Of a stretch of 29,701 nucleotides of DNA, positions 1 through 29,701 are shown one piece after another. The translations under genes and the position numbers were made by a program. Each line of letters begins with the position of its first letter. Positions within the stretch are counted from its first letter, which is position 1. Under the pieces are notes generated by a model, which saw only the letters and a list, made by a program, of their open reading frames with translations, did no database searches and had not been told where the DNA came from. This stretch comes from a virus. Where the stretch lies: the UHGV virus genome UHGV-0181887; one strand, given 5' to 3'.

Positions 1-40
1 TAAACCCTGTTTTCCTTGCCATAGACACCATCCCTGTCTT

Positions 41-67
41 CCCCCACATGATGTGGGGGTTTTTTTT
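41..67 (+). terminator. Rho-independent terminator-like hairpin (CCCCCACAT-G-ATGTGGGGG followed by a T-run of 8) at the left prophage boundary
   Basis: Perfect 9-bp inverted repeat at 41-59 followed by T8 at 60-67, read directly; plus-strand orientation suggests the 3' end of a flanking host transcript and the attL vicinity. Confidence 0.5.
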
Positions 68-145
68 ATCAATAACTTACGCATAACCCCAAGTAAAAAC
101 AGCTACTTATAAAAGGCTGGAGCCAGCCTGAGCCGTTTTGAATTT

Positions 146-178
146 CCCAGAGTGTGGACGCAATGTGGACACTCTGGG
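146..178. repeat. Inverted repeat (cccagagtg / cactctggg) enclosing two direct TGTGGAC copies, just downstream of the int stop; possible integrase arm-type sites or int terminator
   Basis: 9-bp arms at 146-154 and 170-178; TGTGGAC at 153-159 and 164-170; identification as Int arm sites is from memory of P2 attP and is uncertain. Confidence 0.3.
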
Positions 179-189
179 TCACTCTTATC

Positions 190-1170
190 TTAAAGCGATA
201 CGCCACCGGCAAGCGGATTTAGTGAGACAGCATTTTGCAGATAGTCTGGCGATAGATGCGCGTATACCATCGTTTGCTGAATGCTGGCGTGTCCTAAAAT
301 CTGCTGTAGCGCGATAATGTTTCCTCCGTTCATCATGAAATGACTTGCGAAGGTGTGACGCAGAATGTGCGTTGCCTGGTTCGGCGGTATGTCTGCTTTT
401 ACCGCCTTCAGTGTCAGACAAAACTTTTCATAGTCCACTTTAAACAGTTTCGCGCTTGCCTCCTTTTTGATCAGCTTTTCCAGTTCGGCAGAAATTGGAA
501 CGGTGCGCTTTTTCCCGTTTTTGGTCTTCAGGAACGTCACGCGGCAATTGACGATCTGTGAGGGCTTTAATGTTGCCAGTTCAGACCATCGAGCGCCGGT
601 GCTGACCCCCAGAAGGGCAATCAATCTTGCATCACCGGTTAATGCATTGAGCAAGCTGCTGATCTCTTCCTTTTCCAGAAATGTCATTTCCGGGTTTTCT
701 TCTGCCAGTGGCGGTAGTCCATGCACTGGATGAGCGCCGGAAAACTCTTCCAACTGAATCAACTTTGTGAACATGCCTGAAAAGCGGTACATATCACGGT
801 TGATTGTTGATGCCTTTATTCCATCGCGAAGCCGTATTGATCGGTAATCCATCAAAAGCCGTTTACTCACACGGCTAACAGGTATGTCACCGATGCCGCT
901 GATCGTCTTCGTCAGGTGGTTAAATTCCTTCTCACCGTGTTCATGGTTTTGACCGTGATACTTCCACCAGGTTTCCAGTAGTTCAGAGAGCGTGCGGCGA
1001 TCTGTTCTCTGGCCCGCCCATTCCTTCTGATTGGCGTTTGCTAATGTGTATCGCTCAAAAGCAACTGCCTCAGCCTTTCTTTCAAATTTCCGGCGGATGC
1101 GACGTCCTTCACGCCCGCGCGGTCTGATATCCACTTCATAACGCCCATCATCGAGTCTTTTGATACTCAT
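190..1170 (-). CDS. int: Tyrosine-recombinase phage integrase (P2 Int-like)
   Basis: 326-aa ORF; C-terminal catalytic region HILRHTFASHF...LGHASIQQTMVYAHL typical of tyrosine recombinases; position at the prophage edge next to the repressor. Confidence 0.9.
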   Translation of the reverse strand: MSIKRLDDGRYEVDIRPRGREGRRIRRKFERKAEAVAFERYTLANANQKEWAGQRTDRRTLSELLETWWKYHGQNHEHGEKEFNHLTKTISGIGDIPVSRVSKRLLMDYRSIRLRDGIKASTINRDMYRFSGMFTKLIQLEEFSGAHPVHGLPPLAEENPEMTFLEKEEISSLLNALTGDARLIALLGVSTGARWSELATLKPSQIVNCRVTFLKTKNGKKRTVPISAELEKLIKKEASAKLFKVDYEKFCLTLKAVKADIPPNQATHILRHTFASHFMMNGGNIIALQQILGHASIQQTMVYAHLSPDYLQNAVSLNPLAGGVSL

Positions 1171-1312
1171 AAGACCCTCCGAATAGAGCTTTCATATTTG
1201 CCCGGATTAACAGTTATTTTCCGGGGTAACTTGCTTACTTCTTTGTAATGCCGGAAGTTATATTTCCTTACAAGTAAACAACTTTTGTAATAAACATACG
1301 CCCGGTTAATAG

Positions 1313-1606
1313 TTAGCCAGTTTTGCGGCCTGAGGGTGACGAGGTTGTTTCGTCTTGCCCAGAGTGTGCGACGACCGGGGAAATTTGCCCGGCTTCAGGT
1401 GCTGTCTTGTCAGTCATAAGCCATAGCGTGTATTTCTGAAATTGCGGGTTGGTCGTTATCTTCAACAGGGCAGTGCCGCTGGGTTCAAAGTTTCCAGTTT
1501 CGTATTTCTTTAAGGTGCTGAGTGACAAGTCAATGATCTGGCTGAATTTCGCCTGACTTAACCCCTCCGCTTCCCTCAATGCTTTCACCTTTTCACTCAA
1601 TTTCAT
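1313..1606 (-). CDS. C: Immunity repressor (P2 C-like, HTH)
   Basis: 97-aa ORF with N-terminal helix-turn-helix-like segment (LSQAKFSQIIDLSLSTLKKYETG); transcribed divergently from cox; size matches P2 C (about 99 aa). Confidence 0.8.
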   Translation of the reverse strand: MKLSEKVKALREAEGLSQAKFSQIIDLSLSTLKKYETGNFEPSGTALLKITTNPQFQKYTLWLMTDKTAPEAGQISPVVAHSGQDETTSSPSGRKTG

Positions 1607-1658
1607 TTGACATGGAACCTATATGTGTCCTAAATTCCCCATCAATGGAACCTATATG
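1607..1658 (+). promoter_or_regulatory. Early promoter Pe with operator direct repeats (immunity switch)
   Basis: TTGACA at 1607-1612, 18-bp spacer, TAAATT at 1631-1636; 14-bp direct repeat ATGGAACCTATATG at 1612-1625 and 1645-1658 flanking the -10, as in the P2 O1/O2 operator layout. Confidence 0.6.
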
Positions 1659-1766
1659 GGTGCCATTACGGGCGAGAGTCCAGCAGGTCAGGAGGCATCC
1701 TGAACCGTTTTGAACCGGCTGGATCTTACAAGGTTAGCATGTAACCAAATGAGAATGGAGATAGTT

Positions 1767-2039
1767 ATGGATGCTACGGATTACGTTATTAAGTACCCGC
1801 TAGATGCGATACATCCTGACAAGTTTGCGGAATTGCTGGGTAAACCATCATCAGCCGTACAAACCATGCTTGAAAAAAATAAACTCCCGGTTATTGAGTT
1901 TCGAGATCCTTCAAAGCCAAAAGCGCGTGCGGGTGAAAAGCTGGTTTTTGTTCCAGAGTTCAATCGTGCTGTGCGTGAGGCGTTTTATAACCGCCCTATC
2001 GAACAGCGTGATGCCTGGTTACTCTGGATGGGGTTGTAA
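1767..2039 (+). CDS. cox: Cox-like excisionase / early regulator
   Basis: 90-aa ORF from ATG 1767 (GGAGA 5 nt upstream); first rightward gene opposite the repressor; size matches P2 Cox (91 aa). The track ORF starts at a TTG at 1710, judged less likely. Confidence 0.65.
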   Translation: MDATDYVIKYPLDAIHPDKFAELLGKPSSAVQTMLEKNKLPVIEFRDPSKPKARAGEKLVFVPEFNRAVREAFYNRPIEQRDAWLLWMGL

Positions 2040-2041
2040 TT

Positions 2042-2260
2042 ATGACGACAATCACCACTAGCCCATCGTTCGCCAGCTTGCTGACCAAGAGCCAGCAGAT
2101 CACGCACCGCGCCCACACTCGCGGCTGGCTGGAAACCCCGGACGGTCAATTCTTCCAGCCAAAAGCAACGGACGTGCAGTTTATTAAGCACAGCCGTTTG
2201 CCTTTCATGTCACGCCCCCGTAGCAAGCGTAATTGGCTTGTTCGCCTCTTGGGCATTTAG
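2042..2260 (+). CDS. Hypothetical early protein
   Basis: 72-aa ORF starting 3 nt after the cox stop; early-operon position; no recognisable motif. Confidence 0.5.
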   Translation: MTTITTSPSFASLLTKSQQITHRAHTRGWLETPDGQFFQPKATDVQFIKHSRLPFMSRPRSKRNWLVRLLGI

Positions 2261-2279
2261 TCGCATAGCAAAGGGATTG

Positions 2280-2465
2280 ATGATGCTCATTCAACTAAAC
2301 AGCAAAGAGGCAATCTATCGCGGCTTCAAAATAGTGAAGCTCCCGCGCCAAAAGCCGTATTCGCGCCAGCGCTATCAAATAACGAAAGATGGAAATTACC
2401 TGGGGCTGGACTTCGCATTATCCCAGGCTTGCCAAACCATCGATCAGCTTCAGCGGAGGTTTTAA
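2280..2465 (+). CDS. Hypothetical early protein (61 aa)
   Basis: In-frame ATG at 2280/2283 preceded by AAGGGA; the longer track ORF from 2238 would overlap the upstream gene. Confidence 0.4.
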   Translation: MMLIQLNSKEAIYRGFKIVKLPRQKPYSRQRYQITKDGNYLGLDFALSQACQTIDQLQRRF

Positions 2466-2466
2466 G

Positions 2467-2862
2467 GTGGTTACGTCAATTAATGCATCTGACCATCAGA
2501 CGGGCCGCCTCAAGTTTCTAGAGCAGCGCGCACGACTGCAAGCCAGCATTCATGCCAGCCGTACTAGTGACACTGCGGCCCGATTTGATCGCCTGGATGA
2601 AACACAGAAGAAGGTTGTTTTCATGCTGGCGAATGATGCTGCTTGCCGTGTTGCTGGCTTGCCGCAACTGACCCGCAATCTCCTGGCTGTGCCGTTTATT
2701 CAGATGGGCGAGGGAGAGCAAAAGACATTGTTATTAGGTATTAAACGCCTTACCGAATTTGCCGCCGTGCTGCCGTGGGAGTTTGAAGACTACGCCGCGC
2801 CGCGCGCTGAAATTCAGGCGATGCGAGACAAACCGGCGGAACCGGAAAAGCCAACCAACTAA
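2467..2862 (+). CDS. Hypothetical early protein, possibly replication-associated (occupies the P2 B region)
   Basis: GTG at 2467 with GGAGG 7 nt upstream; the alternative ATG at 2389 overlaps the previous ORF; function not recognisable. Confidence 0.45.
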   Translation: MVTSINASDHQTGRLKFLEQRARLQASIHASRTSDTAARFDRLDETQKKVVFMLANDAACRVAGLPQLTRNLLAVPFIQMGEGEQKTLLLGIKRLTEFAAVLPWEFEDYAAPRAEIQAMRDKPAEPEKPTN

Positions 2863-2932
2863 CAAATAACGAACCACGAAAAAGAAACAGGCGCTCACGC
2901 GTCGGGCTTCGTGCACCCTGGAGAAAGTAAAA

Positions 2933-3904
2933 ATGATTCGATCTCTCGTTAAATGGCCTGGTGGTAAAGGTCGCGTTTTACCTGATTTATTGCCGGTATT
3001 GCCGAAAGGTGATTGCCTGGTTGAGCCGTTTGTGGGCGGCGCTTCTGTCTTTCTGAATACCGAGTATCGCCGTTATGTTCTGGGCGACATAAACCCAGAT
3101 TTAATAAACCTTTATCGCCAGGTTGCGCATTTTCCAGATGGCGTCATTGAGGATGCGAAGCGACTGTTTAAAGTCTTTTGCACACCGGATGGGTATGCAG
3201 ATACAAGGGATGATTTTAACTCGCGTCGCCTCTCTCACCTCCCGGCGCAAGATGGCCCCAGCGCGGAGCATATAACCCGCGCAGCGCAATTTCTTTTCCT
3301 CAATCGCCACTGCTATAACGGAATGGTTCGCTACAACCAGAGCGGCGGCTACAACGTCCCTTACGGCAAGCATAAAACCGCGCCTTATTTCCCGGAAGAG
3401 CAGATCCGTTTGTTCTCTGAAAAGGCTAATGACACAAGGGCTATTTTCTTGTGTTGCTCATTTGAAAGCACAATCAGGGTTACTACTGATTGCGCTTCCG
3501 TTATTTATTGTGACCCGCCGTACCTACCAGTAAGCGACACCGCCAACTTCACCGAATATTACAGCGGCCCATTTGGTGAGAAACAACACCGCCAGTTGGT
3601 TGCGGCCCTCGTTGATGCAAACCGCGAGACGGGCGCGTCTGTCGTGATTTCTAACAGTGATACTCCGCTGACCCGCGAGATTTATAAAAACTTCCGCTTC
3701 CAGGAAATTGCCGTTCAGCGTTCGGTAAGTGCCAACACCCTGAAGCGCGAAAAGGCCAAAGAGGTGATCGGCGTTCTCAATGTGTGCGATGGCTGCGGGC
3801 GTGCCGGTGGTGGGCGTTGTCCTGATTGCGGCCCTGCTATGGGTGACGCGACTTACAGTGAAATGTTGGCAACGGCTGCGGCAAATGGCGTGGAGGCTTT
3901 CTGA
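2933..3904 (+). CDS. dam: DNA N6-adenine methyltransferase (Dam-like) with C-terminal Cys4 zinc-ribbon extension
   Basis: Motif I VEPFVGGASVF and motif IV DPPY (VIYCDPPYLP) read directly; C-terminal CDGCGRAGGGRCPDCG; GAGAAAG RBS before ATG 2933. Confidence 0.85.
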   Translation: MIRSLVKWPGGKGRVLPDLLPVLPKGDCLVEPFVGGASVFLNTEYRRYVLGDINPDLINLYRQVAHFPDGVIEDAKRLFKVFCTPDGYADTRDDFNSRRLSHLPAQDGPSAEHITRAAQFLFLNRHCYNGMVRYNQSGGYNVPYGKHKTAPYFPEEQIRLFSEKANDTRAIFLCCSFESTIRVTTDCASVIYCDPPYLPVSDTANFTEYYSGPFGEKQHRQLVAALVDANRETGASVVISNSDTPLTREIYKNFRFQEIAVQRSVSANTLKREKAKEVIGVLNVCDGCGRAGGGRCPDCGPAMGDATYSEMLATAAANGVEAF

Positions 3905-4167
3905 TGGCTACCGCGCAGGAGTTTATTGGATTTGACCCCGCCAGTCCGGACGGGGAAATCACCGCAATGATGGTTGTTGAACGCATTTATGACCGCTGGC
4001 AATTAGGCAACTTCTGGCTGGTTGAGTTTGACGCTTTTTATGACGGTGTTTGTGTTCGTGACACTGCGGCATTTGACACCTATGCAGAATCACTAACTTT
4101 CCAGCGCGGCAGTCCGGTTACGCTGGCGGTGGTTCCAGGTTATGCCGATGATGATTTGCCATTCTGA
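3904..4167 (+). CDS. Hypothetical protein, translationally coupled to dam (ATGA overlap)
   Basis: 87-aa ORF whose start overlaps the dam stop; no motif recognised. Confidence 0.5.
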   Translation: MATAQEFIGFDPASPDGEITAMMVVERIYDRWQLGNFWLVEFDAFYDGVCVRDTAAFDTYAESLTFQRGSPVTLAVVPGYADDDLPF

Positions 4168-4175
4168 GGGCCGCC

Positions 4176-6770
4176 ATGACTGATTTTGCATGGCCCTGGA
4201 ACGCGCCGCGCGCCGCTGTTGGCCCCTACGTCTACATTCCTAAAAAAATCGCCCCGCTTGCCGGGGCGGTGGCGCATCACCCAGCCGTTAAAAAACACAT
4301 CGATCACCTTTTCAAAGAAGCTGGTTATAACCCAGAAGAAGTCCGCGACCGCAACGCGTTAATCCAGGCGCTGGACAGATGCGAGCCGCGCGGGCTGCCA
4401 TTAGCCAGACATCAGGAATTTATCCGCCAGCAAAATGAAGCCGTCAAAGCGGCGGCGGCTGCCTGGGCAGATACGCCGGAAGGAGTGGAAGCGCGCCTCT
4501 TGTCTGAGCCGTATTACATTCGCGAAGTGTGGCGTAAAAAAATTGACTGGCTGCGGACTAACCGCGAAGCACGACACATTAATGATTTTCTTATGGGCAC
4601 CGTGAAAAAATCCTTAATGCGTCTTGATGTTGTTCGACGCCAGCAAGGCACAGAAACTTATGTCCGCAGTGAGTTGGCAGCGTACTGGCAGGAGGACTGG
4701 CAACGCCTTGCTGGTTTTACTAAGCGCGAGGTGTTAAGCGCAGCATATGAAATAGCTAATCGTCTGGAGGAAATGTTTAGCACGGAGTGTGAGGCGCAAA
4801 AGCTGACCGTTGAGTCTATGACAAACGATGAGCTTGATTGGCTTTACTGGCACCTGGGCCGTGAAATGCTGGCCTTGCGTGTTGTGCCGCCAGCCTGGGG
4901 CAAGCCGTGGGAGCGCGATCGTATCTTTACCGCCATTCTTCGGATGTCTTCGCCGGACTGGTGGGGGCGTAAAATCTGGCGTTTGCGCTGTGACTGGCGT
5001 GAAAATCAACTTCGTGCAGTTGGCGCAGTAAACAAAAAAGCACACGCCTATGTAAGCGCCAGTAGCCTGATTGAGTGGGAGGAACAGCGCCGGAAAAATC
5101 GCAACTTCATGAAAAATCATGAATTGGTCGATCAGGATGGTAACGTTTCTTCGCTGGAAGACATGATTAATAAATCCACGTCTAATCCGGCTATTCGTCG
5201 CCATGAGCTTATGGCTCGCATGGCTGGTGTGGAGCTTGTCGCCCAGAGTCGCGGCGATGTCGGCATCTTCCTGACTATTACGAGTCCGTCGAAATATCAC
5301 AGCAATATCCAATCCGGGCATCATAACGGTAAATGGAATCACACCACGGTTGCAGAGGCGCAGCAGTATTTATGCCGTGTCTGGAATCGTGCTACCGCCA
5401 AGCTGAAACGCGAAGATTTGCGCCCTTATGGCTTTCGTGTTGCGGAGCCGCATCACGATGGCACTCCGCACTGGCACGCCCTGATATTCATGCCGAAAGC
5501 TGAAGTTAAAGCGACTATCGCCATTCTTCGCGAGTACTTCATTAAGGAAGACCGCGCCGAGTTGGGCCGCAATACCGGTGCGCGTTTTAAATCCAAGAAA
5601 ATGGACCCGCGTAAGGGATCGGCAACGGCATACATTGCTAAATACATTTCAAAGAATATCGACGGACACGCCCTGGCGGGTGAACTGGATGACGAAAGCG
5701 GCAAGCCGCTTAATGAAACTGCTAAATACGCAATGGCGTGGGCGTCACTCCATCGCATACGGCAATTTCAGCCGCTGGGCCAGCCACCTGTGTCTGTTTA
5801 TCGCGAGTTACGCAAACTGAGCAACCAGATCACCGCGCGCCGGAAGATAGCCAACACCTTTAAGCGCGGCGCACCACAGATTGACGATCCTGCAATGGAT
5901 GCCGTTTGTGCCGCTGCGGATGTTGGATGCTTCGCAACCTACATCATCCGCCAGGGCGGTGTGTTGGTACCGCGTGATCGCTACGTGGTGCGCCTGGCAT
6001 ATCAGCCAGCCGAGGAAATGAATGCCTATTGTGAAACGCCCGATAAAGTTTTTGGCGTTTGGTCACCCCGGCTGGGTGACGTATCCCGCATTTGTACGCG
6101 TCTTGTTAAATGGACTATTCGCGCCAAATCATCAGCTAATACCGAGGCCGAACGCGGCCCCGGTTTGGGGGTTGACGTTTGCCCGTCGCCCTTGGGCGAC
6201 GCTTGGAGTTCTGTCAATAACTCTACGGAAGACGAAAAAATCACCGATTTTCAGCCTGACGATGAGGCAGAGACAGAAAATTCAGACGATGAAATCTTTG
6301 ATTTTGACAACATGACCGATAGGCAACGTCGCAAATTGTGGAAGCGGCTCCGGGAAATGCCGCCGCCGTGCCGAAATGTTGCCCCGCCATATCCTCCAGG
6401 TAGTGATTTAGATATTGCCTGGCGGGCTGCCGCCGAAAAATTAGAGTCAAGACGCCTGGCTGAAGATGCCCAGCGCGTAGGTATGGGCCCGGCGATAGCC
6501 CGTCTGGAGTCAGAAGCTGCGTTGCATGGTCTGGAGCTTGGCGAGGCGTTGGCGGTATCGCTGTTGAAGGGTGGAAGCCTGACTGTTGGGGCAAAAGTTT
6601 ATCGCGCAAAAGTTAGCGGCGAGCTAATCACGCGTCAGCAATTCGATGAGTCAGTGAAAGTGAATAGGTTGTGGGAACGGCTGAGGGATAACCACGGTGT
6701 GAACATCACCGAGCTGAGATTTGACCCGGTTGGGGAGTATCAAAAAATGCTCAAGTTAGTCACCGGGTAA
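4176..6770 (+). CDS. A: Rolling-circle replication initiator endonuclease (P2 gpA-like)
   Basis: 864-aa ORF; HUH-type motif PHWHALIF and paired-tyrosine motif YIAKYISK characteristic of the P2 A / phiX174 A family; position after the early genes. Confidence 0.85.
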   Translation: MTDFAWPWNAPRAAVGPYVYIPKKIAPLAGAVAHHPAVKKHIDHLFKEAGYNPEEVRDRNALIQALDRCEPRGLPLARHQEFIRQQNEAVKAAAAAWADTPEGVEARLLSEPYYIREVWRKKIDWLRTNREARHINDFLMGTVKKSLMRLDVVRRQQGTETYVRSELAAYWQEDWQRLAGFTKREVLSAAYEIANRLEEMFSTECEAQKLTVESMTNDELDWLYWHLGREMLALRVVPPAWGKPWERDRIFTAILRMSSPDWWGRKIWRLRCDWRENQLRAVGAVNKKAHAYVSASSLIEWEEQRRKNRNFMKNHELVDQDGNVSSLEDMINKSTSNPAIRRHELMARMAGVELVAQSRGDVGIFLTITSPSKYHSNIQSGHHNGKWNHTTVAEAQQYLCRVWNRATAKLKREDLRPYGFRVAEPHHDGTPHWHALIFMPKAEVKATIAILREYFIKEDRAELGRNTGARFKSKKMDPRKGSATAYIAKYISKNIDGHALAGELDDESGKPLNETAKYAMAWASLHRIRQFQPLGQPPVSVYRELRKLSNQITARRKIANTFKRGAPQIDDPAMDAVCAAADVGCFATYIIRQGGVLVPRDRYVVRLAYQPAEEMNAYCETPDKVFGVWSPRLGDVSRICTRLVKWTIRAKSSANTEAERGPGLGVDVCPSPLGDAWSSVNNSTEDEKITDFQPDDEAETENSDDEIFDFDNMTDRQRRKLWKRLREMPPPCRNVAPPYPPGSDLDIAWRAAAEKLESRRLAEDAQRVGMGPAIARLESEAALHGLELGEALAVSLLKGGSLTVGAKVYRAKVSGELITRQQFDESVKVNRLWERLRDNHGVNITELRFDPVGEYQKMLKLVTG

Positions 6771-6882
6771 AAATATCAACCGCGCGGGCCGTCGCAACTT
6801 GTTGTGATGGTTCGCGTGGTTCTGCGGGTGCGGGCGGCAAAGAGTCCGCAAGGTTTGTTTTTAAAAGCGAGAGGTTAAGAAA

Positions 6883-7098
6883 GTGAAAGCAAGTTATATC
6901 AGTTACTTTGAAGGCTGCAATGCGGCAGGTCATGTTGTTTTTGCTGGTAATGGATCAGCCACGGTTGAGTATGATGATGGTGATTGCGTTGATCCGGGTG
7001 GGTTTCTTGATTCTCATAAGGCCGCGCTTTTGAAGGCGGCCCAGGCGAAAAATCCTGGTGTTGTGTTCGTTTATATTAAGAATATTGTAAGGCTCTAG
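6883..7098 (+). CDS. Small hypothetical protein (71 aa) in accessory island 1
   Basis: GTG start with GAGGT 7 nt upstream; followed immediately by a hairpin terminator; occupies the P2 orf91/tin/old region. Confidence 0.45.
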   Translation: MKASYISYFEGCNAAGHVVFAGNGSATVEYDDGDCVDPGGFLDSHKAALLKAAQAKNPGVVFVYIKNIVRL

Positions 7099-7106
7099 AC
7101 TGCTGC

Positions 7107-7136
7107 AAAGGCCGCCTTGTTGGGCGGCTTTTCTGC
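7107..7136. terminator. Bidirectional intrinsic terminator between convergent genes
   Basis: GCCGCC-TTGTTG-GGCGGC hairpin (7111-7128) followed by TTTTCTGC on the plus strand; A-rich flank gives a weaker T-tail on the minus strand. Confidence 0.6.
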
Positions 7137-7144
7137 AATGGAGG

Positions 7145-7648
7145 TTACTTGTTTTTTTTGAGTGGGTTCTTTTTCCATCGCTTAACTAGCCACTCGAATT
7201 CTTGATAGGTGGTCTCTGAGTTAATGTGCTCTCTGATGGCTTTAATCAGCGGTTCGGCAATATCAAACGTTTCAATTACAGTGCTGTAAGATGTGCGTTT
7301 GATCATCTCTTCGTTATAGATGCCCTCACGAATGCTGACCGCTACTCTTTCGTAAAAATTCAGAATGTACTGAAATTTTCGACGCTCAACCATTTCATCT
7401 TCAGTGATAGCACCGCCATTGCATGGGAAAACATAAGCGCGAAAAGATTTTCCTGAACGATGTACCTGTTTTAAAACGTGGAGCGATTCTAGGTATTGCG
7501 CGTCCTGGCGGCTCTCAAATAAAAAGTTTGCAGTCTGCGTTTTCTTTGCCGTTCGAACGTTGTAGATAATCGTTACGATAGCGGCAACAACACCGAGAAA
7601 AACAACGGCGCTGCTAATGATGGAAAGTGTGTTTGCGTCGAGAGTCAT
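7145..7648 (-). CDS. Membrane-anchored protein of unknown function (N-terminal TM helix, about 135-aa cytoplasmic domain); candidate exclusion/defence gene
   Basis: 167 aa from ATG 7648; hydrophobic segment LSIISSAVVFLGVVAAIVTIIY; visibly AT-richer than flanking phage genes; lies in the P2 tin/old variable locus next to cos. Confidence 0.6.
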   Translation of the reverse strand: MTLDANTLSIISSAVVFLGVVAAIVTIIYNVRTAKKTQTANFLFESRQDAQYLESLHVLKQVHRSGKSFRAYVFPCNGGAITEDEMVERRKFQYILNFYERVAVSIREGIYNEEMIKRTSYSTVIETFDIAEPLIKAIREHINSETTYQEFEWLVKRWKKNPLKKNK

Positions 7649-7660
7649 CAAATTTTATCC

Positions 7661-7688
7661 ATAAAAAAGGCGGGGTAAAATCCCCGCC
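7661..7688 (-). terminator. Intrinsic terminator immediately upstream of the membrane-protein gene (attenuator-like)
   Basis: Minus-strand reading GGCGGGG-AUUUUA-CCCCGCC followed by UUUUUU; sits between the 11-codon leader ORF and the 7648 start codon. Confidence 0.6.
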
Positions 7689-7706
7689 TCGTAGAGGTCA
7701 TGCGGC

Positions 7707-7742
7707 TTAGAAGCCGTCAAATTCATCAAACATATTTTTCAT
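7707..7742 (-). CDS. Putative 11-aa leader peptide MKNMFDEFDGF
   Basis: ATG at 7742 preceded by AGGAGG with a 6-nt spacer (minus strand), stop TAA at 7709-7707, then the terminator 18 nt downstream; coding status unproven. Confidence 0.35.
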   Translation of the reverse strand: MKNMFDEFDGF

Positions 7743-7794
7743 AACCAACCTCCTCAGATTCTGCTGTAACCACGCGCAGTGGTTGTATGTGACA

Positions 7795-7823
7795 AAATTA
7801 CCCCAAACGTAATAGGTAGTCAA
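7795..7823 (-). promoter_or_regulatory. Candidate sigma70 promoter for the leader/membrane-protein unit
   Basis: Minus-strand TTGACT (7823-7818), 17-bp spacer, TAATTT (7800-7795), a weak -10; a 14/16 near-palindrome TGCGCAAATTTGCACA at 7855-7870 lies upstream. Confidence 0.25.
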
Positions 7824-7967
7824 ATAAACGGTCACTTTTTTACCCGCACAATAGTGCGCAAATTTGCACAATAAAATCATTACCGATTTTTGGCGGTAAC
7901 GCCTGTAGTGGTGCTGGTTGGGCGTAGATCTGCAAGTGCACGAAAACACGCGTGATCGTTGCGCGCA

Positions 7968-7986
7968 GGTGACGGGGGGAAAGCCC
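7968..7986. other. Putative cos cohesive-end site
   Basis: GGTGACGGGGGGAAAGCCC resembles the P2/186 19-nt cohesive end as recalled from memory; located between island 1 and portal gene Q as expected for a P2 prophage. Confidence 0.4.
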
Positions 7987-8171
7987 GCGCGGCAGGGTAG
8001 GTAGGGGGATGCCTCAAACATAGGAAAATTGGCGCAATTCTGGCGCGCTGCTGCGTTCTGTGTGTTGTGTGCGGGTAGTGGCGTGTTTAGATGATGAGGT
8101 GCTTAGAATGGCGCTGGCGCGCCGTGTGTTGATGTGATGCGGAGAGCGCCGCCGGGGTGGCGGCGGTGTGG

Positions 8172-9233
8172 TTATTTGATTGATTCAAGCAGGGCGTAAG
8201 GTCTAAAGCGGATCACTTCTTCGCCAAGCCAGTCGTTGACGTGCTTCAGTGCTTCCATTGCTGGCATCAGTTCGTTGATGGCAAACACGCGCGCGGCTTT
8301 CTCCACATCACCGAATGAGCCGTTGCCGTCCGGCATGGCCCCCATCAGTTGCGGTGGTACTCGGTGAGCGGCAAGGATGTCATCACGCGTAGCTGATTTG
8401 ATATTTAAAAACTCATCCTTTGCAGATATCTGGCTGAAGGGCATCAGTTGTACCCCGTCTTTGCCGCCGCCTGGTGCGTGGATCACTACGTTCTTAAATG
8501 CGCCTTTGTTCCTGGCTCCTGCCAGCGTTTGCTGTATCTGTTTTACACCGGCGTCATCTACCTGTGATGTGCCGATGTAAAGAATGCAGCCAGCATGAGA
8601 TCCGTTCTCATAGTACATTTTGCGGAACATATCCGCCGAGTGTGACAGGCTGGCTGACAACAGGGCGCCCATATATTCCGGCATTCCGTAGATTTCCTGA
8701 TGAATATCGGGGTTCAGCACGTGGCAAACTGTGCCGGTTTCAAAGGCGCATTCGTCTTTCCACTGTCTGATAAACCAGTACGTGTCCAGGTCGGTGCCAC
8801 GCCGGGTGTACTTAGCAGGGCAATGGCGAAGCGGTAGCCGCCCGCCTAGCCGGTTCTTTCGTTCTTCAAGGTAGAAGTTGCCAAACACAAACCAGTCAAG
8901 TGCCAGGGCGGAGAACGTCTGGCGAGACAGTAGCGGGTGTGGAATAAAGCATCCCGCCAGCGCGTTGCGCTTGAAGTACAGCGCTGACTGGTGCCAGGAC
9001 GCTTTGCCGAATGAGCGCGCAAGCCCGTACCAGTCCACCGGCGTTTCGTAGTATCTGCCGTTATCGGCGCAATACATATTGTCGAGCAGGTCGTAAGCGT
9101 CAGTGACCTGGTATGGCCCGTCAAAGGTGAAGGCGCTCAGAGCGGGATCGCGCTTCAGCGCTTCGCCAATATCAGCCTGTTGCGCGCCGTCAGTAAGCAT
9201 GGTCATACCGCTTTCATGTGTTGTTGTGTTCAT
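8172..9233 (-). CDS. Q: Portal protein (P2 gpQ-like)
   Basis: 353-aa ORF downstream of and overlapping the terminase gene on the minus strand; size and position match P2 Q. Confidence 0.85.
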   Translation of the reverse strand: MNTTTHESGMTMLTDGAQQADIGEALKRDPALSAFTFDGPYQVTDAYDLLDNMYCADNGRYYETPVDWYGLARSFGKASWHQSALYFKRNALAGCFIPHPLLSRQTFSALALDWFVFGNFYLEERKNRLGGRLPLRHCPAKYTRRGTDLDTYWFIRQWKDECAFETGTVCHVLNPDIHQEIYGMPEYMGALLSASLSHSADMFRKMYYENGSHAGCILYIGTSQVDDAGVKQIQQTLAGARNKGAFKNVVIHAPGGGKDGVQLMPFSQISAKDEFLNIKSATRDDILAAHRVPPQLMGAMPDGNGSFGDVEKAARVFAINELMPAMEALKHVNDWLGEEVIRFRPYALLESIK

Positions 9234-10957
9234 TAAAACTCCATAACGAAACTACCGCCGCCGCCGTTCTCGCGTCCAAGCGGCTCGTTGATGACTGCCA
9301 GCATATTGGCCCAGGCTAAGTCGCCGTGACTGACTCCGCGCGCGCGGTCGGTGTCATAAGTGACTTGTCCGCCGGGGGTGGTGATCTTTCTGACAGCGTT
9401 GAATGCTGACACTAGCGCCTGTTCACTGCGGTCATACTCCCAGCGCCCCGCGCGGATCACCTGTTGCATTTTCAGTACCAGGGTGCGCTTTGATGACAGC
9501 GACATGATGAAACAGACCGCAGCCGGGAAGAACTTTTTGACCAGTTGCCAGACCGCTTCACCGATGCCGGTGCCGTCAATTGCGATGTGTCGAACGTTAT
9601 ATTTCATCGTCAGGTCTTCGATCACTTTGGCCTGTTCTTCAAACTCCATCCCGCGTAGCTGGCGCGTTTCTATCGTGCGGAACTTGCCACCACTGACCAG
9701 GGGAGGGGCAACCACGGAAACAGCGCCGCTGTCACCGTTGCCGCTGCCGCCGTTGGCGTCGTAGCCTATCCAGACTTCACGTTCACCCAGCGGGCGCGGT
9801 GCGTAGGGTTTCCAGTCCTGCCAGTCGTCGTAGCCGTCCGCGCCACACGTCAGTAGCTGATTGAGTGAGAAAACAGCCTCGCCTTCTCTGACGAACTCAC
9901 ACATGTACAGGTTGGTGTATTCGTCCGGGGTATTTTCGTCCTGGATTTCTTCCAGGTCGGTGAACTCCCAGCCGTGGTCGATCACGTCCTTCAGGGTGAC
10001 AATCTGCCGCCAGGTTTTGTCCGGGCATAACAGGCCGCTGTTTAGCGTTTTCCAGCTTGTGTCGAAGTCTACCCGGCTGGACTTGGCCCGCTTCTCATTC
10101 CAGCGCTTGCCAGTCCAGAAGGGGTAGGCTTCGTGGCTTTCGCTCGATGGCGTTGAAAAGTAAGTGCGCGTAAGCCCTTTCAGGGTTGCCATAGCGCCAG
10201 CCACTTTGCGAAGGTTGGCAAAGTTGCCTACCCAGAAAAATTCATCAAAAAACAGGTTGCCGGTGTAACTCTGCGCGGTAGCGGCAGACGTGCCGAGAAA
10301 ATGCAATTCAGCCCCGTTAGACAGCAAAATTTTGTCACCGCCCTTTAGTTCTACGTCTACCTCTTCGGCAATCTTCTGAATGAATCCCCTGAACTGGTGC
10401 GCCTGGCGGCGTGAAGCGGACAGAAAAATCTGGTTGCGTTGGTATCCGTGCTTAACGTCATCCCGCAGCGCCTGTAATAGCGCTTCGCGGGCAAAATACC
10501 AGGTTGCGCCAATCTGGCGACTTTTCAGGATCATGCGGTTTCGTTGCTGGCGCTGTTCAAACCATCCCTGCTGATGCCAGGCCAGAGAGTCCTGAATTTT
10601 TTCCCGCAGCGCGGCGATCTGCGCTTCGGTGAAGTGGTTTTTCTTCTTGCCCGCGCGCGCTTTCTTGAAGGGTTGCGCCGGTTGGCCTTCTGCCAGCTTC
10701 TTCACCTGGCGCGTGAGCGCGTCGATTTCCTTCAGATCGCCGCCGGTCTTTGTTGGTTTCATCGCGATTTGGCATAACCGGGCATCAATAGATTGTGTGA
10801 CGCGCTGAATCGCGGGCGTTTCGTCCCATTCGTCGCGCTTTTTCCACGAATAAACCGTGTTCTGACTGATACCCATCAGGCGTGCGATCTCTGCTGGCGG
10901 GTAGCCCTGCCAGTAAAGCTGCTTTGCTCTCTGTCTTACAAATGCGTCCTGGATCAT
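9233..10957 (-). CDS. P: Terminase large (ATPase) subunit (P2 gpP-like)
   Basis: Start placed at ATG 10957 with GAGAGGA 6 nt upstream (the track ORF extends to a TTG at 11041); Walker-A-like KSRQIGAT; divergent from O. Confidence 0.85.
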   Translation of the reverse strand: MIQDAFVRQRAKQLYWQGYPPAEIARLMGISQNTVYSWKKRDEWDETPAIQRVTQSIDARLCQIAMKPTKTGGDLKEIDALTRQVKKLAEGQPAQPFKKARAGKKKNHFTEAQIAALREKIQDSLAWHQQGWFEQRQQRNRMILKSRQIGATWYFAREALLQALRDDVKHGYQRNQIFLSASRRQAHQFRGFIQKIAEEVDVELKGGDKILLSNGAELHFLGTSAATAQSYTGNLFFDEFFWVGNFANLRKVAGAMATLKGLTRTYFSTPSSESHEAYPFWTGKRWNEKRAKSSRVDFDTSWKTLNSGLLCPDKTWRQIVTLKDVIDHGWEFTDLEEIQDENTPDEYTNLYMCEFVREGEAVFSLNQLLTCGADGYDDWQDWKPYAPRPLGEREVWIGYDANGGSGNGDSGAVSVVAPPLVSGGKFRTIETRQLRGMEFEEQAKVIEDLTMKYNVRHIAIDGTGIGEAVWQLVKKFFPAAVCFIMSLSSKRTLVLKMQQVIRAGRWEYDRSEQALVSAFNAVRKITTPGGQVTYDTDRARGVSHGDLAWANMLAVINEPLGRENGGGGSFVMEF

Positions 10958-11020
10958 GCGGTGTCCTCTCGTTTCGATGGAGAGATTAACCCGCGCGCGT
11001 GGGCTGTTCCCGCTGTTTGG

Positions 11021-11049
11021 GTTGTGGGCCGTCTCTGACAACTAAAACG
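11021..11049. promoter_or_regulatory. Late-promoter activator site (Ogr box TGT-N12-ACA) in the divergent P/O region
   Basis: TGT 11023-11025, 12-nt spacer, ACA 11038-11040; extended element GTTGTG-N5-TCTCTGACAACTAAAACG shared with 28195-28223. Confidence 0.6.
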
Positions 11050-11113
11050 CGTTGAGACAATGACTTAGCAACTGACATCATGGAAAAACAGAAACCAACC
11101 GGCAGGAAAGAAC

Positions 11114-11953
11114 ATGAGTGAAACCAGCAAACCTACCCGGAAGAAATTCCGCGTTGCCGTCTCCGGTGCCACCGTTGACGGTCGCGAAATTCGACCAGAT
11201 CACCTCCGTGATGCTGCCGCGAGCTATAGCCAGGACGTTTACGGCGCTCGCGTGAATGTTGAACATTATCTCTCGCCTTATCCAGGCAGTGATTTTGGTG
11301 CGATGGGGGATGTTACGGCGCTTAGCGCTGAGGACATTACTGAAGGTCCGCTAGCAGGGCGCACTGCGTTATATGCGGAAATTGAACCGTCAGCGCAAAT
11401 GAAAGCGCTGACAGATGCCGGTAAGAAAGTCTATTCCAGTATTGAATTGCACCCGCAATTTGCACTGAACGGTAAGGCCTACATTGTCGGCCTGGCGATG
11501 ACTGATACCCCGGCAAGTCTGGGTACTGATCGCCTGAAGTTTGCGGCCCAGCAGCGCCAGCAGGTGCAGGCATTCAATAAACAGCAGGGCGAAAGCGCGA
11601 TGTTCTCTGACGCCATTGAAGCGGAAGTGATCGAACTGGCTGAGCAGCGAAGTGATGAAGGCAGCAAGTGGTTTAGCCGCATGAAGGAAATTCTGACCAA
11701 AAACCATAAAACCGACAGCGAGCAATTCAGCCAGGTGCGCGAAGTGGTTGAAGGTGTCGCCACGTCTCAGGCGGGCCTTATCGATCAGGTGGTGGAACTG
11801 AGAAGCCAGCGCGCTGACGACGCAAAGGAAATTCAGAAGTTGACCAGCGAACTGACCGACCTGAAAAACACACTGGCAAAGCAGGACGCCAGCACTTTCA
11901 GCCGCCAGCCCGCACAGGGCGGTAACACCGGCGTCGAACAAGCCGATTACTAA
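11114..11953 (+). CDS. O: Capsid scaffolding protein (P2 gpO-like)
   Basis: 279-aa ORF, first gene of the rightward late operon, followed by the major capsid protein; size matches P2 O. Confidence 0.85.
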   Translation: MSETSKPTRKKFRVAVSGATVDGREIRPDHLRDAAASYSQDVYGARVNVEHYLSPYPGSDFGAMGDVTALSAEDITEGPLAGRTALYAEIEPSAQMKALTDAGKKVYSSIELHPQFALNGKAYIVGLAMTDTPASLGTDRLKFAAQQRQQVQAFNKQQGESAMFSDAIEAEVIELAEQRSDEGSKWFSRMKEILTKNHKTDSEQFSQVREVVEGVATSQAGLIDQVVELRSQRADDAKEIQKLTSELTDLKNTLAKQDASTFSRQPAQGGNTGVEQADY

Positions 11954-11976
11954 CCACGCAAGCGAGAATAAAACAC

Positions 11977-13062
11977 ATGGAAAACAGTACCCGCGTACTT
12001 TTTAACGGCTATATCGATCGCCAAGCCAACTTAAATGGCGTGCGCTCTGATGATGTCGCCAAGTCCTTCAGCGTTGAACCGGCTGTGCAGCAGCGTATGG
12101 AAGCCGCTTCAATGGAAAGCGATGATTTTCTGAAGAAAATTAACGTATTCCCGGTAAAAGCCCAGGAAGGCCAAAAAATCCTGATTGGTAGCAAAGGCCC
12201 GATCGCCAGTACCAACAACAGCAGCGACGGCACCTCCCGCCGTAACCCTGTAGACAATCACTCTAAAGAGTCGAGCGACTACCGTTGCCGCAAAACAAAC
12301 TACGACTCCGCTGTGAGTTATTCGCAGTTGGACGCCTGGTCTATGCAGCCTAATTTCCAGTCATTGATCAGCGAAGCAAACGCCCGCCAGATTGCGCTGG
12401 ACCGCATTATGATTGGTTTTAACGGTACGTCTTACGCGGATGTGTCTGACCGTGCAGCCAATCCACTGTTGCAGGATTGCGGCGTTGGCTGGCTTCAGAA
12501 AATCCGCAATGACGCCCCGCACCGCATCATCAGCAAGGTCACGCTGACTGCGCGCGATGAAGACAACAAAATTGTCGCCAAAGGTACTTATGGCAACCTG
12601 GACGCGGCTGTTTTTGACGCCAAAAACACGCTGTTGGATTCGTGGCACCGCAAAGCGCCTGACCTGGTTGTGATCTTGTCTTCTGATCTGTTGACCAGTA
12701 GCTATTTCCCGAAACTGAACGCCCTGAGCCAGACCAACCCGAACAGCGAATTGATCGCGGCACAGTTGATTGTGTCCAGTGAAAAAGTTGGCGGTCTGCC
12801 GGTGGTCTTCGCACCGTACATGCCTGATGACTGTGTGCTGATCACGTCGCTGAAAAACCTCTCTGTGTATTACCAGTTGGGCGCACTGCGTCGAACCATC
12901 AAAGAGGAACCGCAATATAACCGCGTGGCTAACTACCAGTCCTCAAACGATGACTTCGTTGTAGAAGACTACGGCAAATGCGCATTCATTGACGGGATCA
13001 CCTTTGCGGAGGCCGCCCCGGAAACGCAATCCGCAGAATCTGAAGAGAACGCGGGCGCGTAA
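11977..13062 (+). CDS. N: Major capsid protein (P2 gpN-like)
   Basis: 361-aa ORF between scaffold and small terminase; size and position as P2 N. Confidence 0.85.
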   Translation: MENSTRVLFNGYIDRQANLNGVRSDDVAKSFSVEPAVQQRMEAASMESDDFLKKINVFPVKAQEGQKILIGSKGPIASTNNSSDGTSRRNPVDNHSKESSDYRCRKTNYDSAVSYSQLDAWSMQPNFQSLISEANARQIALDRIMIGFNGTSYADVSDRAANPLLQDCGVGWLQKIRNDAPHRIISKVTLTARDEDNKIVAKGTYGNLDAAVFDAKNTLLDSWHRKAPDLVVILSSDLLTSSYFPKLNALSQTNPNSELIAAQLIVSSEKVGGLPVVFAPYMPDDCVLITSLKNLSVYYQLGALRRTIKEEPQYNRVANYQSSNDDFVVEDYGKCAFIDGITFAEAAPETQSAESEENAGA

Positions 13063-13070
13063 CTGAAATT

Positions 13071-13090
13071 GCGGGCGCTTAGGCGCCCGC
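13071..13090 (+). other. Perfect stem-loop immediately after the major capsid gene
   Basis: GCGGGCGC-TTAG-GCGCCCGC (8-bp stem), no T-tail; likely mRNA 3' stabiliser or partial terminator. Confidence 0.45.
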
Positions 13091-13105
13091 CACCAGGAGA
13101 CACAG

Positions 13106-13930
13106 ATGTTAACCCCAGCGCAAAAACACTATCAGCAAGTGATGGCTGATCGACGCGGAGAAAGCGCCGCACAACATAGCGTTGTACGTACCGCGCATGA
13201 GCAAATTTTGCATCGTCTACGCCTCGATCAGGCCTCTCTTAAGGCGGTGCAGTCTACTGAAACAAAAGCTGTGATGAAGCGTGACATGTTGCCGAATTAC
13301 CAGGGCTGGATTGATGGGACTCTGGAGGGTGACAGCGGGCGACAGGATGAAGTGATCACCACGATGATGCTATGGGCGATCGACTGCCAGGACTACCCGC
13401 AAGCGCTGAAGATTGGGCGCTATGTGGTGAAGCATGGCCTGTCTATGCGTGACGATTTCAAACGTACTGCGCCGGTGATGCTGGCTGAAGAAATCAGTAA
13501 CCAGGCGCTGAACGTGGCGACGACTGACGCTGAGGCGGATATGTCGGCTTATATCACCGTGCTGGATGACCTGGCGGAGATTGTCGCCGGGGCTGATATG
13601 CCGGATGAAGTGCAATCCAAACTCTGCAAGGCCCGCGCCTTCTCGCGCCGTGGAACGGCTGACAATGAGACAAAAGGCGAAGCGCTAAAACTGTTTCGCC
13701 GTGCGACGGAACTGAACCCCGCAGCGGGCGTGAAACGTGAAATGCAGTCTATTTCACGCGAATTGAAGAAGCTGGCGGCCCCGCAACCGGAAGCGACAGC
13801 ACAACCGGAGCCTGTGCCGGTTGTCGCAGAGAAGAAAACCCAACGTAAGCCGAGCGCGGATAAAGCTGCGAAACCGGCAGCAAAAAAACGCGCACCGCGT
13901 AAAACGGCGAAAGATAAAAAAGAATCTTAA
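13106..13930 (+). CDS. M: Terminase small / endonuclease subunit (P2 gpM-like)
   Basis: 274-aa ORF with basic Lys/Ala/Pro-rich C-terminal tail; position after N as in P2. Confidence 0.8.
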   Translation: MLTPAQKHYQQVMADRRGESAAQHSVVRTAHEQILHRLRLDQASLKAVQSTETKAVMKRDMLPNYQGWIDGTLEGDSGRQDEVITTMMLWAIDCQDYPQALKIGRYVVKHGLSMRDDFKRTAPVMLAEEISNQALNVATTDAEADMSAYITVLDDLAEIVAGADMPDEVQSKLCKARAFSRRGTADNETKGEALKLFRRATELNPAAGVKREMQSISRELKKLAAPQPEATAQPEPVPVVAEKKTQRKPSADKAAKPAAKKRAPRKTAKDKKES

Positions 13931-13947
13931 CGACTTCGGCCCCGACC

Positions 13948-14016
13948 GACAGGAGGCACACGCGGAGATCTGCACGTAACTGGTCTTTTCACCGCGTGTC
14001 CACCTCCTGACTTTTT
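13948..14016 (+). other. Long imperfect hairpin with T-tail between M and L (intra-operon attenuator candidate)
   Basis: Arms GACAGGAGGCACACGCGG (13948-13965) and CCGCGTGTCCACCTCCTG (13992-14009) followed by ACTTTTT, then AAGGAG RBS for L. Confidence 0.4.
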
Positions 14017-14027
14017 AAGGAGCGCTC

Positions 14028-14525
14028 ATGAGTAGCCTGATAGCGACAAAAACGCCGTTTCCGGCTGGCAGTGACGTAACTGATGTTGATGACGGTGATT
14101 CCACGGTAACGGCGGGAAGTTTCTGGCCTGTCATTAACCTGAAGGATTTACGCCTTGCCGCGCGTATTACCGGCGGCGTCACTACTTCGCGACTGATGCA
14201 CGTTACTACTGAAGCCGTGGGACACGTCATCGAGCAACTTGAAGAGTGGCAGATCAATCAGCAGGGGCTGGGCTATGAGGCGCTGAAGAACGTGCCCGCC
14301 GTGGAGATAAACGGCGAGAGCGTGAAGGTGTACCGCTACCGTCGTGCGGTTTATTCCATTGCCCGCGCCCTGGTGATTGAAGGTTACCGGGACGTTGATA
14401 CCACGCCAAAAGGCGACAAAGACGCCGCCGCGCTGGATTTGCAGCGCGAAGACCTCTGGCGTGATGCGCGCTGGGGTATTGCAGACATCCAGCGCAAGCC
14501 GCGCGTTTATGCGGAGTTGTGCTGA
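14028..14525 (+). CDS. L: Head completion / stabilisation protein (P2 gpL-like)
   Basis: 165-aa ORF; position and size as P2 L (169 aa). Confidence 0.8.
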   Translation: MSSLIATKTPFPAGSDVTDVDDGDSTVTAGSFWPVINLKDLRLAARITGGVTTSRLMHVTTEAVGHVIEQLEEWQINQQGLGYEALKNVPAVEINGESVKVYRYRRAVYSIARALVIEGYRDVDTTPKGDKDAAALDLQREDLWRDARWGIADIQRKPRVYAELC

Positions 14526-14725
14526 TGAAGGTCACCGCGTTACAGGGCGATACGCTGGATCAGCTATGCCACCGGCACTACGGAAAAACCAAAGGCGTTA
14601 CTGAAGAAGTATTGACCGCCAATCCGGGGCTGAGTGGGCAGGTTTTTTTAAACGCAGGGCAGGTGGTTGAAATGCCGGACATTGATACCCAGCCCGCACA
14701 AGAGATGGTGCAGTTATGGAGCTAA
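14525..14725 (+). CDS. X: Tail protein X (P2 gpX-like)
   Basis: 66 aa from ATG 14525 overlapping the L stop (ATGA); size and position match P2 X. Confidence 0.75.
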   Translation: MKVTALQGDTLDQLCHRHYGKTKGVTEEVLTANPGLSGQVFLNAGQVVEMPDIDTQPAQEMVQLWS

Positions 14726-15012
14726 ATTCGTTTCACCGTTTATGGGACTGGGTTACCTGGATTTCTTCATCCATCAGCGTTGGTGTTGGTGTGATGACGT
14801 GGAATGAAAAGTTGGGGGTTGCCGGTGTTGTTTTGGGTGCCCTGTCAGGCTGGCGCGCCTGGGTACATCGTGCGCGGGTGGAGAAGGCACAGGCCCGCCG
14901 AAACTCACTGATTGAGCAAATTCTTGATCAGGCTGAGCGCCGGGGGCTTACCGATTTTGAGCGGGTGAAGCTGGCGCAATTCCAGGCGGGTGACGATGAA
15001 GACGGTTATTAA
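14716..15012 (+). CDS. Y: Holin (P2 gpY position; two predicted TM segments)
   Basis: 98 aa with hydrophobic segments VTWISSSISVGVGVM and LGVAGVVLGALSGW and a charged C-terminus; immediately upstream of the endolysin. Confidence 0.75.
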   Translation: MELNSFHRLWDWVTWISSSISVGVGVMTWNEKLGVAGVVLGALSGWRAWVHRARVEKAQARRNSLIEQILDQAERRGLTDFERVKLAQFQAGDDEDGY

Positions 15013-15538
15013 GCGTTGCTCCATCGCCGTGATTGTTGCCCTGGGCTTATCAATGTCGCCCGATGCGCTGAGAACGTCGCTGGAAGCACAACAAAAAATA
15101 GCCTCCTGGGAAGACTGCCGTAACACGCCTTATTACTGTACCGCCGGAGTGTTGACCGTGGGGATCGGCTCCACCGGTGGTGTGGAAAAACGCGAGTATA
15201 GCAACGCTGAAGTAGCGCGCCGGTGGGTTAGTGATATGCAGCATTCTGAACGCTGCGTAAACCAGAACTTCAACGGCGAAGCGATGCCGCAAAAGGTGTT
15301 CGAAAGCATGGTTGATGGCGGGCTGAATGTGGGTTGTACGGGCCTGATGTGGTTTACCGATAAACAGGGCCGCAAACAGCGTACAACCATCTGGAAAAAT
15401 GCCCAGGCTCACAACTGGGGCGGCGTTTGTGATCGCTTAACTGACTTTGTAAACAGTGCCGGTAAGCGCTCGCAAGGGCTGGTCAATCGGCGCACTGACT
15501 TTCAGGCGTGGTGCCGGATGGATGCGGGGGCGCAATGA
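14990..15538 (+). CDS. K: Endolysin, T4-lysozyme-type, with N-terminal signal-anchor-like segment (P2 gpK position)
   Basis: Motif WEDCRNTPYYCTAGVLTVGIGST matching the E-x8-(D/C)-x5-T catalytic pattern; N-terminal CSIAVIVALGLSMSP hydrophobic stretch. Confidence 0.8.
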   Translation: MTMKTVIKRCSIAVIVALGLSMSPDALRTSLEAQQKIASWEDCRNTPYYCTAGVLTVGIGSTGGVEKREYSNAEVARRWVSDMQHSERCVNQNFNGEAMPQKVFESMVDGGLNVGCTGLMWFTDKQGRKQRTTIWKNAQAHNWGGVCDRLTDFVNSAGKRSQGLVNRRTDFQAWCRMDAGAQ

Positions 15539-15909
15539 AAGCAGTTTTATGGGGTTTGGTGTTAGCCGCTCTTACTTACGGGGCCGGGTATTACCGGGGA
15601 TATACAAGCGGCGTGGCGGATGACAACGAACAGAAGTTACAGCGCATGTTTGATGAAAGTGAAGCCGTGATAGGTGAAATGCGTGATCTGTCTGCTGATG
15701 CGCGGGCGGTGCTGGCTGAGGCCAAAAAAGCGGAACAAACACGCAACCTGGCGGGTGAAGAACGCCGTAAAAACATAACTGAGGGGATGCGTGATGATTC
15801 GTGTGCCGGTGCTCTTGCTCCTGTTGCTGTCAGTGATGGGTTGCTCAGGAAAAATCAGAGTTCAAACGCGGTTGATTCACGAGCCGATACCGGAAAGCCT
15901 GACCGATGA
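15535..15909 (+). CDS. lysB: Inner-membrane spanin (Rz-like, P2 LysB position)
   Basis: ATG 15535 overlaps the K stop; N-terminal TM (AVLWGLVLAALTYGAGYY) then charged coiled-coil-like region. Confidence 0.7.
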   Translation: MKAVLWGLVLAALTYGAGYYRGYTSGVADDNEQKLQRMFDESEAVIGEMRDLSADARAVLAEAKKAEQTRNLAGEERRKNITEGMRDDSCAGALAPVAVSDGLLRKNQSSNAVDSRADTGKPDR

Positions 15910-16081
15910 AACGCCCACGCCGGAACTGAAAACGCCGGTGACGTGGGGCGGCATTGCGATTTGGGCCGATCAGTTGCATGACGCGCTTGATACCTGCAAT
16001 GCGGATAAGAGTGATATCCGGGCGCTAAATCTGTTGCGCCTGGCACGCCAGAGGGGAGGGGAACCACATGCTGAAAATTAA
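15794..16081 (+). CDS. lysC: Outer-membrane lipoprotein spanin (Rz1-like, P2 LysC position), overlapping the 3' end of lysB in another frame
   Basis: ATG 15794 with GAGGGGA RBS; signal peptide with lipobox LSVMGC; Pro-rich mature region. Confidence 0.7.
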   Translation: MIRVPVLLLLLLSVMGCSGKIRVQTRLIHEPIPESLTDETPTPELKTPVTWGGIAIWADQLHDALDTCNADKSDIRALNLLRLARQRGGEPHAEN

Positions 16082-16520
16082 CTCATTACGTAGCGCGCTC
16101 ACCAGGGCTAATCCGTGGTGTCGTGCCAACCCTGAAGCCTTCAGCGTTTTTATTGAATCCGGGCATGTTGAGACGACCGGCGAAACGGCTGACTTTGTTT
16201 ACGCCTATACGCTGTGTCTCTTTGTGATGAATTTTGCCGGTGATCTGGATGATTTCACGTTGCCGCTGATGGCCTGGCTGTGGCAGGAACAGCCGCAACT
16301 GTTGCTGAACCCGGAGAAGAACAAAGAAATTAAGTTCACAACGGCAATCAATAATGACGATACCGCCGATCTGTTTTTTGAACTGCCTATTAGTGAACGC
16401 GTGATTGTATCGCGTGATGAAGCCGGGAAGCTGACCGGAAAGCATAAGCCGGAACCCCGCCCGCGCATGATGCCAGAGTGGGGCGCGATGTTGAGCGAAC
16501 CAGGGAGTGACAACCCATGA
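16068..16520 (+). CDS. R: Tail completion protein (P2 gpR-like)
   Basis: 150-aa ORF; position and size match P2 R (155 aa). Confidence 0.75.
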   Translation: MLKINSLRSALTRANPWCRANPEAFSVFIESGHVETTGETADFVYAYTLCLFVMNFAGDLDDFTLPLMAWLWQEQPQLLLNPEKNKEIKFTTAINNDDTADLFFELPISERVIVSRDEAGKLTGKHKPEPRPRMMPEWGAMLSEPGSDNP

Positions 16521-17155
16521 ATGCCGGTGATGTTCACGCGCTGGATCAGTATTTCGCAGACATCCTGGCGGGGGCGTCATCCAGTGGGCGGGCCAGAACG
16601 GCGCGCGCCGTGGGTAAGGTTTTACGAATTAGCCAGCAACAGCGCATACGCGCACAGCGCAACCCGGACGGAAGCCAGTACCCGTCACGCCGCCGTAAAA
16701 CGCTGCGCACCCAGCAGGGGATCGCCTTTATCTGGGAAGGGCAGTTGCGCCGGTTGAAAAACTGGCACAGCGGGCGCGGTAAGTACGGGCGGACTATTAC
16801 CGGATTTGATGAAGACCGTAATGAGATCCGCACGTTCTACCGTGCCGATATTGAACGCTATACGGAAATTAATACCCGCGCGGGCCAGCGCTCAAAAGTG
16901 GTCAAGGCACCAATGTTTGTAAAGCTGAGAACCGCCCGCTTTATGAAAGTGAAGTCATCAAGTGAGGGGGCTGAGGTGGGTTACAGCGGTATGGCGGCCC
17001 GTATCGCCCGCATTCATCAGTACGGGTTGCGTGAACAGGTGGGCCCGGGGGCGTTTGCGAAGTATGCGCCGCGTGTCCTGTTGGGGATCTCTAAGGCCGA
17101 TGAAGCGCTGATCCGTAGCGCGGTGATTAACAGCCTGGGGAGTGCCGGGGCATGA
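16517..17155 (+). CDS. S: Tail completion / virion morphogenesis protein (P2 gpS-like)
   Basis: 212-aa ORF coupled to R (ATGA overlap); position as P2 S. Confidence 0.7.
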   Translation: MNAGDVHALDQYFADILAGASSSGRARTARAVGKVLRISQQQRIRAQRNPDGSQYPSRRRKTLRTQQGIAFIWEGQLRRLKNWHSGRGKYGRTITGFDEDRNEIRTFYRADIERYTEINTRAGQRSKVVKAPMFVKLRTARFMKVKSSSEGAEVGYSGMAARIARIHQYGLREQVGPGAFAKYAPRVLLGISKADEALIRSAVINSLGSAGA

Positions 17156-17733
17156 GTGCCGAACTGTTGCGCCTCCTGTCTAACGTGCTCCGCGTAGGCG
17201 TGGTTTTTGCCATATCGGAAGACGGCAAGAGTGTGCGGGTGCAGAGCGATGATTTACAGACAACCTGGCTTCGCTGGACGACAACGCGCGCCGGTGCTTT
17301 TAAATTCTGGTGCCCACCATCGCTGGGCGAGCAGGTTTTGCTGGGATGTATGGGCGGCAATCCTGAAACAGCCGTTGTGCTGGGTAGCCTCTACAGCAAC
17401 GACAACGACGCCCCCGCCAGCAGTCTGATGCAGATGATAATCACCGCACCTGATGGGGCTGAATTTAGCTATGACGCGAAGGCGGGCGCACTGAGTGCCG
17501 GCGGCATGAAAACCGCCACAATCCAGGCTGCAACGAAAGTCACGCTTGATGTGCCGGAGGTGGAATGTACTAACCACCTGAAAGCGAAAACATTTGATTT
17601 CACTGAAGGCGGCAAGATGACCGGAGATGTAGATCACAGCGGCGGCGCACTGAAGTCAAACGGCGTCCAGGTTGATGATCATGACCACGGCAAAGTGCAG
17701 CGCGGCGATGCATGGACGGAGGGTATTAAATAG
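17152..17733 (+). CDS. V: Baseplate spike / assembly protein (P2 gpV-like)
   Basis: 193-aa ORF, first of the V-W-J-I-H-G baseplate/fibre run. Confidence 0.8.
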   Translation: MSAELLRLLSNVLRVGVVFAISEDGKSVRVQSDDLQTTWLRWTTTRAGAFKFWCPPSLGEQVLLGCMGGNPETAVVLGSLYSNDNDAPASSLMQMIITAPDGAEFSYDAKAGALSAGGMKTATIQAATKVTLDVPEVECTNHLKAKTFDFTEGGKMTGDVDHSGGALKSNGVQVDDHDHGKVQRGDAWTEGIK

Positions 17734-18101
17734 TGACGGCGAAATATACGGGAATGAACCAGGGCAGCACTGGGATGGTTTCAGATAGCGATCACCTGTG
17801 GCAATCCGTGAAAGATGTCTTGCTGACGCCGCTGGGGTCACGCGTAATGCGCCGGTCATACGGCAGCTTGTTACCTGATTTGCTGGACGCGCCGAAAAAC
17901 GAGACAACACGCCTTCAGCTAATGAGCGCCACGGTGATTGCGCTGACGCAATGGGAGCCGCGGATCGCATTGAACCAGGTCGATATTACGTATTCAGACG
18001 CGGGGGCCGTGACGGTTGAGTTAAGCGGATTGATTACCACAACAATGCAGCCGGTAAGCGGCGCGGTAAAAGTGAAGGAGTCAGGCAATGGCAACGGTTG
18101 A
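17733..18101 (+). CDS. W: Baseplate protein (P2 gpW-like, gp25-like fold family)
   Basis: 122-aa ORF after V; size as P2 W (115 aa). Confidence 0.8.
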   Translation: MTAKYTGMNQGSTGMVSDSDHLWQSVKDVLLTPLGSRVMRRSYGSLLPDLLDAPKNETTRLQLMSATVIALTQWEPRIALNQVDITYSDAGAVTVELSGLITTTMQPVSGAVKVKESGNGNG

Positions 18102-18981
18102 TTTATCTGAACTTCCACCGCCGGAGATTATCGCGACGCTCGATTATGAAACCATTCTGAGTGAAGTGATAGCGATGATCATTGCCGCATACCCGGAAGA
18201 AAAACAACTGGCAATAGCGGCGGCAATGGCGCTGGAGTCAGAGCCCCTGACCGTGATCGCTCAGGTGTTTTCCTACCGGGAATTGATGTTGCGACAAACG
18301 GTCAATGACGGTGCTGGCGCTTGCATGTTGAGTCACGCCAACGGCGGCAATCTGGATAACCTGGCGGCAAATAACAACACAGAGCGACTGACGATTGTTG
18401 AGGCGACAGATACAACGGATGCGGTAATGGAAAGCGACGCCGCGCTGCGCTTACGTGCGCAATCGGCATTCGATGGGCTGAGTGTTGCCGGGCCTACCGG
18501 CGCTTACGAATATTTTGCTAAAAGCGCATCGGGGAAAGTTGCTGATGTTAAGGCATCAAGTCCGGCACCGGCTGAAGTTGTTGTTTCGGTGCTCTCTGCT
18601 GAGGGTGACGGAACGGCTTCAGACGAGCTGATCGCAACGGTCAACGCAAAGTTATCAGACGAGAGTATTCGCCCCGTTGGTGACCGGCTGACAGTCCAGA
18701 GCGCTGAGATTATCAGTTATGACATCAATGCCACGCTGTATCTCTACCCAGGCCCAGAGTCTGAGCCCATTGTGAACGCTGCTGAGGCGTCGTTGCAGAA
18801 GTGGCTCAAAAGCCAGTGGCGGATCGGGCTTGATGTTGCCAGGTCTGCAATTTTGGCGGCGTTACACGTGCAGGGCGTGCAGCGTGTGGAACTGGATTTA
18901 CCTGAACGGCTGATTATCAGCGATACACAGGCGGCGCGGTGCGCTTCGGTCACCATCACGAGAGGCGGAACCGATGAATAA
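18088..18981 (+). CDS. J: Baseplate wedge protein (P2 gpJ-like)
   Basis: 297-aa ORF; size as P2 J (302 aa); synteny. Confidence 0.8.
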   Translation: MATVDLSELPPPEIIATLDYETILSEVIAMIIAAYPEEKQLAIAAAMALESEPLTVIAQVFSYRELMLRQTVNDGAGACMLSHANGGNLDNLAANNNTERLTIVEATDTTDAVMESDAALRLRAQSAFDGLSVAGPTGAYEYFAKSASGKVADVKASSPAPAEVVVSVLSAEGDGTASDELIATVNAKLSDESIRPVGDRLTVQSAEIISYDINATLYLYPGPESEPIVNAAEASLQKWLKSQWRIGLDVARSAILAALHVQGVQRVELDLPERLIISDTQAARCASVTITRGGTDE

Positions 18982-19588
18982 CAGTCTGTTGCCACCTTCA
19001 GCCAGTGATTTTATGCGCGGTGCCGAGGCCGCAACCTGGCGCGTGAGTGATTTGCCCGTAGACCTGAAAACGCTGTGGAACCCTGATGAATGCCCGGTTG
19101 CTTTACTGCCTTATCTGGCCTGGGCGTTATCGGTTGATCGCTGGGATAAAGGCTGGTCAGAACAGACAAAGCGACAGGTGATTAAATCCGCCTGGCTGGT
19201 ACACCGGCAAAAGGGAACTATTGCGGGGCTGCGCCGTGTCGTTGAGCCGTTCGGCTTCCTGATAAAGGTCGTTGAATGGTGGCAGAACGGAGGCGAGCGG
19301 GGAACATTTCAACTTGAAATTGGTGTTTCTGACTCAGGGATTACAGAAGAAACCTATCTCGAGCTTGAGCGCCTGATCGCTGATGCAAAACCATGCTCAC
19401 GCCACCTGACCGGCCTTGCAATCAGTATGCAGGCGAAGGGAGAGGTATACGCCCACGCCGGGTGTTATGGCGGTGACGTGATGACTATTTACCCCTATAT
19501 GCCTGAAGCCGTAGAAGTCAGTGGCGGGTATTTTCCCGGGGGCGCAATTCATATTATTGATACGTTAGAGGTAACAAATGGCGGCTAA
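18974..19588 (+). CDS. I: Baseplate protein (P2 gpI-like)
   Basis: 204-aa ORF overlapping J stop and H start; synteny. Confidence 0.8.
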   Translation: MNNSLLPPSASDFMRGAEAATWRVSDLPVDLKTLWNPDECPVALLPYLAWALSVDRWDKGWSEQTKRQVIKSAWLVHRQKGTIAGLRRVVEPFGFLIKVVEWWQNGGERGTFQLEIGVSDSGITEETYLELERLIADAKPCSRHLTGLAISMQAKGEVYAHAGCYGGDVMTIYPYMPEAVEVSGGYFPGGAIHIIDTLEVTNGG

Positions 19589-20864
19589 ATTCTTTGCCCT
19601 GCTGACTGCTCAGGGGGCGGCAAAATTATCAAATATGGCTGCGCTGGGTGAGAAGTTAGAAATCACCTCGCTCGCAGTTGGCGACGGCGGCGGCAAATCA
19701 CCAACGCCAAACCAGGCACAGACAGCGCTGGTTAACGAGGTGCGCCGCGCCCAGCTTAACTCGCTGTCAGTGGACGATAAAAACGACAGCCAGATTATTG
19801 CGGAGCAGATTATTCCTGAATCCGTTGGCGGGTGGTGGATTCGTGAAATAGGACTCTTTGACGCTGATGGTATCTTGATTGCTGTGGCTAACTGCCCGGA
19901 GACGTACAAGGCCACAACAGAGGAAGGATCAGGCCGTACGCAGGTTATCAGGATGGTGCTCACGGTATCGAGCACTGATGCCGTTACCCTGAAAGTTGAT
20001 CCATCGGTTGTGCTGGCAACCCGGCAGTATGTTGATAGTGCTGTAATTGAGGTGAAAACCTATACAGACAACGCGATAAAAAAGCACGTTGACACCGCTA
20101 ATCCGCATAGCCAGTACCTGTTGATTGAAAATGCTCTTAAAGAATTGATTAAGGCCGGGTTGGTTGGAGAGGCTATCAAAAACCTTGGTTTAGATAAAAC
20201 AGTTCAATTAGCAGCCGATGCGTTACCTGCTTCTGGTGGGAGGGTTACTGGTGATGTGATTGTTGAAGGTATTATCTCAGCAGTCGGACACGAAATGATC
20301 GTGGAAAAAGAGAGTGGTTTTTCAGGTATTCATATCAAAAATAAAAGCAGTGAAAATGGAAGTGCATGTGGTTTGGATTTTTCATTTGGTGGAGCAATTA
20401 TGTCGTCGATTATTTGCGGCATAATGGGAAACGGCGCGAACTATATTGATTTTGCTTTATCTCCATCAGGGGAGATCTCCGATCGTCGAGTTAATGCATT
20501 CACAATGAATGCTGATGTGAAAAAATTGATTTTTCAGAATGATTGGGGCATTCAGGGGTATGTGAAAAATACAGACTTTACTCAGGTAATGGCTGATGCC
20601 GGTTGGGTGCGTTTTCCAAATGGAATAATTTTACAGTGGTGTTGGGGGAATACTGATGGTGGCGGCTGGGCTTCAGCCCCTTTTCCTATTGGTTGGCCTG
20701 TTCGCTGTTTTGGTATCTTGCCATGCAATGTGGCTGGTAATGCAGCAGCGTCGGCGATTGCTGGAGTTAAAAGATTAAGCGATCGAGATATGCAGGTTTC
20801 TTTATTAGAAAGAACAGGCGCCGCTGCGTCAAAACCATTCTTTTGCTTTGGTGTGGGGTGTTAA
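19578..20864 (+). CDS. H: Tail fibre protein (P2 gpH-like N-terminus, divergent AT-rich C-terminal receptor-binding region)
   Basis: 428 aa; conserved N-terminal anchor region; the 3' third (about 20200-20864) is visibly AT-rich; shorter than P2 H (about 669 aa, from memory). Confidence 0.8.
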   Translation: MAAKFFALLTAQGAAKLSNMAALGEKLEITSLAVGDGGGKSPTPNQAQTALVNEVRRAQLNSLSVDDKNDSQIIAEQIIPESVGGWWIREIGLFDADGILIAVANCPETYKATTEEGSGRTQVIRMVLTVSSTDAVTLKVDPSVVLATRQYVDSAVIEVKTYTDNAIKKHVDTANPHSQYLLIENALKELIKAGLVGEAIKNLGLDKTVQLAADALPASGGRVTGDVIVEGIISAVGHEMIVEKESGFSGIHIKNKSSENGSACGLDFSFGGAIMSSIICGIMGNGANYIDFALSPSGEISDRRVNAFTMNADVKKLIFQNDWGIQGYVKNTDFTQVMADAGWVRFPNGIILQWCWGNTDGGGWASAPFPIGWPVRCFGILPCNVAGNAAASAIAGVKRLSDRDMQVSLLERTGAAASKPFFCFGVGC

Positions 20865-20866
20865 TT

Positions 20867-21298
20867 ATGTTTAGTAATATATATTTCAGTGCTAAGAATA
20901 ACTCATTCTTTTTTGAGTCAATGAAATCAGACTATGAAAAAACGAATACTTGGCCTGATGACATTGTTGAAGTTGAATCTGATATTTATCAGAAATACAC
21001 AGGAAGGCCGCCAGAAGGAAAAGGTAGAGGAGGCGACGCTTCCGGTCAGCCTGTATGGGTTGATGTATCAGAGCCTACAGCCGATCAGTTAATTGCGTTA
21101 GCTATACAGCAAAAAAAAGACTTGGCTGAAAATGCAGGTACAGAAATTGCGTGGCGGCAGGATGCGATTGAAGCTGGTATTTCAACCGATGATGAAGTTA
21201 TTCAGCTTGCGAAGTGGAAGAAATATCGGGTGCTATTGATGCGTATTGACACATCAAAAGCCCCCGACATTATCTGGCCTGATATCCCTGAGGATTAA
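20867..21298 (+). CDS. G: Tail fibre assembly chaperone (Tfa, P2 gpG position)
   Basis: 143 aa from ATG 20867, directly after H; AT-rich; the conserved Tfa-like C-terminal half is a family assignment by position and size. Confidence 0.7.
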   Translation: MFSNIYFSAKNNSFFFESMKSDYEKTNTWPDDIVEVESDIYQKYTGRPPEGKGRGGDASGQPVWVDVSEPTADQLIALAIQQKKDLAENAGTEIAWRQDAIEAGISTDDEVIQLAKWKKYRVLLMRIDTSKAPDIIWPDIPED

Positions 21299-22263
21299 TT
21301 TGATAGGCTTTTTAGTCTAAAGTTTGCAATTAAATTATCTTTAATGATATTAGCTATTGAATAGCTAATGCAAATAGTGCATGCGACTGTTGTTATGACT
21401 AACCAATCAGATGCAAATTGTTTTGCAAGCTGAATGGCATAGATTTGTATAAGATATATGTTTTTTGAGTGCTCGCGAATTGTGAAGGTGTTTTTTGTTT
21501 TCAGGGTGATATCTAGCACTTTTAAAAAAACAAAAACACCAGCGAACGGAAGTGAAAAAAGCATATCAAAGGTATATGTGCCATATGAATAATTTACGGA
21601 TGCCTCAATGATGACCAAAATAATGGAACCAATGAGTAAATATGTATTGTTATTTCTTATATTATTTTTATTTATAAGGTATCCAAGCATAAATAATGGA
21701 AAACCCATGAAAAGACCGTTTCTGGAAAAGAAAACTGTAGCGAGAGACCATATATCACGATTTATGTCAATGGCATAATTTGCGCGATATTGAAGTAACG
21801 TGCCGCACGTATAAAGTATGCAGCATATGATTATTGATGTGCGATCTTTTAGCTTAGCTAAAAGTAATGTTAATAATGCCGATACTATCAGGGCAGGGAA
21901 AAACCATAAGTGCCAAAATCCAAATACTGCATTTAGAGATAAATATGTAAGGTCTGTCGCTAAAGGTTTACCCGCCCTAATAAAACCAACTAACCCTAGT
22001 ATTATTGGCAAGTAAAGAAGCGTCCATAGAGCATAGGTTTTTATATTGTGAGAAAACCATTTTTTAATTTTATTTTTTTGCATTACAGAAAAATAAAAAT
22101 ACCCACTAGTAATGAAAAAGAATGGCACTGCAATCCTTAGAAGTCCCTGGCAAGTAACATATCCTATATAATTACTGTTGCCGCCTAAAATGTCTGTGTG
22201 TATAAAAATAATACAAAACGCAAAGAAAAGTTTTGCGTAATCAATTGAGGAAAGGTTTTTCAT
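21295..22263 (-). CDS. Acyltransferase family 3 integral membrane protein (OafA/Oac-like O-acetyltransferase candidate); lysogenic-conversion moron
   Basis: 322-aa polytopic membrane protein with about 10 hydrophobic segments; strongly AT-rich by eye; antisense to the late operon at the P2 Z/fun variable position. Confidence 0.7.
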   Translation of the reverse strand: MKNLSSIDYAKLFFAFCIIFIHTDILGGNSNYIGYVTCQGLLRIAVPFFFITSGYFYFSVMQKNKIKKWFSHNIKTYALWTLLYLPIILGLVGFIRAGKPLATDLTYLSLNAVFGFWHLWFFPALIVSALLTLLLAKLKDRTSIIICCILYTCGTLLQYRANYAIDINRDIWSLATVFFSRNGLFMGFPLFMLGYLINKNNIRNNNTYLLIGSIILVIIEASVNYSYGTYTFDMLFSLPFAGVFVFLKVLDITLKTKNTFTIREHSKNIYLIQIYAIQLAKQFASDWLVITTVACTICISYSIANIIKDNLIANFRLKSLSN

Positions 22264-22388
22264 ATAGAGTCTAGTCGCGCAATTAGGAAGAATGTGGTTA
22301 TTTTACTTACAAAAATTCTAAGGGCAATCATTTAGTCTGCACAATTTACACATAATTGAGCAAAATTAGAGCCAGGTCTCTTGTTGCT

Positions 22389-22424
22389 CCCCTCGGTGAA
22401 AACCAATCCGAGGGGGATATTTTT
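22389..22424 (+). terminator. Intrinsic terminator (plus-strand orientation) at the right end of accessory island 2
   Basis: CCCCTCGG (22389-22396), 11-nt loop, CCGAGGGG (22408-22415), then GATATTTTT; U-tail only on the plus strand, so likely ends the V-G late transcript. Confidence 0.5.
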
Positions 22425-22430
22425 ACTTGT

Positions 22431-22919
22431 TTAAAACAGACTGGATGCGGCAGCGCTGATATTATTCAGCGCTGAGTTGGCTGTGTTTTGTAGGTTGCTG
22501 AGTAAATCACTCACTGATGAAGACTGGAGGCTTTCGCGCAGGTCTTCATCCTGCCTTTGAAACGTGATCGTAAATTCTATTTTCTTCGGCTCCCCATACT
22601 GGTCAAATTCAGTATCGGTTGTCTGAAGCTGCGTTATCGAATACATGCCATATATCCGCCCGGTGCCGCTGATAAGGGGCCAGGGGCGTCCGGTATATGC
22701 CTGTGTATCGAGCACAGTTAGACTCACCTTGCCGCCGGTCACTGAAGGGTACAAAACGCCGGATAGGGTGATTTGATCGTCACCTGCACCAATGTATTGC
22801 CACTTTGCCGATCGGTTTATGCGCTCGTTCTTCACATGCCGCCAGGTCTTTGACTGCTGCAATTGTTGGTGTGGAACGGTTTTTAACTCAAAGACGAACA
22901 TTCCGTAAACCATCATCAT
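22431..22919 (-). CDS. U: Tail protein U (P2 gpU-like)
   Basis: 162 aa; N-terminus MMMVYGMFVFELKTVPHQ resembles P2 U (recalled from memory); follows the tape measure gene. Confidence 0.8.
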   Translation of the reverse strand: MMMVYGMFVFELKTVPHQQLQQSKTWRHVKNERINRSAKWQYIGAGDDQITLSGVLYPSVTGGKVSLTVLDTQAYTGRPWPLISGTGRIYGMYSITQLQTTDTEFDQYGEPKKIEFTITFQRQDEDLRESLQSSSVSDLLSNLQNTANSALNNISAAASSLF

Positions 22920-22931
22920 TTTTTTGCTCTC

Positions 22932-25900
22932 CTAATCTTTGTCTCTGAAACTGCTGCCAGAGCGGGAACGCTTGTTAAGTTCCGCCACAACTGCTTCACC
23001 CACCATCCGTGCAATGTCGCGGGCGTCGTTGCTGAGATTGCCGTGCATATGAATGTGAATATGCATTTCATCAGGCGCGGTGTTTTGCGTCGGTCTGCTG
23101 GCTTGTTTACTGGATTGCCCGCCAATAGCCTGTACTTCAGCCGCCGGTTTAATCGGTGCTGATGCCGCTGTGATAGCGGGGCGTGCGCTAAGTTGGGCCA
23201 GGTTAGCGCCAGGGGTTGATTGTGCTTCCTGCCATGCGCCGTGGACGGCTAAAGCGCGGGGCAGATTTTTAAACACGATATCGCCAGGGCCGATCCGCTT
23301 TTTGGTTTCATCCAGCATCCCGCCGGTGTTGTCGGCAATTTTCTGTAGGCGTCGTTGCGTTCCTGTATCAGCGGCAATCACTGGTGACGGTGGGGCAATA
23401 GGTGGCGCGGTTACCGCTTTCACATCACCGGTGAGCGCGCTAACTTTATCCTGCAGCATAGCCAGTCCTGCCGGTGTTAACTCCTGCTGTATCTTTTGTG
23501 CCTTTGCTCTGGCTGCTTCAATGCCTGAAGGGATTAATCCCAACTTTTCCAGTATCCAGCCAATGCCTTTCATTAACCCCGTTAAGGGCAACATTAACCC
23601 CTGAAGCACCGCACCAAATACGGTGCCGAATCCATACCCGGCAATTTTGCAATCATCCAGCGTCTTTTGTGTTGTTTGCATTGGGCTAATCAGGTTTGTA
23701 AACCACTGCCACACTTGGGCGAGCGCATTTGAAATAACGCCAAATATCGGGGCTAGAGAGGAAAACGCAGTGATTAAAGGGGCGAGGGCATTAACCACAC
23801 CAGTAAAGAATCCCGCAAAGAAGGCTTTGATCGGCTCCCAGTATTTCCAGACCAGTAGACCTACCGCGATAAGCGCCGCGCCAATCAGTCCAATCGGACT
23901 CAGGATAAACGACAGCACACCGCCGAGAGCGGAAATTGCGGTTGTGGCAATGCTCATGATAGTGGGGATGCCGGACAATCTGAGGAGAAGGCCACCAATG
24001 CTCTTAGTTAGCCCACCAATCGCCGCCCCTGGCGACATAAACGCCCCCATCATAATTCCGCGTAACGGCGCAAGAATGCTGGTAAGTTTTCCAGTACTTC
24101 CCGCTATTCCGCCCAAAATTGGGCCCCAGGCCCGCGCGCTGCCAAGCGGCCCGGTAATGGCACCACCAAGACGACTGAATAGAGATAGCGCACCGCCAGC
24201 ACTGCCGGAACTTGTCAGCAGGGTAAAGCCGAGTTGCAGTTTTGCCAGCGGGCCAAGAAGTAAGCCAATAGCCAGAGACGTTGCACCAATCGCGGCGGTG
24301 AGGGCCAGCGCACTGCCGCCAACTACCAGAAGGGTTTTTGATAGCTGCGGATTCTTATTCGCCCATTCCGTCATCACGCCGATCGTACCGGTTAGTGCCT
24401 GGGTGAGTTTTCGCAGTGCGCCGTCCGCCAGTTCTTCAATCTGGATGCGGAACGCTTCCAAGGCGCTATCGAGTTCTTTTAGATCCCCGCCCAGGTTGTC
24501 CGCCATTTTTTTTGCGACGGTGGCGGATTCACCGGCGGCGCCCTGAAGTTCTTTTGTGAGCTTTTGTAGCTCCCCCGAACCTGCCGCCTGTACCAGCGTT
24601 TGAAGGCCCACAAAAGCCTCTTCACCGGCGATGTCCTTGAAGAACGATACCTGATCGACTTCGCCGTATTTTTTCGTGGCCTTGAAAAGGTCTGACAGCA
24701 CGGTTTCCATCGGGCGCATTTTCCCGTTGGCGTCGGCAACTGATACGCCCAACTCTGCCAGGGCTTTAGCCGCGGCTTTTGGCGGTGAGGCTAGGCGGGA
24801 AAGGCTGGAACGCATAGCTGTACCGGCGTCACTGCCGCGCAGACCGTTATTGGCAAGCATACCCGCCATAGCGGATGCCTCTTCCAGGCTAATTCCCAGA
24901 TTAGCCGCCACTGGCCCGGCATATTTCATTGTGTCGCCCAGGGCGCGCAGGTCGGTATTGGTACGGGTAAAAGCGGCGGTTAGCGTATCGCCAACCCTGT
25001 CCATCTGATCTGATGACAGCTTGAATTGCGTCAGGATGTTTGAACCGATATCAGCGGATTCGCCCAGATCCATGCCACCGGCTAACGCCATATTCAGAAC
25101 GCCAGGCAATGCGGCCTGAATTGACTGTGGTGTAAAGCCCGCCATTGCTAAGAAGGCTTGCCCGCTGGCGGCGTCTCGCGTGGTAAATGCGGTTTCAGCA
25201 CCCAGTTTTTTAGCCTGGGCGCGCATAGCGGCAAACTGTTCATCGCCCTTATCCAGGCGAGTCAGTGCACCTACGCGGGACATTTCCTCATCAAAACCAA
25301 CGGCTGGGGCCAGGAAGCGTCCGGCAGCGTAGCCCGCCCCCGCGCTTGCGCCAACAGCCATTGCGCCGCCGGTGCGTAGTTTGCCAGCCGTGGCGCTCAG
25401 ACGGTCATAGCGGGCGCGCGCGTTGGTGACTGCGGCAAGTTGTCGCCGTTCTCTCTCAAGCGTCTGGTTATATTGCTCAGTGCGCCTGATGGCGCTTTGA
25501 ATTGTGCGATCGCCGCCCGCCAGTGAGACACCGTGCGCGCGCAGCGCCTGGGACGCTTGCTGGAGTTTTGCTGTCTCCTGTGACCGGCTGGCATTCAGGC
25601 GATCAAGTTTCGCCGCCAGTGCCGTCATGCGCTCGCGCTGTGCGTCGGTTAGTACGGTGCCGTCCTTCTGGGCTTTGTTCAGGCCGTCAAAGGCGCGCTG
25701 TGTTGTAGTAAGTTGCTGGGCTGTCTTTTTAACGCGCTCATTCAGGCGGTTGAATGCCTGGGATTGCGTTTCCAGATCCTTGATAGAAGATTGTGTTTTT
25801 TTGAGGGATTCAGATAAGCCGCCCACTGAGTTGCGGGCGGCATTTACCGGGCGGGTTAACTTATCAATCGCACTGAAGGCGACACGAATATTAAGGTCTT

Positions 25901-25940
25901 TCATCTTCACTGTTTCCGCTTCGGATAGCCGCCCGCTCAC
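22932..25940 (-). CDS. T: Tail tape measure protein (P2 gpT-like)
   Basis: 1002-aa Ala/Gly-rich protein with coiled-coil N-terminus and hydrophobic glycine-zipper-like central segments; follows E/E'. Confidence 0.9.
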   Translation of the reverse strand: MSGRLSEAETVKMKDLNIRVAFSAIDKLTRPVNAARNSVGGLSESLKKTQSSIKDLETQSQAFNRLNERVKKTAQQLTTTQRAFDGLNKAQKDGTVLTDAQRERMTALAAKLDRLNASRSQETAKLQQASQALRAHGVSLAGGDRTIQSAIRRTEQYNQTLERERRQLAAVTNARARYDRLSATAGKLRTGGAMAVGASAGAGYAAGRFLAPAVGFDEEMSRVGALTRLDKGDEQFAAMRAQAKKLGAETAFTTRDAASGQAFLAMAGFTPQSIQAALPGVLNMALAGGMDLGESADIGSNILTQFKLSSDQMDRVGDTLTAAFTRTNTDLRALGDTMKYAGPVAANLGISLEEASAMAGMLANNGLRGSDAGTAMRSSLSRLASPPKAAAKALAELGVSVADANGKMRPMETVLSDLFKATKKYGEVDQVSFFKDIAGEEAFVGLQTLVQAAGSGELQKLTKELQGAAGESATVAKKMADNLGGDLKELDSALEAFRIQIEELADGALRKLTQALTGTIGVMTEWANKNPQLSKTLLVVGGSALALTAAIGATSLAIGLLLGPLAKLQLGFTLLTSSGSAGGALSLFSRLGGAITGPLGSARAWGPILGGIAGSTGKLTSILAPLRGIMMGAFMSPGAAIGGLTKSIGGLLLRLSGIPTIMSIATTAISALGGVLSFILSPIGLIGAALIAVGLLVWKYWEPIKAFFAGFFTGVVNALAPLITAFSSLAPIFGVISNALAQVWQWFTNLISPMQTTQKTLDDCKIAGYGFGTVFGAVLQGLMLPLTGLMKGIGWILEKLGLIPSGIEAARAKAQKIQQELTPAGLAMLQDKVSALTGDVKAVTAPPIAPPSPVIAADTGTQRRLQKIADNTGGMLDETKKRIGPGDIVFKNLPRALAVHGAWQEAQSTPGANLAQLSARPAITAASAPIKPAAEVQAIGGQSSKQASRPTQNTAPDEMHIHIHMHGNLSNDARDIARMVGEAVVAELNKRSRSGSSFRDKD

Positions 25941-26363
25941 GCCAGGCTATCACCTCACTCAGGGACATAGTGAAAACCTCTGAGGGCGGCCAGTTGAAAA
26001 TAACTGCTATATCAGCAACCAGATCATCGATCAGGTCAAAGTGGGGCGCGTTTACTCGCTCTCCGTCTCCGTCTCGTTCTTCGTGCCAGGCTCCTTCGGC
26101 GCTAAAAAAGGCGTTAGTACCTCGCAAAGTTCAACAAAGTCAGATGTTTCCATTTCACTGATTTCTTTGAGCTTCAGGCGTGGGGAAGTGCAGCGGGTTA
26201 ACAGGGTGCTGATGCTGTCCACGTCCATATTCATAACGTTCACCAGGCGAAGGCCGCGCAGGGAGCCAGCCTGTTTCACTTCGTCAGTGATCGTGATGGT
26301 TTTGATTTCGTTGCCGTCGCGGGAGATCGGGCGGGTCAGTGTTACGGTGTTTTCTTGAGTCAT
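25891..26363 (-). CDS. E+E': Tail assembly chaperone E+E' (product of -1 programmed frameshift)
   Basis: E frame 26363-26052 and overlapping -1 frame ending at 25891; translation across the slip site changes from ...LTPFLAPKEPG to ...LTPFFSAEGAWHEE, matching the track ORF 25891..26127. Confidence 0.7.
26052..26363 (-). CDS. E: Tail assembly chaperone E (P2 gpE-like)
   Basis: 103-aa ORF between the tail tube and tape measure genes; contains the slippery site near its 3' end. Confidence 0.8.
   Translation of the reverse strand: MTQENTVTLTRPISRDGNEIKTITITDEVKQAGSLRGLRLVNVMNMDVDSISTLLTRCTSPRLKLKEISEMETSDFVELCEVLTPFLAPKEPGTKNETETESE
26103..26109 (-). promoter_or_regulatory. Slippery heptamer T_TTT_TTA for -1 ribosomal frameshift (E to E+E')
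   Basis: Minus-strand zero-frame codons CCT TTT TTA GCG; slipping -1 gives TTT TTT AGC GCC, continuing into the E' ORF. Confidence 0.65.
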
Positions 26364-26417
26364 CGTTTTAATCTCCGGGCGGCATCACCACGATGCCGCG
26401 CCTGTAGTGGTTGTTGG

Positions 26418-26930
26418 TTACCCCATGCCCAGCGCGGACATCACGCGGGAAGGGTAAATATTTTCGCCGTTGCGTTTGTACACGAAGTTCAGCAGGTCAA
26501 TTTCCCAGATGGGCTTATCGTCAATTGACAGCTTGTAGTACGTGTTTTTAATGGCGTAGGTGACGGATGTATCTTCGCCCTGTTTGCTTTCGCCGCCGTC
26601 GATTTCGGTGAATTTGCCGCGCATTTCCACGTCAACGATCTGGCTTTCGCCGGATGTGTAATATTCCCCGGTGAATCGGATAAGCGTACCGTCCAGATCG
26701 CCGCCGTATTCCAGTAGCAAAGCCTGAACCAGGCCGCCTACAACCATCGTGGCATCAAGCGCGCCGCTATCCAGTCCGAGATCGACAGCAACAGAGCCAA
26801 TCATCCCGCCGCCCTGATAGTCGTCAGTTTTGCGGGTCAGTTTTGGCAGCGTGACAGATGTCACTTTGCCGATATTGTTCACGCTGTTCACAAAGCAGGT
26901 GAACAGCCGTAGTTTTGGTGGAATCGCCAT
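26418..26930 (-). CDS. FII: Tail tube protein (P2 gpFII-like)
   Basis: 170 aa; N-terminus and internal KLTRK...GGGM...VDLGLD segments resemble P2 FII (recalled from memory). Confidence 0.85.
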   Translation of the reverse strand: MAIPPKLRLFTCFVNSVNNIGKVTSVTLPKLTRKTDDYQGGGMIGSVAVDLGLDSGALDATMVVGGLVQALLLEYGGDLDGTLIRFTGEYYTSGESQIVDVEMRGKFTEIDGGESKQGEDTSVTYAIKNTYYKLSIDDKPIWEIDLLNFVYKRNGENIYPSRVMSALGMG

Positions 26931-28121
26931 TTAGTTACTCCCCAGAGACGAAAACGCGCCTTCAAAATATTCATCGGTGAACGTCTGGATCAGCGTCAAA
27001 TCTTCCATCGGTGGCACTGGCGTGTACTTGTAGCGGATCGCCACTTTGCCCTGAATCAGGTTTGCGGTTCCGTTGTCCACGATGTCAAACCAGGCTTCCG
27101 CGCCAAGCAACTTGCCAGCTGTGACCAGTGCACTGAGTTTCTTGTTAATCGCGCTCACCACGTCTTTCACGTTGGTCGGGGTGAGTGGCCCGTCAATGGT
27201 TTCAAATTGCGCCTCTGCGATGGTGTCCGCCAGGATTTGCGCCGTGCGGGTGTACACCTCAAACACAAATTCATTGGTGTCTGTGGTGCGGTTACCCCAG
27301 AAACGGAAGCCATTACGCTTGATGATGGTGGTGATTTCAGCGTTGTTCAGCGTCTGTGCGTCACTGTCTTCAGCCTGAAGCGCCCAGAAAACATCCTTCG
27401 AAATGCCAAGCACATTGCTGACGGCAATGTTAGATAGCGAGCGGTGCCAGCCGTACTGGTTATCAATAAACGCGCGCAGCCCTACCGCATAGGCCGGGGC
27501 CGGGAATACTTCATTTTCCCCGGACACCTGGTTATATGCGATGTAGTCAGGCCAGATCAGCGTGAGTTCGCGTGATGCGAAGGTTTTACGATACGCGAGG
27601 GCTTCCGCCAGCGTCTTGCAGCCGTTACAGCTTGCATAAACATAGGCGCGAAGCTGTTTGGCGATCACACAAAGCTGTGCCGTCACTTCTTCGGTGTCGT
27701 ATTCAGGAACCGCCAGGATGCGCGGTCGATACTGTGTCTTCTGTTCGGCAGTCAGAAGCGCATACATGCCGGTGTAGTTACCTTCAGCATCAGAGCCACC
27801 GATAATTAGTTGCGCTTGCGTTTTCGCTTCTGCGTCGCCTTCCAGCGGCTTGGCTGCGGCGACACGAACAACAATGACTTTCGCGCTTGCCTGGTCTGAA
27901 ATGGCTTTCAGCGTTTTGTACAGCGTCCCTGTTTTCCCCGCCTTGCCCAGCATCGACTGAGGCCGCGTGATAAGCGTTGGGGTGTTGAGTGGAAATGCGT
28001 CTTCGTCCGCGTCATCAGCGATGACAATTACGCCAATGACGCTGGAGTCAATGTCGTTAATTACCTTCGTGATGTCGGTTTCTTCTTTGGTGCGAGCACC
28101 GTGAAAACGTGTCTCAGACAT
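26931..28121 (-). CDS. FI: Contractile tail sheath protein (P2 gpFI-like)
   Basis: 396 aa from ATG 28121 (GGTGA RBS; track ORF begins 12 nt upstream at 28133); segments RPRILAVPEYDTEEV, IRRNGFRFWGNRT and YKYTPVPPMEDLTL resemble P2 FI. Confidence 0.9.
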   Translation of the reverse strand: MSETRFHGARTKEETDITKVINDIDSSVIGVIVIADDADEDAFPLNTPTLITRPQSMLGKAGKTGTLYKTLKAISDQASAKVIVVRVAAAKPLEGDAEAKTQAQLIIGGSDAEGNYTGMYALLTAEQKTQYRPRILAVPEYDTEEVTAQLCVIAKQLRAYVYASCNGCKTLAEALAYRKTFASRELTLIWPDYIAYNQVSGENEVFPAPAYAVGLRAFIDNQYGWHRSLSNIAVSNVLGISKDVFWALQAEDSDAQTLNNAEITTIIKRNGFRFWGNRTTDTNEFVFEVYTRTAQILADTIAEAQFETIDGPLTPTNVKDVVSAINKKLSALVTAGKLLGAEAWFDIVDNGTANLIQGKVAIRYKYTPVPPMEDLTLIQTFTDEYFEGAFSSLGSN

Positions 28122-28194
28122 GTTTGTCACCATTACGTTTTGTTGAGTTCGCCACCATGATTGCTGATTGACGTAACGGCTTCACGCCTTTCTG

Positions 28195-28223
28195 GTTGTG
28201 CTATCTCTCTGACAACTAAAACG
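28195..28223. promoter_or_regulatory. Late-promoter activator site (Ogr box TGT-N12-ACA) in the divergent FI/D region
   Basis: TGT 28197-28199, 12-nt spacer, ACA 28212-28214; 24 of 29 positions identical to the P/O element at 11021-11049. Confidence 0.6.
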
Positions 28224-28274
28224 AATTCTCCCACGCGCGCTCGCGTGGAATTATTCAGCAAAACGGGAGGGTGT

Positions 28275-29408
28275 ATGAGTGTTTCAGTGATCAGCAGTAT
28301 GATTTCGGGCGCGGCTGGCGGTGTCGATGACATCCTGACGGAGGCGTTAAAAATACCGGCATTCAGCGTCCGGCAGGGCGGAAAGGTGTTAACAGAATTA
28401 TCAGATCGCGTGATATCCATCAGCCTGACGGACAACAGGGGATTTGACGCCGATCAGCTGACATTAGAGCTGGATGATACTGATGGAAGCGTTGCCCTTC
28501 CGCCGCGCGGTGCTGAGTTGTCTTTCTGGCTGGGGTGGATGGGTGAAGCGCTGGTTTATAAGGGCGTGTACACGGTTGATGAAGTCGCGCATGACGGGCC
28601 GCCAGACCGTATCACGGTGACCGCCAGGAGTGCAGATTTCAGAGAAGAGTTTAACGTGAAGCGTGAAGTCTCCTGGCATGATGTGACTGTGGAGCGGGTT
28701 GTGTCCGCTATCGCAAAACGGTATGACCTGACGCCGCAAATCAGCGATCTGTTAATGGATGTGGAAATTGACCACGCCGATCAGACTCAGGAAAGCGATA
28801 TGTCATTTCTGACCAGAATGGCGGAAATGTTAGGGGCCATCGCCACGGTAAAAAATGGCAGTCTGTTATTTATCGTGCCGGGTGGTGGTTTCACAGCATC
28901 AGGGAAGGCTATTCCGTCGATTGCCATCACGCGCAGCAGTGGCGACCGGCACCGCTTCCGCGTTGCTGATCGTGACGCTTATACCGGCGTCCGCGCGTAC
29001 TGGCTTGATCTGAATTACGGGAAAAAGAAAAAGGTCAGTGTCCGCCGCCGAGCCACAACGAAAAAAAAGGATAAGAGCAGCAGCAGGGAAGGTGACTACA
29101 TTGAAGGCGCTGAAGGTAACGTTTTTATTATGCGTAAAACCTTCCAGAACGAAGAGGCCGCCAGGCGCGCAGCGGCGGCGAAGTGGCAGCAGTTACAGCG
29201 CGGCGCGGCGGAGTTTTCGATCACCCTGGCGCGCGGGCGCGCGGAGTTGTACCCGGAAATGCATTCGACGGTAACCGGCTTTAAGGCAGATATTGACGCC
29301 CAGGACTGGATAATCAGTAAGGTACAGCATGATGTTGATAGTAATGGATTCACAACACAGCTTAACTTTGAAGCAAAAATATCTGACTGGATCGCAGAAA
29401 CTGAATAG
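28275..29408 (+). CDS. D: Tail protein D / late control gene D (P2 gpD-like)
   Basis: 377 aa from ATG 28275 (GGGAGG RBS); the track ORF from TTG 28161 would include the promoter element; position next to ogr as in P2. Confidence 0.8.
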   Translation: MSVSVISSMISGAAGGVDDILTEALKIPAFSVRQGGKVLTELSDRVISISLTDNRGFDADQLTLELDDTDGSVALPPRGAELSFWLGWMGEALVYKGVYTVDEVAHDGPPDRITVTARSADFREEFNVKREVSWHDVTVERVVSAIAKRYDLTPQISDLLMDVEIDHADQTQESDMSFLTRMAEMLGAIATVKNGSLLFIVPGGGFTASGKAIPSIAITRSSGDRHRFRVADRDAYTGVRAYWLDLNYGKKKKVSVRRRATTKKKDKSSSREGDYIEGAEGNVFIMRKTFQNEEAARRAAAAKWQQLQRGAAEFSITLARGRAELYPEMHSTVTGFKADIDAQDWIISKVQHDVDSNGFTTQLNFEAKISDWIAETE

Positions 29409-29424
29409 AATGGCGATGAGTTCA

Positions 29425-29439
29425 ACTCCCCAGGGGAGT
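29425..29439. promoter_or_regulatory. 15-bp perfect palindrome ACTCCCCAGGGGAGT overlapping the ogr ribosome-binding region
   Basis: Read directly; centred on 29432, ends 8 nt before the ogr ATG; function (operator versus SD-sequestering hairpin) unknown. Confidence 0.35.
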
Positions 29440-29446
29440 CACCATT

Positions 29447-29701
29447 ATGTTCAGATGCCCACATTGCGGCGCTACGGCCCGCACACGTACCAGTAAGCCA
29501 CTAAACGAAGAGCAGACCATCTACCGGCAGTATCACCAGTGCCAGAACATGGAATGCGGATTGTCATTCACCACGCTTAACAGCGTTGAAAAGATAGTCA
29601 CTAAACGTGAGCGCCGCGAAGAGTTATCCCCTGATTTTATCCCTGCCGGTGTTTTTCCTGCCTCGCATTACGGACGCGATCAGCTAAATTTAGCGATATG
29701 A
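29447..29701 (+). CDS. ogr: Late-gene transcription activator, zinc-finger (Ogr/Delta family)
   Basis: 84 aa; Cys4 motif CPHCG...CQNMEC; terminal gene of the prophage, stop at the window end. Confidence 0.85.
   Translation: MFRCPHCGATARTRTSKPLNEEQTIYRQYHQCQNMECGLSFTTLNSVEKIVTKRERREELSPDFIPAGVFPASHYGRDQLNLAI

Follow-up and report, generated by a model that had tools for sequence, protein, structure and literature searches.

The dam gene analyzed here is carried by a P2-like (Peduoviridae) E. coli prophage that is integrated beside cpxP. The window, meaning the whole stretch of DNA that was analyzed, comprises 29,701 nucleotides of the virus genome UHGV-0181887, and all features described below lie on its plus strand. 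The early operon of the prophage has the gene order Cox, Fil-like, phrog_7428, Dam, orf87 and gpA; in P2-like phages, this cox-headed early operon is the repressed one. The Dam coding sequence, defined by the ORF list and by matches to PF02086 and TIGR00571, occupies positions 2933..3904 (ATG at 2933, TGA at 3902-3904) and encodes 323 amino acids; by direct reading, a Shine-Dalgarno-like GGAG (2920..2923) lies 9 nt 5' of its ATG. The operon ends with the rolling-circle replication initiator gpA (4176..6770; PF05840, E 1.6e-105). Between Dam and gpA lies orf87 (87 codons, 3904..4167), which is preceded by GGAGG 7 nt 5' of its ATG and was called as a gene in all 4 of 4 public contigs. The initial annotation had Dam coupled to this gene through an ATGA overlap; the junction in fact reads TGATG, with one base in common (TGA 3902-3904, ATG 3904-3906), an arrangement from which translational coupling of Dam and orf87 is still plausible. 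Among relatives the contents of the slot between Dam and gpA differ, and orf87, a Dcm-type methyltransferase or a PAPS-reductase gene is found there. The exact Dam protein is present in 13 public contigs, in each case with identical neighbours, and a megablast search with the Dam gene found no match in phage records or in 5,426 complete E. coli genomes. The prophage is rare despite its cpxARP flank, which is 100% E. coli.

The product of 2933-3904 is almost certainly a Dam-family (D12 class) N6-adenine methyltransferase, as had been proposed initially. The methyltransferase core, taken as the Pfam envelope, covers residues 8-264 (2954..3724) and matches PF02086 (D12 class N6-adenine MTase) with an E-value of 1.9e-58 and 198.6 bits (cut-off 22), while the ORF product scores 262.9 bits with TIGR00571 'dam' (cut-off 114.85). 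The alignment to the E. coli enzyme (EcoDam) extends further, to residue 281: in phmmer, the EcoDam structures 4gol/2g1p align to residues 3-281 with an E-value of 3e-63. An AlphaFold model of the full protein (pTM 0.79) has a confident core, and Foldseek matched this model to EcoDam chains (2g1p/4rt*) with an E-value of 5e-27 and a target-normalised TM of 0.88-0.92, i.e. a superposition at about 0.9. Of the two motifs cited for the core at the outset, DPPY stands: motif IV (residues 194-197, 3512..3523) aligns with EcoDam DPPY 181-184, and D194, P195, P196 and Y197 are invariant in 43 homologues. The other, FxGxG, needs correction. Motif I, the AdoMet-binding segment E31-P-F-V-G-G-A37 (3023..3043), aligns with EcoDam EPFVGAG, and whereas EcoDam has FVGAG (FxGxG), the phage protein literally has FxGGA (F33-V-G-G-A), a variant found family-wide; in the homologue alignment E31, P32, F33 and G35 are invariant and G36 and A37 nearly so. 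Enzyme family, fold and catalytic motifs are established by these comparisons, and we propose that residues 1-282 act as a monomeric, EcoDam-like alpha-class N6-adenine methyltransferase core.

The roles of the EcoDam residues that contact GATC, namely K9, Y119, N120, L122, R124, P134 and Y138, have been described (PMC4417163). Five of these seven are identical in the phage enzyme (K9=K7, Y119=Y128, N120=N129, R124=R133, P134=P143), and two are changed (L122 to M131 and Y138 to H147); because 2 of 7 contact residues differ from EcoDam, GATC specificity falls short of proof. Furthermore, the phage enzyme is not an orthologue of the housekeeping Dam, since it scores 262.6 bits with the chromosomal Dam equivalog model NF008152, below the cut-off of 441. 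The prophage contains 123 GATC sites, an observed/expected ratio of 0.87, and GATC is not avoided. Most probably, the targets of the enzyme are GATC sites in phage DNA, methylated while rolling-circle replication runs under gpA.

An extension of about 40 aa starts directly after the last beta-strand of the core. Its first part contains a Cys4 double knuckle, C285-D-G-C288-GRAGGGR-C296-P-D-C299 (3785..3829). The four cysteines are those of the initial annotation, which had spaced them as CDGCG-x8-CPDCG; the spacing is CxxC-x7-CxxC (residues 285-299), or CDGCG-x6-CPDCG. Conservation of these cysteines in homologues had been set beforehand as a test, and 82 of the 120 closest homologues retain CxxC-x(5-9)-CxxC in the tail. 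Across the module alignments A2 to A4, which span three protein contexts, none of the four cysteines varies; the GGG and the P-D of the knuckle are likewise invariant in alignments A3/A4, and mean pairwise identity is 78% in the knuckle compared to 64% in the catalytic core. The module is under purifying selection. The tail appears dispensable for catalysis, judging from EcoDam and from 7 of the 120 homologues (277-285 aa), all of which are without it. Moreover, because about one third of close homologues lack the module or carry another Cys-rich or unrelated tail instead, it is inessential to this Dam lineage. Tails are mosaic among homologues, and in some types the beginning of the following gene seems to have been fused on.

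From its motif, the knuckle probably binds zinc, presumably a single Zn2+. Of the 'zinc ribbon' that had been proposed for the tail, the appended Cys4 module holds and the ribbon fold is not established. A Pfam search with the isolated tail returned nothing at E <= 10 except HVO_0758 (E 0.1) and no zinc-ribbon model. In the AlphaFold model the module has a pLDDT of 57-76, with 71-76 in the knuckle (overall about 70), and contains only isolated, single-residue beta-bridges, and Foldseek with a 47-aa module model found no significant relative (best E 4.2). The seven-residue glycine loop between the knuckles is more easily reconciled with a minimal, rubredoxin-like double knuckle than with a classical ribbon of three strands. 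A chance arrangement of cysteines was also considered and rejected: the RecE profile matches the tail alone at E 4.5e-7, and the tail profile retrieves unrelated proteins down to about 1e-12.

The initial annotation did not note that RecE and other early proteins carry the module as well. This portable module lies at residues 283-312 (3779..3868), is matched by positions 526-556 of the RecE profile NF007259 and consists of the Cys4 knuckle and the helix-forming segment 'GPAMGDATYSEML'. We defined its consensus as CxxCGxxGGGxCPDCG-xxMGDATYxEM, about 30 aa, in which the double CxxC knuckle (CxxCGxxGGGxCPDCG) would be followed by a short helix (MGDATYxEM). An exhaustive search of 1.84 billion (1.84e9) representative proteins with the tail profile found the module in only 33 clusters, RecE-like and small proteins being retrieved at E-values of about 1e-12 to 1e-7; a word-indexed protein search with the same profile gave 10 short fragments only. 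The carriers are tails of P2-like Dam proteins; Rac RecE and RecE-like exonucleases, with a PD-(D/E)XK domain, a DnaQ-like domain or no nuclease domain; and, in Mu-like and lambdoid phages, small early proteins. These small carriers are 79-190 aa long, adjoin Kil/GemA, Kil/Mu-Gam or RdgC and have the module at their ends; the module is the only part of them that is matched by the PHROG exonuclease profiles 20376 and 2082. One of the matches, P0132 (1,594 aa, dockerin), was discarded as a false positive; its 12 partial matches cover just the Gly/Cys half. No Pfam model covers the module, and a literature search on a zinc finger in RecE and on tails of P2-like Dam proteins found no description of it. 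The module is a self-contained portable unit and not a Dam-specific embellishment, and in the Dam tail it is conserved yet unannotated, phage records reading just 'Dam family methyltransferase'.

Compared with residues 517-544 of K-12 RecE, the Dam tail is identical at 17 of 28 residues, whereas at the DNA level just 9 of the 28 third codon positions agree with recE. The two segments therefore reflect an old divergence under purifying selection and not a recent transfer of DNA, and recent lateral acquisition of the recE segment was rejected on the same third-position count. A Chi-like DNA signal within the GGTGGTGG-rich coding sequence was likewise rejected; exact Chi is absent and the motif does not occur in recE DNA.

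The second part of the extension is a weakly conserved tip that usually ends in acidic-x-Phe-COOH. In the window it reads ATAAANGVEAF-COOH (3869..3901) and has an identity of only 24% among homologues. A terminal Phe is found in 51 of 113 extended homologues, against a background of 5%, and 75 of the 113 have a hydrophobic last residue and, within the five positions before it, an acidic one. The family consensus of the tip is FDxxEAF, of which NGVEAF, with one acidic residue, is a weak version. The product of orf87 ends in DDDLPF-COOH, and its homologous clusters (n=8) all end in D[DE]LPF; tblastn with orf87 against phage records gave no match.

We propose that the module is a zinc-stabilised protein-protein dock, which would bring distinct DNA-transaction enzymes of phages to a common enterobacterial partner. 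For Dam, docking would couple methylation to the site of phage DNA synthesis. Protein docking is favored over DNA binding because the module recurs in unrelated phage proteins without an invariant basic residue, the conserved positions of its common core being D, T, Y, E and M, and because the RecE module lies in a strongly acidic, Q-rich linker. Thus, of the extra DNA- or protein-interaction module suggested by the initial annotation, the protein half is favored and the DNA-binding half is not. Taken by itself, docking has about an even chance of being what the module does. A replisome or SSB-network protein is our leading guess for the partner, one made with low confidence and rather unlikely to be right. 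For the explanation as a whole, in which Dam identity, zinc binding, docking and partner are combined, we estimate a probability of roughly 55%.

A different role for the Cys4 module, as an accessory DNA-binding finger that adjusts the processivity or site choice of Dam and the grip of RecE on DNA ends, is unlikely. Many C4 knuckles of DNA enzymes contact DNA, and the sub-significant Foldseek neighbours of the module, all at E > 4, include the zinc fingers of RecR and RadD. Furthermore, the carriers with a recognised domain (Dam and RecE-family exonucleases) are all DNA enzymes, the small carriers are encoded beside DNA-transaction genes, and tails of the Dam lineage usually have an Arg just behind the first knuckle (CGRxGGG). 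However, the position of this Arg is taken by Q, M, H or K in other carriers, so that no basic residue is common to all; the RecE module lies between long acidic stretches; and the residues conserved on the surface (D, T, Y, E and M) are atypical of DNA contacts.

Equally unlikely is that the tail serves Dam itself, with no external partner, by controlling its activity or stability. It could then be a lid for autoinhibition, a switch that senses redox state or zinc, or a degron restricting activity to a time window. The extension directly continues the last core strand, its highly variable tips would fit an element for tuning, and hydrophobic C-terminal ends may serve as protease tags; but one would not expect a lid specific to Dam to recur, with the same 30-aa sequence, inside RecE and at the termini of unrelated small early proteins. 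Finally, that recombination at a variable cargo junction merely left the tail behind, with unselected mosaic 3' ends and incidental cysteines, is very improbable and already disfavoured: the changing genes of the Dam-gpA slot and the mosaic, fusion-like tail types speak for it, whereas conservation is higher in the knuckle than in the catalytic core, the four cysteines of the knuckle are invariant over three protein contexts, and, in comparison with recE, the peptide has been kept where synonymous sites have reached saturation.

Returning to the docking proposal, its most far-reaching form is that the 30-aa module is a new dock that plugs Dam, RecE-family nucleases and small early proteins of P2-like, lambdoid and Mu-like phages of Enterobacterales into one host hub, and that in P2-like phages the module works jointly with the SSB-tip-like C-termini of Dam and orf87 to keep adenine methylation at the replication fork, a bacterial counterpart to the coupling of DNMT1 and PCNA. 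We consider this form doubtful, if a real possibility. Were it true, part of the N-terminal region of RecE, long without explanation, would gain a function. If all carriers bind one host partner, they would define a new phage-host interface common to three major temperate phage groups. The presence of a phage Dam in Dam-positive hosts has so far been poorly explained, and an appended dock suggests that where and when this Dam acts matters, beyond its mere presence. Moreover, the module in K-12 RecE offers a testable handle on the uncharacterised N-terminal part of the protein, a region of practical importance because, in recombineering, full-length RecE differs in behaviour from the truncated form.

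Compared to known systems, the phage Dam shares with EcoDam (PDB 2G1P/4RTJ) the Pfam/NCBIfam family, the fold, DPPY and the five GATC contacts, but EcoDam stops about 10 residues past the last core strand, without a cysteine tail. The Dam proteins of Salmonella phages SW3/SI7 share 72% identity with it from end to end, including the tail, and are encoded at the corresponding position of the early operon; these and the Dam of Enterobacter phage phiT5282H, all annotated genes of P2-like phages, belong to the same D12 alpha-group family. Rac RecE (exonuclease VIII) carries CxxCGxxGGxxCPDCGxxMGDATYxEx in the linker before its nuclease domain, as in the Dam tail; in RecE, however, the module is internal with acidic low-complexity flanks, and the remaining protein is unrelated to Dam. 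No published function was found in the literature for the RecE 517-544 segment. Rubredoxin-type CxxCG/CPxCG knuckles and C4 ribbons (RecR, RadA, TFIIS-type) have two CxxC motifs with a Gly after the second Cys. The Dam tail resembles the rubredoxin-type knuckles in these features and in its CPxCG second knuckle, but unlike zinc ribbons it has 7 mostly-Gly residues between the knuckles and no Pfam ribbon or significant Foldseek match.

The C-terminal tip of SSB, DDDIPF-COOH, is the docking peptide for SSB-interacting proteins (PMC5872125). The likeness to it is one of sequence only: many Dam tails end in F-D-x-x-E-x-F-COOH and orf87 in its DDDLPF, each with an acidic run and a terminal Phe, whereas the OB fold of SSB is absent and the tip of the window's Dam has its single acidic residue. 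Finally, with neither homology nor evidence of a clamp-binding motif in the phage Dam, the parallel to eukaryotic DNMT1-PCNA would be one of functional analogy, a working model only, in that a maintenance methylase is tethered to the replication machinery via a short appended element.

The window holds a nearly complete P2-like prophage, in which an integrase (190-1170, minus strand) and an XRE-type repressor (1313-1606, minus) are followed by Cox (1710-2039; PF10743), a 72-aa Fil-like ORF of the phage 186 Fil family (2042-2260, plus; Pfam match obtained on the identical gene in comparison locus L004), a phrog_7428 protein (2467-2862, plus), the 323-aa Dam (2933-3904, plus; ATG nine bases after a GGAG, TGA at 3902-3904), the 87-codon orf87 (3904-4167, plus) and the rolling-circle initiator gpA (4176-6770; PF05840, E = 1.6e-105). 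The portal and terminase genes come after gpA, and between gpA and the portal gene lies, on the opposite strand, a gene for a DUF4760 protein of ~167 aa (7145-7651, minus), which may be moron or defence cargo. What lies between Dam and gpA (3905-4175) varies: this cargo site is occupied by orf87 in the window, by a small ORF and a Dcm-type C5-methylase in phage SW3 (L002 4375-5522), by a Dcm-type methylase in an E. coli relative (L008 4959-6056, P0011 locus) and by a PAPS-reductase-family protein in an Enterobacter relative (L010 4972-6273, P0068 locus). The identical Dam protein was found on 13 public contigs with unchanged neighbours; in two of these the prophage is inserted beside cpxP-cpxR-cpxA, and the flank at cpxP (L003/L004) is 100% identical to E. 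coli. Megablast with the Dam-orf87 DNA gave no hit in either 5,426 complete RefSeq E. coli genomes or 50,697 phage records; the nearest phage records were Salmonella phages SW3/SW5/SI7 (Peduoviridae), with 72% Dam protein identity over the full length. The prophage lineage carrying Dam-orf87 is rare and has been seen in human gut metagenomes.

The initial annotation had proposed a Dam-family adenine methyltransferase, and this assignment proved solid: PF02086 spanned residues 8-264 (E = 1.9e-58), TIGR00571 ('dam') scored 262.9 bits against a cut-off of 114.85, EcoDam crystal-structure sequences aligned to residues 3-281 (E = 3e-63), and an AlphaFold model (pTM 0.79) superposed on EcoDam chains with target-normalised TM scores of 0.88-0.92. 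The DPPY motif is present (residues 194-197) and invariant among homologues, whereas the literal FxGxG that had been named alongside it is replaced by EPFVGGA, a conserved variant of the EcoDam motif I, EPFVGAG. Genes of this known family are routinely annotated in P2-like prophages, so its presence there is ordinary. The chromosomal Dam equivalog model gave 262.6 bits, below its cut-off of 441, so the enzyme is not the housekeeping Dam but a phage paralogue. In EcoDam, the cognate GATC is contacted by R124 at Gua, by the intercalating Y119 and by N120 through a hydrogen bond to the base, and its first base pair is read by K9 and Y138 (PMC4417163). In the Dam of the window, K7, Y128, N129, R133 and P143 are identical to GATC-contact residues of EcoDam, and two others differ (L122 to M131, Y138 to H147); as judged from this alignment, the target is most likely GATC. 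The window contains 123 GATC sites, an observed/expected ratio of 0.87, as expected for a genome living methylated at this sequence.

The methylase core is followed by a C-terminal tail with cysteines at 285, 288, 296 and 299 (CDGC-GRAGGGR-CPDC). Both halves of the Cys4 motif noted initially, CDGCG and CPDCG, are present, but they are separated by six residues rather than eight, which gives CxxC-x7-CxxC. Conservation of the cysteines was borne out, as 82 of the 120 closest homologues keep CxxC-x(5-9)-CxxC in the tail, and among 35 aligned homologues carrying the motif mean pairwise identity was 78% in the knuckle (285-299) compared to 64% in the catalytic core, 46% in the helix segment (300-312) and 24% in the last eleven residues. 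The Dam homologues occur across the Enterobacterales (Citrobacter, Yokenella, Buttiauxella, Serratia, Pectobacterium, Dickeya, Yersinia, Edwardsiella, Erwinia, Pantoea, Klebsiella, Salmonella and E. coli). Since seven of the 120 end at 277-285 aa, and EcoDam likewise at 278 aa, the tail is dispensable for the Dam fold. Further homologues bear different tails, several of them likewise rich in Cys (GCPAGGCGHCPDALEC, or a second Cys cluster that ends in NPETW).

AlphaFold, run on the whole protein, gave the tail pLDDT values of 57-72 at residues 281-300, <50 at 300-304 and about 50-63 in a helix at 305-317. When the module was modelled alone with a 24-sequence alignment spanning protein contexts, the knuckle reached pLDDT 71-76 with isolated beta-bridges, YSEMLATAAA was helical, and a Foldseek search with this small model returned nothing significant (best E = 4.2). 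Thus, we describe the element as a double CxxC knuckle of minimal size with a helix behind it; the zinc ribbon of the earlier description is at most a putative fold. The CxxCG and CPxCG signatures of the knuckle, which are rubredoxin-like, lead us to infer that the knuckle binds zinc, and it would hold one ion.

The same module recurs outside Dam. The tail alone matched positions 526-556 of the NCBIfam RecE (exodeoxyribonuclease VIII) profile (E = 4.5e-7), and residues 517-544 of K-12 RecE (L001 5787-8387, minus) carry the same Cys4 knuckle and following segment, in an acidic, glutamine-rich linker ahead of the nuclease domain. An exhaustive search of 1.84 billion representative proteins with a 42-position profile built from 29 Dam tails returned only 33 clusters at E <= 1e-3. 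One (P0132) was a low-complexity false positive; the true module clusters fell into three groups, Dam, RecE-family proteins and small proteins. The RecE-family carriers end in a PD-(D/E)XK nuclease (P0137, P0149, P0154) or a DnaQ/Rv2179c-like 3'-5' exonuclease (P0136, P0139, P0140), or are without a nuclease domain (P0145, P0146, P0150). The small carriers (79-190 aa) have the module at the C-terminus (P0123, P0133, P0135, P0138, P0143, P0151, P0158) or, in P0157, at the N-terminus, and wherever genomic context was readable they lay in early regions of phages. One of these carriers precedes Kil, GemA and DUF3164 in a Mu-like element (L007 59-298), one stands between Kil and Mu Gam in a Mu-like early region (L024 1009-1470), and one adjoins RdgC and a PF05869 Dam in a prophage that has an integrase (L023 4001-4540).

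All three protein contexts share the core (K)xCxxCGxxGGGxCPDCG(P/A)xMG(D/N)ATYxE(M/T)x, in which the four Cys, GGG and P-D never vary. Between Dam and K-12 recE, the modules share 17/28 residues and only 9/28 third codon positions, so their similarity reflects long-term purifying selection on the peptide rather than recent DNA exchange. The knuckle is thus an independent evolutionary unit common to unrelated phage DNA-transaction proteins. No Pfam model matches the tail, PHROG and NCBIfam include the module only unmarked inside whole-protein exonuclease profiles, and full-text literature searches turned up no account of a zinc finger in either RecE or P2-like Dam; what is new here is a conserved module, appended to Dam, that RecE-family and Mu-like/lambdoid early proteins also have. 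It is modestly interesting, mainly as a handle on an uncharacterised part of RecE.

In the early replication operon, an EcoDam-like methylase carries a conserved cysteine knuckle as a fusion. The knuckle may display the conserved D-A-T-Y-x-E-M surface next to it to a partner protein that enterobacterial cells share, and the simplest purpose in Dam would be to place the enzyme at phage DNA synthesis, so that rolling-circle products would be fully methylated. The tail had been suggested to contact DNA or protein; a protein partner is favoured because the module has no invariant basic residue, has acidic surroundings in RecE and is found at chain termini or in linkers. The first of these points makes a DNA-binding finger unlikely. 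A regulatory or stability element internal to Dam is no more probable, as it leaves the same module in RecE and the small proteins unexplained. A recombination scar at the Dam/gpA junction, where the cargo does vary, is very improbable, being contradicted by the higher identity of the knuckle than of the core and by the excess of shared residues over shared third codon positions.

Docking of the module onto a protein partner also has a candidate setting, suggested by the C-termini of Dam and orf87. The two genes overlap by one base in TGATG, not in the ATGA reported initially, and the second ATG has a GGAGG 7 nt upstream, which makes coupling or re-initiation of translation plausible. The orf87 family is rare (8 clusters in 5.8 billion proteins) and had no match in Pfam, PHROG or NCBIfam; orf87 ends in DDDLPF, and all eight clusters end [DN]D[DE]LPF-COOH. 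A Buttiauxella prophage relative (L013 5984-6244) shares the N-terminal half and is without the DDDLPF tip. Some Dam tails (P0078, P0106, P0110, P0111, P0116) hold 'GFDPAxG', the N-terminal motif of orf87 (FIGFDPASPDG), which suggests Dam::orf87 fusions among the homologues.

Among 113 extended Dam homologues, 51 end in Phe (5% background) and 75 have a hydrophobic C-terminal residue with an acidic one among the preceding five; the commonest tip is ..GAFDxxEAF-COOH, of which the window's ..NGVEAF is a weak example. Together with DDDLPF of orf87, these acidic-Phe tips make the replisome/SSB interaction network the leading candidate context for the module, with a probability of about 20%. The SSB tip ..DFDDDIPF-COOH is the docking peptide for SSB-interacting proteins (PMC5872125). 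The commonest Dam tip resembles it, in sequence alone, and the C-terminus of orf87 nearly reproduces DDDIPF, the tip of E. coli SSB. A role of orf87 as decoy or adaptor towards SSB-interacting proteins is possible.

Follow-up and report, generated by a model that had tools for sequence, protein, structure and literature searches.

Type III toxin–antitoxin systems are arranged as toxI–terminator–toxN, with one promoter, a short upstream antidote, a terminator that sets the antidote:toxin ratio and the effector gene (PMC3401426). In the microcin C system, mccA is a 7-codon ORF with a strong Shine–Dalgarno (SD) sequence and is followed by a terminator, which results in an abundant short transcript, rare read-through and a large excess of peptide (PMC4231749). 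Leader peptides of the trpL type, TnaC and PepNL also combine a short upstream ORF bearing a strong SD sequence and conservation beside the stop codon with a terminator before the gene. TnaC is an arrest peptide that blocks termination and is conserved next to its stop codon. Phage accessory genes provide a further comparison: Old of phage P2 is an ATPase/TOPRIM nuclease, while RexB of lambda, SieB of P22 and Imm and Sp of T4 are small inner-membrane exclusion or abortive-infection proteins, and we know of no conserved micropeptide partner for any of these membrane proteins.

The window is the whole stretch of DNA that was analysed, 29,701 nucleotides of the virus genome UHGV-0181887. The module described here spans positions 7145–7754 on its minus strand, between gpA (4176–6770; Pfam Phage_GPA, E = 1.6e-105) and cos/gpQ of a P2-like prophage, with the portal gene gpQ at 8172–9233. 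A cos-like core at 7968–7986, which we take to resemble the P2 cos core, adjoins the module. P, Q, cos and the module all lie on the minus strand, and the orientation of the DUF4760 gene relative to gpA presumably matches that of old and tin on the P2 map. The G+C content is 0.41–0.45 over 6850–7900 compared with 0.52–0.61 on either side, in agreement with the original prediction that the gene is AT-richer than the phage backbone. The module thus resembles the old/tin cargo of P2 in its cos-adjacent locus and AT-richness, but the DUF4760 protein has no sequence relationship to either Old or Tin. The expected equivalence with the position of tin and old is borne out by the gpA and portal flanks, which are common to ∼35 homologous loci and correspond to the cos-proximal gpA–gpQ hotspot defined by Rousset et al. 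(2022; PMC9122126). These observations support the unit as genuine, self-contained accessory cargo in the P2 gpA–gpQ hotspot, the site of old and tin in P2. In the E. coli P2 hotspot, DUF4760 is listed as 'system #3' and is the third commonest cargo (1,102 of 18,150 loci); the catalogue dropped arrangements consisting solely of proteins shorter than 120 aa and does not include the micro-ORF described below, and no record of a functional test of system #3 was found (Rousset et al., 2022; PMC9122126). In the gap between the convergently oriented DUF4760 gene and orf71, a hairpin GCCGCC-N6-GGCGGC (7111–7128, not assigned to a strand) can be read from the sequence, followed by TTTTCTGC on the plus strand; it is absent from the terminator-scan output and probably terminates both genes.

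The main gene of the module (7145–7648, minus strand) encodes a protein of 167 aa and lacks a good SD sequence. Its soluble domain had been described as carrying no recognisable motif, which proved incorrect: it matches Pfam PF15956 (DUF4760) above the gathering score (E = 7.3e-34; 117.4 bits against a 25-bit cut-off) over profile positions 2–141 of 141, and it also matches phrog_2284 (E = 2.8e-67). The protein is 100% identical to a Kluyvera ascorbata protein. The AlphaFold2 model (pLDDT 91.2, pTM 0.78) contains helices at residues 5–48, 50–65, 83–107, 113–142 and 149–160, and the single N-terminal transmembrane helix of the original prediction is recovered as hydrophobic residues 8–30 within the first of these. 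An N-out/C-in topology, with a transmembrane helix at about residues 8–30 and an all-helical cytoplasmic domain, is predicted from the model, because positively charged residues follow the transmembrane helix. Residues invariant across the family are Asn97 and Glu100 (of LNFYE), Thr146 and Trp158. The protein remains uncharacterised, as had been stated: PADLOC-DB v2 (defence HMMs) gave no family at E ≤ 1 for either the DUF4760 protein or orf71, NCBIfam and a PDB sequence-profile search gave no match to the DUF4760 protein, a Foldseek search of the PDB gave only weak matches and no enzyme-like fold, and a BFVD fold search returned nothing informative. The best Foldseek hit, which we regard as a lead and not a finding, was the EP domain of plant EDS1/PAD4 (probability 0.84–0.97, TM score 0.51–0.56, E of ∼0.4–1). 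Of the papers searched, one mentions DUF4760, and none contains PF15956 or two E. coli accessions.

The DUF4760 family comprises ∼2,700 clusters at 50% identity in proteobacterial phages and chromosomes, and 289 of 5,426 complete E. coli genomes carry a member. The locus directly follows cI in Pseudomonas phage D14E, adjoins the integrase in Alteromonas phage P24 and, in Acinetobacter phage A3926.3, adjoins a BRO-family gene a few genes away from an annotated tail protein. Some loci adjoin a large tail-fibre-like ORF and BRO-like ORFs, as judged by eye from their N-termini. Others are single-gene insertions amid housekeeping genes, and in E. coli P88-like phages DUF4760 is followed by a protein with four transmembrane segments, which this window lacks. 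The loci examined share no transporter or other biosynthetic gene as a regular neighbour. These contexts are typical of lysogen-expressed exclusion or toxin–antitoxin genes. As a small membrane protein encoded at lysogeny or accessory positions (after cI, by int and at prophage ends), the DUF4760 protein resembles RexB, SieB and Imm/Sp, but no homology to them was detected.

Upstream of the DUF4760 gene, an SD sequence AGGAGG (7749–7754, minus strand) precedes by 6 nt the ATG (7742) of a micro-ORF of 11 codons plus TAA (7707–7742, minus strand) that encodes MKNMFDEFDGF; both elements are present as the original prediction had described them. The same layout recurs in ∼90 independent loci, and the micro-ORF is preceded by a strong SD sequence (GGAGG, GGGGG or AAGGAG) in nearly all loci examined. 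A peptide ending in [DE]E[FY][DE][GW][FVLC]-stop (the last residue being denoted Φ) is encoded in 91 of 98 related loci, and among 28 distinct DNA versions of the micro-ORF codon position 3 varies while positions 1 and 2 are nearly invariant. The conserved part is the last 5–7 residues beside the stop codon, the N-terminus being variable. Related endings (EEYEGI, DENDGY, EGWDG and DGWDDI) are found in 16–18 of 19 distant loci, in Pseudomonas, Halomonas, Alteromonas, Pasteurella and Massilia contexts, where they precede DUF4760 genes with only 25–40% identity; the strict motif is present in 11 of these 19 loci and in none of 783 random control windows. The frequency of the motif in related loci, the third-position variation and the empty controls together indicate that the peptide is under selection. 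As judged from these comparisons, the micro-ORF is a conserved coding partner of DUF4760, apparently selected as a peptide, and its pairing with DUF4760 across the family is a new result.

Within the Enterobacterales the register of the motif is fixed (DE[FY][DE]GΦ-stop). Across the family it shifts by 1–2 residues, with the aromatic residue at −3 to −5 from the stop codon (DEFDGF, EGWDG, EGWDGND and DGWDDI, each directly before the stop) and 0–2 residues after the Gly/Asp, so that the ending can be generalised as acidic-(E/G)-aromatic-(D/E)-(G/D). All three stop codons are in use, and the encoded peptides range from about 8 to 24 residues. The motif is also kept in loci without a terminator, and where the stop codon of the micro-ORF directly adjoins DUF4760 or runs into its start (L021, L023, L026, L100, L114, L118 and L121). 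This conservation makes the 'leader' look like a micro-protein gene and not only a ribosome-positioning device, and it sets the module apart from leader-peptide attenuators. Pfam and NCBIfam contain no family for six micro-ORF peptides of 20–22 aa, neither GenBank phage records nor PGAP annotates the micro-ORF, and a literature search for the peptide strings returned a single match to DEFDGF, in an unrelated paper on RNA secondary structure. No natural fusion of the peptide to DUF4760 was found among longer homologues. We also considered whether the peptide copies the conserved QE[FY]EW helix of DUF4760, but the Phe/Tyr alternatives co-vary only partly in the Enterobacterales and not outside them, and the proposal is unconvincing.

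The micro-ORF is followed after 18 nt by an intrinsic terminator (7663–7690, minus strand; GGCGGGG-ATTTTA-CCCCGCC-T6), consistent with the original prediction. The terminator has a 9-bp stem, GAGGCGGGG (7690–7682) paired with CCCCGCCUU (7675–7667), which encloses the loop AUUUUA and leads into U6 (7668–7663); the scan places the stem at 7690–7667 and the T-run as far as 7663. The stem has a folding energy of −17.9 kcal/mol and a mean pair probability of 0.97. Of 54 unique variants, 48 have a hairpin and T-run in this place, although the stem sequences are unrelated between clades (ACGGGGCC, GGTGAGTCT, GGAGGCC and GGAGACC). The distance from stop codon to stem is 16–19 nt in 41 of these 48 variants. 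A terminating ribosome covers roughly 10 nt past the stop codon, and the hairpin thus begins beyond its footprint. In ensembles of the full leader the mean pair probability of the terminator is at least 0.92 in 42 of the 48 variants. Ensemble folding of the 48 leaders and RNAalifold gave no antiterminator or alternative helix, the RNAalifold consensus consisting only of the terminator and a small stop-codon hairpin. The terminator should hold DUF4760 expression low. The fold of the whole leader is better than that of 200 of 200 shuffled sequences (z = −2.8), which together with the repetition of the layout in independent loci places the arrangement beyond chance. Rfam covariance models run in E-value mode over 6700–8300 gave only sub-threshold noise, with nothing near a gathering score.

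Two further leader elements are less general. A 5′ stem-loop AACCAC-UGCGC-GUGGUU (7768–7784, minus strand) is present in the minimum free energy (MFE) and centroid folds at the predicted transcript start. A hairpin of different sequence occupies the same position in most relatives, with an energy of −6 kcal/mol or lower in 55 of 66 variants, of which 20 exceed shuffled sequences; there is moderate support for it as a shared element. The box GACCUCU (7693–7699, minus strand) is complementary to the SD region of the micro-ORF (GGAGGUU, 7752–7746), and the resulting long-range helix encloses the micro-ORF in both the MFE and centroid folds. The enterobacterial clade retains the corresponding block (T)AACCTCT and has duplex energies of −9 to −12 kcal/mol, but distant clades lack the pairing, and 8 of 42 variants reach p ≤ 0.05 against shuffles; as a core mechanism this helix was rejected, since it holds in the close clade and is not general. 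The stop codon of the micro-ORF often lies in the loop of a weak hairpin, for which pairing reaches 88.9% and three of five pairs show compensatory changes in the close clade; this hairpin recurs, but in many variants it is no better than in shuffles.

A candidate σ70 promoter read from the sequence (7795–7823, minus strand) has a −35 element TTGACT (7823–7818), a 17-nt spacer and a −10 element TAATTT (7800–7795); it was missed by a consensus scan because the −10 element matches at three of six positions. The spacer and −10 element hold a dyad ATTAC-N6-GTAAT. The pattern TTGACT-N17-TA(A/G)TTT is found in 27 of 66 unique upstream variants, mostly in the clade with at least 76% protein identity and including one chromosomal locus outside P2-like phages (L010). 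Directly after the U-run, the mini-ORF ATGGATAAAATTTGA (7648–7662, minus strand; ATG GAT AAA ATT TGA, encoding MDKI) overlaps the DUF4760 start codon at 7648 through its TGA (TGATG). Both this overlap and the lack of a convincing SD sequence before the main ORF had been pointed out in the original prediction. An ATG lies 0–2 nt after the T-run in most terminator-bearing variants, but its frame relative to DUF4760 varies between in frame, a short overlapping ORF and a long out-of-frame ORF, so that the mini-ORF peptide is not conserved; re-initiation and RNA pairing are candidate roles.

The peptide conservation, the position of the terminator and the contexts of the loci suggest a two-part toxin-and-antidote-like unit in preference to a simple leader-peptide switch. 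We propose a micropeptide and membrane-effector module: the peptide would serve in trans as antidote or ligand, and the terminator would ensure that it is made in surplus. To this reading we give a probability of roughly 0.4. A constitutive promoter (∼7823–7795) would produce a short RNA comprising the 5′ stem-loop, the strong SD sequence, the micro-ORF and the strong terminator. Most transcripts would end at the terminator, so that MKNMFDEFDGF would be made in excess, and the minority that read through would encode DUF4760, which we propose is poorly translated because it lacks an SD sequence and is overlapped by the mini-ORF. The acidic-aromatic ending of the peptide would bind the cytoplasmic helical domain and hold DUF4760 inactive; in the model, conserved Arg and aromatic residues of DUF4760, among them Arg47, Arg70, Arg101, Arg139 and Trp158, could hold such a peptide. 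The peptide is tiny and presumably short-lived, and, if so, DUF4760 would be released to act at the inner membrane once an infecting phage shuts down host transcription or translation, or once the prophage is lost, resulting in exclusion, abortive infection or post-segregational killing. Action in trans, its direction (as inhibitor and not as activator or substrate), toxicity of DUF4760 and an anti-phage role are all inferred in this scheme, and it is the location of the loci that points to defence or exclusion.

The position of the terminator would give the same upstream-in-excess layout as in toxI–terminator–toxN (PMC3401426) and mccA–terminator–mccB (PMC4231749). As in ToxIN, CptIN and TenpIN, which reside on mobile elements and respond to phage infection, a terminator (here 7690–7663) stands between the upstream element and the effector gene. 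The antidote of type III systems is a tandem-repeat RNA, whereas Tandem Repeats Finder detected no repeats over 7600–8170 at a score of 30 or more and selection on the upstream element is at the level of the peptide; their toxin is a ToxN-family endoribonuclease, whereas the effector here is, by Pfam assignment and model, the all-helical membrane-anchored DUF4760 protein. A stop codon abutting or overlapping the DUF4760 start fits the usual arrangement for interacting partners, and the variable register of the motif appears to fit a linear binding motif better than an arrest sequence registered to the peptidyl-transferase centre. Several points weigh against the antidote model. The protein matches no PADLOC defence model. 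To our knowledge, no protein antitoxin is as small as 9–11 aa, and a free formyl-peptide of this size may be degraded too quickly to be of use. Adjoining or overlapping stop and start codons in some clades imply ∼1:1 synthesis without an excess, and thus the terminator logic is not universal. Amino-acid-level conservation would be equally expected from a nascent peptide acting in cis, and the tight 16–19 nt spacing and the ATG after the U-run hint at a cis mechanism outside the antidote model.

Such a mechanism could be a sensor uORF, in which the C-terminal residues of the nascent peptide stall the ribosome near the stop codon, perhaps on a metabolite or under translation stress, and alter folding, re-initiation or Rho access to switch DUF4760. 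Conservation of the last 5–7 residues beside the stop codon, as in PepNL (PMC11890864), agrees with this, as do a micro-ORF that is always immediately upstream and on the same strand as DUF4760, the narrow stop-to-hairpin spacing in 41 of 48 variants, the stop codon that is often in the loop of the 88.9%-paired hairpin and the ATG after the U-run in most variants. We nevertheless consider it unlikely: the distance of the motif from the stop codon varies (aromatic residue at −3 to −5), any of the three stop codons may be present, the hairpin is out of reach of a ribosome at the stop codon and folding predicts no alternative structure. The downstream layout itself varies between a terminator, none and an overlapping stop/start, so that no single cis read-out suits all loci. 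Classical attenuation, with ribosome position on the leader choosing between terminator and antiterminator and so allowing conditional read-through into a toxic gene, is a highly improbable explanation. A leader ORF with a strong SD sequence, a strong intrinsic terminator and then the gene is its expected order, the SD:anti-SD helix adjoins the terminator in the close clade and ribosome binding controls such a terminator in mccA (PMC4231749). The original prediction had invoked attenuation or translational coupling to keep the gene at low, conditional expression; low expression agrees with the conserved terminator, but attenuation is not supported in view of the lack of a mutually exclusive antiterminator (terminator pair probability ≥0.92 in 42 of 48 leaders, and an RNAalifold consensus of terminator and stop-codon hairpin only), a hairpin 16–19 nt past the stop codon and outside the ribosome footprint, and the conservation of the peptide in terminator-less loci, which a pure positioning device does not predict. 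The leader also contains no run of one regulatory codon, and in this, as in its missing antiterminator, variable register and use of any stop codon, it differs from trpL-type leaders, TnaC and PepNL.

The operon logic of mccA, in which a micro-ORF and terminator lead to an expected abundant short transcript with rare read-through (PMC4231749), would also suit a peptide that DUF4760 modifies, presents or exports as a RiPP or signal, the terminator providing excess substrate. The conserved Asp/Glu, aromatic and Gly residues are compatible with this, and the invariant polar Asn97 and Glu100 could, speculatively, be catalytic. In the microcin C system, however, an adenylating enzyme acts on MccA and ribosome binding is needed to unmask the terminator, whereas DUF4760 has no enzyme signature and the terminator here is predicted to fold unaided. 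A helical bundle of 150–170 aa without an enzyme-like family or fold match does not provide a RiPP-modifying enzyme, transporter and biosynthetic genes are not regular neighbours, the peptide is not organised into leader and core, and the stop/start-coupled versions lack a device for excess substrate, all of which makes a substrate role quite improbable. The micro-ORF might finally be incidental, the hairpin ending a transcript from the P–Q late operon or the cos region and DUF4760 having its own promoter. P, Q, cos and the module do share the minus strand, and a scan found a promoter-like TTTACC-16-TAAAAT at 7679–7652 that overlaps the hairpin. This site was rejected as an internal promoter since it is not conserved in relatives, the micro-ORF and hairpin accompany DUF4760 beyond P2 into other phages and chromosomal sites, and the motif is absent from the controls; with almost no probability left to it, the incidental reading appears close to refuted by the comparative data.

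Returning to the micropeptide and membrane-effector module, a bolder form of this proposal, which is tentative and somewhat unlikely, is a new two-component, phage-borne immunity or addiction class in which a cytoplasmic peptide of 8–24 residues with the conserved ending serves as a labile antidote or decoy ligand of the membrane effector, their ratio being set by the terminator in phage-borne loci and by translational coupling in others. The C-terminal tail of E. coli SSB is acidic and aromatic-ended (…DFDDDIPF), and in the boldest variant the peptide would mimic this tail, so that a phage protein that binds or resembles SSB tails would displace the peptide and fire the effector.

The near-constant pairing with a micro-ORF turns an orphan DUF4760 gene into a testable two-component system. 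Because it has only 9–24 codons, the functionally decisive partner is systematically left unannotated, and a missing micro-ORF may be why DUF4760 activity would go unnoticed in single-gene cloning or in catalogues built on annotation. If the peptide is a nascent-chain sensor, it would represent an arrest motif of a new kind, associated with an accessory gene of phages. If it is an antidote, the module would represent a new flavour of toxin–antitoxin or abortive-infection logic and the peptide would be the smallest proteinaceous antitoxin known.

Minus-strand sequence (6500-8400) and the ORF list bear out the predicted anatomy of the locus. A strong Shine-Dalgarno (SD) sequence, AGGAGG (7754-7749), precedes by 6 nt the ATG (7742) of an 11-codon micro-ORF, MKNMFDEFDGF-TAA (7742-7707), which is followed by an 18-nt spacer and the terminator GGCGGGG-AUUUUA-CCCCGCC-U6, the stem measuring 9 bp (7690-7667) in a terminator scan, longer than the 7 bp first described. 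A mini-ORF, ATG-GAT-AAA-ATT-TGA (7662-7648), overlaps with its TGA the ATG (7648) of the main ORF, which extends for 167 codons to 7145 on the same strand. The region is AT-rich, as had been noted (G+C content of 0.41-0.45 over 6850-7900 versus 0.52-0.61 on either side), and it does lie in the variable, cos-proximal position between gpA and gpQ. The replication gene gpA (4176-6770; Phage_GPA, E = 1.6e-105), unlike the other neighbours, is not on the minus strand; the adjacent portal gene gpQ (8172-9233) and, beyond it in the ORF list, a large ORF (9233-11041), which by position we take to occupy the place of terminase gene P of P2, are. A cos-like core, GGTGACGGGGGGAAAGCCC (7968-7986, plus-strand reading), is identical at 15/19 positions to P2 cos. 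The prophage is P2-like, and the module occupies its cos-proximal gpA-gpQ hotspot.

Two further elements adjoin the module. Minus-strand segment 7843-7873 (TATTGTGCAAATTTGCGCACTATTGTGC), situated between the cos core and the module promoter, contains a palindrome flanked on either side by TATTGTGC, the two direct repeats lying 20 nt apart; the block is kept in the P2-like loci L001, L003 and L004 and might serve in packaging (terminase binding) or as an operator. A 71-aa ORF with a GTG start (6883-7098, plus strand) directly follows gpA and is convergent with the main ORF, a hairpin at 7111-7128 being common to both; its conservation in the Kluyvera locus L004 is 87%, and searches of Pfam, PHROGs, PADLOC and NCBIfam assign it to no family.

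The 167-aa protein is 100% identical to a Kluyvera ascorbata protein and is a member of phrog_2284. The original prediction that its soluble domain carries no recognizable motif holds for PADLOC and NCBIfam, in which no model matched, and for PDB sequences, none of which matched even with a 34-sequence profile; it fails in Pfam, where PF15956 (DUF4760) matches over the full length (E = 7e-34). The AlphaFold2 model (34-sequence alignment) is all-helical and confident (pLDDT 91, pTM 0.78), with the anticipated N-terminal transmembrane segment appearing as a hydrophobic stretch inside a long helix (residues 5-48) that is followed by four more helices. A Lys/Arg cluster directly after this stretch predicts an N-out/C-in topology, and the helical domain would therefore be cytoplasmic. 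Searching 1.8 billion representatives with a profile yielded 2,700 DUF4760 clusters at E<=1e-3; among the best 150 of these nearly all proteins are 140-230 aa long, with a few short fragments and a few longer members. N97 and E100 (LNFYE motif), T146 and W158 are invariant family-wide.

The element proposed as a leader is, judged by its sequence, a conserved micro-protein gene. Among 24 genome loci, 70 viral contigs and annotated phages, 91 of 98 loci have, <=400 nt before the DUF4760 gene, a small ORF with the ending [DE][DE][FYW][DE]-x-x-stop. Seven do not fit: five of these are incomplete or have no DNA upstream, in L011 four additional codons come after the motif, and the last is L049. The peptides include MKKMYDEFDGF (E. 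coli P88-like phages), MKKVFDEFDGF (Citrobacter), MEAMFDEYDWF (Rahnella), MRKFDEYEGV and MSIHDEYEGF. The six motif codons occur in 28 distinct DNA versions, among which codon positions 1 and 2 hardly change and position 3 varies in every codon (e.g. GAT/GAC, GAA/GAG, TTT/TTC, GGT/GGC), which argues for selection on the amino-acid sequence and not on the RNA. Four positions had their residue classes preset by the search pattern; the weight rests on this periodicity and on recurrence. The peptides match no Pfam or NCBIfam family and are unannotated in all GenBank/PGAP records examined.

The pairing with DUF4760 extends far past Enterobacterales. Pseudomonas-type phages and P. syringae have the endings ...REEYEGI, ...NEEYEGF, ...REEYEGL and ...KEEYEGI, and Halomonas-type loci ...DENDGY; further examples are MNLRDGWDDI (Alteromonas phage P24), MKFSEGWDG (Massilia), ...NEGWDGND (Pasteurella), MSYLFNEGWDG and KTMREGWDG (metagenomic phage-like loci), and MLHDTWDD, ...EGWELR and ...EGWEFR. 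KDGSYI and TDGYGLG are doubtful, and the distant locus L115 has no motif. Under a strict rule (an ORF of 6-30 codons, preceded by an SD, that has [FYW][DE][GD] within its last six residues), 11 of 19 distant loci matched, as against 0/19 reverse-complement and 0/783 random windows. Since loci are related within clades, their counts exceed the number of independent events, and the strongest evidence is recurrence between the enterobacterial, Pseudomonas-type, Halomonas-type and EGWDG-type clades. The peptide core DE[FY][DE] also resembles a conserved QE[FY]EW helix of DUF4760 itself (residues 149-154, QEFEWL, ~7187-7204 in the window), with partial co-variation of F/Y within Enterobacterales and none in distant clades; the likeness may hint at self-mimicry or be fortuitous.

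A hairpin with a T-run separates micro-ORF and DUF4760 gene in 48 of 54 unique variants. The stem GGCGGGG is conserved in the close clade, apart from Citrobacter (GGCGGAG/CTCCGCC), and stems are unrelated across clades (ACGGGGCC, GCGGAGC, GGTGAGTCT, GGAGGCC, GGAGACC, GGCGCC, AAGGCATC), position being maintained and sequence not. In Boltzmann ensembles of the whole leader, terminator pairs have a mean probability of >=0.92 in 42 of the 48, lower values arising where the parser added a small extra helix. The terminator is predicted to limit DUF4760 transcription. Six variants lack it by the rule used: L021, L023 and L026 have no terminator whatever, L022 and L024 have a hairpin but no T-run of >=4, and the spacer of L020 is long and structured. 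It is also missing from the distant loci L100, L114, L117, L118 and L121, in some of which the stop of the micro-ORF directly adjoins the start of DUF4760. All of these loci, close or distant, keep the peptide motif; the terminator, then, is commonly added to the unit and is not why the small ORF exists. L021, L023 and L026 are Enterobacteriaceae chromosomal copies, the last two with the same conserved upstream gene end; the three suggest a domesticated or ancestral form with a different expression logic.

The window leader has a minimum free energy of -43.3 kcal/mol (z = -2.8). Its predicted minus-strand fold contains a 5' stem-loop (7784-7768), a 7-bp SD:anti-SD helix between the SD region GGAGGUU and a conserved post-stop box GACCUCU (7699-7693), and a hairpin CGGCUUCUAAGCCG (7701-7716) with the micro-ORF UAA in its loop, after which the terminator follows. 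The SD:anti-SD helix is confined to the enterobacterial P2-type clade, where it is strong. In the close clade the stop-codon hairpin has 88.9% pairing, and 3/5 of its pairs show compensatory changes, a synonymous GGC>GGT being matched by GCC>ATC beyond the stop, and the two helices jointly exceed slid-partner controls. Similar stop-codon hairpins occur in Pseudomonas phage D14E and the DUF4760 loci L102, L062 and L070; family-wide the signal is weak and many loci have no significant one. Most variants, including the Pseudomonas-phage clade, have an ATG 0-2 nt past the U-run (TTTTTTATGG, TTTTTCATGG, TTTTCAATGG) in a variable frame relative to DUF4760; this ATG might serve re-initiation or base-pair with the CUCUA box. 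Upstream, a candidate promoter, TTGACT-N17-TAATTT (7823-7795, minus strand), is conserved across the close clade, also at its non-P2 locations. A dyad over its spacer and -10 element (window, ATTAC-N6-GTAAT; relatives, ATTACC-N4-GGTAAT) is kept even in the non-P2 chromosomal copy L010, a conservation that suggests an operator; it resembles the MqsA box, ACCT-N3-AGGT.

The most economical reading of these sequences is a two-component module of a micropeptide and a membrane-anchored DUF4760 protein. In phage-borne versions the terminator would make the peptide the major and DUF4760 the minor product, and the peptide would act in trans on DUF4760 as antidote or ligand, a role to which we assign a probability of about 0.4. 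It is favoured because the motif survives changes in everything downstream, because the family is not uniform in the distance between motif and stop, the register shifting by 1-2 residues, and because the stop/start-coupled versions look like ordinary partner genes. The stop-to-stem distance is 16-19 nt in 41 of the 48 terminator-bearing variants, even though neither spacers nor stems are related in sequence from one clade to another; this tight spacing and the stop-codon hairpin would be better accounted for by a nascent peptide sensing in cis, which we nevertheless consider distinctly less probable than the trans role.

The same spacing weighs against the attenuation by ribosome position that was originally proposed for a potentially toxic membrane effector. 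When the stop codon occupies the A site, the ribosome covers ~10 nt past it and so cannot melt a stem 16-19 nt away, the motif persists where the terminator is missing, and the defining antiterminator is not evident in ensemble folds of the 48 variants or in RNAalifold of 20 leaders, whose consensus has no helices besides the terminator and a 5-bp hairpin enclosing the stop; attenuation of this kind is very improbable. That the peptide is an enzyme substrate also seems doubtful, there being no enzyme. The phage-borne module is comparable with mccA-terminator-mccB, in which a short abundant transcript feeds excess peptide (PMC4231749). Membership of the type III toxin-antitoxin systems was rejected (no tandem repeats, no ToxN fold), the resemblance being functional and architectural only.

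In the literature searched, DUF4760 receives a passing mention in a single paper. Among the E. coli P2 hotspot systems tabulated by Rousset et al. (2022; PMC9122126; Table S5B), #3 is 'DUF4760', coupled with a four-transmembrane (4-TM) protein, with 1,102 occurrences in 18,150 loci; neither name nor sequence appears in the other text-format supplementary files of that paper, among which the list of tested systems is expected to be. The P88-type copy is present in 289 of 5,426 complete E. coli genomes (>=95% identity), and at these matches PGAP annotates the DUF4760 CDS alone. In E. coli P88-like phages (L001, 2092-2934; L044-L052) a 280-aa 4-TM protein is encoded 3' of DUF4760 on the same strand, with a ParM/StbA partition pair past it. 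Both are absent from the window; micro-ORF and DUF4760 are therefore the conserved core.

About 35 loci share the gpA-gpQ hotspot. Elsewhere the module is directly downstream of cI (Pseudomonas phage D14E), adjoins the integrase (Alteromonas phage P24) or lies beside a BRO-family gene, with an annotated tail protein encoded a few genes away (Acinetobacter phage A3926.3); in other prophages it stands beside ORFs that we read as tail-fibre and BRO/antirepressor genes, and some copies are close to Arc/HTH repressor or Mu-like transposase genes. Lone modules are inserted between aspS and glyA (L117; Pfam families) and between ORFs that we take to be nrdAB and glpT/glpA (the chromosomal copy L021). 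Such contexts are typical of lysogen-expressed exclusion genes and of toxin-antitoxin mini-islands, and are circumstantial evidence that the module may belong with them.

Follow-up and report, generated by a model that had tools for sequence, protein, structure and literature searches.

At the late promoters of phages P2, 186 and P4, which combine a usable -10 with a poor -35, an activator bound near -55 recruits RNA polymerase via its alpha subunit. The P2 record (NC_001895) annotates one 'activator binding site; pO, pP promoters' at 3057-3087, and the annotated starts of P (3016, minus strand) and O (3127, plus strand) each lie 55.5 bp from the centre of GTTGT-N12-CCATC. The 186 record (NC_001317) likewise holds one B-protein site for the divergent promoters p12 and pV (3798-3817), and another for pJ, the sheath promoter. 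In the Stenotrophomonas phage Smp131, the putative late promoters PP' and PO' were assigned to one 18-bp TGT-N12-ACA that is read on two strands, and the rearranged tail operons are accompanied by relocated sites (PMC3931495). That phage has a distant host and another gene rearrangement, and an FI/D divergent junction is not described for it (PMC3931495).

Closer in layout to the prophage analyzed here are the Klebsiella phages 3LV2017 and ST16-OXA48phi5.4 and the Enterobacter phage phiT5282H, which carry U-T-E-FII-FI and D(-ogr) on opposite strands, with about 67-73% DNA identity to the corresponding regions. Their records contain no promoter or binding-site annotation, and no description of a bidirectional FI/D promoter was found in the literature, of which the older part on P2 was poorly covered.

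Prophage layout and the inverted tail block

The window, which is the whole stretch of 29,701 nucleotides that was analyzed (UHGV virus genome UHGV-0181887), contains a nearly complete P2-like (Peduoviridae) prophage, as judged from the layout of its open reading frames and from profile searches. The prophage is located between cpxP and fieF-pfkA-sbp. Its minus strand encodes the integrase (int, 190-1170), the C repressor (1313-1606), the portal protein Q (8172-9233) and the terminase large subunit P (9233-10957, with ATG 10957 as the homology-supported start); replication gene A occupies 4176-6770. After the capsid scaffold/protease gene O (11114-11953, plus strand) come genes for capsid, lysis, baseplate and fibre, extending to about 21298 with no large gaps. 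The block of U, T, E, FII and FI (22431-28121, minus strand) includes the tail sheath gene FI at 26931-28121 (minus strand), for which homology places the real start at ATG 28121 and not at 28133. Beyond it lie the baseplate hub gene D (Phage_GPD; 28275-29408, plus strand; start set by homology) and an ogr homologue that encodes an 84-residue protein with a C4 zinc finger (29447-29701, plus strand), the presumed activator of both sites discussed below. Compared with the P2 gene order, the FI-FII-E-T-U block is flipped, and FI and D therefore diverge.

The inverted arrangement is common and already present in public genomes: we sampled 80 relatives each of D and O from IMG/VR, and FI is divergent from D in all 80 closest relatives of D, while the inverted tail block also occurs in 3LV2017 (Reginaelenavirus), ST16-OXA48phi5.4 (Reipivirus) and phiT5282H (Novemvirus).

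Two further features of this region were recorded. A cargo gene on the minus strand (21295-22263), between the fibre-assembly gene G and the tail gene U, encodes a membrane acyltransferase (Acyl_transf_3, PF01757) and has its own sigma-70-like promoter (22327-22300); it is likely to be a lysogenic-conversion gene, for example for O-antigen acetylation. Two metagenome contigs (L195 and L199 1114-2859, versus L194 and L196) carry a deletion remnant in which the N-terminus of the sheath protein is fused to integrase, giving a product of 581 aa; the FI/D junction, D and ogr are intact in these contigs.

Sequence, number and conservation of the 29-bp elements

Searching the window with up to three mismatches revealed exactly two copies of the 29-mer GTTGTG-N5-TCTCTGACAACTAAAACG, one in the P/O junction (11021-11049) and one in the FI/D junction (28195-28223), and no match was obtained in 100 dinucleotide shuffles. 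The copies are identical at 24 of 29 positions, with all five N positions differing, which bears out the initial annotation that one element occurs in both divergent junctions. Profile searches also confirmed the flanking gene pairs that it had named, and both elements are positioned upstream of late operons, flanked by terminase P, scaffold O, sheath FI and hub D. Each copy does feature the TGT-N12-ACA dyad that had been pointed out, contained within a longer dyad, GTTGT-N12-ACAAC, that is perfect at both elements and found nowhere else in the window. On the plus strand, the dyad of the predicted Ogr-type activator site at P/O spans 11021-11042 (centre 11031/11032) and its A-rich extension TAAAACG faces O; that of the predicted FI/D site spans 28195-28216 (centre 28205/28206), and the same A-rich extension faces D. 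To the left, the ungapped repeat continues to a total of 43 nt (77%; 11007-11049 versus 28181-28223). This left extension, again on the plus strand, is TTCCCGCTGTTTGG at the P/O junction (11007-11020), which forms a short A-tract on the P-reading strand and has a conserved TTT, and TTCACGCCTTTCTG at the FI/D junction (28181-28194), where TCAC and TTT are conserved in relatives. The elements lie 64 bp from the start codon of P, 65 bp from that of O, 74 bp from that of FI (ATG 28121) and 52 bp from that of D, so that the previously proposed distance of 60-90 bp holds for the first three genes but not for D.

The bare TGT-N12-ACA motif is not enriched in the window (three found, 6.5 expected) and is uninformative alone, and copies of GTTGT-N12-ACAAC with one or two mismatches are about as frequent as chance predicts (11 found, 12.9 expected); the signal therefore resides in the extended element and its location. 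One such one-mismatch copy, GTTGTGTCCGCTATCGCAAAAC, is located inside the D coding region (28698-28719) and falls outside the best 12 weight-matrix matches, and copies of this kind with one or two mismatches are expected by chance. The weight matrix was constructed from 52 distinct sites of distant relatives, leaving out the window's own group. It gave 35.2 bits for the P/O element, the top score, and 30.0 bits for the FI/D element, while the next-best score on either strand of the 29.7-kb window was 3.2 bits. Each junction has one match; the P/O site in reverse orientation, the only reversed one among the listed hits, scores about 0 bits. The search for further sites in the prophage, which had been suggested along with the two elements, yielded no additional activator site: the matrix favours only the two elements, with no further site, including any equivalent of P_V, above 3.2 bits anywhere in the window. 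A candidate second site in the P/O junction (11051-11072, GTTGA-N12-GCAAC) was rejected; only its left part, GTTGAGAC, is conserved, and this is better read as a -35-like TTGAGA.

As no site beyond these two was found, the late regulon probably consists of two bidirectional control regions, from which all four late transcription units would be driven. Genes O through G (11114 to about 21298) seem to be transcribed as one unit of about 10 kb without the separate V-operon promoter of P2. It was also observed that S (16068-16520) overlaps V (16517-17155), so that a V promoter of its own, as in P2, could not be accommodated.

Comparison of 61 distinct FI/D and 57 distinct P/O junctions revealed that ACAAC and the A-tract following it are invariant or nearly so. 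The left half-site is lineage-dependent (GTTGT, GGTCT or GTTCT), and the classical consensus is therefore loose, since this half often is GGTCT or GTTCT and lacks TGT. Apart from short conserved blocks, the remaining junction sequence diverges freely. The 19 IMG/VR matches to the element are distributed over P(-)/O(+) junctions (eight) and FI(-)/D(+) junctions (eleven), and all 19 have the A-tract side toward O or D. Each junction also has its own signature across relatives, which is GGGC at P/O and mostly GCTATC at FI/D, where two single-base variants occur.

Predicted promoters and the presumed Ogr-type activator

In the 57 P/O and 61 FI/D junctions, each of the four directions has a -10-like hexamer 44-50 bp from the dyad centre. 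Upstream of P, the predicted -10 is TAATCT (10983-10988, minus strand), which would place the start at about 10976, 55.5 bp from the dyad centre; on the plus strand this hexamer reads AGATTA, which is invariant or nearly so in the 57 distinct P/O junctions. For O, a consensus scan predicted TTGAGA and TG-n-CATCAT separated by an 18-bp spacer (11052-11081, plus strand; start at about 11088), and both CATCAT and GTTGAGAC are conserved in relatives. The FI promoter has a predicted -10 of AATCAT (28157-28162, minus strand; start at about 28150), corresponding to an xAxxAT hexamer at a constant offset of 44-49 from the centre in the 61 distinct FI/D junctions. On the D side, a predicted extended -10, TGG-AATTAT (28246-28254, plus strand; start at about 28261), is represented in relatives by TGn plus an xAxxxT hexamer at a fixed offset, and a ribosome-binding site GGGAGG follows at 28265-28270 (plus strand). 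The gap between the last -10 bases is 98 bp at P/O and 97 bp at FI/D, which indicates that the divergent starts would be about 111-112 bp apart. From the hexamer offsets, starts would be expected about 55-57 bp from the dyad centres, and the four predicted positions lie at 55.5-56.5 bp, compared with 55.5 bp for the annotated starts of P2. Junction length is nearly constant in relatives; in the window both junctions measure roughly 155 bp (153 bp for FI/D). The fair -35 of P_O (TTGAGA) and the extended -10s of P_O and P_D make some activator-independent transcription possible.

Near-palindromic (CG)n boxes adjoin the -10s of P and D, not those of O and FI, and are conserved in all relatives. 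The box CCCGCGCGCGTGGG (10990-11003), with an invariant core CGCGCGCG in relatives, lies directly upstream of the P -10, and the box or hairpin CCCACGCGCGCTCGCGTGG (28230-28247) directly upstream of the D -10. They may act as a second protein site, or as a spacer that holds down basal activity. A terminator function of the hairpin at 28229-28250 was rejected; it is located upstream of the predicted D start and shows no compensatory changes in relatives. Nor was there an Rfam family match anywhere in the window that would indicate structured RNA in the junctions. Rfam also gave no family match for an unrelated cyanobacterial element of about 110 nt (L164-L171 and L173; for example L164 4840-4950, minus strand) that we observed alongside; it contains a long inverted repeat, TAGTTGTTAGTTGT...ACAACTAAAAACTAACAACTA, and is 95% identical across seven aligned Scytonema, Tolypothrix, Brasilonema and Nostocales genomes.

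The product of 29447-29701 was identified as Pfam Ogr_Delta (58.7 bits; cut-off 26.3), and its CxxC...CxxxxC pattern aligns with that of P2 Ogr. Its 84 aa compare with 72 aa in P2 Ogr; it has a two-residue insertion between the cysteine pairs that is shared with few relatives (e.g. L008 and L024). Its C-terminal tail (...FPASHYGRDQLNLAI) is conserved but absent from P2 Ogr. A sigma-70-like promoter, CTGACT-17-TAGAAT (29383-29411), lies within the end of D just upstream of ogr, and its position matches that of the annotated P2 ogr promoter. Together with read-through from P_D, which is possible, it would give early as well as autoregulated late expression of ogr.

Site states and activator sequences were compared in 22 distinct junction pairs from single genomes, plus 3LV2017. 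Both junctions carry GTTGTG...CTCTGACAACT in the window's group, GGTCTGGCC...GACAACAAAA in a group with about 76% D identity, and CACAAC in 3LV2017. Where the loci overlap, the Ogr sequences (with that of 3LV2017 left out) group in step with the site states. This fits a single lineage-specific protein that would read both sites, with shared ancestry as a confounder.

The dyad match to the annotated P2 and 186 sites, the Ogr_Delta gene and the positions at the late operons support the earlier view that these are late-promoter elements of the Ogr type. We therefore consider it likely, from sequence and by analogy with P2 and 186, that both elements are Ogr-family activator sites, each serving two back-to-back late promoters with starts about 55 bp to either side: P_P and P_O around 11031.5, P_FI and P_D around 28205.5. 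Ogr would bind near -55 and, as in P2, 186 and P4, recruit the polymerase via its alpha subunit. Following inversion of FI-FII-E-T-U, a second bidirectional control region would have taken the place of the single F-operon promoter of P2, giving D, and probably also the downstream ogr, an activator-dependent promoter of its own. The P/O element can be taken as the counterpart of the known shared site because it has the same GTTGTG/xCAxC spacing and the prophage encodes an activator of the matching family. FI and D each need a promoter within a 153-bp junction that holds one site, which predicts that this site is used for both. The proposal that one dyad serves both directions is plausible for P/O, where such use is textbook knowledge and annotated in the P2 and 186 records; for FI/D, where the geometry is the same, it would be a reasonable extension. 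Counting against the shared-site model, the asymmetric half faces D and not the abundantly needed sheath gene, contrary to a 'strong side' model.

P2 and 186 offer no precedent for an activator-dependent D promoter, and the conserved extended -10 of P_D (TGG-AATTAT, 28246-28254) belongs to a type that can work without a -35 or an activator. The FI/D site could on these grounds activate FI only, as PF does in P2, with D and ogr transcribed from an activator-independent extended -10 promoter alongside. We regard this as unlikely, given that the D -10 is found at the same dyad offset as those of the other three promoters, that the best-conserved half-site and the A-tract face D, and that the GC box preceding the D -10 has its match at the activator-dependent P promoter; D is moreover a structural tail gene that is needed late, together with FI-U. 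A chance repeat without function would agree with the unenriched minimal TGT-N12-ACA (3 versus 6.5 expected), but its probability is negligible: it is ruled out by the shuffles, where 100 replicates yielded no 29-mer match, by the weight matrix, with only two high scores, and by conservation of the element in more than 100 distinct relative junctions while the flanks diverge.

Site polarity, origin and relation to P2 and 186 sites

Both sites of one genome point the same way on the chromosome in P2, in 186 and in every inverted-tail relative examined. The shared orientation of the asymmetric 3' extension, to which the initial annotation had drawn attention, is thus real and kept in every relative examined. 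The extended half faces O and FI in P2 and 186, and O and D in the window. Owing to the shared polarity, a simple inversion of the site together with FI-U does not explain the present state, which might instead reflect selection on polarity or an ancient copying or gene-conversion event.

Duplication or recruitment of the P/O control region had been suggested as the origin of the FI/D element. A P/O site that reached the FI/D junction by copying or gene conversion at the time of the tail-block inversion, rather than two sites held alike by independent constraint from a shared activator, would account for a polarity that simple inversion of the site plus FI..U from a P2-like order would have flipped but that is unflipped in every relative, and also for the inner TCTCTG and the flanking TAAAACG, which are shared beyond the dyad arms. 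It appears doubtful nevertheless, as the flanks beyond the element of about 43 nt are no more alike than shuffled sequence in any pairing, and the D core promoter, if anything, resembles that of P, which has a GC box, and not that of O, the opposite of what direct copying predicts. Duplication of the whole junction, direct or inverted, was rejected for the same lack of flank similarity in six pairings of the four half-promoters against shuffled controls. That each junction has retained its own signature in the relatives speaks against copying in recent times. Nor is the window (24/29) alone in having two similar sites in one genome: P2 (21/29), 3LV2017 (18/29) and 186 (16/29) have them as well, and the P2 PO/PP and PF pair shares GTTGTG, five variable bases and a conserved 3' part without any inversion. 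Tentatively, the polarity of the site may itself be constrained: the site would not have been flipped with FI, its extended half would now be directed toward D, and a minimal circuit of two oriented sites and four promoters would result. ACAAC and the A-tract would then occupy about -46 to -39, the expected location of a proximal UP element. If this is true, positive feedback through P_D-ogr is conceivable, and promoter strength in the two directions could differ because of the asymmetric half.

Reading both elements as shared Ogr-type sites yields a testable promoter map, with two sites and starts near 10976, 11088, 28150 and 28261, for a widespread and unstudied P2-like branch in Enterobacteriaceae, and suggests how the inversion of a gene block can be tolerated, with a promoter that depended on the activator in one direction becoming bidirectional. 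The co-variation of site and Ogr by lineage provides a natural data set on DNA reading by Ogr-type zinc fingers, which to our knowledge is still poorly defined. Beyond the promoter map and the co-variation, the results represent expected biology for this phage family.

Like PP/PO of P2 and p12/pV of 186, the P/O junction of the window contains a single, partially symmetric GTTGTG-N11-xCAxC between the terminase and scaffold genes, with the GTTGTG half toward P and the other half toward O, and in all three phages a gene for an Ogr/B-type zinc-finger activator lies at the end of the late region. The P2 PP/PO starts are about 111 bp apart, compared with the 111-112 bp implied for P/O and FI/D, and a GC-rich palindrome is present in the P2 P promoter at the same place as the GC box of the window's P promoter. 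The sequences themselves are less alike. GTTGTG-N11-(A/C)CA is common to the P2 and 186 sites and the window elements, but the right half is a perfect ACAAC with a TAAAACG A-tract in the window and CCATC-CGGGAC in P2 PP/PO, and only 13 of 29 positions match between the window P/O site and P2 PP/PO. Overall, the window elements match known sites at 13-18 of 29 positions for P2 and 11-15 of 29 for 186, with equal spacing of GTTGTG and xCAxC.

The FI/D element is the counterpart of PF and pJ in a rearranged context. It has GGTTGTGCT.TC....G.CAAC in common with the P2 PF site (NC_001895, 17555-17583), amounting to 18 of 29 positions, and like PF and 186 pJ (14091-14110) it is upstream of the sheath gene, as the second site of the regulon and with the same polarity as the P/O site. 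PF and pJ, however, are unidirectional, with the extended half toward FI and D as the last gene of that operon, whereas in the window the GTTGTG half faces FI and the extended half faces D, FI-U are inverted, and D has a separate predicted promoter and a ribosome-binding site. The FI/D junctions of 3LV2017 and phiT5282H, the two that were read, each contain one GTTGT/GGTCT-N12-ACAAC site with an A-tract, as in the window.

Follow-up and report, generated by a model that had tools for sequence, protein, structure and literature searches.

In phage P2, the tail genes I, H and tfa (G) are followed by a convergent, AT-rich, non-essential gene, the moron fun(Z). That the C-terminal parts of tail fibers are exchanged horizontally among P2, Mu, P1 and lambda has long been known, as reported by Haggard-Ljungquist, Halling and Calendar in 1992 and by Sandmeier in 1994. 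The G segment of Mu, the C segment of P1 and the P segment of e14, with their respective invertases Gin, Cin and Pin, are invertible fiber cassettes. In phi-b0847, a P2-like prophage of strain CFT073, an acyltransferase gene encoding NeaT ("nomadically evolved acyltransferase") is found at the moron position behind tfa, and the reported assays gave no clear envelope phenotype for it (PMC3573123). Finally, Salmonella oafA, which encodes a proven O-antigen acetyltransferase, adjoins a phage tfa gene and umuD (PMC9426603).

Here, we describe the tail fiber locus of UHGV virus genome UHGV-0181887, a stretch of 29,701 nucleotides that is referred to in full as the window. The locus shares with P2 the gene order and the N-terminal domain of H, but the C-terminal 235 aa of its H protein are unrelated to P2 H, an acyltransferase gene takes the convergent slot that holds fun(Z) in P2, and the FI-U tail block downstream is inverted. 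Since the stop codons of tfa and the moron overlap in the window, a terminator would not fit between them. In common with the Mu G, P1 C and e14 P segments, the window has a crossover site at the joint between constant and variable fiber parts, followed by a cassette with approximately 72% identity to one of a Mu-like G segment; unlike those systems, it has a single site, no invertase and no alternative cassette. NeaT is the closest analogue of the acyltransferase by position: both genes belong to PF01757, have a GC content of about 30%, are phyletically rare with distant relatives mostly outside the Proteobacteria, and lie between tfa and tail genes (P2 moron position 2), convergent to and overlapping the 3' end of tfa. 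We nevertheless rejected the window gene as a copy of NeaT itself, with BLASTP aligning only 19 aa (E 0.002); judged by sequence, it is a member of a separate AT3 lineage, analogous rather than homologous to NeaT. With Sf6 Oac and Salmonella OafA, it shares the AT3 membrane domain, the TM1 histidine and an FFxxSG-type motif, whereas the SGNH domain of OafA is missing.

The locus displays a break in base composition, mosaic joints, a fiber cassette with relatives in other phages, an orphan crossover site and an acyltransferase gene whose linkage and promoter are conserved. In our view, it very probably represents the host-range end of a P2-like Escherichia coli prophage that was built from exchangeable pieces, i.e., an imported tip with its tfa gene and a separately mobile acyltransferase moron. 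It is a well-known kind of phage mosaicism and no new system.

Gene layout and base composition

The features of the locus are as follows.

19578-20864, plus strand: H, tail fiber, 428 aa (open reading frame list)
19578-20057, plus strand: H aa 1-160, P2-type N-terminal baseplate-attachment domain (PF12571, backbone composition)
20058-20172, plus strand: H aa 161-198, linker ending the "constant" part (tblastn to other P2-like fibers)
20173-20198, plus strand: orphan Gin/Cin/Hin-type crossover site, CTATCAAAAACCTTGGTTTAGATAAA, coding for AIKNLGLDK; left joint of the tip cassette
20199-20864, plus strand: H aa 208-428, putative imported receptor-binding tip with Gp53-like C-terminal knob (PF21882; identity to the Mu_3F6 tip)
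20867-21298, plus strand: tfa, encoding Tfa, 143 aa (ATG start at 20867, following the annotation of the ES1 relative)
about 21143-21298, plus strand: region coding for the conserved C-domain of Tfa, joint to the acyltransferase module (DNA homology breakpoints)
21295-22263, minus strand: acyltransferase (AT3), 322 aa, convergent with tfa, with a 4-nt stop overlap
22300-22327, minus strand: predicted sigma-70-type acyltransferase promoter (TTGCCC, 16 nt, TAAAAT; consensus scan and conservation)
22388-22425, plus strand: GC-rich hairpin, CCCCTCGG...CCGAGGGG, with a T-rich run after it (sequence; fold of -20.3 kcal/mol)

The gene directly upstream of H encodes Tail_P2_I (Pfam), and tfa starts 2 nt past the H stop codon, a spacing that is identical in Mu_3F6. 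At 428 aa, H had struck an earlier note on this DNA as short; however, its length is not unusual, with related P2-like fibers measuring 324 (phage Midge), 411, 463 and 479 aa.

Between positions 20057 and 22430, GC content is 0.381, versus 0.534 in the remainder of the window. Backbone windows of 300 nt had a mean GC content of 0.535 ± 0.039 with a minimum of 0.42, against 0.31 to 0.47 inside the block, and change-point analysis placed the left break at 19966-20193 (with a gain of 12.6 in GC3 log-likelihood) and the right one at 22356-22439. Composition is not uniform across H: GC is 0.531 in aa 1-160, 0.439 in the linker (aa 161-198) and 0.43 in aa 199-428 (nt 20172-20864), with GC3 values of 0.556, 0.526 and 0.320, respectively. 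The expected decrease was also seen in tfa (GC3, 0.347, compared to 0.556 in H aa 1-160), and the acyltransferase gene is lowest, with a GC of 0.324 and a GC3 of 0.294. While the drop in distal H noticed earlier was real, it was not limited to the distal third of the protein but affects its distal 54 to 63% (from aa 161 to 199). Similarly, the proposed low-GC block that includes the acyltransferase gene is contiguous, both physically and at third codon positions, but it measures 2,374 bp rather than about 2.2 kb and, as discussed below, its origin is composite.

A probably imported tip on a resident attachment domain

The N-terminal region of H is indeed of P2 type, with aa 1-150 matching Phage_tail_fib (PF12571; E 1e-61) and 46% identity to P2 H in BLASTP; the similarity to P2 H does not run through the protein but is confined to aa 25-193. 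The backbone is best compared to that of E. coli 30EVA2 (locus L002), an 80%-identical relative whose H protein has 84% aa identity to that of the window over aa 1-180. DNA homology between the two is lost at 20056 and regained at 22431, and in this slot L002 carries a Pin-type invertible fiber segment with a (frameshifted) invertase gene, the repeats of the segment matching published e14 P-segment repeats (PMC12529663). The linker (aa 161-198) has no DNA-level match in L002, the nearest backbone relative; at the protein level, aa 162-205 are 64 to 66% identical to fibers of Midge, vB_EcoM-613R3 and RCIP0057 (tblastn).

Beyond the linker, relatives are found in other kinds of phages. The stretch encoding tip and Tfa (20174-21257) has approximately 72% nucleotide identity to Mu_3F6, a second Mu-like prophage and a lambdoid stf-tfa locus, the Mu-like homologues being cassettes of G segments. 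The tip is 68% identical (aa; tblastn) to the alternative fiber tip of Mu_3F6 and 58 to 78% identical to some 10 clusters of proteins; where sources are named, they include E. coli and Citrobacter braakii. Three of these clusters were looked up, and the shafts that bear them include Mu S and lambdoid Stf; in an alignment of the tips, the NLGL motif is where every relative joins a shaft of its own. A match to Gp53-like_C (PF21882; Pfam) covers H aa 345-422, and the knob is a putative fold assigned from this match, an AlphaFold2 model of the tip, based on a 10-sequence alignment, having been unusable (pLDDT 43). A PDB sequence search with H returned nothing useful, viral contig searches yielded a single near-identical contig, and megablast of positions 17000-23500 against 50,697 phage records gave no match; blastn with word size 11 was needed to detect Mu_3F6.

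Tfa itself matches Caudo_TAP (PF02413; E 5e-33, Pfam), with 66% aa identity to U' of Mu_3F6, and is 58 to 66% identical, over its full length, to Tfa proteins associated with the same tip type. When compared to the 196-aa Tfa of another tip type, however, only the C-terminal 65 to 78 aa are similar (52 to 55%). The N-terminal part of Tfa is therefore specific to the tip type, while the C-terminal part is conserved across cassette types, a pattern in agreement with the two-domain model and the domain roles summarized from work on TfaMu (PMC9608196). Tip and Tfa thus covary, as the identities of both to the Mu_3F6 pair illustrate, and the suggestion that Tfa matches the tip holds. A horizontally swapped receptor-binding cassette, the central proposal of the earlier note, likewise finds support in the loss of homology with L002 and in the recurrence of tip and tfa in Mu-like and lambdoid phages. 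Divergence from E. coli strain ES1 amounts to 1 to 2% in the cassette and 5 to 7% in the adjoining regions, the N-domain of H and the baseplate genes, which would fit a sharing of the cassette more recent than that of the backbone.

An orphan crossover site at the left joint

The Mu-like and lambdoid cassette homology begins at 20174, at a crossover site (20173-20198, or 20174-20192 when delimited more tightly; about H codon 199) that aligns to L003 2162-2204, the gix site of Mu_3F6. The site is an exact match to TATCNAAAACCNNGGTTTA, with 0.05 matches expected by chance, and its score is comparable to those of the genuine paired sites in L002 and L003. Even with 2 mismatches to TATCNAAAACCNNGGTTTA allowed, no second site was found in the window; furthermore, there is no Resolvase-family match among the window proteins scanned (Pfam) and no second tip or tfa in the window open reading frame list. 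Because the window holds one site, without a partner or an invertase, the segment cannot invert and the cassette is fixed, and the phage should therefore have a single host specificity.

The acyltransferase gene occupies the slot where a serine invertase gene would adjoin. This raises the question of whether the locus is a frozen remnant of the lineage's own invertible segment, from which the alternative cassette, the second site and the invertase were deleted and in which the acyltransferase gene took their place. Such a history would account for the well-formed site retained at the constant/variable joint and is in line with the invertible segment and invertase gene of L002, as well as with L018/L019, where a Resolvase-type invertase and spare fiber tips are neighbors of an acyltransferase of the same family, even if no convincing inverted crossover sites were found that would make L018/L019 a classical invertible segment enclosing the acyltransferase gene. 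The L002 sites, however, are of Pin/e14 type and located at about H codon 344, whereas the window site is of Gin/Cin type at codon 199; the sequence between the two positions differs, so the segments are not orthologous. Since, in addition, neither a second cassette nor an invertase has left a relic in 21299-22430, we regard a remnant of this kind as rather unlikely and favor import of the tip-tfa cassette.

The acyltransferase gene and the right edge

The protein encoded on the opposite strand matches Acyl_transf_3 (PF01757) with an E value of 1e-19 (71.1 bits, compared to a gathering cutoff of 31). H22, R43 and FFxxSGY (F50, S53, G54 and Y55) are invariant in 9 family members; in the Oac/OafA literature, the TM1 histidine and the FFxxSG-type motif are reported to be catalytic. 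A crude Kyte-Doolittle scan revealed 6 strong segments (the AT3 type has about 10 transmembrane helices). Other searches placed the protein far from named relatives: the match to a PHROG "O-acetyltransferase" was weak (E 2e-5), VanT membrane domains were the nearest named models but far below their cutoffs, a PDB sequence search found no relative and PADLOC gave no match. No match was obtained by tblastn against 50,697 phage records, a profile search of genome contigs returned only distant Rhodobacter proteins (28 to 30% identity), and among 5,426 complete E. coli genomes, distant-mode blastn of the gene matched that of strain ES1 only. In Pantoea stewartii, a relative of 46% identity lies on the chromosome, with gnd and hisIE on either side.

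Relatives of 59 to 100% identity make up a small family, and every one of them that was looked up lies directly against the 3' end of tfa, a position seen in six locus types with two unrelated fiber-tip types, and both the 4-nt stop overlap and the junction sequence are conserved among loci. In L011/L012, tfa and the genes for the acyltransferase, DinI and an S24 peptidase are arranged similarly to the oafA locus. The promoter is conserved as well, with the TTG of the -35 element and AGTAAAAT unchanged across six members of the family that come from different phages. The gene is thus predicted to be a self-promoted moron in the P2 Z/fun slot that is expressed in lysogens, where its product most likely acylates a surface glycan.

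The hairpin (z -2.15) lies just outside the stop codon of U and marks where the imported block ends on the right; it might terminate transcripts that read through from the H-tfa operon. At the corresponding position, L002 has a terminator of another, classical kind. Since the hairpin is present in ES1 but absent from the other acyltransferase loci, i.e., confined to the lineage of the window and ES1, we rejected it as a conserved terminator of the module.

A contiguous block of composite origin

Although the low-GC block is contiguous, tip-tfa and acyltransferase modules each occur without the other, and we therefore consider it historically composite. The tip and tfa are found without the acyltransferase gene in Mu-like phages, a lambdoid phage and a Citrobacter phage; conversely, in other phages the acyltransferase gene is accompanied by only the last ~85 to 155 nt of tfa (window 21143/21215-21298) and an unrelated tip. 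Alternatively, one recombination event might have brought in the whole block, from a phage resembling those of L011 and L013, with the acyltransferase as the tip's dedicated bind-and-mask partner that modifies its receptor. Window positions 20243/20296-22263 are collinear with L011 and L013 (67 to 71% nucleotide identity) across all three genes, on an unrelated myovirus backbone, and the similar GC3 values of the three genes (0.29 to 0.35) as well as the conserved junction and stop overlap would be in keeping with joint arrival. Besides the separate occurrence of the same tip and tfa, though, the same acyltransferase family is also found with an unrelated P2/T4 "NIAFNLLVRAA"-type tip and a 196-aa Tfa, acyltransferase identities (57 to 86%) do not track tip type, and L011 and L013, with 87% identical H proteins, have acyltransferases that are only 60% identical. 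Because acyltransferase lineages are not sorted by fiber-tip type, strict matching of receptor and enzyme is argued against, and arrival in one event is, to our minds, improbable.

A looser association can also be imagined, in which the acyltransferase family is a receptor-masking partner welded to the 3' end of tfa by the stop overlap, so that recombination in the Tfa C-domain moves host-range cassettes and surface-modifying immunity together. This would account for the finding that all close family members examined, across the six locus types and two tip types, sit at exactly this position, but we consider it quite a long shot. Lastly, it is hardly credible that protein composition or selection on fiber-tip and membrane-protein genes, rather than foreign origin, caused the GC drop: overall GC does differ between tip plus tfa (0.41 to 0.43) and the acyltransferase gene (0.32) largely through an amino-acid effect, as their GC3 values are alike, but GC3 itself falls within H, homology to the backbone relative breaks where composition does, and the cassette is also present in unrelated phages.

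Discussion

Our statements on the class of receptor, the substrate of the acyltransferase and any masking of receptors are inferences. H would keep the lineage's own baseplate-attachment domain (aa 1-160; to about aa 190 at the protein level) and, past the relic crossover site, carry an imported receptor-binding tip that ends in a Gp53-like knob. Tfa is the probable cognate chaperone of the tip, with a variable N-domain that would bind the tip and a conserved C-domain that would drive trimer assembly. The cassette appears to have been drawn from a pool of tip-plus-tfa units circulating among Mu-like G segments, lambdoid side-fiber loci and P2-like phages. The acyltransferase most likely O-acylates a surface polysaccharide of the lysogen (O-antigen, lipopolysaccharide or another envelope glycan), a modification that would alter surface properties and possibly phage adsorption.

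While current understanding is not overturned by this locus, it offers a clean, fully delimited example of how the host range of a temperate phage is rebuilt from shared parts, with the crossover site as the left joint, the region coding for the Tfa C-domain as the internal joint and the position just outside the U stop codon as the outer right joint. To the NeaT-type pattern of an acyltransferase gene behind tfa, it contributes another AT3 lineage, unrelated to the first; this pattern suggests that the slot repeatedly recruits surface-modifying enzymes. The prophage is predicted to resemble the matching Mu-like and lambdoid cassettes in specificity, and a surface glycan of its lysogens may carry an additional acyl modification, which could matter for serotyping, phage typing and phage therapy.

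Organization of the prophage

The window corresponds almost exactly to a single P2-like prophage, whose genes are ordered as follows:

190-1170, minus strand: integrase (early region)
early region: repressor, Cox, Dam methylase and gpA replication protein
head genes: Q and P (minus strand), then O, N, M and L
plus strand: lysis genes, then R, S, V, W, J, I, H (tail fibre) and tfa (chaperone)
minus strand, after tfa: acyltransferase, then the U-T-E-FII-FI block
plus strand: D and ogr, the last genes of the prophage

Since a prophage adjoining fieF in E. coli ES1 is 94.7% identical to the window, and since the 90% cluster of the window acyltransferase is made up of E. coli proteins, the host is almost certainly E. 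coli. A 45-nt stretch at the left end (26-70) is 100% identical to ES1 prophage sequence lying between ogr and fieF (L001 24814-24858), and is probably the att core repeat, with integration beside fieF. The tail block FI-FII-E-T-U (22431-28133, minus) is inverted relative to the P2 order and faces the H-tfa operon convergently, whereas D and ogr (28161-29408) remain on the plus strand, divergent from FI. ES1, the E. coli 30EVA2 prophage and two Logan contigs share this arrangement, so it characterises the lineage and does not reflect misassembly. Within the tape-measure gene T, identity to ES1 falls to 63-71% with several indels at 23400-24300, against mostly 92-96% in flanking 300-nt windows; T thus contains a mosaic patch. 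A second low-GC island (7000-8020, GC 0.42-0.44) lies between gpA and Q, the P2 "moron position 1," and, like all of the window left of 7851, is absent from the ES1 homology. It holds the following gene:

7145-7651, minus strand: DUF4760 protein

A 104-aa open reading frame (ORF) in the same island had no family match, and PADLOC returned no match for either protein.

A low-GC block with a composition break inside H

In H (19578-20864, 428 aa), residues 1-150 gave a hit to the P2 tail-fibre N-terminal family (E 1e-61) and the C-terminal 80 residues one to Gp53-like_C. Across V, W, J and I and the first 160 residues of H, GC is ~0.53-0.56; it drops to 0.43 for the tip (H aa 199-428), 0.41 for tfa and 0.32 for the acyltransferase, and rises again in U. 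The break is seen more cleanly in GC3 (H N-domain, 0.556; tip, 0.320; tfa, 0.347; acyltransferase, 0.294) than in overall GC. In 300-nt windows, the backbone has a GC of 0.535 ± 0.039 and never falls below 0.42, against 0.31-0.47 in the block, and maximum-likelihood change points fall at 19966-20193 (left) and 22356-22439 (right). The P2-type N-terminal region and the sharp GC drop in distal H and tfa, both proposed in an earlier note, are thus borne out, with corrected dimensions: AT-rich sequence makes up the distal 54-63% of H instead of its distal third, the block measures 2,374 bp rather than about 2.2 kb, and 428 aa, presented there as short, is an ordinary length, given that P2-like fibres span 324-479 aa.

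Homology joints and an orphan crossover site

Homology within the block falls into three nested layers. Alignment to the nearest different relative of the backbone, the 30EVA2 prophage (~80% identity), ends at 20056 and restarts at 22431, directly past the U stop codon. The intervening 30EVA2 sequence contains an invertible fibre segment plus a frameshifted gene for the invertase; its inverted repeats match those published for the Pin-type e14 P-segment (PMC12529663). Window 20174-21257, comprising the tip and most of tfa, has ~72% nucleotide identity to three loci:

phage Mu_3F6: alternative cassette within the G segment
another Mu-like prophage, one that has Gin and Mom
stf-tfa locus of lambdoid type, following J and lom

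The tip-tfa cassette is also present in a Citrobacter myovirus. With these joints and relatives, the swapped receptor-binding cassette of the earlier note proves right in substance. A short third piece, H aa 161-198, is common to other P2-like fibres (e.g., phage Midge).

The Mu-like and lambdoid homology starts at 20174, the first base of TATCAAAAACCTTGGTTTAGATAA, which aligns with the invertase crossover (gix) site of Mu_3F6, TTATCTAAAACCTCGGTTTACAGGAA. Half-site scoring, which recovered the known paired sites of 30EVA2 and Mu_3F6 at 17 to 18 points, gave this site 17 points and no second candidate in the 29.7 kb. Likewise, the gix-derived core pattern TATCNAAAACCNNGGTTTA has one exact match in the window (0.05 expected by chance) and no further match with up to 2 mismatches. 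In the tip protein alignment, each relative is fused to another shaft at the encoded NLGL motif, where spare-cassette relatives also start. Among the window proteins that were scanned, none gave a Resolvase-family hit. Together, the single gix-like site at the start of homology, the NLGL joint and the lack of a Resolvase-family hit among the scanned proteins show that the tip originated in the pool of invertible cassettes and has since become fixed; the left joint is a relic site, and the phage has one specificity.

The cassette shares 98-99% identity with its ES1 counterpart, compared with 93-95% for the flanking H N-domain and baseplate genes, suggesting that it was shared more recently than the backbone. 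The two tips (window 20058-20864; L001 15059-15865) differ by 9 nonsynonymous and 7 synonymous codons and the H N-domains by 5 and 25, respectively; few as they are, these differences fit a tip under relaxed or diversifying selection.

The first codon of Tfa (20867-21298, 143 aa) lies 2 nt past the H stop, as in Mu_3F6. Tfa shares 66% identity with the U' protein of that phage, and the two tips share 68%. Against the 196-aa Tfa proteins of another tip type, only the C-terminal 65 to 78 residues align (52-55%). A summary of structural work on TfaMu assigns fibre-tip binding to a variable N-domain and trimerisation to a conserved C-domain (PMC9608196). The parallel identities and the type-specific N-terminal part, which fits this two-domain picture, justify the description "matching Tfa." A sigma-70-like 10/12 consensus match (TTGACA, 16 nt, CATTAT) at 21246-21273 (plus), in the 3' end of tfa, is directed antisense into the acyltransferase; it may be due to chance, since such sites were no more numerous in the scan than in shuffled sequence.

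An acyltransferase welded to tfa

The 322-aa ORF that completes the block is an Acyl_transf_3 (AT3) protein of a small family: nine clusters have at least 46% identity and the remainder at most 35%, the source-named ones among the latter being mostly Clostridia and other non-Proteobacteria. H22, R43 and an FFxxSGY motif are invariant in nine family members, and among named models VanT membrane domains come closest, though far under threshold. All looked-up relatives of 59-100% identity are convergent with a tfa gene and touching, most with a 4-nt stop overlap (7-nt overlap in L013, 5-nt gap in L018). This pattern rests on six locus types:

type 1: that of the window
type 2: L006, classical P2-order prophage
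type 3: L013, U-X-D-W-J-I-H, with J-I-H-tfa genes in common with the L011/L012 type
type 4: L011/L012, degraded prophage beside DinI and S24 peptidase
type 5: L014, myovirus with Wedge1/Sheath_initiator baseplate
type 6: L018, E. coli contig with Resolvase-type invertase, WavE-family gene and spare tips

The 46% relative lies on the Pantoea stewartii chromosome, with gnd and hisIE on either side. In the E. coli contigs L018 (1-5325) and L019, the acyltransferase (66% identity) is directly downstream, on the same strand, of a 211-aa Gp53-like_C ORF, with a WavE-family (LPS core glycosyltransferase-like) gene, a further putative tip ORF and a Resolvase-type invertase as neighbours; inverted crossover sites were sought there and none was clear. 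These loci may be multi-cassette fibre regions with gathered LPS-modifying genes.

"One contiguous low-GC block" including the acyltransferase, as the earlier note put it, holds for contiguity and for the uniform GC3, but not for history. On the one hand, L011 and L013, with a different myovirus backbone, are collinear with window 20243/20296-22263 (67-71% identity), a relationship that spans the whole block and shows that the three genes can be transferred together. On the other hand, window 21143/21215-22263(22314) is ~70% identical to L006, L014 and L018, where the common stretch is only the last 85 to 155 nt of tfa plus the acyltransferase (through its promoter in L018) and where fibre tip and Tfa N-domain belong to an unrelated type. 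Nor do the identities among acyltransferases (57-86%) go with the type of tip; between L011 and L013, H is 87% and the acyltransferase 60% identical. With tip and tfa occurring without the acyltransferase, the acyltransferase occurring with another tip, and identities not tracking tip type, the block is composite in its history. Its seam falls inside the coding region for the conserved Tfa C-domain, whose DNA is well conserved and a plausible substrate for homologous recombination.

Some 70 nt 5' of the acyltransferase start codon are conserved, with an invariant -35 TTG and an invariant -10 AGTAAAAT; the gene thus has a promoter of its own. Upstream of the -35 lies a conserved, partly palindromic element (22330-22360, minus), CAATTATGTGTAAATTGTGCAG, with the L006 counterpart CAATTGTGTACACAATATGCAG; it could be a regulator-binding site.

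The corresponding convergent slot, which follows G in P2, holds fun(Z) in that phage and, in CFT073, neaT, a phyletically rare PF01757 moron of ~30% GC at "moron position 2" (PMC3573123). Homology to NeaT was ruled out (BLASTP aligns 19 residues, E 0.002), and the window protein is a parallel recruit rather than an orthologue. In Salmonella, oafA, which encodes a proven O-antigen acetyltransferase, likewise has a phage tfa gene and umuD as neighbours (PMC9426603).

Proposed function

Judging from their families, H trimers would attach to the baseplate via the N-domain, and the Gp53-like knob would bind a cell-surface saccharide. The LPS core is used by both P2 and Mu. Tfa would fold the tip and may remain bound (PMC9608196). 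From the conserved promoter, the family and the genomic precedents, lysogens would express the acyltransferase, and the enzyme would acylate a glycan of the envelope; we consider it rather unlikely that the acylation keeps this or other phages from adsorbing. The locus is textbook tail-fibre mosaicism plus a moron, here delimited to the base, to which two modestly new points are added: an orphan crossover site as the joint and a second, uncharacterised AT3 family consistently welded to tfa.

What the first reader, a model, noticed from the sequence alone, without database searches (positions are those of the whole stretch)
21295..22430. AT-rich acyltransferase-3 membrane protein at the Z/fun position: likely lysogenic conversion by surface-polysaccharide acylation
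A 322-aa polytopic membrane protein with the architecture of acyltransferase family 3 (OafA / Sf6 Oac-like O-antigen acetylases) is inserted antisense between Tfa and the tail-core block, with markedly lower GC than the flanks. Phage-borne O-acetylases in this family modify the receptor polysaccharide and block superinfection. Its stop codon overlaps the Tfa stop (shared TTAA), and the tail-core genes on the same strand upstream lack an intervening U-tailed terminator, so late transcripts may read into it as well.
Basis: partly seen in the sequence, partly recalled or inferred. Interest (0 to 1): 0.6.

Follow-up and report, generated by a model that had tools for sequence, protein, structure and literature searches.

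The report
Prophage membrane acyltransferase beside tail-fibre genes
A P2-like E. coli prophage carries, right behind its tail-fibre genes, an imported AT-rich gene for a membrane acyltransferase that most likely decorates a cell-surface sugar polymer of the lysogen; this is a new, uncharacterised lineage of an already known kind of phage cargo gene.

Summary
Window 21295-22263 (-) is an intact 322-aa ORF that matches Pfam PF01757 (acyltransferase-3, AT3) over its full length: 71 bits against a cut-off of 31. Its GC is 0.32 against 0.52 for the window. It converges on the tail-fibre assembly gene with a shared TTAA stop.

The gene belongs to a tiny, isolated clade found in E. coli prophages and one Pantoea chromosomal locus. 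It is present in 1 of 5,426 complete E. coli genomes and in none of 50,697 phage records. In all five related phage contexts examined, on several different myovirus backbones, it abuts a tail-fibre assembly gene.

It is not close to Sf6 Oac or OafA. Its nearest outside relatives sit in a P22-like prophage at the oac slot and in Wzx/Wzy polysaccharide clusters. The direct precedent is neaT of E. coli CFT073, an unrelated AT3 lineage in the same P2 slot.

Surface-glycan acylation with lysogenic conversion is the best reading, but substrate and phenotype are untested. Verdict: new member of a known kind, modest interest.

The parts
21295..22263 (-). AT3-only integral membrane acyltransferase gene (322 aa; about 10 TM helices, N-in/C-in). 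It has K11-X10-H22 in TMH1 and a VPFFFITSGY motif at residues 46-55.
22300..22327 (-). Sigma-70-type promoter candidate: -35 TTGCCC (22327-22322), 16-nt spacer, -10 TAAAAT (22305-22300), 36 nt upstream of the ATG.
   Evidence: Consensus scan; the count in the region is not above chance. However, TTG and TAAAAT are invariant in all 7 homologous loci, including the Pantoea chromosomal copy; coordinates.
22295..22374 (-). 80-nt conserved 5' block that travels with the gene (promoter plus about 45 nt upstream of the -35). It marks the 5' edge of the cassette.
   Evidence: Pairwise identity is 54-71% among divergent phage copies in this block. It is 26-42% further upstream and 23-53% in the 5' UTR, while synonymous sites of the ORF are saturated.
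22389..22415 (.). GC-rich hairpin CCCCTCGG-N11-CCGAGGGG, 16 nt past the U stop codon. The T-run (GATATTTTTACTTGTTT) is on the + strand only. It is a likely stop for plus-strand V..H-Tfa transcripts after they cross the AT3 gene antisense, and a leaky or no terminator for minus-strand FI..U transcripts.
   Evidence: Sequence. Fold energies -16.2 and -17.5 kcal/mol, z only -1.4 and -1.3 against shuffles. A related prophage has a classical U-tailed terminator after U instead. Function is inferred.
21295..21298 (.). Shared TTAA: overlapping stop codons of Tfa (+) and AT3 (-).
   Evidence: The same 4-nt overlap is seen in L002, L006 and L013, a 7-nt overlap in L012, and a 5-nt gap in L014.
20867..21298 (+). 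Tail-fibre assembly gene (Tfa/G, 143 aa from ATG 20867), the invariable convergent neighbour of this AT3 clade in phages.
   Evidence: PF02413, E 5.8e-33. Annotated start taken from the 98%-identical prophage of E. coli ES1. GC3 0.347.
19578..20864 (+). Tail-fibre gene H. The N-terminal collar domain has backbone composition. The C-terminal half (about 20178-20864, Gp53-like_C tip) has low GC3 like Tfa and AT3.
   Evidence: PF12571 plus PF21882. GC3 is 0.550 for the N-terminal part and 0.319 for the C-terminal part. Mosaic similarity to fibres next to other clade members.

Best explanation
The gene is a prophage 'moron': a self-contained cassette of about 1.08 kb (22374 to 21295). It consists of its own sigma-70 promoter and an AT3-only integral membrane O-acyltransferase, lodged at the 3' end of the tail-fibre operon of a P2-like E. 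coli prophage.

**Proposed mechanism.**
- In the lysogen the gene is transcribed from its own promoter, independently of the repressed late genes.
- The 10-helix protein forms the transmembrane pore typical of AT3/TmAT enzymes.
- It takes an acyl group, most likely acetyl, from cytoplasmic acyl-CoA. Basic residues K11 and K75 stand in the positions that bind the CoA phosphates in OafB.
- With the TMH1 histidine (H22) at the periplasmic end, it passes the acyl group to a sugar hydroxyl of a periplasm-facing glycan.
- The most likely acceptor is a lipid-linked Wzx/Wzy repeat unit or LPS (O-antigen or core).
- The result is an altered cell surface (lysogenic conversion). This can mask receptors from phages that use that glycan, possibly including the phage's own fibre, and/or change interactions with a host.

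**Shown here:** family membership, fold, intactness and purifying selection, foreign composition, conserved promoter block, constant linkage to tail-fibre assembly genes, and the contexts of relatives.

**Inferred:** expression in the lysogen, acyl donor, acceptor and phenotype.
For: - **Catalytic residues.** The TMH1 His is invariant in 93/93 sub-family sequences. The basic residue 11 positions upstream is K in 60 and R in 32. It aligns with R11/H22 of Sf6 Oac.
- **Intactness.** dN/dS is 0.07-0.18 with synonymous sites saturated.
- **Own promoter.** The TTG/TAAAAT block is conserved in all seven loci.
- **Foreign composition.** GC3 0.29 against 0.53-0.565 for the backbone.
- **Context of clade members.** P2-type prophages in canonical and inverted order, a P2 remnant, and two other myovirus backbones. 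The gene always converges on a Caudo_TAP gene. The Pantoea stewartii copy lies between hisIE and gnd.
- **Context of nearest relatives outside the clade.**
  - P0161 (35% identity, E 1e-37) lies between integrase and tailspike of a P22-like prophage, which is the Sf6 oac slot.
  - P0010 and P0013 lie inside Wzx/Wzy polysaccharide clusters.
- **Precedents.** Sf6 Oac acetylates O-antigen and blocks Sf6 superinfection (review PMC9558356). neaT of CFT073 is an AT3 gene in this same P2 slot, is transcribed in the lysogen from its native promoter, and affects virulence (PMC3573123).
- **Donor.** Acyl-CoA as the AT3 donor comes from PMC9558356 and PMC9833829.
Against: - No experiment bears on substrate or phenotype.
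- AT3 acceptor specificity cannot be read from about 30% identity. The same sub-family contains the VanT membrane domain, whose role is not acyl transfer to a glycan as far as is known.
- The literal 'absolutely conserved' R-X10-H is K-X10-H here, and RXXR is H72-N-I-K75.
- How AT3-only proteins complete the transfer without an SGNH partner is unresolved, and no partner gene is adjacent.
- No Shine-Dalgarno sequence precedes the ATG.
- The promoter match alone is not above chance.
- NeaT showed no lysozyme, polymyxin or serum phenotype, and no LPS change was reported.
- AT3 and fibre tip/Tfa types only partly co-vary: P0007 has P0003-like fibre genes but a divergent AT3. A related tip/Tfa set also exists without any AT3. 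The slot may therefore simply be permissive.
- The gene is rare: 1 of 5,426 complete E. coli genomes.
Confidence: 0.6

Rival explanations
1. It acts as a host-fitness or virulence modifier like NeaT. The acyltransferase changes surface properties (aggregation, phagocyte interaction) for the benefit of the lysogen in an animal host, with no role in phage exclusion. Its place next to the fibre genes reflects only a permissive insertion site at an operon end.
For: - NeaT occupies the same slot in a P2-like prophage and has exactly this phenotype.
- An unrelated AT3 lineage landed in the same slot (24% identity by hhalign), which argues for slot permissiveness.
- AT3 and fibre-tip types co-vary only imperfectly.
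- A related tip/Tfa set occurs without an AT3.
Against: - Across five phage contexts on several different backbones, the clade always abuts Tfa.
- The nearest outgroup converges on a tailspike gene.
- Phage-borne AT3 enzymes with known function (Oac, OafB) do protect against the carrier phage.
- The two roles are not mutually exclusive.
Confidence: 0.3
2. The acceptor is a non-LPS glycan (enterobacterial common antigen, colanic acid or capsule, osmoregulated periplasmic glucans, or peptidoglycan), so serotype is unchanged.
For: E. coli's own AT3 proteins act on ECA (WecH) and OPG (OpgC/MdoC) (weak MdoC hit). Relatives in Wzx/Wzy clusters could equally be capsule or EPS enzymes.
Against: The link to receptor-binding genes in both myovirus and P22-like contexts, and the his-gnd position in Pantoea, point toward LPS-type receptors. 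In one relative a WavE-family LPS-core gene lies beside the cassette. None of this is decisive.
Confidence: 0.2
3. It has a VanT-like, non-acyltransferase role: the membrane domain acts as a small-molecule (for example serine) transporter or sensor.
For: The best NCBIfam hits are the VanT membrane domain and subunit (E 2.2e-19 and 5.4e-13, far below the cut-offs). P0012, at 35% identity, is the membrane subunit of a split VanT in a van-type operon. The role of that domain is unknown.
Against: There is no racemase, ligase or VanXY partner anywhere in the window. The catalytic His and the basic pore residues are kept. Closer relatives are in phage receptor-gene slots and polysaccharide clusters.
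Confidence: 0.05
4. It is a decaying or silent passenger with no function.
For: The gene is rare, lacks a Shine-Dalgarno sequence, and is antisense to a strong late operon.
Against: The ORF is intact in every copy. dN/dS is 0.07-0.18 over saturated synonymous divergence. The promoter block is conserved, and 78 residues are invariant across the clade.
Confidence: 0.03

Closest known systems
NeaT (c0979 region, WP_000817508) of E. coli CFT073 P2-like prophage phi-b0847 (Wiles et al. 2013, PMC3573123)
   Same: PF01757 AT3-only protein of about 330 aa with about 30% GC. A single gene antisense to the tail genes, directly behind and overlapping the Tfa (G) gene at P2 'moron position 2'. Next to a fibre with a Gp53-like_C tip. 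Rare in E. coli.
   Different: A different lineage. BLASTP finds only a 19-residue match; hhalign gives 24% identity over 258 columns at probability 88%. The upstream regions are unrelated. NeaT sits between G and FI; here the neighbour is U because the tail-core block is inverted.
Sf6 Oac (gene 15), the O-antigen acetylase of Shigella phage Sf6
   Same: AT3-only, of similar size, with its own promoter, convergent on the receptor-binding (tailspike) gene. R11-X10-H22 aligns with K11-X10-H22, and FFSISGY aligns with FFFITSGY.
   Different: Only the first 62 or so residues align (hhalign probability 12.6%). It is carried by a podovirus rather than a myovirus. Oac's substrate (rhamnose I of the S. 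flexneri O-antigen) and its exclusion phenotype are established; nothing is established here.
P0161-type AT3 in a P22-like prophage (uncharacterised, metagenomic)
   Same: Nearest relative outside the clade (35% identity over 252 aa, E 1e-37), with K-X10-H. It lies between integrase and tailspike, convergent on the tailspike gene, which is the classical serotype-conversion slot.
   Different: Different phage type. It is not related to Sf6 Oac either (E 0.027) and has not been studied.
VanT membrane domain / VanT-L membrane subunit
   Same: Best-scoring curated NCBIfam models. Same sub-family, with K/R-X10-H and VPFFF motifs.
   Different: Scores are far below the model cut-offs (69 against 900; 49 against 675). 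There is no racemase partner and no van operon.
OafA / OafB (GtrC family II) of Salmonella
   Same: AT3 domain. OafB is prophage-borne and protects against its own phage BTP1.
   Different: Those are AT3-SGNH fusions of about 600-640 aa. This protein ends after the tenth helix and has no SGNH domain.
P2 Z/fun
   Same: Same genomic junction behind gene G. A non-essential, antisense cargo gene (for the slot definition; the P2 gene order rests on established knowledge).
   Different: An unrelated protein and mechanism. From established knowledge, fun(Z) confers T5 resistance; this was not examined here.

Membership tests
Acyltransferase-3 (Pfam PF01757) / TmAT superfamily | Significant full-length match to the family HMM | tested here: met
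   71.1 bits against a gathering score of 31, E 1.1e-19, profile positions 2-322 of 326.
Acyltransferase-3 (Pfam PF01757) / TmAT superfamily | Ten-helix transmembrane fold shared with HGSNAT and GWT1 | tested here: met
Acyltransferase-3 (Pfam PF01757) / TmAT superfamily | Catalytic histidine in TMH1 (His25 of OafB) | tested here: met
   H22 is invariant in the clade and in 93/93 sub-family sequences. It aligns with H22 of Sf6 Oac.
Acyltransferase-3 (Pfam PF01757) / TmAT superfamily | Arg eleven residues before that His (R-X10-H, called 'absolutely conserved' in PMC9833829) | tested here: inconclusive
   The position is Lys (K11-X10-H22). In the 93-sequence sub-family it is K in 60, R in 32 and Q in 1. 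The positive charge is kept but the literal Arg is not.
Acyltransferase-3 (Pfam PF01757) / TmAT superfamily | RXXR on the cytoplasmic face of TMH3 ('highly conserved') | tested here: inconclusive
   The window has H72-N-I-K75. K75 is invariant in the clade, while position 72 varies (H/Q/S/T/R). In the sub-family, position 72 is R in 51 and K in 25, and position 75 is K in 39 and R in 12. The alignment to OafB itself was not made.
AT3-SGNH O-antigen acetyltransferases (OafA/OafB type) | C-terminal periplasmic SGNH domain fused to the AT3 domain | tested here: not met
   Only PF01757 is found. The protein is 322 aa and ends after the last helix.
Oac of Sf6 (orthology) | Full-length sequence similarity to Sf6 Oac | tested here: not met
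   hhalign aligns 62 columns at probability 12.6%. tblastn against all phage records finds no hit.
NeaT of CFT073 (orthology) | Full-length sequence similarity to NeaT | tested here: not met
   BLASTP gives a 19-residue hit (E 7e-4). hhalign gives 24% identity at probability 88%. Same slot, different lineage.
VanT serine racemase | Fused or adjacent PLP racemase within a van operon; score above the NCBIfam cut-off | tested here: not met
   69 bits against a cut-off of 900. No racemase is present in the window.
Phage moron / lysogenic-conversion gene | Non-core gene at a variable slot, of deviant composition, with its own promoter, absent from relatives | tested here: met
   GC3 0.29 against about 0.55. 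Conserved promoter block. Related prophages carry an invertase with a second tip/Tfa set, or a deletion, at this place. The slot is defined as moron position 2 in PMC3573123.
Phage moron / lysogenic-conversion gene | Expression in the lysogen and a changed host phenotype (serotype, phage adsorption) | not testable with these tools
   Needs RNA and LPS chemistry and adsorption assays.
Known anti-phage defence systems (PADLOC) | Match to a defence-system model | tested here: not met
   No PADLOC family at E <= 0.001.

The most novel reading that the evidence does not exclude
The fibre tip, its assembly chaperone and this acyltransferase form one mobile 'recognise-and-mask' module of about 2.2 kb, sharing low GC3. 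The module is exchanged among unrelated myovirus backbones, and a sister lineage is paired with P22-like tailspikes. On this reading the enzyme acylates exactly the LPS epitope that the linked receptor-binding protein uses. Every host-range swap would then bring its own superinfection exclusion. In the inverted arrangement seen here, read-through from the FI..U late operon would also mask receptors on lysing cells.
Probability: 0.2. Interest if true: 0.55.

Novelty: new member of a known kind. Interest (0 to 1): 0.3.

Why it matters
Phage-borne AT3 enzymes are a classical route to serotype conversion and phage exclusion, but only a few lineages (Oac, OafB) have a known substrate. The one example in a P2-like phage (NeaT) has a virulence phenotype and no known chemistry.

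This clade is a second, independent AT3 lineage at the same P2 junction. It is tightly conserved, has a portable promoter, and is always joined to tail-fibre assembly genes on several phage backbones. That makes it a clean, small test case of one gene and about 1.1 kb for two questions. The first is whether myoviruses with fibre-type receptor binding also mask their receptor by acylation. The second is how AT3-only enzymes with Lys instead of Arg at the CoA-binding positions work. If the function turns out to be ordinary O-antigen acetylation, it adds one more serotype-modifying gene to rare E. coli prophages.

Tried and rejected
1. **Phage records.** Megablast and tblastn of the region and protein against 50,697 phage records gave no hit. 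No isolated phage carries this clade.
2. **Species-representative genomes.** The scan found only 28-30% identical Rhodobacter genes in a housekeeping context (UbiD/UbiX, LysR, catalase). This was uninformative.
4. **Relic hypothesis.** I tested whether the conserved block upstream of the gene is a remnant of a fibre-tip 3' end and Tfa start, prompted by a Gp53-like_C ORF running into it in L013/L014. Local alignments were no better than shuffles (z -1.3 to 1.9), so it was rejected.
5. **Invertible segment in L014.** No long inverted repeats lie within the contig, so this is undecided.
6. **neaT promoter region.** It shows no similarity to this cassette's upstream block.
7. **Dam/OxyR-type phase variation as in gtr operons.** There is no GATC between 21847 and 22565, so there is no sign of it.
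8. **Rfam scan of 20700-22700.** Nothing lies in the intergenic region. There was only a sub-threshold IS009 hit inside Tfa and a chance-level Flavo-1 hit.
9. **PADLOC.** No defence model matches.
10. **P2 hotspot literature.** PMC9122126 and PMC13586616 do not mention acyltransferases.
11. **The 345-aa form in some databases.** An indel in those variants joins an upstream ATG that lies at the predicted -35. The conserved MKNL start supports the 322-aa form.
Full report
**What is in the sequence.** The window is a P2-like prophage running from integrase (190-1170, minus strand) to D and ogr at the right end. It carries a P2-type C/Cox switch, a Dam-type methylase, gene A, portal and terminase, capsid genes, lysis genes, and V-W-J-I-H-Tfa on the plus strand. 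FI-FII-E-T-U lies on the minus strand, inverted relative to P2. A 98.2% identical prophage sits next to fieF in E. coli ES1.

The finding's ORF is real: 21295..22263 on the minus strand, ATG start, 322 aa. At this composition, 322 stop-free codons have a chance probability of about 1.3e-10, and no other frame exceeds 66 codons. GC is 0.324 and GC3 is 0.294, against 0.521 for the window and GC3 0.53-0.565 for the neighbouring backbone genes. The C-terminal half of the fibre gene H (GC3 0.319) and Tfa (0.347) share the low GC3. The compositionally foreign stretch is therefore about 2.2 kb: fibre tip, chaperone and this gene. The stop codons of Tfa and the ORF share TTAA at 21295-21298.

**Family and fold.** The protein matches Pfam PF01757 (acyltransferase-3) end to end, at 71.1 bits against a gathering score of 31. 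PHROGs gives only a weak 'O-acetyltransferase' hit. The best NCBIfam models are the VanT membrane domain, far below their cut-offs.

The motifs named as defining in PMC9833829 are R-X10-H in TMH1 and RXXR in TMH3. Here they are K11-X10-H22 and H72-N-I-K75.
- The His is invariant in 93/93 relatives.
- The basic residue before it is K in 60 and R in 32.
- K75 is invariant in the clade.
- Sf6 Oac's R11 and H22 align exactly with K11 and H22.

The catalytic apparatus is therefore present, with conservative Arg-to-Lys changes that characterise this whole sub-family.

**It is a working gene.** All eight copies examined are intact. Pairwise dN/dS is 0.07-0.18, while synonymous sites are at or near saturation. 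Seventy-eight residues are invariant among nine clade members that go down to 44% identity.

**Its own control region.** A TTGCCC-16-TAAAAT promoter match lies at 22327-22300, 36 nt before the ATG. On its own this is not above chance. However, the TTG and TAAAAT are invariant in all seven homologous loci, including a chromosomal Pantoea copy. An 80-nt block (22374-22295) keeps 54-71% identity between copies whose far-upstream sequence (26-42%) and 5' UTR (23-53%) are essentially randomised. The cassette therefore runs from about 22374 to 21295.

There is no Shine-Dalgarno sequence in any copy and no GATC in the control region.

Between the cassette and gene U lies the hairpin CCCCTCGG-N11-CCGAGGGG (22389-22415). 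It has no U-tract for minus-strand transcripts but is followed by a T-run on the plus strand. A related prophage has an ordinary U-tailed terminator after U instead. My reading, which is inference, has two parts. Plus-strand late transcripts (V..H-Tfa) cross the gene antisense and end there. This cannot be general, because in the canonical-order relative the gene is antisense to both flanking operons.

**Who else has it.** A word-indexed search of 5.8 billion proteins finds a tight clade (P0001-P0009, 46-100% identity) and then nothing above about 35%. An exhaustive HMMER pass over 1.84 billion 50%-cluster representatives confirms the gap: two representatives at 72% and 49% identity, then at most 34%. 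Only 4 proteins have E <= 1e-30, against 2,722 with E <= 1e-3.

Cluster members are E. coli proteins named only 'acyltransferase family protein'. One of 5,426 complete E. coli genomes has the gene, and none of 50,697 phage records does.

Contexts of the clade members:

| Protein | Identity to the window protein | Context |
|---|---|---|
| P0007 | 59% | P2-type remnant, J-I-H-Tfa then AT3 |
| P0003 | 72% | Another P2-type tail cluster with a different gene order (U, X, D, W, J, I, H, Tfa; contig ends about 600 nt past the AT3 gene) |
| P0005 | 68% | Myovirus with a different baseplate set |
| P0006 | 66% | Beside a Gp53-like_C ORF, a WavE-family gene and a resolvase |
| Exact window protein | 100% | Three metagenomic contigs in the same H-Tfa/AT3 context (gene U is also on the one contig long enough to show it) |
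| P0009 | 46% | Chromosomal in Pantoea stewartii, between hisIE and gnd |

In all five related phage contexts the gene converges on a Caudo_TAP gene, usually with a 4-nt overlap.

Fibre tips and Tfa proteins fall into two types that partly track the AT3 subclades. The match is not strict: P0007 has P0003-like fibre genes but a divergent AT3. A related tip/Tfa pair also exists in E. coli 720632 without any AT3. There it is part of a double tip/Tfa set next to an invertase gene, at the place where the window has the AT3.

**Relatives outside the clade.** The nearest, P0161 (35% identity, E 1e-37), lies between integrase and tailspike of a P22-like prophage and converges on the tailspike gene. 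That is exactly where oac sits in Sf6, although P0161 is not related to Sf6 Oac. P0010 and P0013 are inside Wzx/Wzy polysaccharide gene clusters. P0012 is the membrane subunit of a split VanT. P0011 is uninformative.

**Comparison with what is known.** The direct precedent is neaT of E. coli CFT073 (PMC3573123). It is a PF01757 gene of 30% GC, antisense, directly behind Tfa at 'moron position 2' of a P2-like prophage. It is transcribed in the lysogen from its own promoter and is needed for full virulence in bacteraemia models, with no substrate identified and no lysozyme, polymyxin or serum phenotype. I retrieved NeaT and compared it. It shares the family and the slot, but the sequence is only remotely related: a 19-residue BLASTP hit, and hhalign at 24% identity and probability 88%. 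Its upstream region is unrelated.

Sf6 Oac shares only the N-terminal motif region. OafA and OafB have an SGNH domain that this protein lacks.

**Most likely function.** The best-supported reading is a moron-encoded AT3-only O-acyltransferase, expressed in the lysogen. It would move an acyl group (probably acetyl, from acyl-CoA) through its pore onto a periplasm-facing surface glycan, most plausibly a lipid-linked repeat unit or LPS. This would change the cell surface.

The association with receptor-binding modules in both myovirus and podovirus relatives favours a receptor-masking or exclusion role. The NeaT precedent and the imperfect co-variation keep a host-interaction role, and plain slot permissiveness, alive. 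The acceptor, the donor and any phenotype are untested. I give 0.6 to surface-glycan acylation with lysogenic conversion, and much less to any particular acceptor.

**Verdict.** This is a new, uncharacterised and rare lineage of a known kind of phage cargo: ordinary in principle, mildly interesting because of its strict tail-fibre linkage, its portable promoter and its Lys-type motifs.

Noticed in passing
window 22431-28133 (U, T, E/E', FII, FI on the minus strand), with D and ogr on the plus strand from about 28161: The tail-core block FI..U is inverted relative to P2, while D and ogr keep the P2 orientation. Related E. coli prophages with the same inversion carry a Hin/Cin-type recombinase gene directly next to U (L029), or a remnant of one (L016). 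This hints that invertase activity or an invertible fibre segment once occupied the place where the acyltransferase now sits.
   Followed up: partly
window 7145-8021 (minus strand), between gene A and the portal gene: The other P2 cargo slot holds two minus-strand ORFs: a DUF4760 protein (168 aa, E 7.5e-34) and a 104-aa ORF with no Pfam match. Neither hits PADLOC. The 98%-related ES1 prophage carries a Dam methylase and a hypothetical gene there instead.
   Followed up: partly
window 21061-21258 (+), inside the Tfa gene: Sub-threshold Rfam hit to IS009 (RF02111): 33.9 bits against a gathering score of 117, E 1.1e-5, over the full model length. It lies wholly within the Tfa coding sequence and probably reflects homology among prophage tfa genes rather than an sRNA.
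   Followed up: no
L014 1-5325 and L013 1-1271 (relatives carrying P0006 and P0005): Here the acyltransferase is preceded on the same strand by a 211-aa ORF with a Gp53-like_C fibre-tip domain that runs into the conserved promoter block. Further upstream lie a WavE-family (LPS core) gene and a resolvase. The arrangement looks like a remodelled invertible fibre segment in which the AT3 stands where a second Tfa would be. No long inverted repeats were found within the contig.
   Followed up: partly
window 22218-22238 (minus strand), codons 9-15 of the acyltransferase (the following T-run reaches about codon 19): Terminator-like hairpin ACGCAAA-N7-TTTGCGT followed by TTTGTATTAT on the sense strand, just inside the ORF. 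The number of such sites in the region is not above the shuffle expectation.
   Followed up: no
whole window: GATC occurs 123 times against 94 +/- 8 in shuffles (no shuffle reached 123). The prophage encodes a D12-class adenine methylase (2933-3904). The acyltransferase cassette with its flanks (21847-22565) has none.
   Followed up: no
L034 6001-9007 (P22-like prophage, metagenomic): A 318-aa AT3 of the same sub-family (35% identical to the window protein, unrelated to Sf6 Oac) occupies the oac slot between integrase and tailspike. This is an uncharacterised second AT3 lineage at the P22-type serotype-conversion position.
   Followed up: partly
database entries P0001/P0121 (345 aa) versus window 22264-22331: Some database versions of this protein are 23 residues longer. 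In those variants an indel joins an upstream ATG (at window 22331, the predicted -35 region) in frame. In the window that ATG is out of frame, and stop codons precede the conserved MKNL start.
   Followed up: yes

Follow-up and report, generated by a model that had tools for sequence, protein, structure and literature searches.

The genes for the tail core of the prophage described here, FI-FII-E/E'-T-U, are inverted relative to those of phage P2, and the inversion is old, fixed, and a trait of the lineage. Our reading, to which we assign a probability of about 75%, is that a single ancestral inversion became fixed in the clade and that the spacer between FI and D serves as a bidirectional promoter dependent on the late activator Ogr. 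The window, by which we mean the whole stretch of DNA analyzed (29,701 nucleotides of the UHGV virus genome UHGV-0181887), is a P2-like (Peduoviridae) prophage of a large enterobacterial phage clade. It carries the P2-type tail set V, W, J, I, H, G, FI, FII, E/E', T, U, and D, with Pfam matches for H, G, U, T, E, FII, FI, and D and also for S and V. The ORF layout further includes the P2-type head and packaging region, with Q and P divergent from O, N, M, and L; in a prophage of Escherichia coli ES1 that is 96% identical to the window, the PGAP names for the head genes are portal, large terminase, GPO scaffold, P2-family capsid, gpM, and head completion. A tyrosine integrase, a C repressor, and a gpA rolling-circle initiator are also present (Pfam Phage_integrase, HTH_3, and Phage_GPA), as are an Ogr/Delta zinc-finger gene and, by motif, TGT-N12-ACA dyads in both divergent late spacers. 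The genes around the inverted block are as follows.

20843-21298, plus strand: G (Pfam Caudo_TAP)
22431-22919, minus strand: U, tail protein (Pfam Phage_P2_GpU, 1.8e-39)
22932-25904, minus strand: T, tape measure (Pfam PhageMin_Tail, 3.2e-56)
25891-26109, minus strand: E' extension, read from the sequence; the slippery T TTT TTA (26109-26103) gives the -1 frameshift into it
26052-26363, minus strand: E, tail assembly chaperone (Pfam Phage_TAC_7, 5.8e-09)
26418-26930, minus strand: FII, tail tube (Pfam Phage_tube, 2.3e-44)
26931-28121, minus strand: FI, tail sheath (Pfam sheath domains); the ORF is open to 28133
28275-29408, plus strand: D, baseplate hub (Pfam Phage_GPD); ATG at 28275 after the Shine-Dalgarno sequence GGGAGG
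29383-29411, plus strand: sigma-70-like promoter match CTGACT-17-TAGAAT from a consensus scan, at the end of D and 5' of ogr
29447-29701, plus strand: ogr, late activator with a C4 zinc finger (Pfam Ogr_Delta, 5.4e-16)

In the P2 record, FI-FII-E-T-U-D-ogr all lie on one strand, 3' of G and fun(Z), whereas in the window the minus strand carries U, T, E/E', FII, and FI, and the plus strand carries D and ogr. An earlier note on this DNA had described the FI-to-U block as opposite in strand to P2, with D and ogr set apart from it, and the Pfam identities and strands of the window ORFs bear this out; that D is not co-transcribed with the sheath and tube genes, as was also claimed, is a direct consequence of the strands. 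This layout is a fact of gene order that carries no statistical signal, and chance is not at issue. The start of FI is most likely the ATG at 28121 (MSETRF), which is the start used by PGAP in the ES1 prophage; the spacer therefore runs from 28122 to 28274 and has the length of 153 bp that had been given for it. Since the slippery T TTT TTA opens the -1 frame as far as 25891, E/E' is present, and PGAP places a "GpE family" ORF at the equivalent position in ES1. The reading frame of T extends without a stop to a GTG at 25940, with its ATG at 25904 overlapping the end of E', and the translation of ogr displays a CxxC...CxxxxC pattern.

The gene set itself is shared with P2, where it comprises the F operon (FI-FII-E/E'-T-U-D, driven by pF) and ogr. 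Further likenesses are the -1 frameshift of E/E', an Ogr-type activator, a TGT-N12-ACA type site 5' of FI at an equal distance from the -10, and the position of ogr after D, adjoining the attachment-site end; P2 also has an annotated ogr promoter at the place corresponding to the match at 29383-29411. The window differs in that FI to U are inverted with respect both to V-G and to D-ogr. In P2, U and D overlap and are co-transcribed, whereas in the window they do neither, and D has a Shine-Dalgarno sequence and a predicted promoter of its own. The window also lacks, unlike P2, a gap or a pV-type site between S and V.

A megablast search of the region against the phage collection returned no match, and the relatives were recovered by a protein-level search. 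Among them, the phages P88 (Xuanwuvirus), phiT5282H (Novemvirus), and SEN5 (Senquatrovirus), whose FI proteins are 57 to 75% identical to that of the window, share its layout, with U-T-E-FII-FI on one strand and D followed by ogr diverging from FI; the same layout is found in the ES1 prophage, which resides in a complete chromosome. The inverted order was observed in 133/133 surveyed loci that their sheath protein places in the clade, spanning more than 20 genera of Enterobacterales, while all 31 of the more distant loci surveyed are collinear and P2-like. The survey included 80 IMG/VR loci and 51 loci from species genomes in which FI is at least 56% identical to that of the window, all of them inverted; loci with FI at most 50% identical to the window are all collinear, and so are ENT90 and RE-2010. 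Measured against the window, FI identity is 57 to 92% for clade members and does not exceed 50% for collinear phages. Throughout the clade, D and ogr diverge from FI across a gap of approximately 140 to 200 bp, and FI-U run antiparallel to J-I-H; the window conforms, with D at -146 and J at +10045 on the strand opposite to FI. Serratia phage KSP20 and Citrobacter phage PhiSM are related to the window by FI identity alone (69 to 71%), and a published study relates Serratia prophage PP4 to KSP20, P88, and SEN4. According to published work, P88, which has the inverted layout, is functional, and so are PhiSM and PP4, which probably share it.

These observations bear directly on the age of the event. 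A neighbor-joining tree of FI (numpy implementation) separates inverted from canonical loci exactly, on a single branch of length 0.13, and FI identity falls to 54% within the clade, which indicates that the event is old. Taken together, the clade-wide layout, the single branch in the sheath tree, and the failure to see flanking repeats or an invertase (below) establish an old, fixed inversion. The earlier note had offered two readings, a lineage-specific rearrangement with a rewired late promoter and a recent inversion. The first is supported by the clade-wide layout, its promoter part being a prediction from sequence; the second is refuted by 133 like loci, by isolated phages of three ICTV genera, and by the near-identical E. 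coli prophage. By the note's own account, an orientation common to the whole sub-lineage would refute it and make the layout merely lineage-typical, and all 133 loci have this orientation. The idea that the inversion is recent and confined to this prophage, or is an artifact of assembly, has nothing to recommend it beyond the difference from P2, and a layout recurring in independent loci, in phages of three genera, and in a complete chromosome, together with a spacer architecture kept across the clade, makes it vanishingly improbable.

It is also conceivable that a site-specific invertase flips the block in a programmed manner, as it does the tail-fiber segments of Mu, P1, or P88. A DNA invertase does lie near the tail-fiber genes in P88 and ENT90; hence, such systems occur in the family. 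No invertase was seen, however, among the scanned ORFs of the window (of which the small ones were scanned in part) or in the PGAP annotation of ES1 from cox to ogr. Likewise, a search for short inverted repeats near the breakpoints, which the earlier note had suggested, yielded only weak, scattered pairs at chance level, none pairing the 22.4-kb region with the 28.2-kb region. With 133/133 clade loci in one orientation and a 5.8-kb block made up of essential genes together with a promoter adapted to the present orientation, we regard such a switch as having almost no likelihood. A 13-nt inverted pair at 22416/29371 was rejected as a mark of the U|D junction, being in the wrong place.

How the inversion came about is a more nuanced matter, as the tree of the baseplate protein J does not display the inverted/canonical split. 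This incongruence with the FI tree implies that modules recombine, and thus a strict single in situ inversion is not proven. It would fit an alternative scenario in which the original tail core gave way to a cassette from another contractile-tail element that was inserted in the opposite orientation, and the J proteins of some inverted phages are indeed up to 75% identical to those of collinear phages. Such a replacement appears improbable, though, as the proteins of the block are no more divergent from P2 (FI, 46 to 47%; FII, 45%; U, 47%) than are those outside it (D, 49%; J, 52%; I, 54%; J, I, and U by tblastn), and as FI and D diverge in step towards phiT5282H (75% and 74%, respectively).

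The spacer between FI and D has the following features, with the P/O dyad listed for comparison.

28157-28162, minus strand: AATCAT, the predicted -10 of the late promoter on the FI side; the dyad is 32 nt away
28195-28216, no strand: perfect dyad GTTGT-N12-ACAAC, the predicted shared Ogr site (TGT-N12-ACA at 28197-28214)
28230-28248, no strand: GC-rich palindrome CCCACGCGCGCTCGCGTGG, between the dyad and the D-side -10
28249-28254, plus strand: AATTAT, the predicted -10 of the late promoter on the D side; the dyad is 32 nt away
11021-11042, no strand: second perfect dyad, in the P/O spacer (10958-11113)

The late promoters of P2 are Ogr dependent and have the consensus TGT-N12-ACA (PMC3931495). 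The exact form of this motif occurs three times in the window, with two of the three lying in the two divergent late spacers, and the perfect extended dyad GTTGT-N12-ACAAC occurs twice versus an expectation of 0.02. The FI/D dyad is centered at 28205.5. All four predicted promoters of the window (FI, D, P, and O) have a hexamer resembling a -10 at exactly 32 nt from their dyad, AATCAT and AATTAT being weak matches picked by position; for the mapped starts of P2, the corresponding spacing measures 32 nt (pP) and 33 nt (pF). In its geometry the FI/D spacer fits the P2 pP/pO pair, where a spacer of about 155 bp has the dyad at its middle and starts or -10s placed symmetrically on either side, and for which the P2 record annotates a single activator site; pP and pO were mapped experimentally, whereas the FI/D pair and its starts, which would lie about 55 bp from the dyad center, are predicted. 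Given the rarity and placement of the dyad and a 32-nt geometry matching P2 pP and pF, one activator site probably drives FI to U in one direction and D-ogr in the other.

This architecture is kept in 114 of the 125 unique clade spacers, the other 11 scoring below 8/10 for the dyad. The clade order of elements is a -10, 32 nt, a dyad ending in GACAAC(A/T)AAA, the GC box, a second -10, the Shine-Dalgarno sequence, and D, to which the window conforms. The ACAAC half-site is present in 109/114 of the unique spacers, and the best -10-like hexamer falls at 32 to 33 nt on the FI side in 97/114 and on the D side in 98/114. The left half-site is more variable: in most relatives it reads TCT rather than TGT, and within any one genome it covaries between P/O and FI/D, as GTTGT (window, SEN5), GTCTG (phiT5282H), or GTTCT (P88). 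P88, phiT5282H, and SEN5 resemble the window in spacer architecture and differ from it, SEN5 excepted, in this half-site. The P/O and FI/D dyads of the window share the core GGTTGTG...TCTCTGACAACTAAAACG. Despite these near-identical cores, the notion that one spacer is a duplicate of the other was rejected: the GC box and an ATCATGG-type -10 lie on opposite sides of the core, and the two are thus not simple duplicates. The box is on the D side at FI/D and on the P side at P/O, where both the window and P2 carry CGCGCGCG, which is similar to CCCACGCGCGCTCGCGTGG. As for an orthology in orientation between the P2 pF site and the FI/D site, their similarity is too short to interpret.

An inversion that is real and old might still leave D independent of the shared dyad, transcribed from an Ogr-independent promoter, with the dyad serving FI only. 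The weak D-side -10, the GC-rich palindrome between it and the dyad, which is kept in the clade consensus and could bind another factor, and a sigma-70-like match further downstream, inside D, are all compatible with this. We nevertheless consider it unlikely: a -35-like element is lacking, the 32-nt spacing is equal on both sides and recurs at the mapped pP start of P2, the D-side elements are kept clade-wide at a fixed distance, and P2 itself provides the precedent of one site for pP and pO.

Accounting for the layout by a single ancestral inversion, we propose that in the clade ancestor the FI-FII-E/E'-T-U segment would have been flipped once together with its late promoter and then fixed. 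The outcome would be a pair of late units that converge, plus-strand O...G and minus-strand FI...U, between whose ends cargo could sit, with D and ogr left as a short unit diverging from FI. D would still be expressed late, most likely because the 153-bp spacer acts as a bidirectional Ogr-dependent promoter of the same design as the divergent P/O pair, with starts predicted near 28150 (minus strand, FI) and 28261 (plus strand, D). We infer that Ogr binds the FI/D dyad, to which the covariation of half-sites lends indirect support, and that both promoters are active and Ogr dependent. As the flip would have carried the activator site along and put it directly 5' of D, we lean, at slightly better than even odds, towards the inversion having been tolerated because the Ogr site is palindromic, such that one dyad would fire both ways as a second bidirectional late promoter of the pP/pO type. 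A reshuffling of late tail operons is also known from another P2-like lineage: Stenotrophomonas phage Smp131 has rearranged late operons with TGT-N12-ACA sites kept, one being read both ways for P and O (PMC3931495), although the rearrangement is a different one (V/J operon membership) in a different host group. We found neither a description nor a test of the inverted arrangement, nor any mention of it, in publications on P88, SEN4/5, Serratia PP4, Citrobacter PhiSM, and P2-like phages of Burkholderia or in a survey from 2026 of P2 defense hotspots.

The other end of the block, where U meets G, has features of its own.

21295-22263, minus strand: Acyl_transf_3 acyltransferase (Pfam, 1.1e-19), low-GC cargo at the convergent G/U junction
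22300-22327, minus strand: sigma-70-like match TTGCCC-16-TAAAAT, 5' of the acyltransferase (consensus scan, 9/12; a pattern match only)
22389-22424, plus strand: GC-rich hairpin CCCCTCGG..CCGAGGGG, between the U stop and the acyltransferase promoter match

The convergent G/U junction is a cargo site: it is occupied in P88 by an invertase and alternative fiber genes and in the window by the acyltransferase, and it is empty in phiT5282H and SEN5. Among all surveyed loci, the acyltransferase was seen only in the window and in ES1. Its GC content is 35 to 40% versus approximately 54% for the phage, and it probably serves lysogenic conversion. The earlier suggestion that it is potentially co-transcribed with U may hold. 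The T-run of the hairpin is on the plus strand only, opposite to U (predicted fold, -20.3 kcal/mol on the plus strand and -16.2 kcal/mol on the minus strand), which would favor it; the low GC content, the restriction of the gene to the window and ES1, and the sigma-70-like match of its own speak against it. In relatives, a canonical or bidirectional terminator directly follows U.

For annotation, these results mean that a tail core on the opposite strand is the normal layout of a widespread enterobacterial P2-like clade and gives no ground for calling a prophage recently rearranged, misassembled, or defective. For regulation, the conserved spacer yields a testable prediction, namely one Ogr site for two divergent late promoters (FI-U and D-ogr), such that phages of the clade would run all of their late genes from two bidirectional control regions. 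The question is a small but tidy one in the evolution of phage regulation. If the prediction is true, two activator sites would be all that the clade has for its late genes, since a pV-type site is lacking, and the clade would offer a natural example of how a symmetric activator site lets an operon be split and inverted while co-regulation is kept.

The window comprises a complete P2-like prophage, which belongs to a narrower clade of these phages that includes P88, phiT5282H, and SEN4/5. Its early region also encodes a Dam-type methylase, and the head/packaging genes Q and P lie on the minus strand, divergent from O. Pfam matches identify H and G (Caudo_TAP) in the tail region and the listed genes from the acyltransferase to Ogr.

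Principal features of the window
190-1170, minus strand, integrase (early region)
1313-1606, minus strand, HTH repressor (early region)
4176-6770, plus strand, gpA (early region)
7145-7651, minus strand, DUF4760 protein (gpA-Q gap)
7707-8021, minus strand, 104-aa ORF with no Pfam match (gpA-Q gap)
11114 (O) to 21298 (G), plus strand, late gene run
21295-22263, minus strand, Acyl_transf_3 protein
22431-22919, minus strand, U
22932-25940, minus strand, tape measure
26052-26363, minus strand, E
26418-26930, minus strand, FII
26931-28133, minus strand, FI
28275 (ATG behind GGGAGG) to 29408, plus strand, D
29447-29701, plus strand, Ogr

The head and late gene layout agrees with the PGAP names in the 96%-identical prophage of E. 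coli ES1. On the minus strand, a slippery T TTT TTA at 26109-26103 gives access to the E' frame; this frame runs to 25891 and overlaps the start of T. The most likely FI start is 28121, as chosen by PGAP in ES1 too, and with this start the FI/D spacer is exactly 153 bp. In the P2 record, FI, FII, E, T, U, D, and ogr all share a strand with V-G. The earlier note had described FI through U as inverted relative to P2, with D and ogr diverging from FI, and this description is right in every detail.

The window begins just before int (1-190), stops exactly at the ogr stop codon (29701), and looks cut at the prophage boundaries; the same prophage in E. coli ES1 (L167, 27711-27937) ends beside fieF. 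The gpA-Q gap (6770-8172), the site of old and tin in P2, has a lower GC content (45-47%), and at this position the near-identical ES1 prophage has a DNA adenine methylase gene instead. The gap looks like a variable cargo site.

By sheath protein, the closest isolated phages are phiT5282H (75%), KSP20, Klebsiella 3LV2017-type phages, and P88 (69%). In phiT5282H (Novemvirus), P88 (Xuanwuvirus), and SEN5 (Senquatrovirus; FI 57%), U-T-E-FII-FI lie on one strand with D divergent, and in the first two ogr follows next after D on the D strand. In contrast, the collinear order of P2 is seen in ENT90 (FI 50%) and in the Fels-2-type phage RE-2010 (45%). We surveyed 80 viral contigs plus 80 loci from species genomes, with flanks of 10 kb, placing U, D, and J by local tblastn. 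In every surveyed locus whose FI is at least 56% identical to that of the window, D is read from the other strand and lies 140-850 bp upstream of FI, and J converges on U wherever J falls inside the fetched flank; in every locus with FI identity of 50% or less, U, D, and J are collinear with FI. In total, 133 loci are inverted and 31 are collinear. The inverted hosts include Kluyvera (FI 92%), Enterobacter, Kosakonia, Pantoea, Erwinia, Symbiopectobacterium, Klebsiella, Raoultella, Serratia, Salmonella, Citrobacter, Edwardsiella, Brenneria, Pectobacterium, Xenorhabdus, Photorhabdus, and an Aeromonas MAG. A neighbor-joining tree of 153 unique FI sequences separates the inverted and collinear types exactly, on a branch of length 0.13, and FI identity within the inverted group drops to 54%. 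Since the collinear order occurs throughout Burkholderia, Pseudomonas, Acinetobacter, and the other enterobacterial P2-like phages, it is ancestral, and the inverted one is derived, old, and fixed; P88, PhiSM, and PP4, which have the inverted layout, are viable phages. The suggestion of a recent inversion is therefore refuted by the 133 inverted loci, with one orientation throughout the clade. As the earlier note had itself allowed, the orientation proves common to the whole sub-lineage (these loci plus phiT5282H, P88, and SEN5), and the rearrangement is lineage-typical and already visible in deposited genomes. In the literature on P88, SEN4/5, PP4, PhiSM, Burkholderia P2-like phages, and P2 defense hotspots, we found no comment on it. 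The assembly of Vagococcus sp. WN89Y, labeled as a Firmicute, holds two enterobacterial-type P2-like loci, one inverted and one collinear (L113, L141), which are probably contamination or a mixed culture.

A programmable switch is ruled out because a search for inverted repeats at the block ends found none marking the breakpoints, no invertase was seen in the scanned window ORFs or the retrieved ES1 annotation, and the opposite orientation was found in no surveyed clade member. Alternatively, a foreign tail-core cassette might have replaced the original. Against this, the block genes are no more diverged from P2 (FI 46-47%, FII 45%, U 47%) than those outside it (D 49%, J 52%, I 54%), and toward phiT5282H FI (75%) and D (74%) have diverged in step; this similarity favors an in situ inversion over replacement. 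The J tree lacks the inverted-versus-collinear split, which indicates that module exchange happens in the P2-like family and keeps replacement as a minor rival. Some inverted-type phages have a J protein that shares up to 75% identity with J of collinear phages (surveyed loci L087-L166 and L004-L083), and P2 and RE-2010 are nested among inverted-type sequences in the J tree; hence, the baseplate and tail-core modules have partly different histories.

At the other end of the block, relatives have an intrinsic terminator, often bidirectional, directly after U. The content of the G-U interval varies: phiT5282H and SEN5 have nothing there, and P88 has an invertase together with alternative fiber genes. 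In the window, this junction carries an acyltransferase gene of 35-40% GC, found among all surveyed loci only here and in E. coli ES1; a Kluyvera relative whose U is 99% identical is without it. A hairpin at 22389-22415 has a T-run on the plus strand only, and a TTGCCC-16-TAAAAT match (22327-22300) lies between it and the acyltransferase gene. Given its restricted occurrence, low GC, one-sided T-run, and promoter match, the gene looks like independently transcribed lysogenic-conversion cargo, with some read-through from U into it that may occur. GC also drops from about 54% to 35-41% across 19900-22400, covering the C-terminal half of H (a Gp53-like C-terminal domain), the fiber assembly gene G, and the acyltransferase. 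A single foreign cassette may have brought in the fiber's receptor-binding end together with its chaperone and the surface-modifying enzyme.

P2 late promoters are Ogr dependent and carry TGT-N12-ACA (PMC3931495). In the P2 record, a single activator site is annotated for the divergent pP and pO, whose mapped starts (3016 and 3127) each lie about 55 bp from its center. Only three exact TGT-N12-ACA matches occur in the window, two of them in the divergent late spacers, and the perfect extended dyad GTTGT-N12-ACAAC occurs exactly twice (0.02 expected from shuffles). The P/O and FI/D sites have GGTTGTG...TCTCTGACAACTAAAACG in common. All four predicted promoters have a -10-like hexamer at a distance of exactly 32 nt past the dyad; the equivalent spacing in P2, where starts are mapped, is 32 nt for pP and 33 nt for pF.

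Predicted late promoter elements
11023-11040, TGT-N12-ACA, P/O spacer
28197-28214, TGT-N12-ACA, FI/D spacer
28162-28157, minus strand, predicted FI -10, AATCAT
28249-28254, plus strand, predicted D -10, AATTAT
P side, predicted -10, TAATCT
O side, predicted -10, ACATCA/CATCAT

From this geometry, transcription would be expected to begin at about 28150 on the minus strand and about 28261 on the plus strand. Of the 125 unique FI/D spacers in the clade, 114 carry the dyad at 8/10 or better; of these, 109 keep the ACAAC half, and the best -10-like hexamer falls at 32-33 nt on the D side in 98 and on the FI side in 97. The left half-site differs among genomes (GTTGT in the window and SEN5, GTCTG in phiT5282H, GTTCT in P88), yet the P/O and FI/D sites agree within one genome, as one would expect were both read by that phage's own Ogr. 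From these sequence patterns we infer a second bidirectional Ogr-dependent promoter in the FI/D spacer. The inversion probably carried pF along with the block, and the palindromic activator site probably came to serve D too.

On the D (28230-28248) and P (10990-11003) sides, but not on the FI or O side, a GC-rich near-palindrome conserved in the clade is found between dyad and -10. Its sequence is CCCACGCGCGC..GTGG in the window and, at pP in the P2 record (L003, ~3034-3046), TCGCGGGGCGCGA. Downstream, ogr begins 38 nt past D, and a sigma-70-like match upstream of it (29383-29411) parallels the separate ogr promoter annotated in P2. S and V overlap by 4 nt (17152-17155), as in phiT5282H and P88, and no dyad scoring 9/10 or more was found upstream of V in the window. 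The window seems to lack the pV promoter and the gap in which orf30 lies in P2; in that case, O to G would form a single unit of about 10 kb.

Taken together, the findings support the earlier proposal of a lineage-specific rearrangement with a rewired late promoter, for which a specific predicted model can now be offered; what remains of modest interest is this predicted promoter with its shared dyad.

Follow-up and report, generated by a model that had tools for sequence, protein, structure and literature searches.

The closest described counterpart of the locus studied here is the divergent pair of late promoters pP and pO of phage P2. In the P2 record (AF063097) one annotated feature covers the pair, an 'activator binding site; pO, pP promoters' at 3057-3087, and mapped transcript starts are given at 3016 on the minus strand and 3127 on the plus strand. 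Reading the P2 sequence itself places a partial dyad, TGT-N12-CCA, with its centre at 3071.5; each start lies 55.5 bp from that centre, and on either side a -10 hexamer (TAGCCT, GAAACT) begins at a distance of 43.5 bp. Given the shared annotation and the mapped starts, use of a single site in two directions is an established model for the family. Activation by P2 Ogr goes through the C-terminal domain of the alpha subunit of RNA polymerase. In Smp131, PP' and PO' have been assigned to one dyad, and the consensus and the Ogr dependence have been restated (PMC3931495).

A second P2 late promoter, pF, drives the FI FII E E' T U D operon, which begins with the sheath gene FI, from an activator site ~55 bp upstream. 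FI FII E T U D ogr are collinear in P2 (AF063097) and in Fels-2, and in both phages pF is one-directional and D comes last in the operon. The prophage described here differs in that D lies on the other strand from FI and needs a promoter of its own. A P2-type late promoter pair reading two ways from a single site, pP/pO, is already known; what is new is that FI/D probably forms another such pair, of matching architecture, in a large clade that has already been sequenced. We found no description of a divergent FI/D late promoter in the literature searched, and the GenBank records carry no annotation of one.

Results

An inverted tail block sets FI and D back to back

The window, by which we mean the whole stretch of 29,701 nucleotides that was analysed (UHGV virus genome UHGV-0181887), is a P2-like (Peduoviridae) prophage extending from int (190-1170, minus strand) to ogr (Table 1). 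It probably originated in Kluyvera; the closest genome found was a contig of Kluyvera sp. STS39-E in which D is 99% identical. A near-identity search of the phage collection gave no match to the window, and a distant search of the same collection returned relatives at 65-70% identity. The product of the ogr homologue matched the Ogr_Delta profile with 58.7 bits against a cutoff of 26.3.

Table 1. Features of the window. Promoter elements, transcript starts and the activator site are predictions; offsets are counted from the centre of the FI/D dyad.
Feature	Position	Strand	Remarks
Q and P, late genes		-	
O through G	11114-21298	+	
Acyltransferase cargo gene	21298-22263	-	AT-rich
U-T-E-FII-FI	22431-28121	-	
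FI, tail sheath gene	26931-28121	-	first of the inverted FI-FII-E-T-U block; Pfam Phage_sheath_1; start at 28121 kept in relatives
D, tail or baseplate hub gene	28275-29408	+	Pfam Phage_GPD
ogr homologue, late-gene activator	29447-29701	+	Pfam Ogr_Delta, PF04606, E = 5e-16
Sister dyad between P and O	11021-11042		
Predicted Ogr-type activator binding dyad, GTTGT-N12-ACAAC	28195-28216		centre between 28205 and 28206 (28205.5)
18-nt block TCTCTGACAACTAAAACG	28206-28223	+	right arm plus flank; identical to P/O copy 11032-11049
Predicted FI-FII-E-T-U late transcript start	28150	-	by analogy with P2 pP start 3016
Putative FI promoter, -10 AATCAT	28157-28162	-	starts at 43.5 bp
Putative FI promoter, residual -35 GTGAAG	28180-28185	-	17-bp spacer; placed from geometry
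Putative D promoter, residual -35 TTCTCC	28226-28231	+	17-bp spacer; placed from geometry
GC-rich palindrome CCACGCG cgct CGCGTGG	28229-28250		in spacer of putative D promoter
Putative D promoter, extended -10 TGg AATTAT	28246-28254	+	hexamer 28249-28254, at 43.5 bp
Predicted D-ogr late transcript start	28261	+	at 55.5 bp, 7 nt past the hexamer; by analogy with P2 pO start 3127
Sigma-70-like promoter, CTGACT-17-TAGAAT	29383-29411	+	overlaps D at its end; the ogr ATG is 36 nt further on

Because this part of the genome is collinear in P2 and Fels-2, the FI-U block of the window is inverted, and FI on the minus strand and D-ogr on the plus strand stand back to back across a gap of 153 bp. The first-pass annotation had placed the element considered below at an inversion junction, and the comparison with the two phages bears this out. 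Fels-2 had been expected to share the inverted layout; its collinearity with P2 ruled it out as a fellow carrier. Inverted repeats were looked for at the borders of the FI-U block and none were found, which argues that the block is not an invertible switch; a site-specific invertible segment was rejected on this ground and on the ground that the layout is fixed over ~100 loci.

The ORF finder placed the start of FI at ATG 28133 (MVTNMSET...), whereas relatives conserve the downstream in-frame ATG at 28121 (MSETRF...), which is most likely the true start. The sequence CACCAT upstream of ATG 28121 is kept in most relatives and is apparently the Shine-Dalgarno sequence of FI (GGTGA on the coding strand). 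For D, the initiation codon is ATG 28275, with GGGAGGG as the Shine-Dalgarno sequence.

Where P2 has its Z/fun lysogenic-conversion locus, the window carries between G and U a cargo gene with 32-35% GC as compared with ~50% in its flanks. Its product is a membrane acyltransferase (Acyl_transf_3, Pfam E = 1e-19), and the gene is probably a moron that modifies surface polysaccharide. Just past the end of U, at 22389-22416 on the plus strand, a GC-rich hairpin, CCCCTCGG...CCGAGGGG, is followed by ATATTTTT; a simple terminator scan missed it because its loop is 11 nt long. The hairpin could halt plus-strand read-through from G and the cargo gene into the antisense strand of the tail block, or could end the FI-U operon.

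A perfect dyad is shared by the two divergent late-gene gaps

The FI/D gap contains one dyad only. It is perfect over 5+5 bp, GTTGT-N12-ACAAC, and the minimal consensus TGT-N12-ACA is matched exactly at 28197-28214. The extended dyad occurs twice in the window, as compared with 0.02 copies expected (0/100 shuffles). The other copy lies between P and O, and the 18-mer TCTCTGACAACTAAAACG, which likewise occurs twice, was expected 0.04 times even with three mismatches allowed. The two dyads occupy the only two gaps of the window that separate divergent late genes, P/O and FI/D. The bare TGT-N12-ACA motif was not enriched (three found, 6.5 expected), its third match, at 4501, falling within a coding region. 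Scans allowing one mismatch, with either TGT-N12-ACA or TST-N12-ACAAC, gave counts at the chance level and cannot reveal further sites.

The interval 28195-28223 had been described beforehand as the second occurrence of the late-promoter or activator element. Both the dyad and the 18-mer recur at P/O, in agreement with that description, and the coordinates are correct: the dyad accounts for 28195-28216, and the right-hand limit, 28223, is the end of the 18-nt block. The element had also been called the sole recognisable activator site of the gap. This holds as well, and a search of the FI/D gap for a sigma-70 consensus promoter found none.

Putative promoter elements are placed symmetrically about the dyad

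The site is set upstream of late morphogenetic operons, with the sheath gene FI on one side and the hub gene D on the other. On each side a putative -10 hexamer begins 43.5 bp from the dyad centre, preceded by a residual -35 element that has just 3/6 matches (Table 1). Starts were predicted by the spacing seen in P2, 7 nt past the hexamer. The predicted FI start, ~28150, is 29 nt before ATG 28121. The predicted D start, ~28261, is 14 nt ahead of the D ATG and just before the Shine-Dalgarno sequence. At the P/O copy, -10-like hexamers are found at 43.5 bp on the P side and 44.5 bp on the O side.

This arrangement closely parallels that of P2 pP/pO. In both, one dyad, partial in P2, lies midway between divergent late operons, the -10 hexamers, putative in the window, begin 43.5 bp from its centre, the -35 elements are weak, and the genome has its own gene for an Ogr-family activator. 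The starts are 111 bp apart in both cases, a distance that is mapped in P2 and predicted in the window (28150 and 28261). The genes served differ, being P-Q and O-S in P2 and, by prediction, FI-U and D-ogr in the window, and the window dyad has arms GTTGT/ACAAC where P2 has TGT-N12-CCA. The predicted window pair also resembles P2 pF, which drives the same sheath gene from an activator site at a similar distance: the pF site, TGTGCTGTCGATTAGCCA, is similar to TGTGCTATCTCTCTGACA in the window.

The rightward promoters differ in a further respect from those of P2. An extended -10 (TGn) is present on both rightward late promoters of the window (O, 11073-11081; D, 28246-28254) and is conserved across the clade; it is absent from the leftward late promoters (P and FI) and from the P2 late promoters. 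The -35/-10 spacers of the P (10991-11004) and D (28230-28248) promoters in the clade contain a near-palindromic GC block (CCCGCGCGCGTGGG or CCCACGCGCGCTCGCGTGG), an observation that also covers the FI/D gap of phiT5282H, and the pP promoter of P2 has a similar block, CGCGGGGCGCG. The GC block might keep basal activity low, or might be a site for another factor.

The layout and the spacing are conserved among diverged relatives

With D as the query, 123 loci were retrieved. Among those in which both FI and D could be located, FI lay beside D on the opposite strand in the 107 loci in which D is at least 56% identical; in more distant loci, from Erwinia, Ewingella, Raoultella, Serratia and Tolumonas (D ~50% identical), U lay upstream of D, as in P2. 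The divergent layout is thus common to ~100 related loci, and to reference phages of five ICTV genera that carry the same inverted FI-U block: Novemvirus (phiT5282H), Xuanwuvirus (P88), Reginaelenavirus (3LV2017), Senquatrovirus (SEN5) and Reipivirus (ST16-OXA48phi5.4). These five phages share 65-70% DNA identity with the window. Their FI/D gaps are ~150 bp long, and the position of the dyad and the offsets of the hexamers are as in the window; several have a TCT rather than a TGT left arm. The records of all five are without promoter annotation in the FI/D gap. Small hypothetical proteins are annotated over the dyad and promoter elements in P88 (33155-33286) and SEN5 (20707-20859); such small hypothetical ORFs, called over the gap in several reference phages, probably represent promoter DNA rather than genes.

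A dyad-like element was present at the same place in 85/85 unique FI/D gaps, mostly as T[G/C]T-N12-A[C/G]A. From these gaps, 16 representatives sharing <88% identity were aligned without gaps, anchored on the dyad centre. A hexamer with A at its second and T at its sixth position (A2/T6) started at 43.5 bp in 16/16 representatives on the FI side and in 15/16 on the D side, as compared with at most 8/16 at any other offset; the representatives are related, so these counts are not independent trials. Within the dyad arms G28195, T28199, A28212 and A28214 were invariant. The same was true of A2, A5 and T6 of the FI-side hexamer (28161, 28158 and 28157) and, in the ungapped register, of A2 and T6 of the D-side hexamer (A28250 and T28254). 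The TG of the D-side extended -10 was found in 14-15/16 representatives. In the -35 elements, T28226 was invariant and T28227 present in 14/16 on the D side, and on the FI side A28184 and C28183 of the plus strand (TG on the minus strand) were invariant. The DNA between these conserved points varies, and alignment gaps are confined to the two leaders.

Conservation of equal spacing on both sides fits a promoter pair that shares one site and is read in two directions; an unrelated D promoter would have no need for such spacing. An extended -10 (TGn) can, however, fire without an activator, so that Ogr may not be the only constraint behind the conserved spacing.

The arms of the dyad co-vary between the two sites of a genome

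Arm type (TGT or TCT) and flanks were concordant at P/O and FI/D within a genome and differed between clades. This was seen in the window, in the five reference genomes and in 32/32 IMG/VR contigs that hold both regions. The window clade has sites of the form GTTGTG...GACAACTAAAAC and the phiT5282H clade sites of the form GGTCTGGCC...CGACAACAAAA; the arms of P88 (TTCT) and SEN5 (TTGTC) are also clade-specific. The P/O and FI/D sites behave in their sequence as targets of one cognate factor. No simple link was found among the relatives between Ogr sequence identity and arm type.

Most relatives have TCT rather than TGT as the left arm, so their site is less symmetric than that of the window, and ACAAC is nearly invariant. 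In the FI/D gap of four Providencia loci (L021, L022, L029 and L043) the element reads TCT-N12-AGA, both arms being changed symmetrically with respect to TGT-N12-ACA. This may reflect an activator of altered specificity.

One site probably serves two divergent late promoters

Taking the geometry and its conservation together, we conclude that one Ogr-type site probably serves two divergent activator-dependent late promoters, FI-U and D-ogr, and we give this reading a probability of roughly three in four. The sequence comparisons favour use of the site in two directions over use in one, because P2 has an annotated shared site and because the same mirror geometry is conserved on both sides in diverged relatives.

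The alternative that fares best is that the site is one-directional, being the ancestral F promoter for FI-U, and that D-ogr has an activator-independent promoter with an extended -10, TGgAATTAT at 28246-28254, which is nearby by coincidence, with or without the sigma-70-like promoter ahead of ogr. Promoters with an extended -10 can work without a -35 element or an activator, the TGn on the D side is conserved, and a separate promoter-like site for ogr does exist at 29383-29411. The asymmetry of the site in most relatives, with the FI-facing arm degenerate (TCT) and ACAAC nearly invariant, points in the same direction. However, in 15/16 lineages the D hexamer is found at the exact mirror position, no insertion or deletion separating it from the dyad, a spacing for which an independent D promoter would have no need. 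The TGn is shared in the clade by the O promoter of the P/O pair, the P2 counterpart of which is annotated under a shared activator site. D is moreover a late tail gene, which in P2 lies within the late F operon, and an unregulated D-ogr promoter would turn on late genes in the lysogen. We consider one-directional use of the site unlikely.

The palindrome at 28229-28250 was picked out as resembling a minus-strand terminator, and could be functional either as a terminator or insulator on that strand, or as the operator of another regulator that gates the D promoter. Its predicted fold is stable (-18.7 kcal/mol, z = -3.8), relatives retain its GC-rich core, and the spacer of the P promoter has a comparable block. 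On the other hand, the core that is maintained in relatives, CGCGCGCG, is self-complementary by nature, and the outer pairs of the stem are not maintained, being lost without compensation in close relatives (e.g. L048 and L050). The tail, GAATTCGTTT, is a poor U-run, and there is no minus-strand gene upstream whose transcript needs ending. The palindrome is also upstream of the predicted D start and would thus be absent from the D RNA. An intrinsic terminator was rejected for its weak tail, its unmaintained outer pairs and the want of an upstream minus-strand gene, and a functional palindrome of any of these kinds appears improbable. Finally, a chance match to a loose consensus with no regulatory role, which the unenriched TGT-N12-ACA motif taken alone would allow, can be dismissed, since the extended dyad and the identity of the 18-mer far exceed chance expectation and the element keeps its position over ~100 loci and co-varies with the P/O site.

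Discussion

In the reading that we prefer, with one Ogr-type site serving both promoters, the prophage's own zinc-finger Ogr protein would bind the dyad and activate RNA polymerase on either side from about -55, through a contact with the alpha C-terminal domain, as is known for P2. The leftward start at ~28150 would be that of the old F promoter and would drive FI-FII-E-T-U. An ancestral inversion of the FI-U block would have brought the F promoter, together with its dyad, up against D. D would then have gained a -10 at the mirror position and so kept late, Ogr-dependent expression; the dyad being symmetric, a mirror -10 would have been all that D required.

The rightward start at ~28261 would drive D late and read on into ogr. 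The gap between D and ogr is 38 bp, and a search of 29100-29701 for a plus-strand terminator found none, which is the basis for expecting read-through. Ogr would in this way promote its own expression, a positive feedback. P2 has an annotated -35/-10 in the D-ogr interval, and by analogy the sigma-70-like sequence at 29383-29411 is a candidate activator-independent ogr promoter comparable to that of P2. This weak promoter could supply the first Ogr and so prime the feedback.

The late regulon of the clade may have one further peculiarity. In the window the homologues of S (16517-17155) and V (from 17152) overlap, with no orf30 and no gap between S and V, and the S-V region is laid out in the same way in phiT5282H, P88 and 3LV2017. 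The scan of the window revealed no recognisable dyad ahead of V. Since S and V overlap, no V promoter is recognisable, and together with the lack of a dyad this suggests that the clade may be without a V promoter. O through G may then form one operon of ~10 kb, and the late genes as a whole may depend on just two activator sites.

A shared site would account for how ogr and D, an essential tail gene, stayed under late control after the inversion had cut them from the F operon. Within 111 bp it would also offer activator-dependent expression in two directions, a compact module of potential use as a genetic part. These genera may have a simpler late regulon than P2, with two sites as compared with three. 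More tentatively, and at somewhat less than even odds, the whole late programme of this large clade would run from only two symmetric, bidirectional Ogr sites, one for P-Q and O...G and the other for U...FI and D-ogr. If this is true, the FI/D pair was born when the inversion set the dyad of the old F promoter beside D, which captured it from the other side. It would then show, in a clean natural case, how mirror use of an existing site can create a new activator-dependent promoter, and would place ogr under direct positive feedback.
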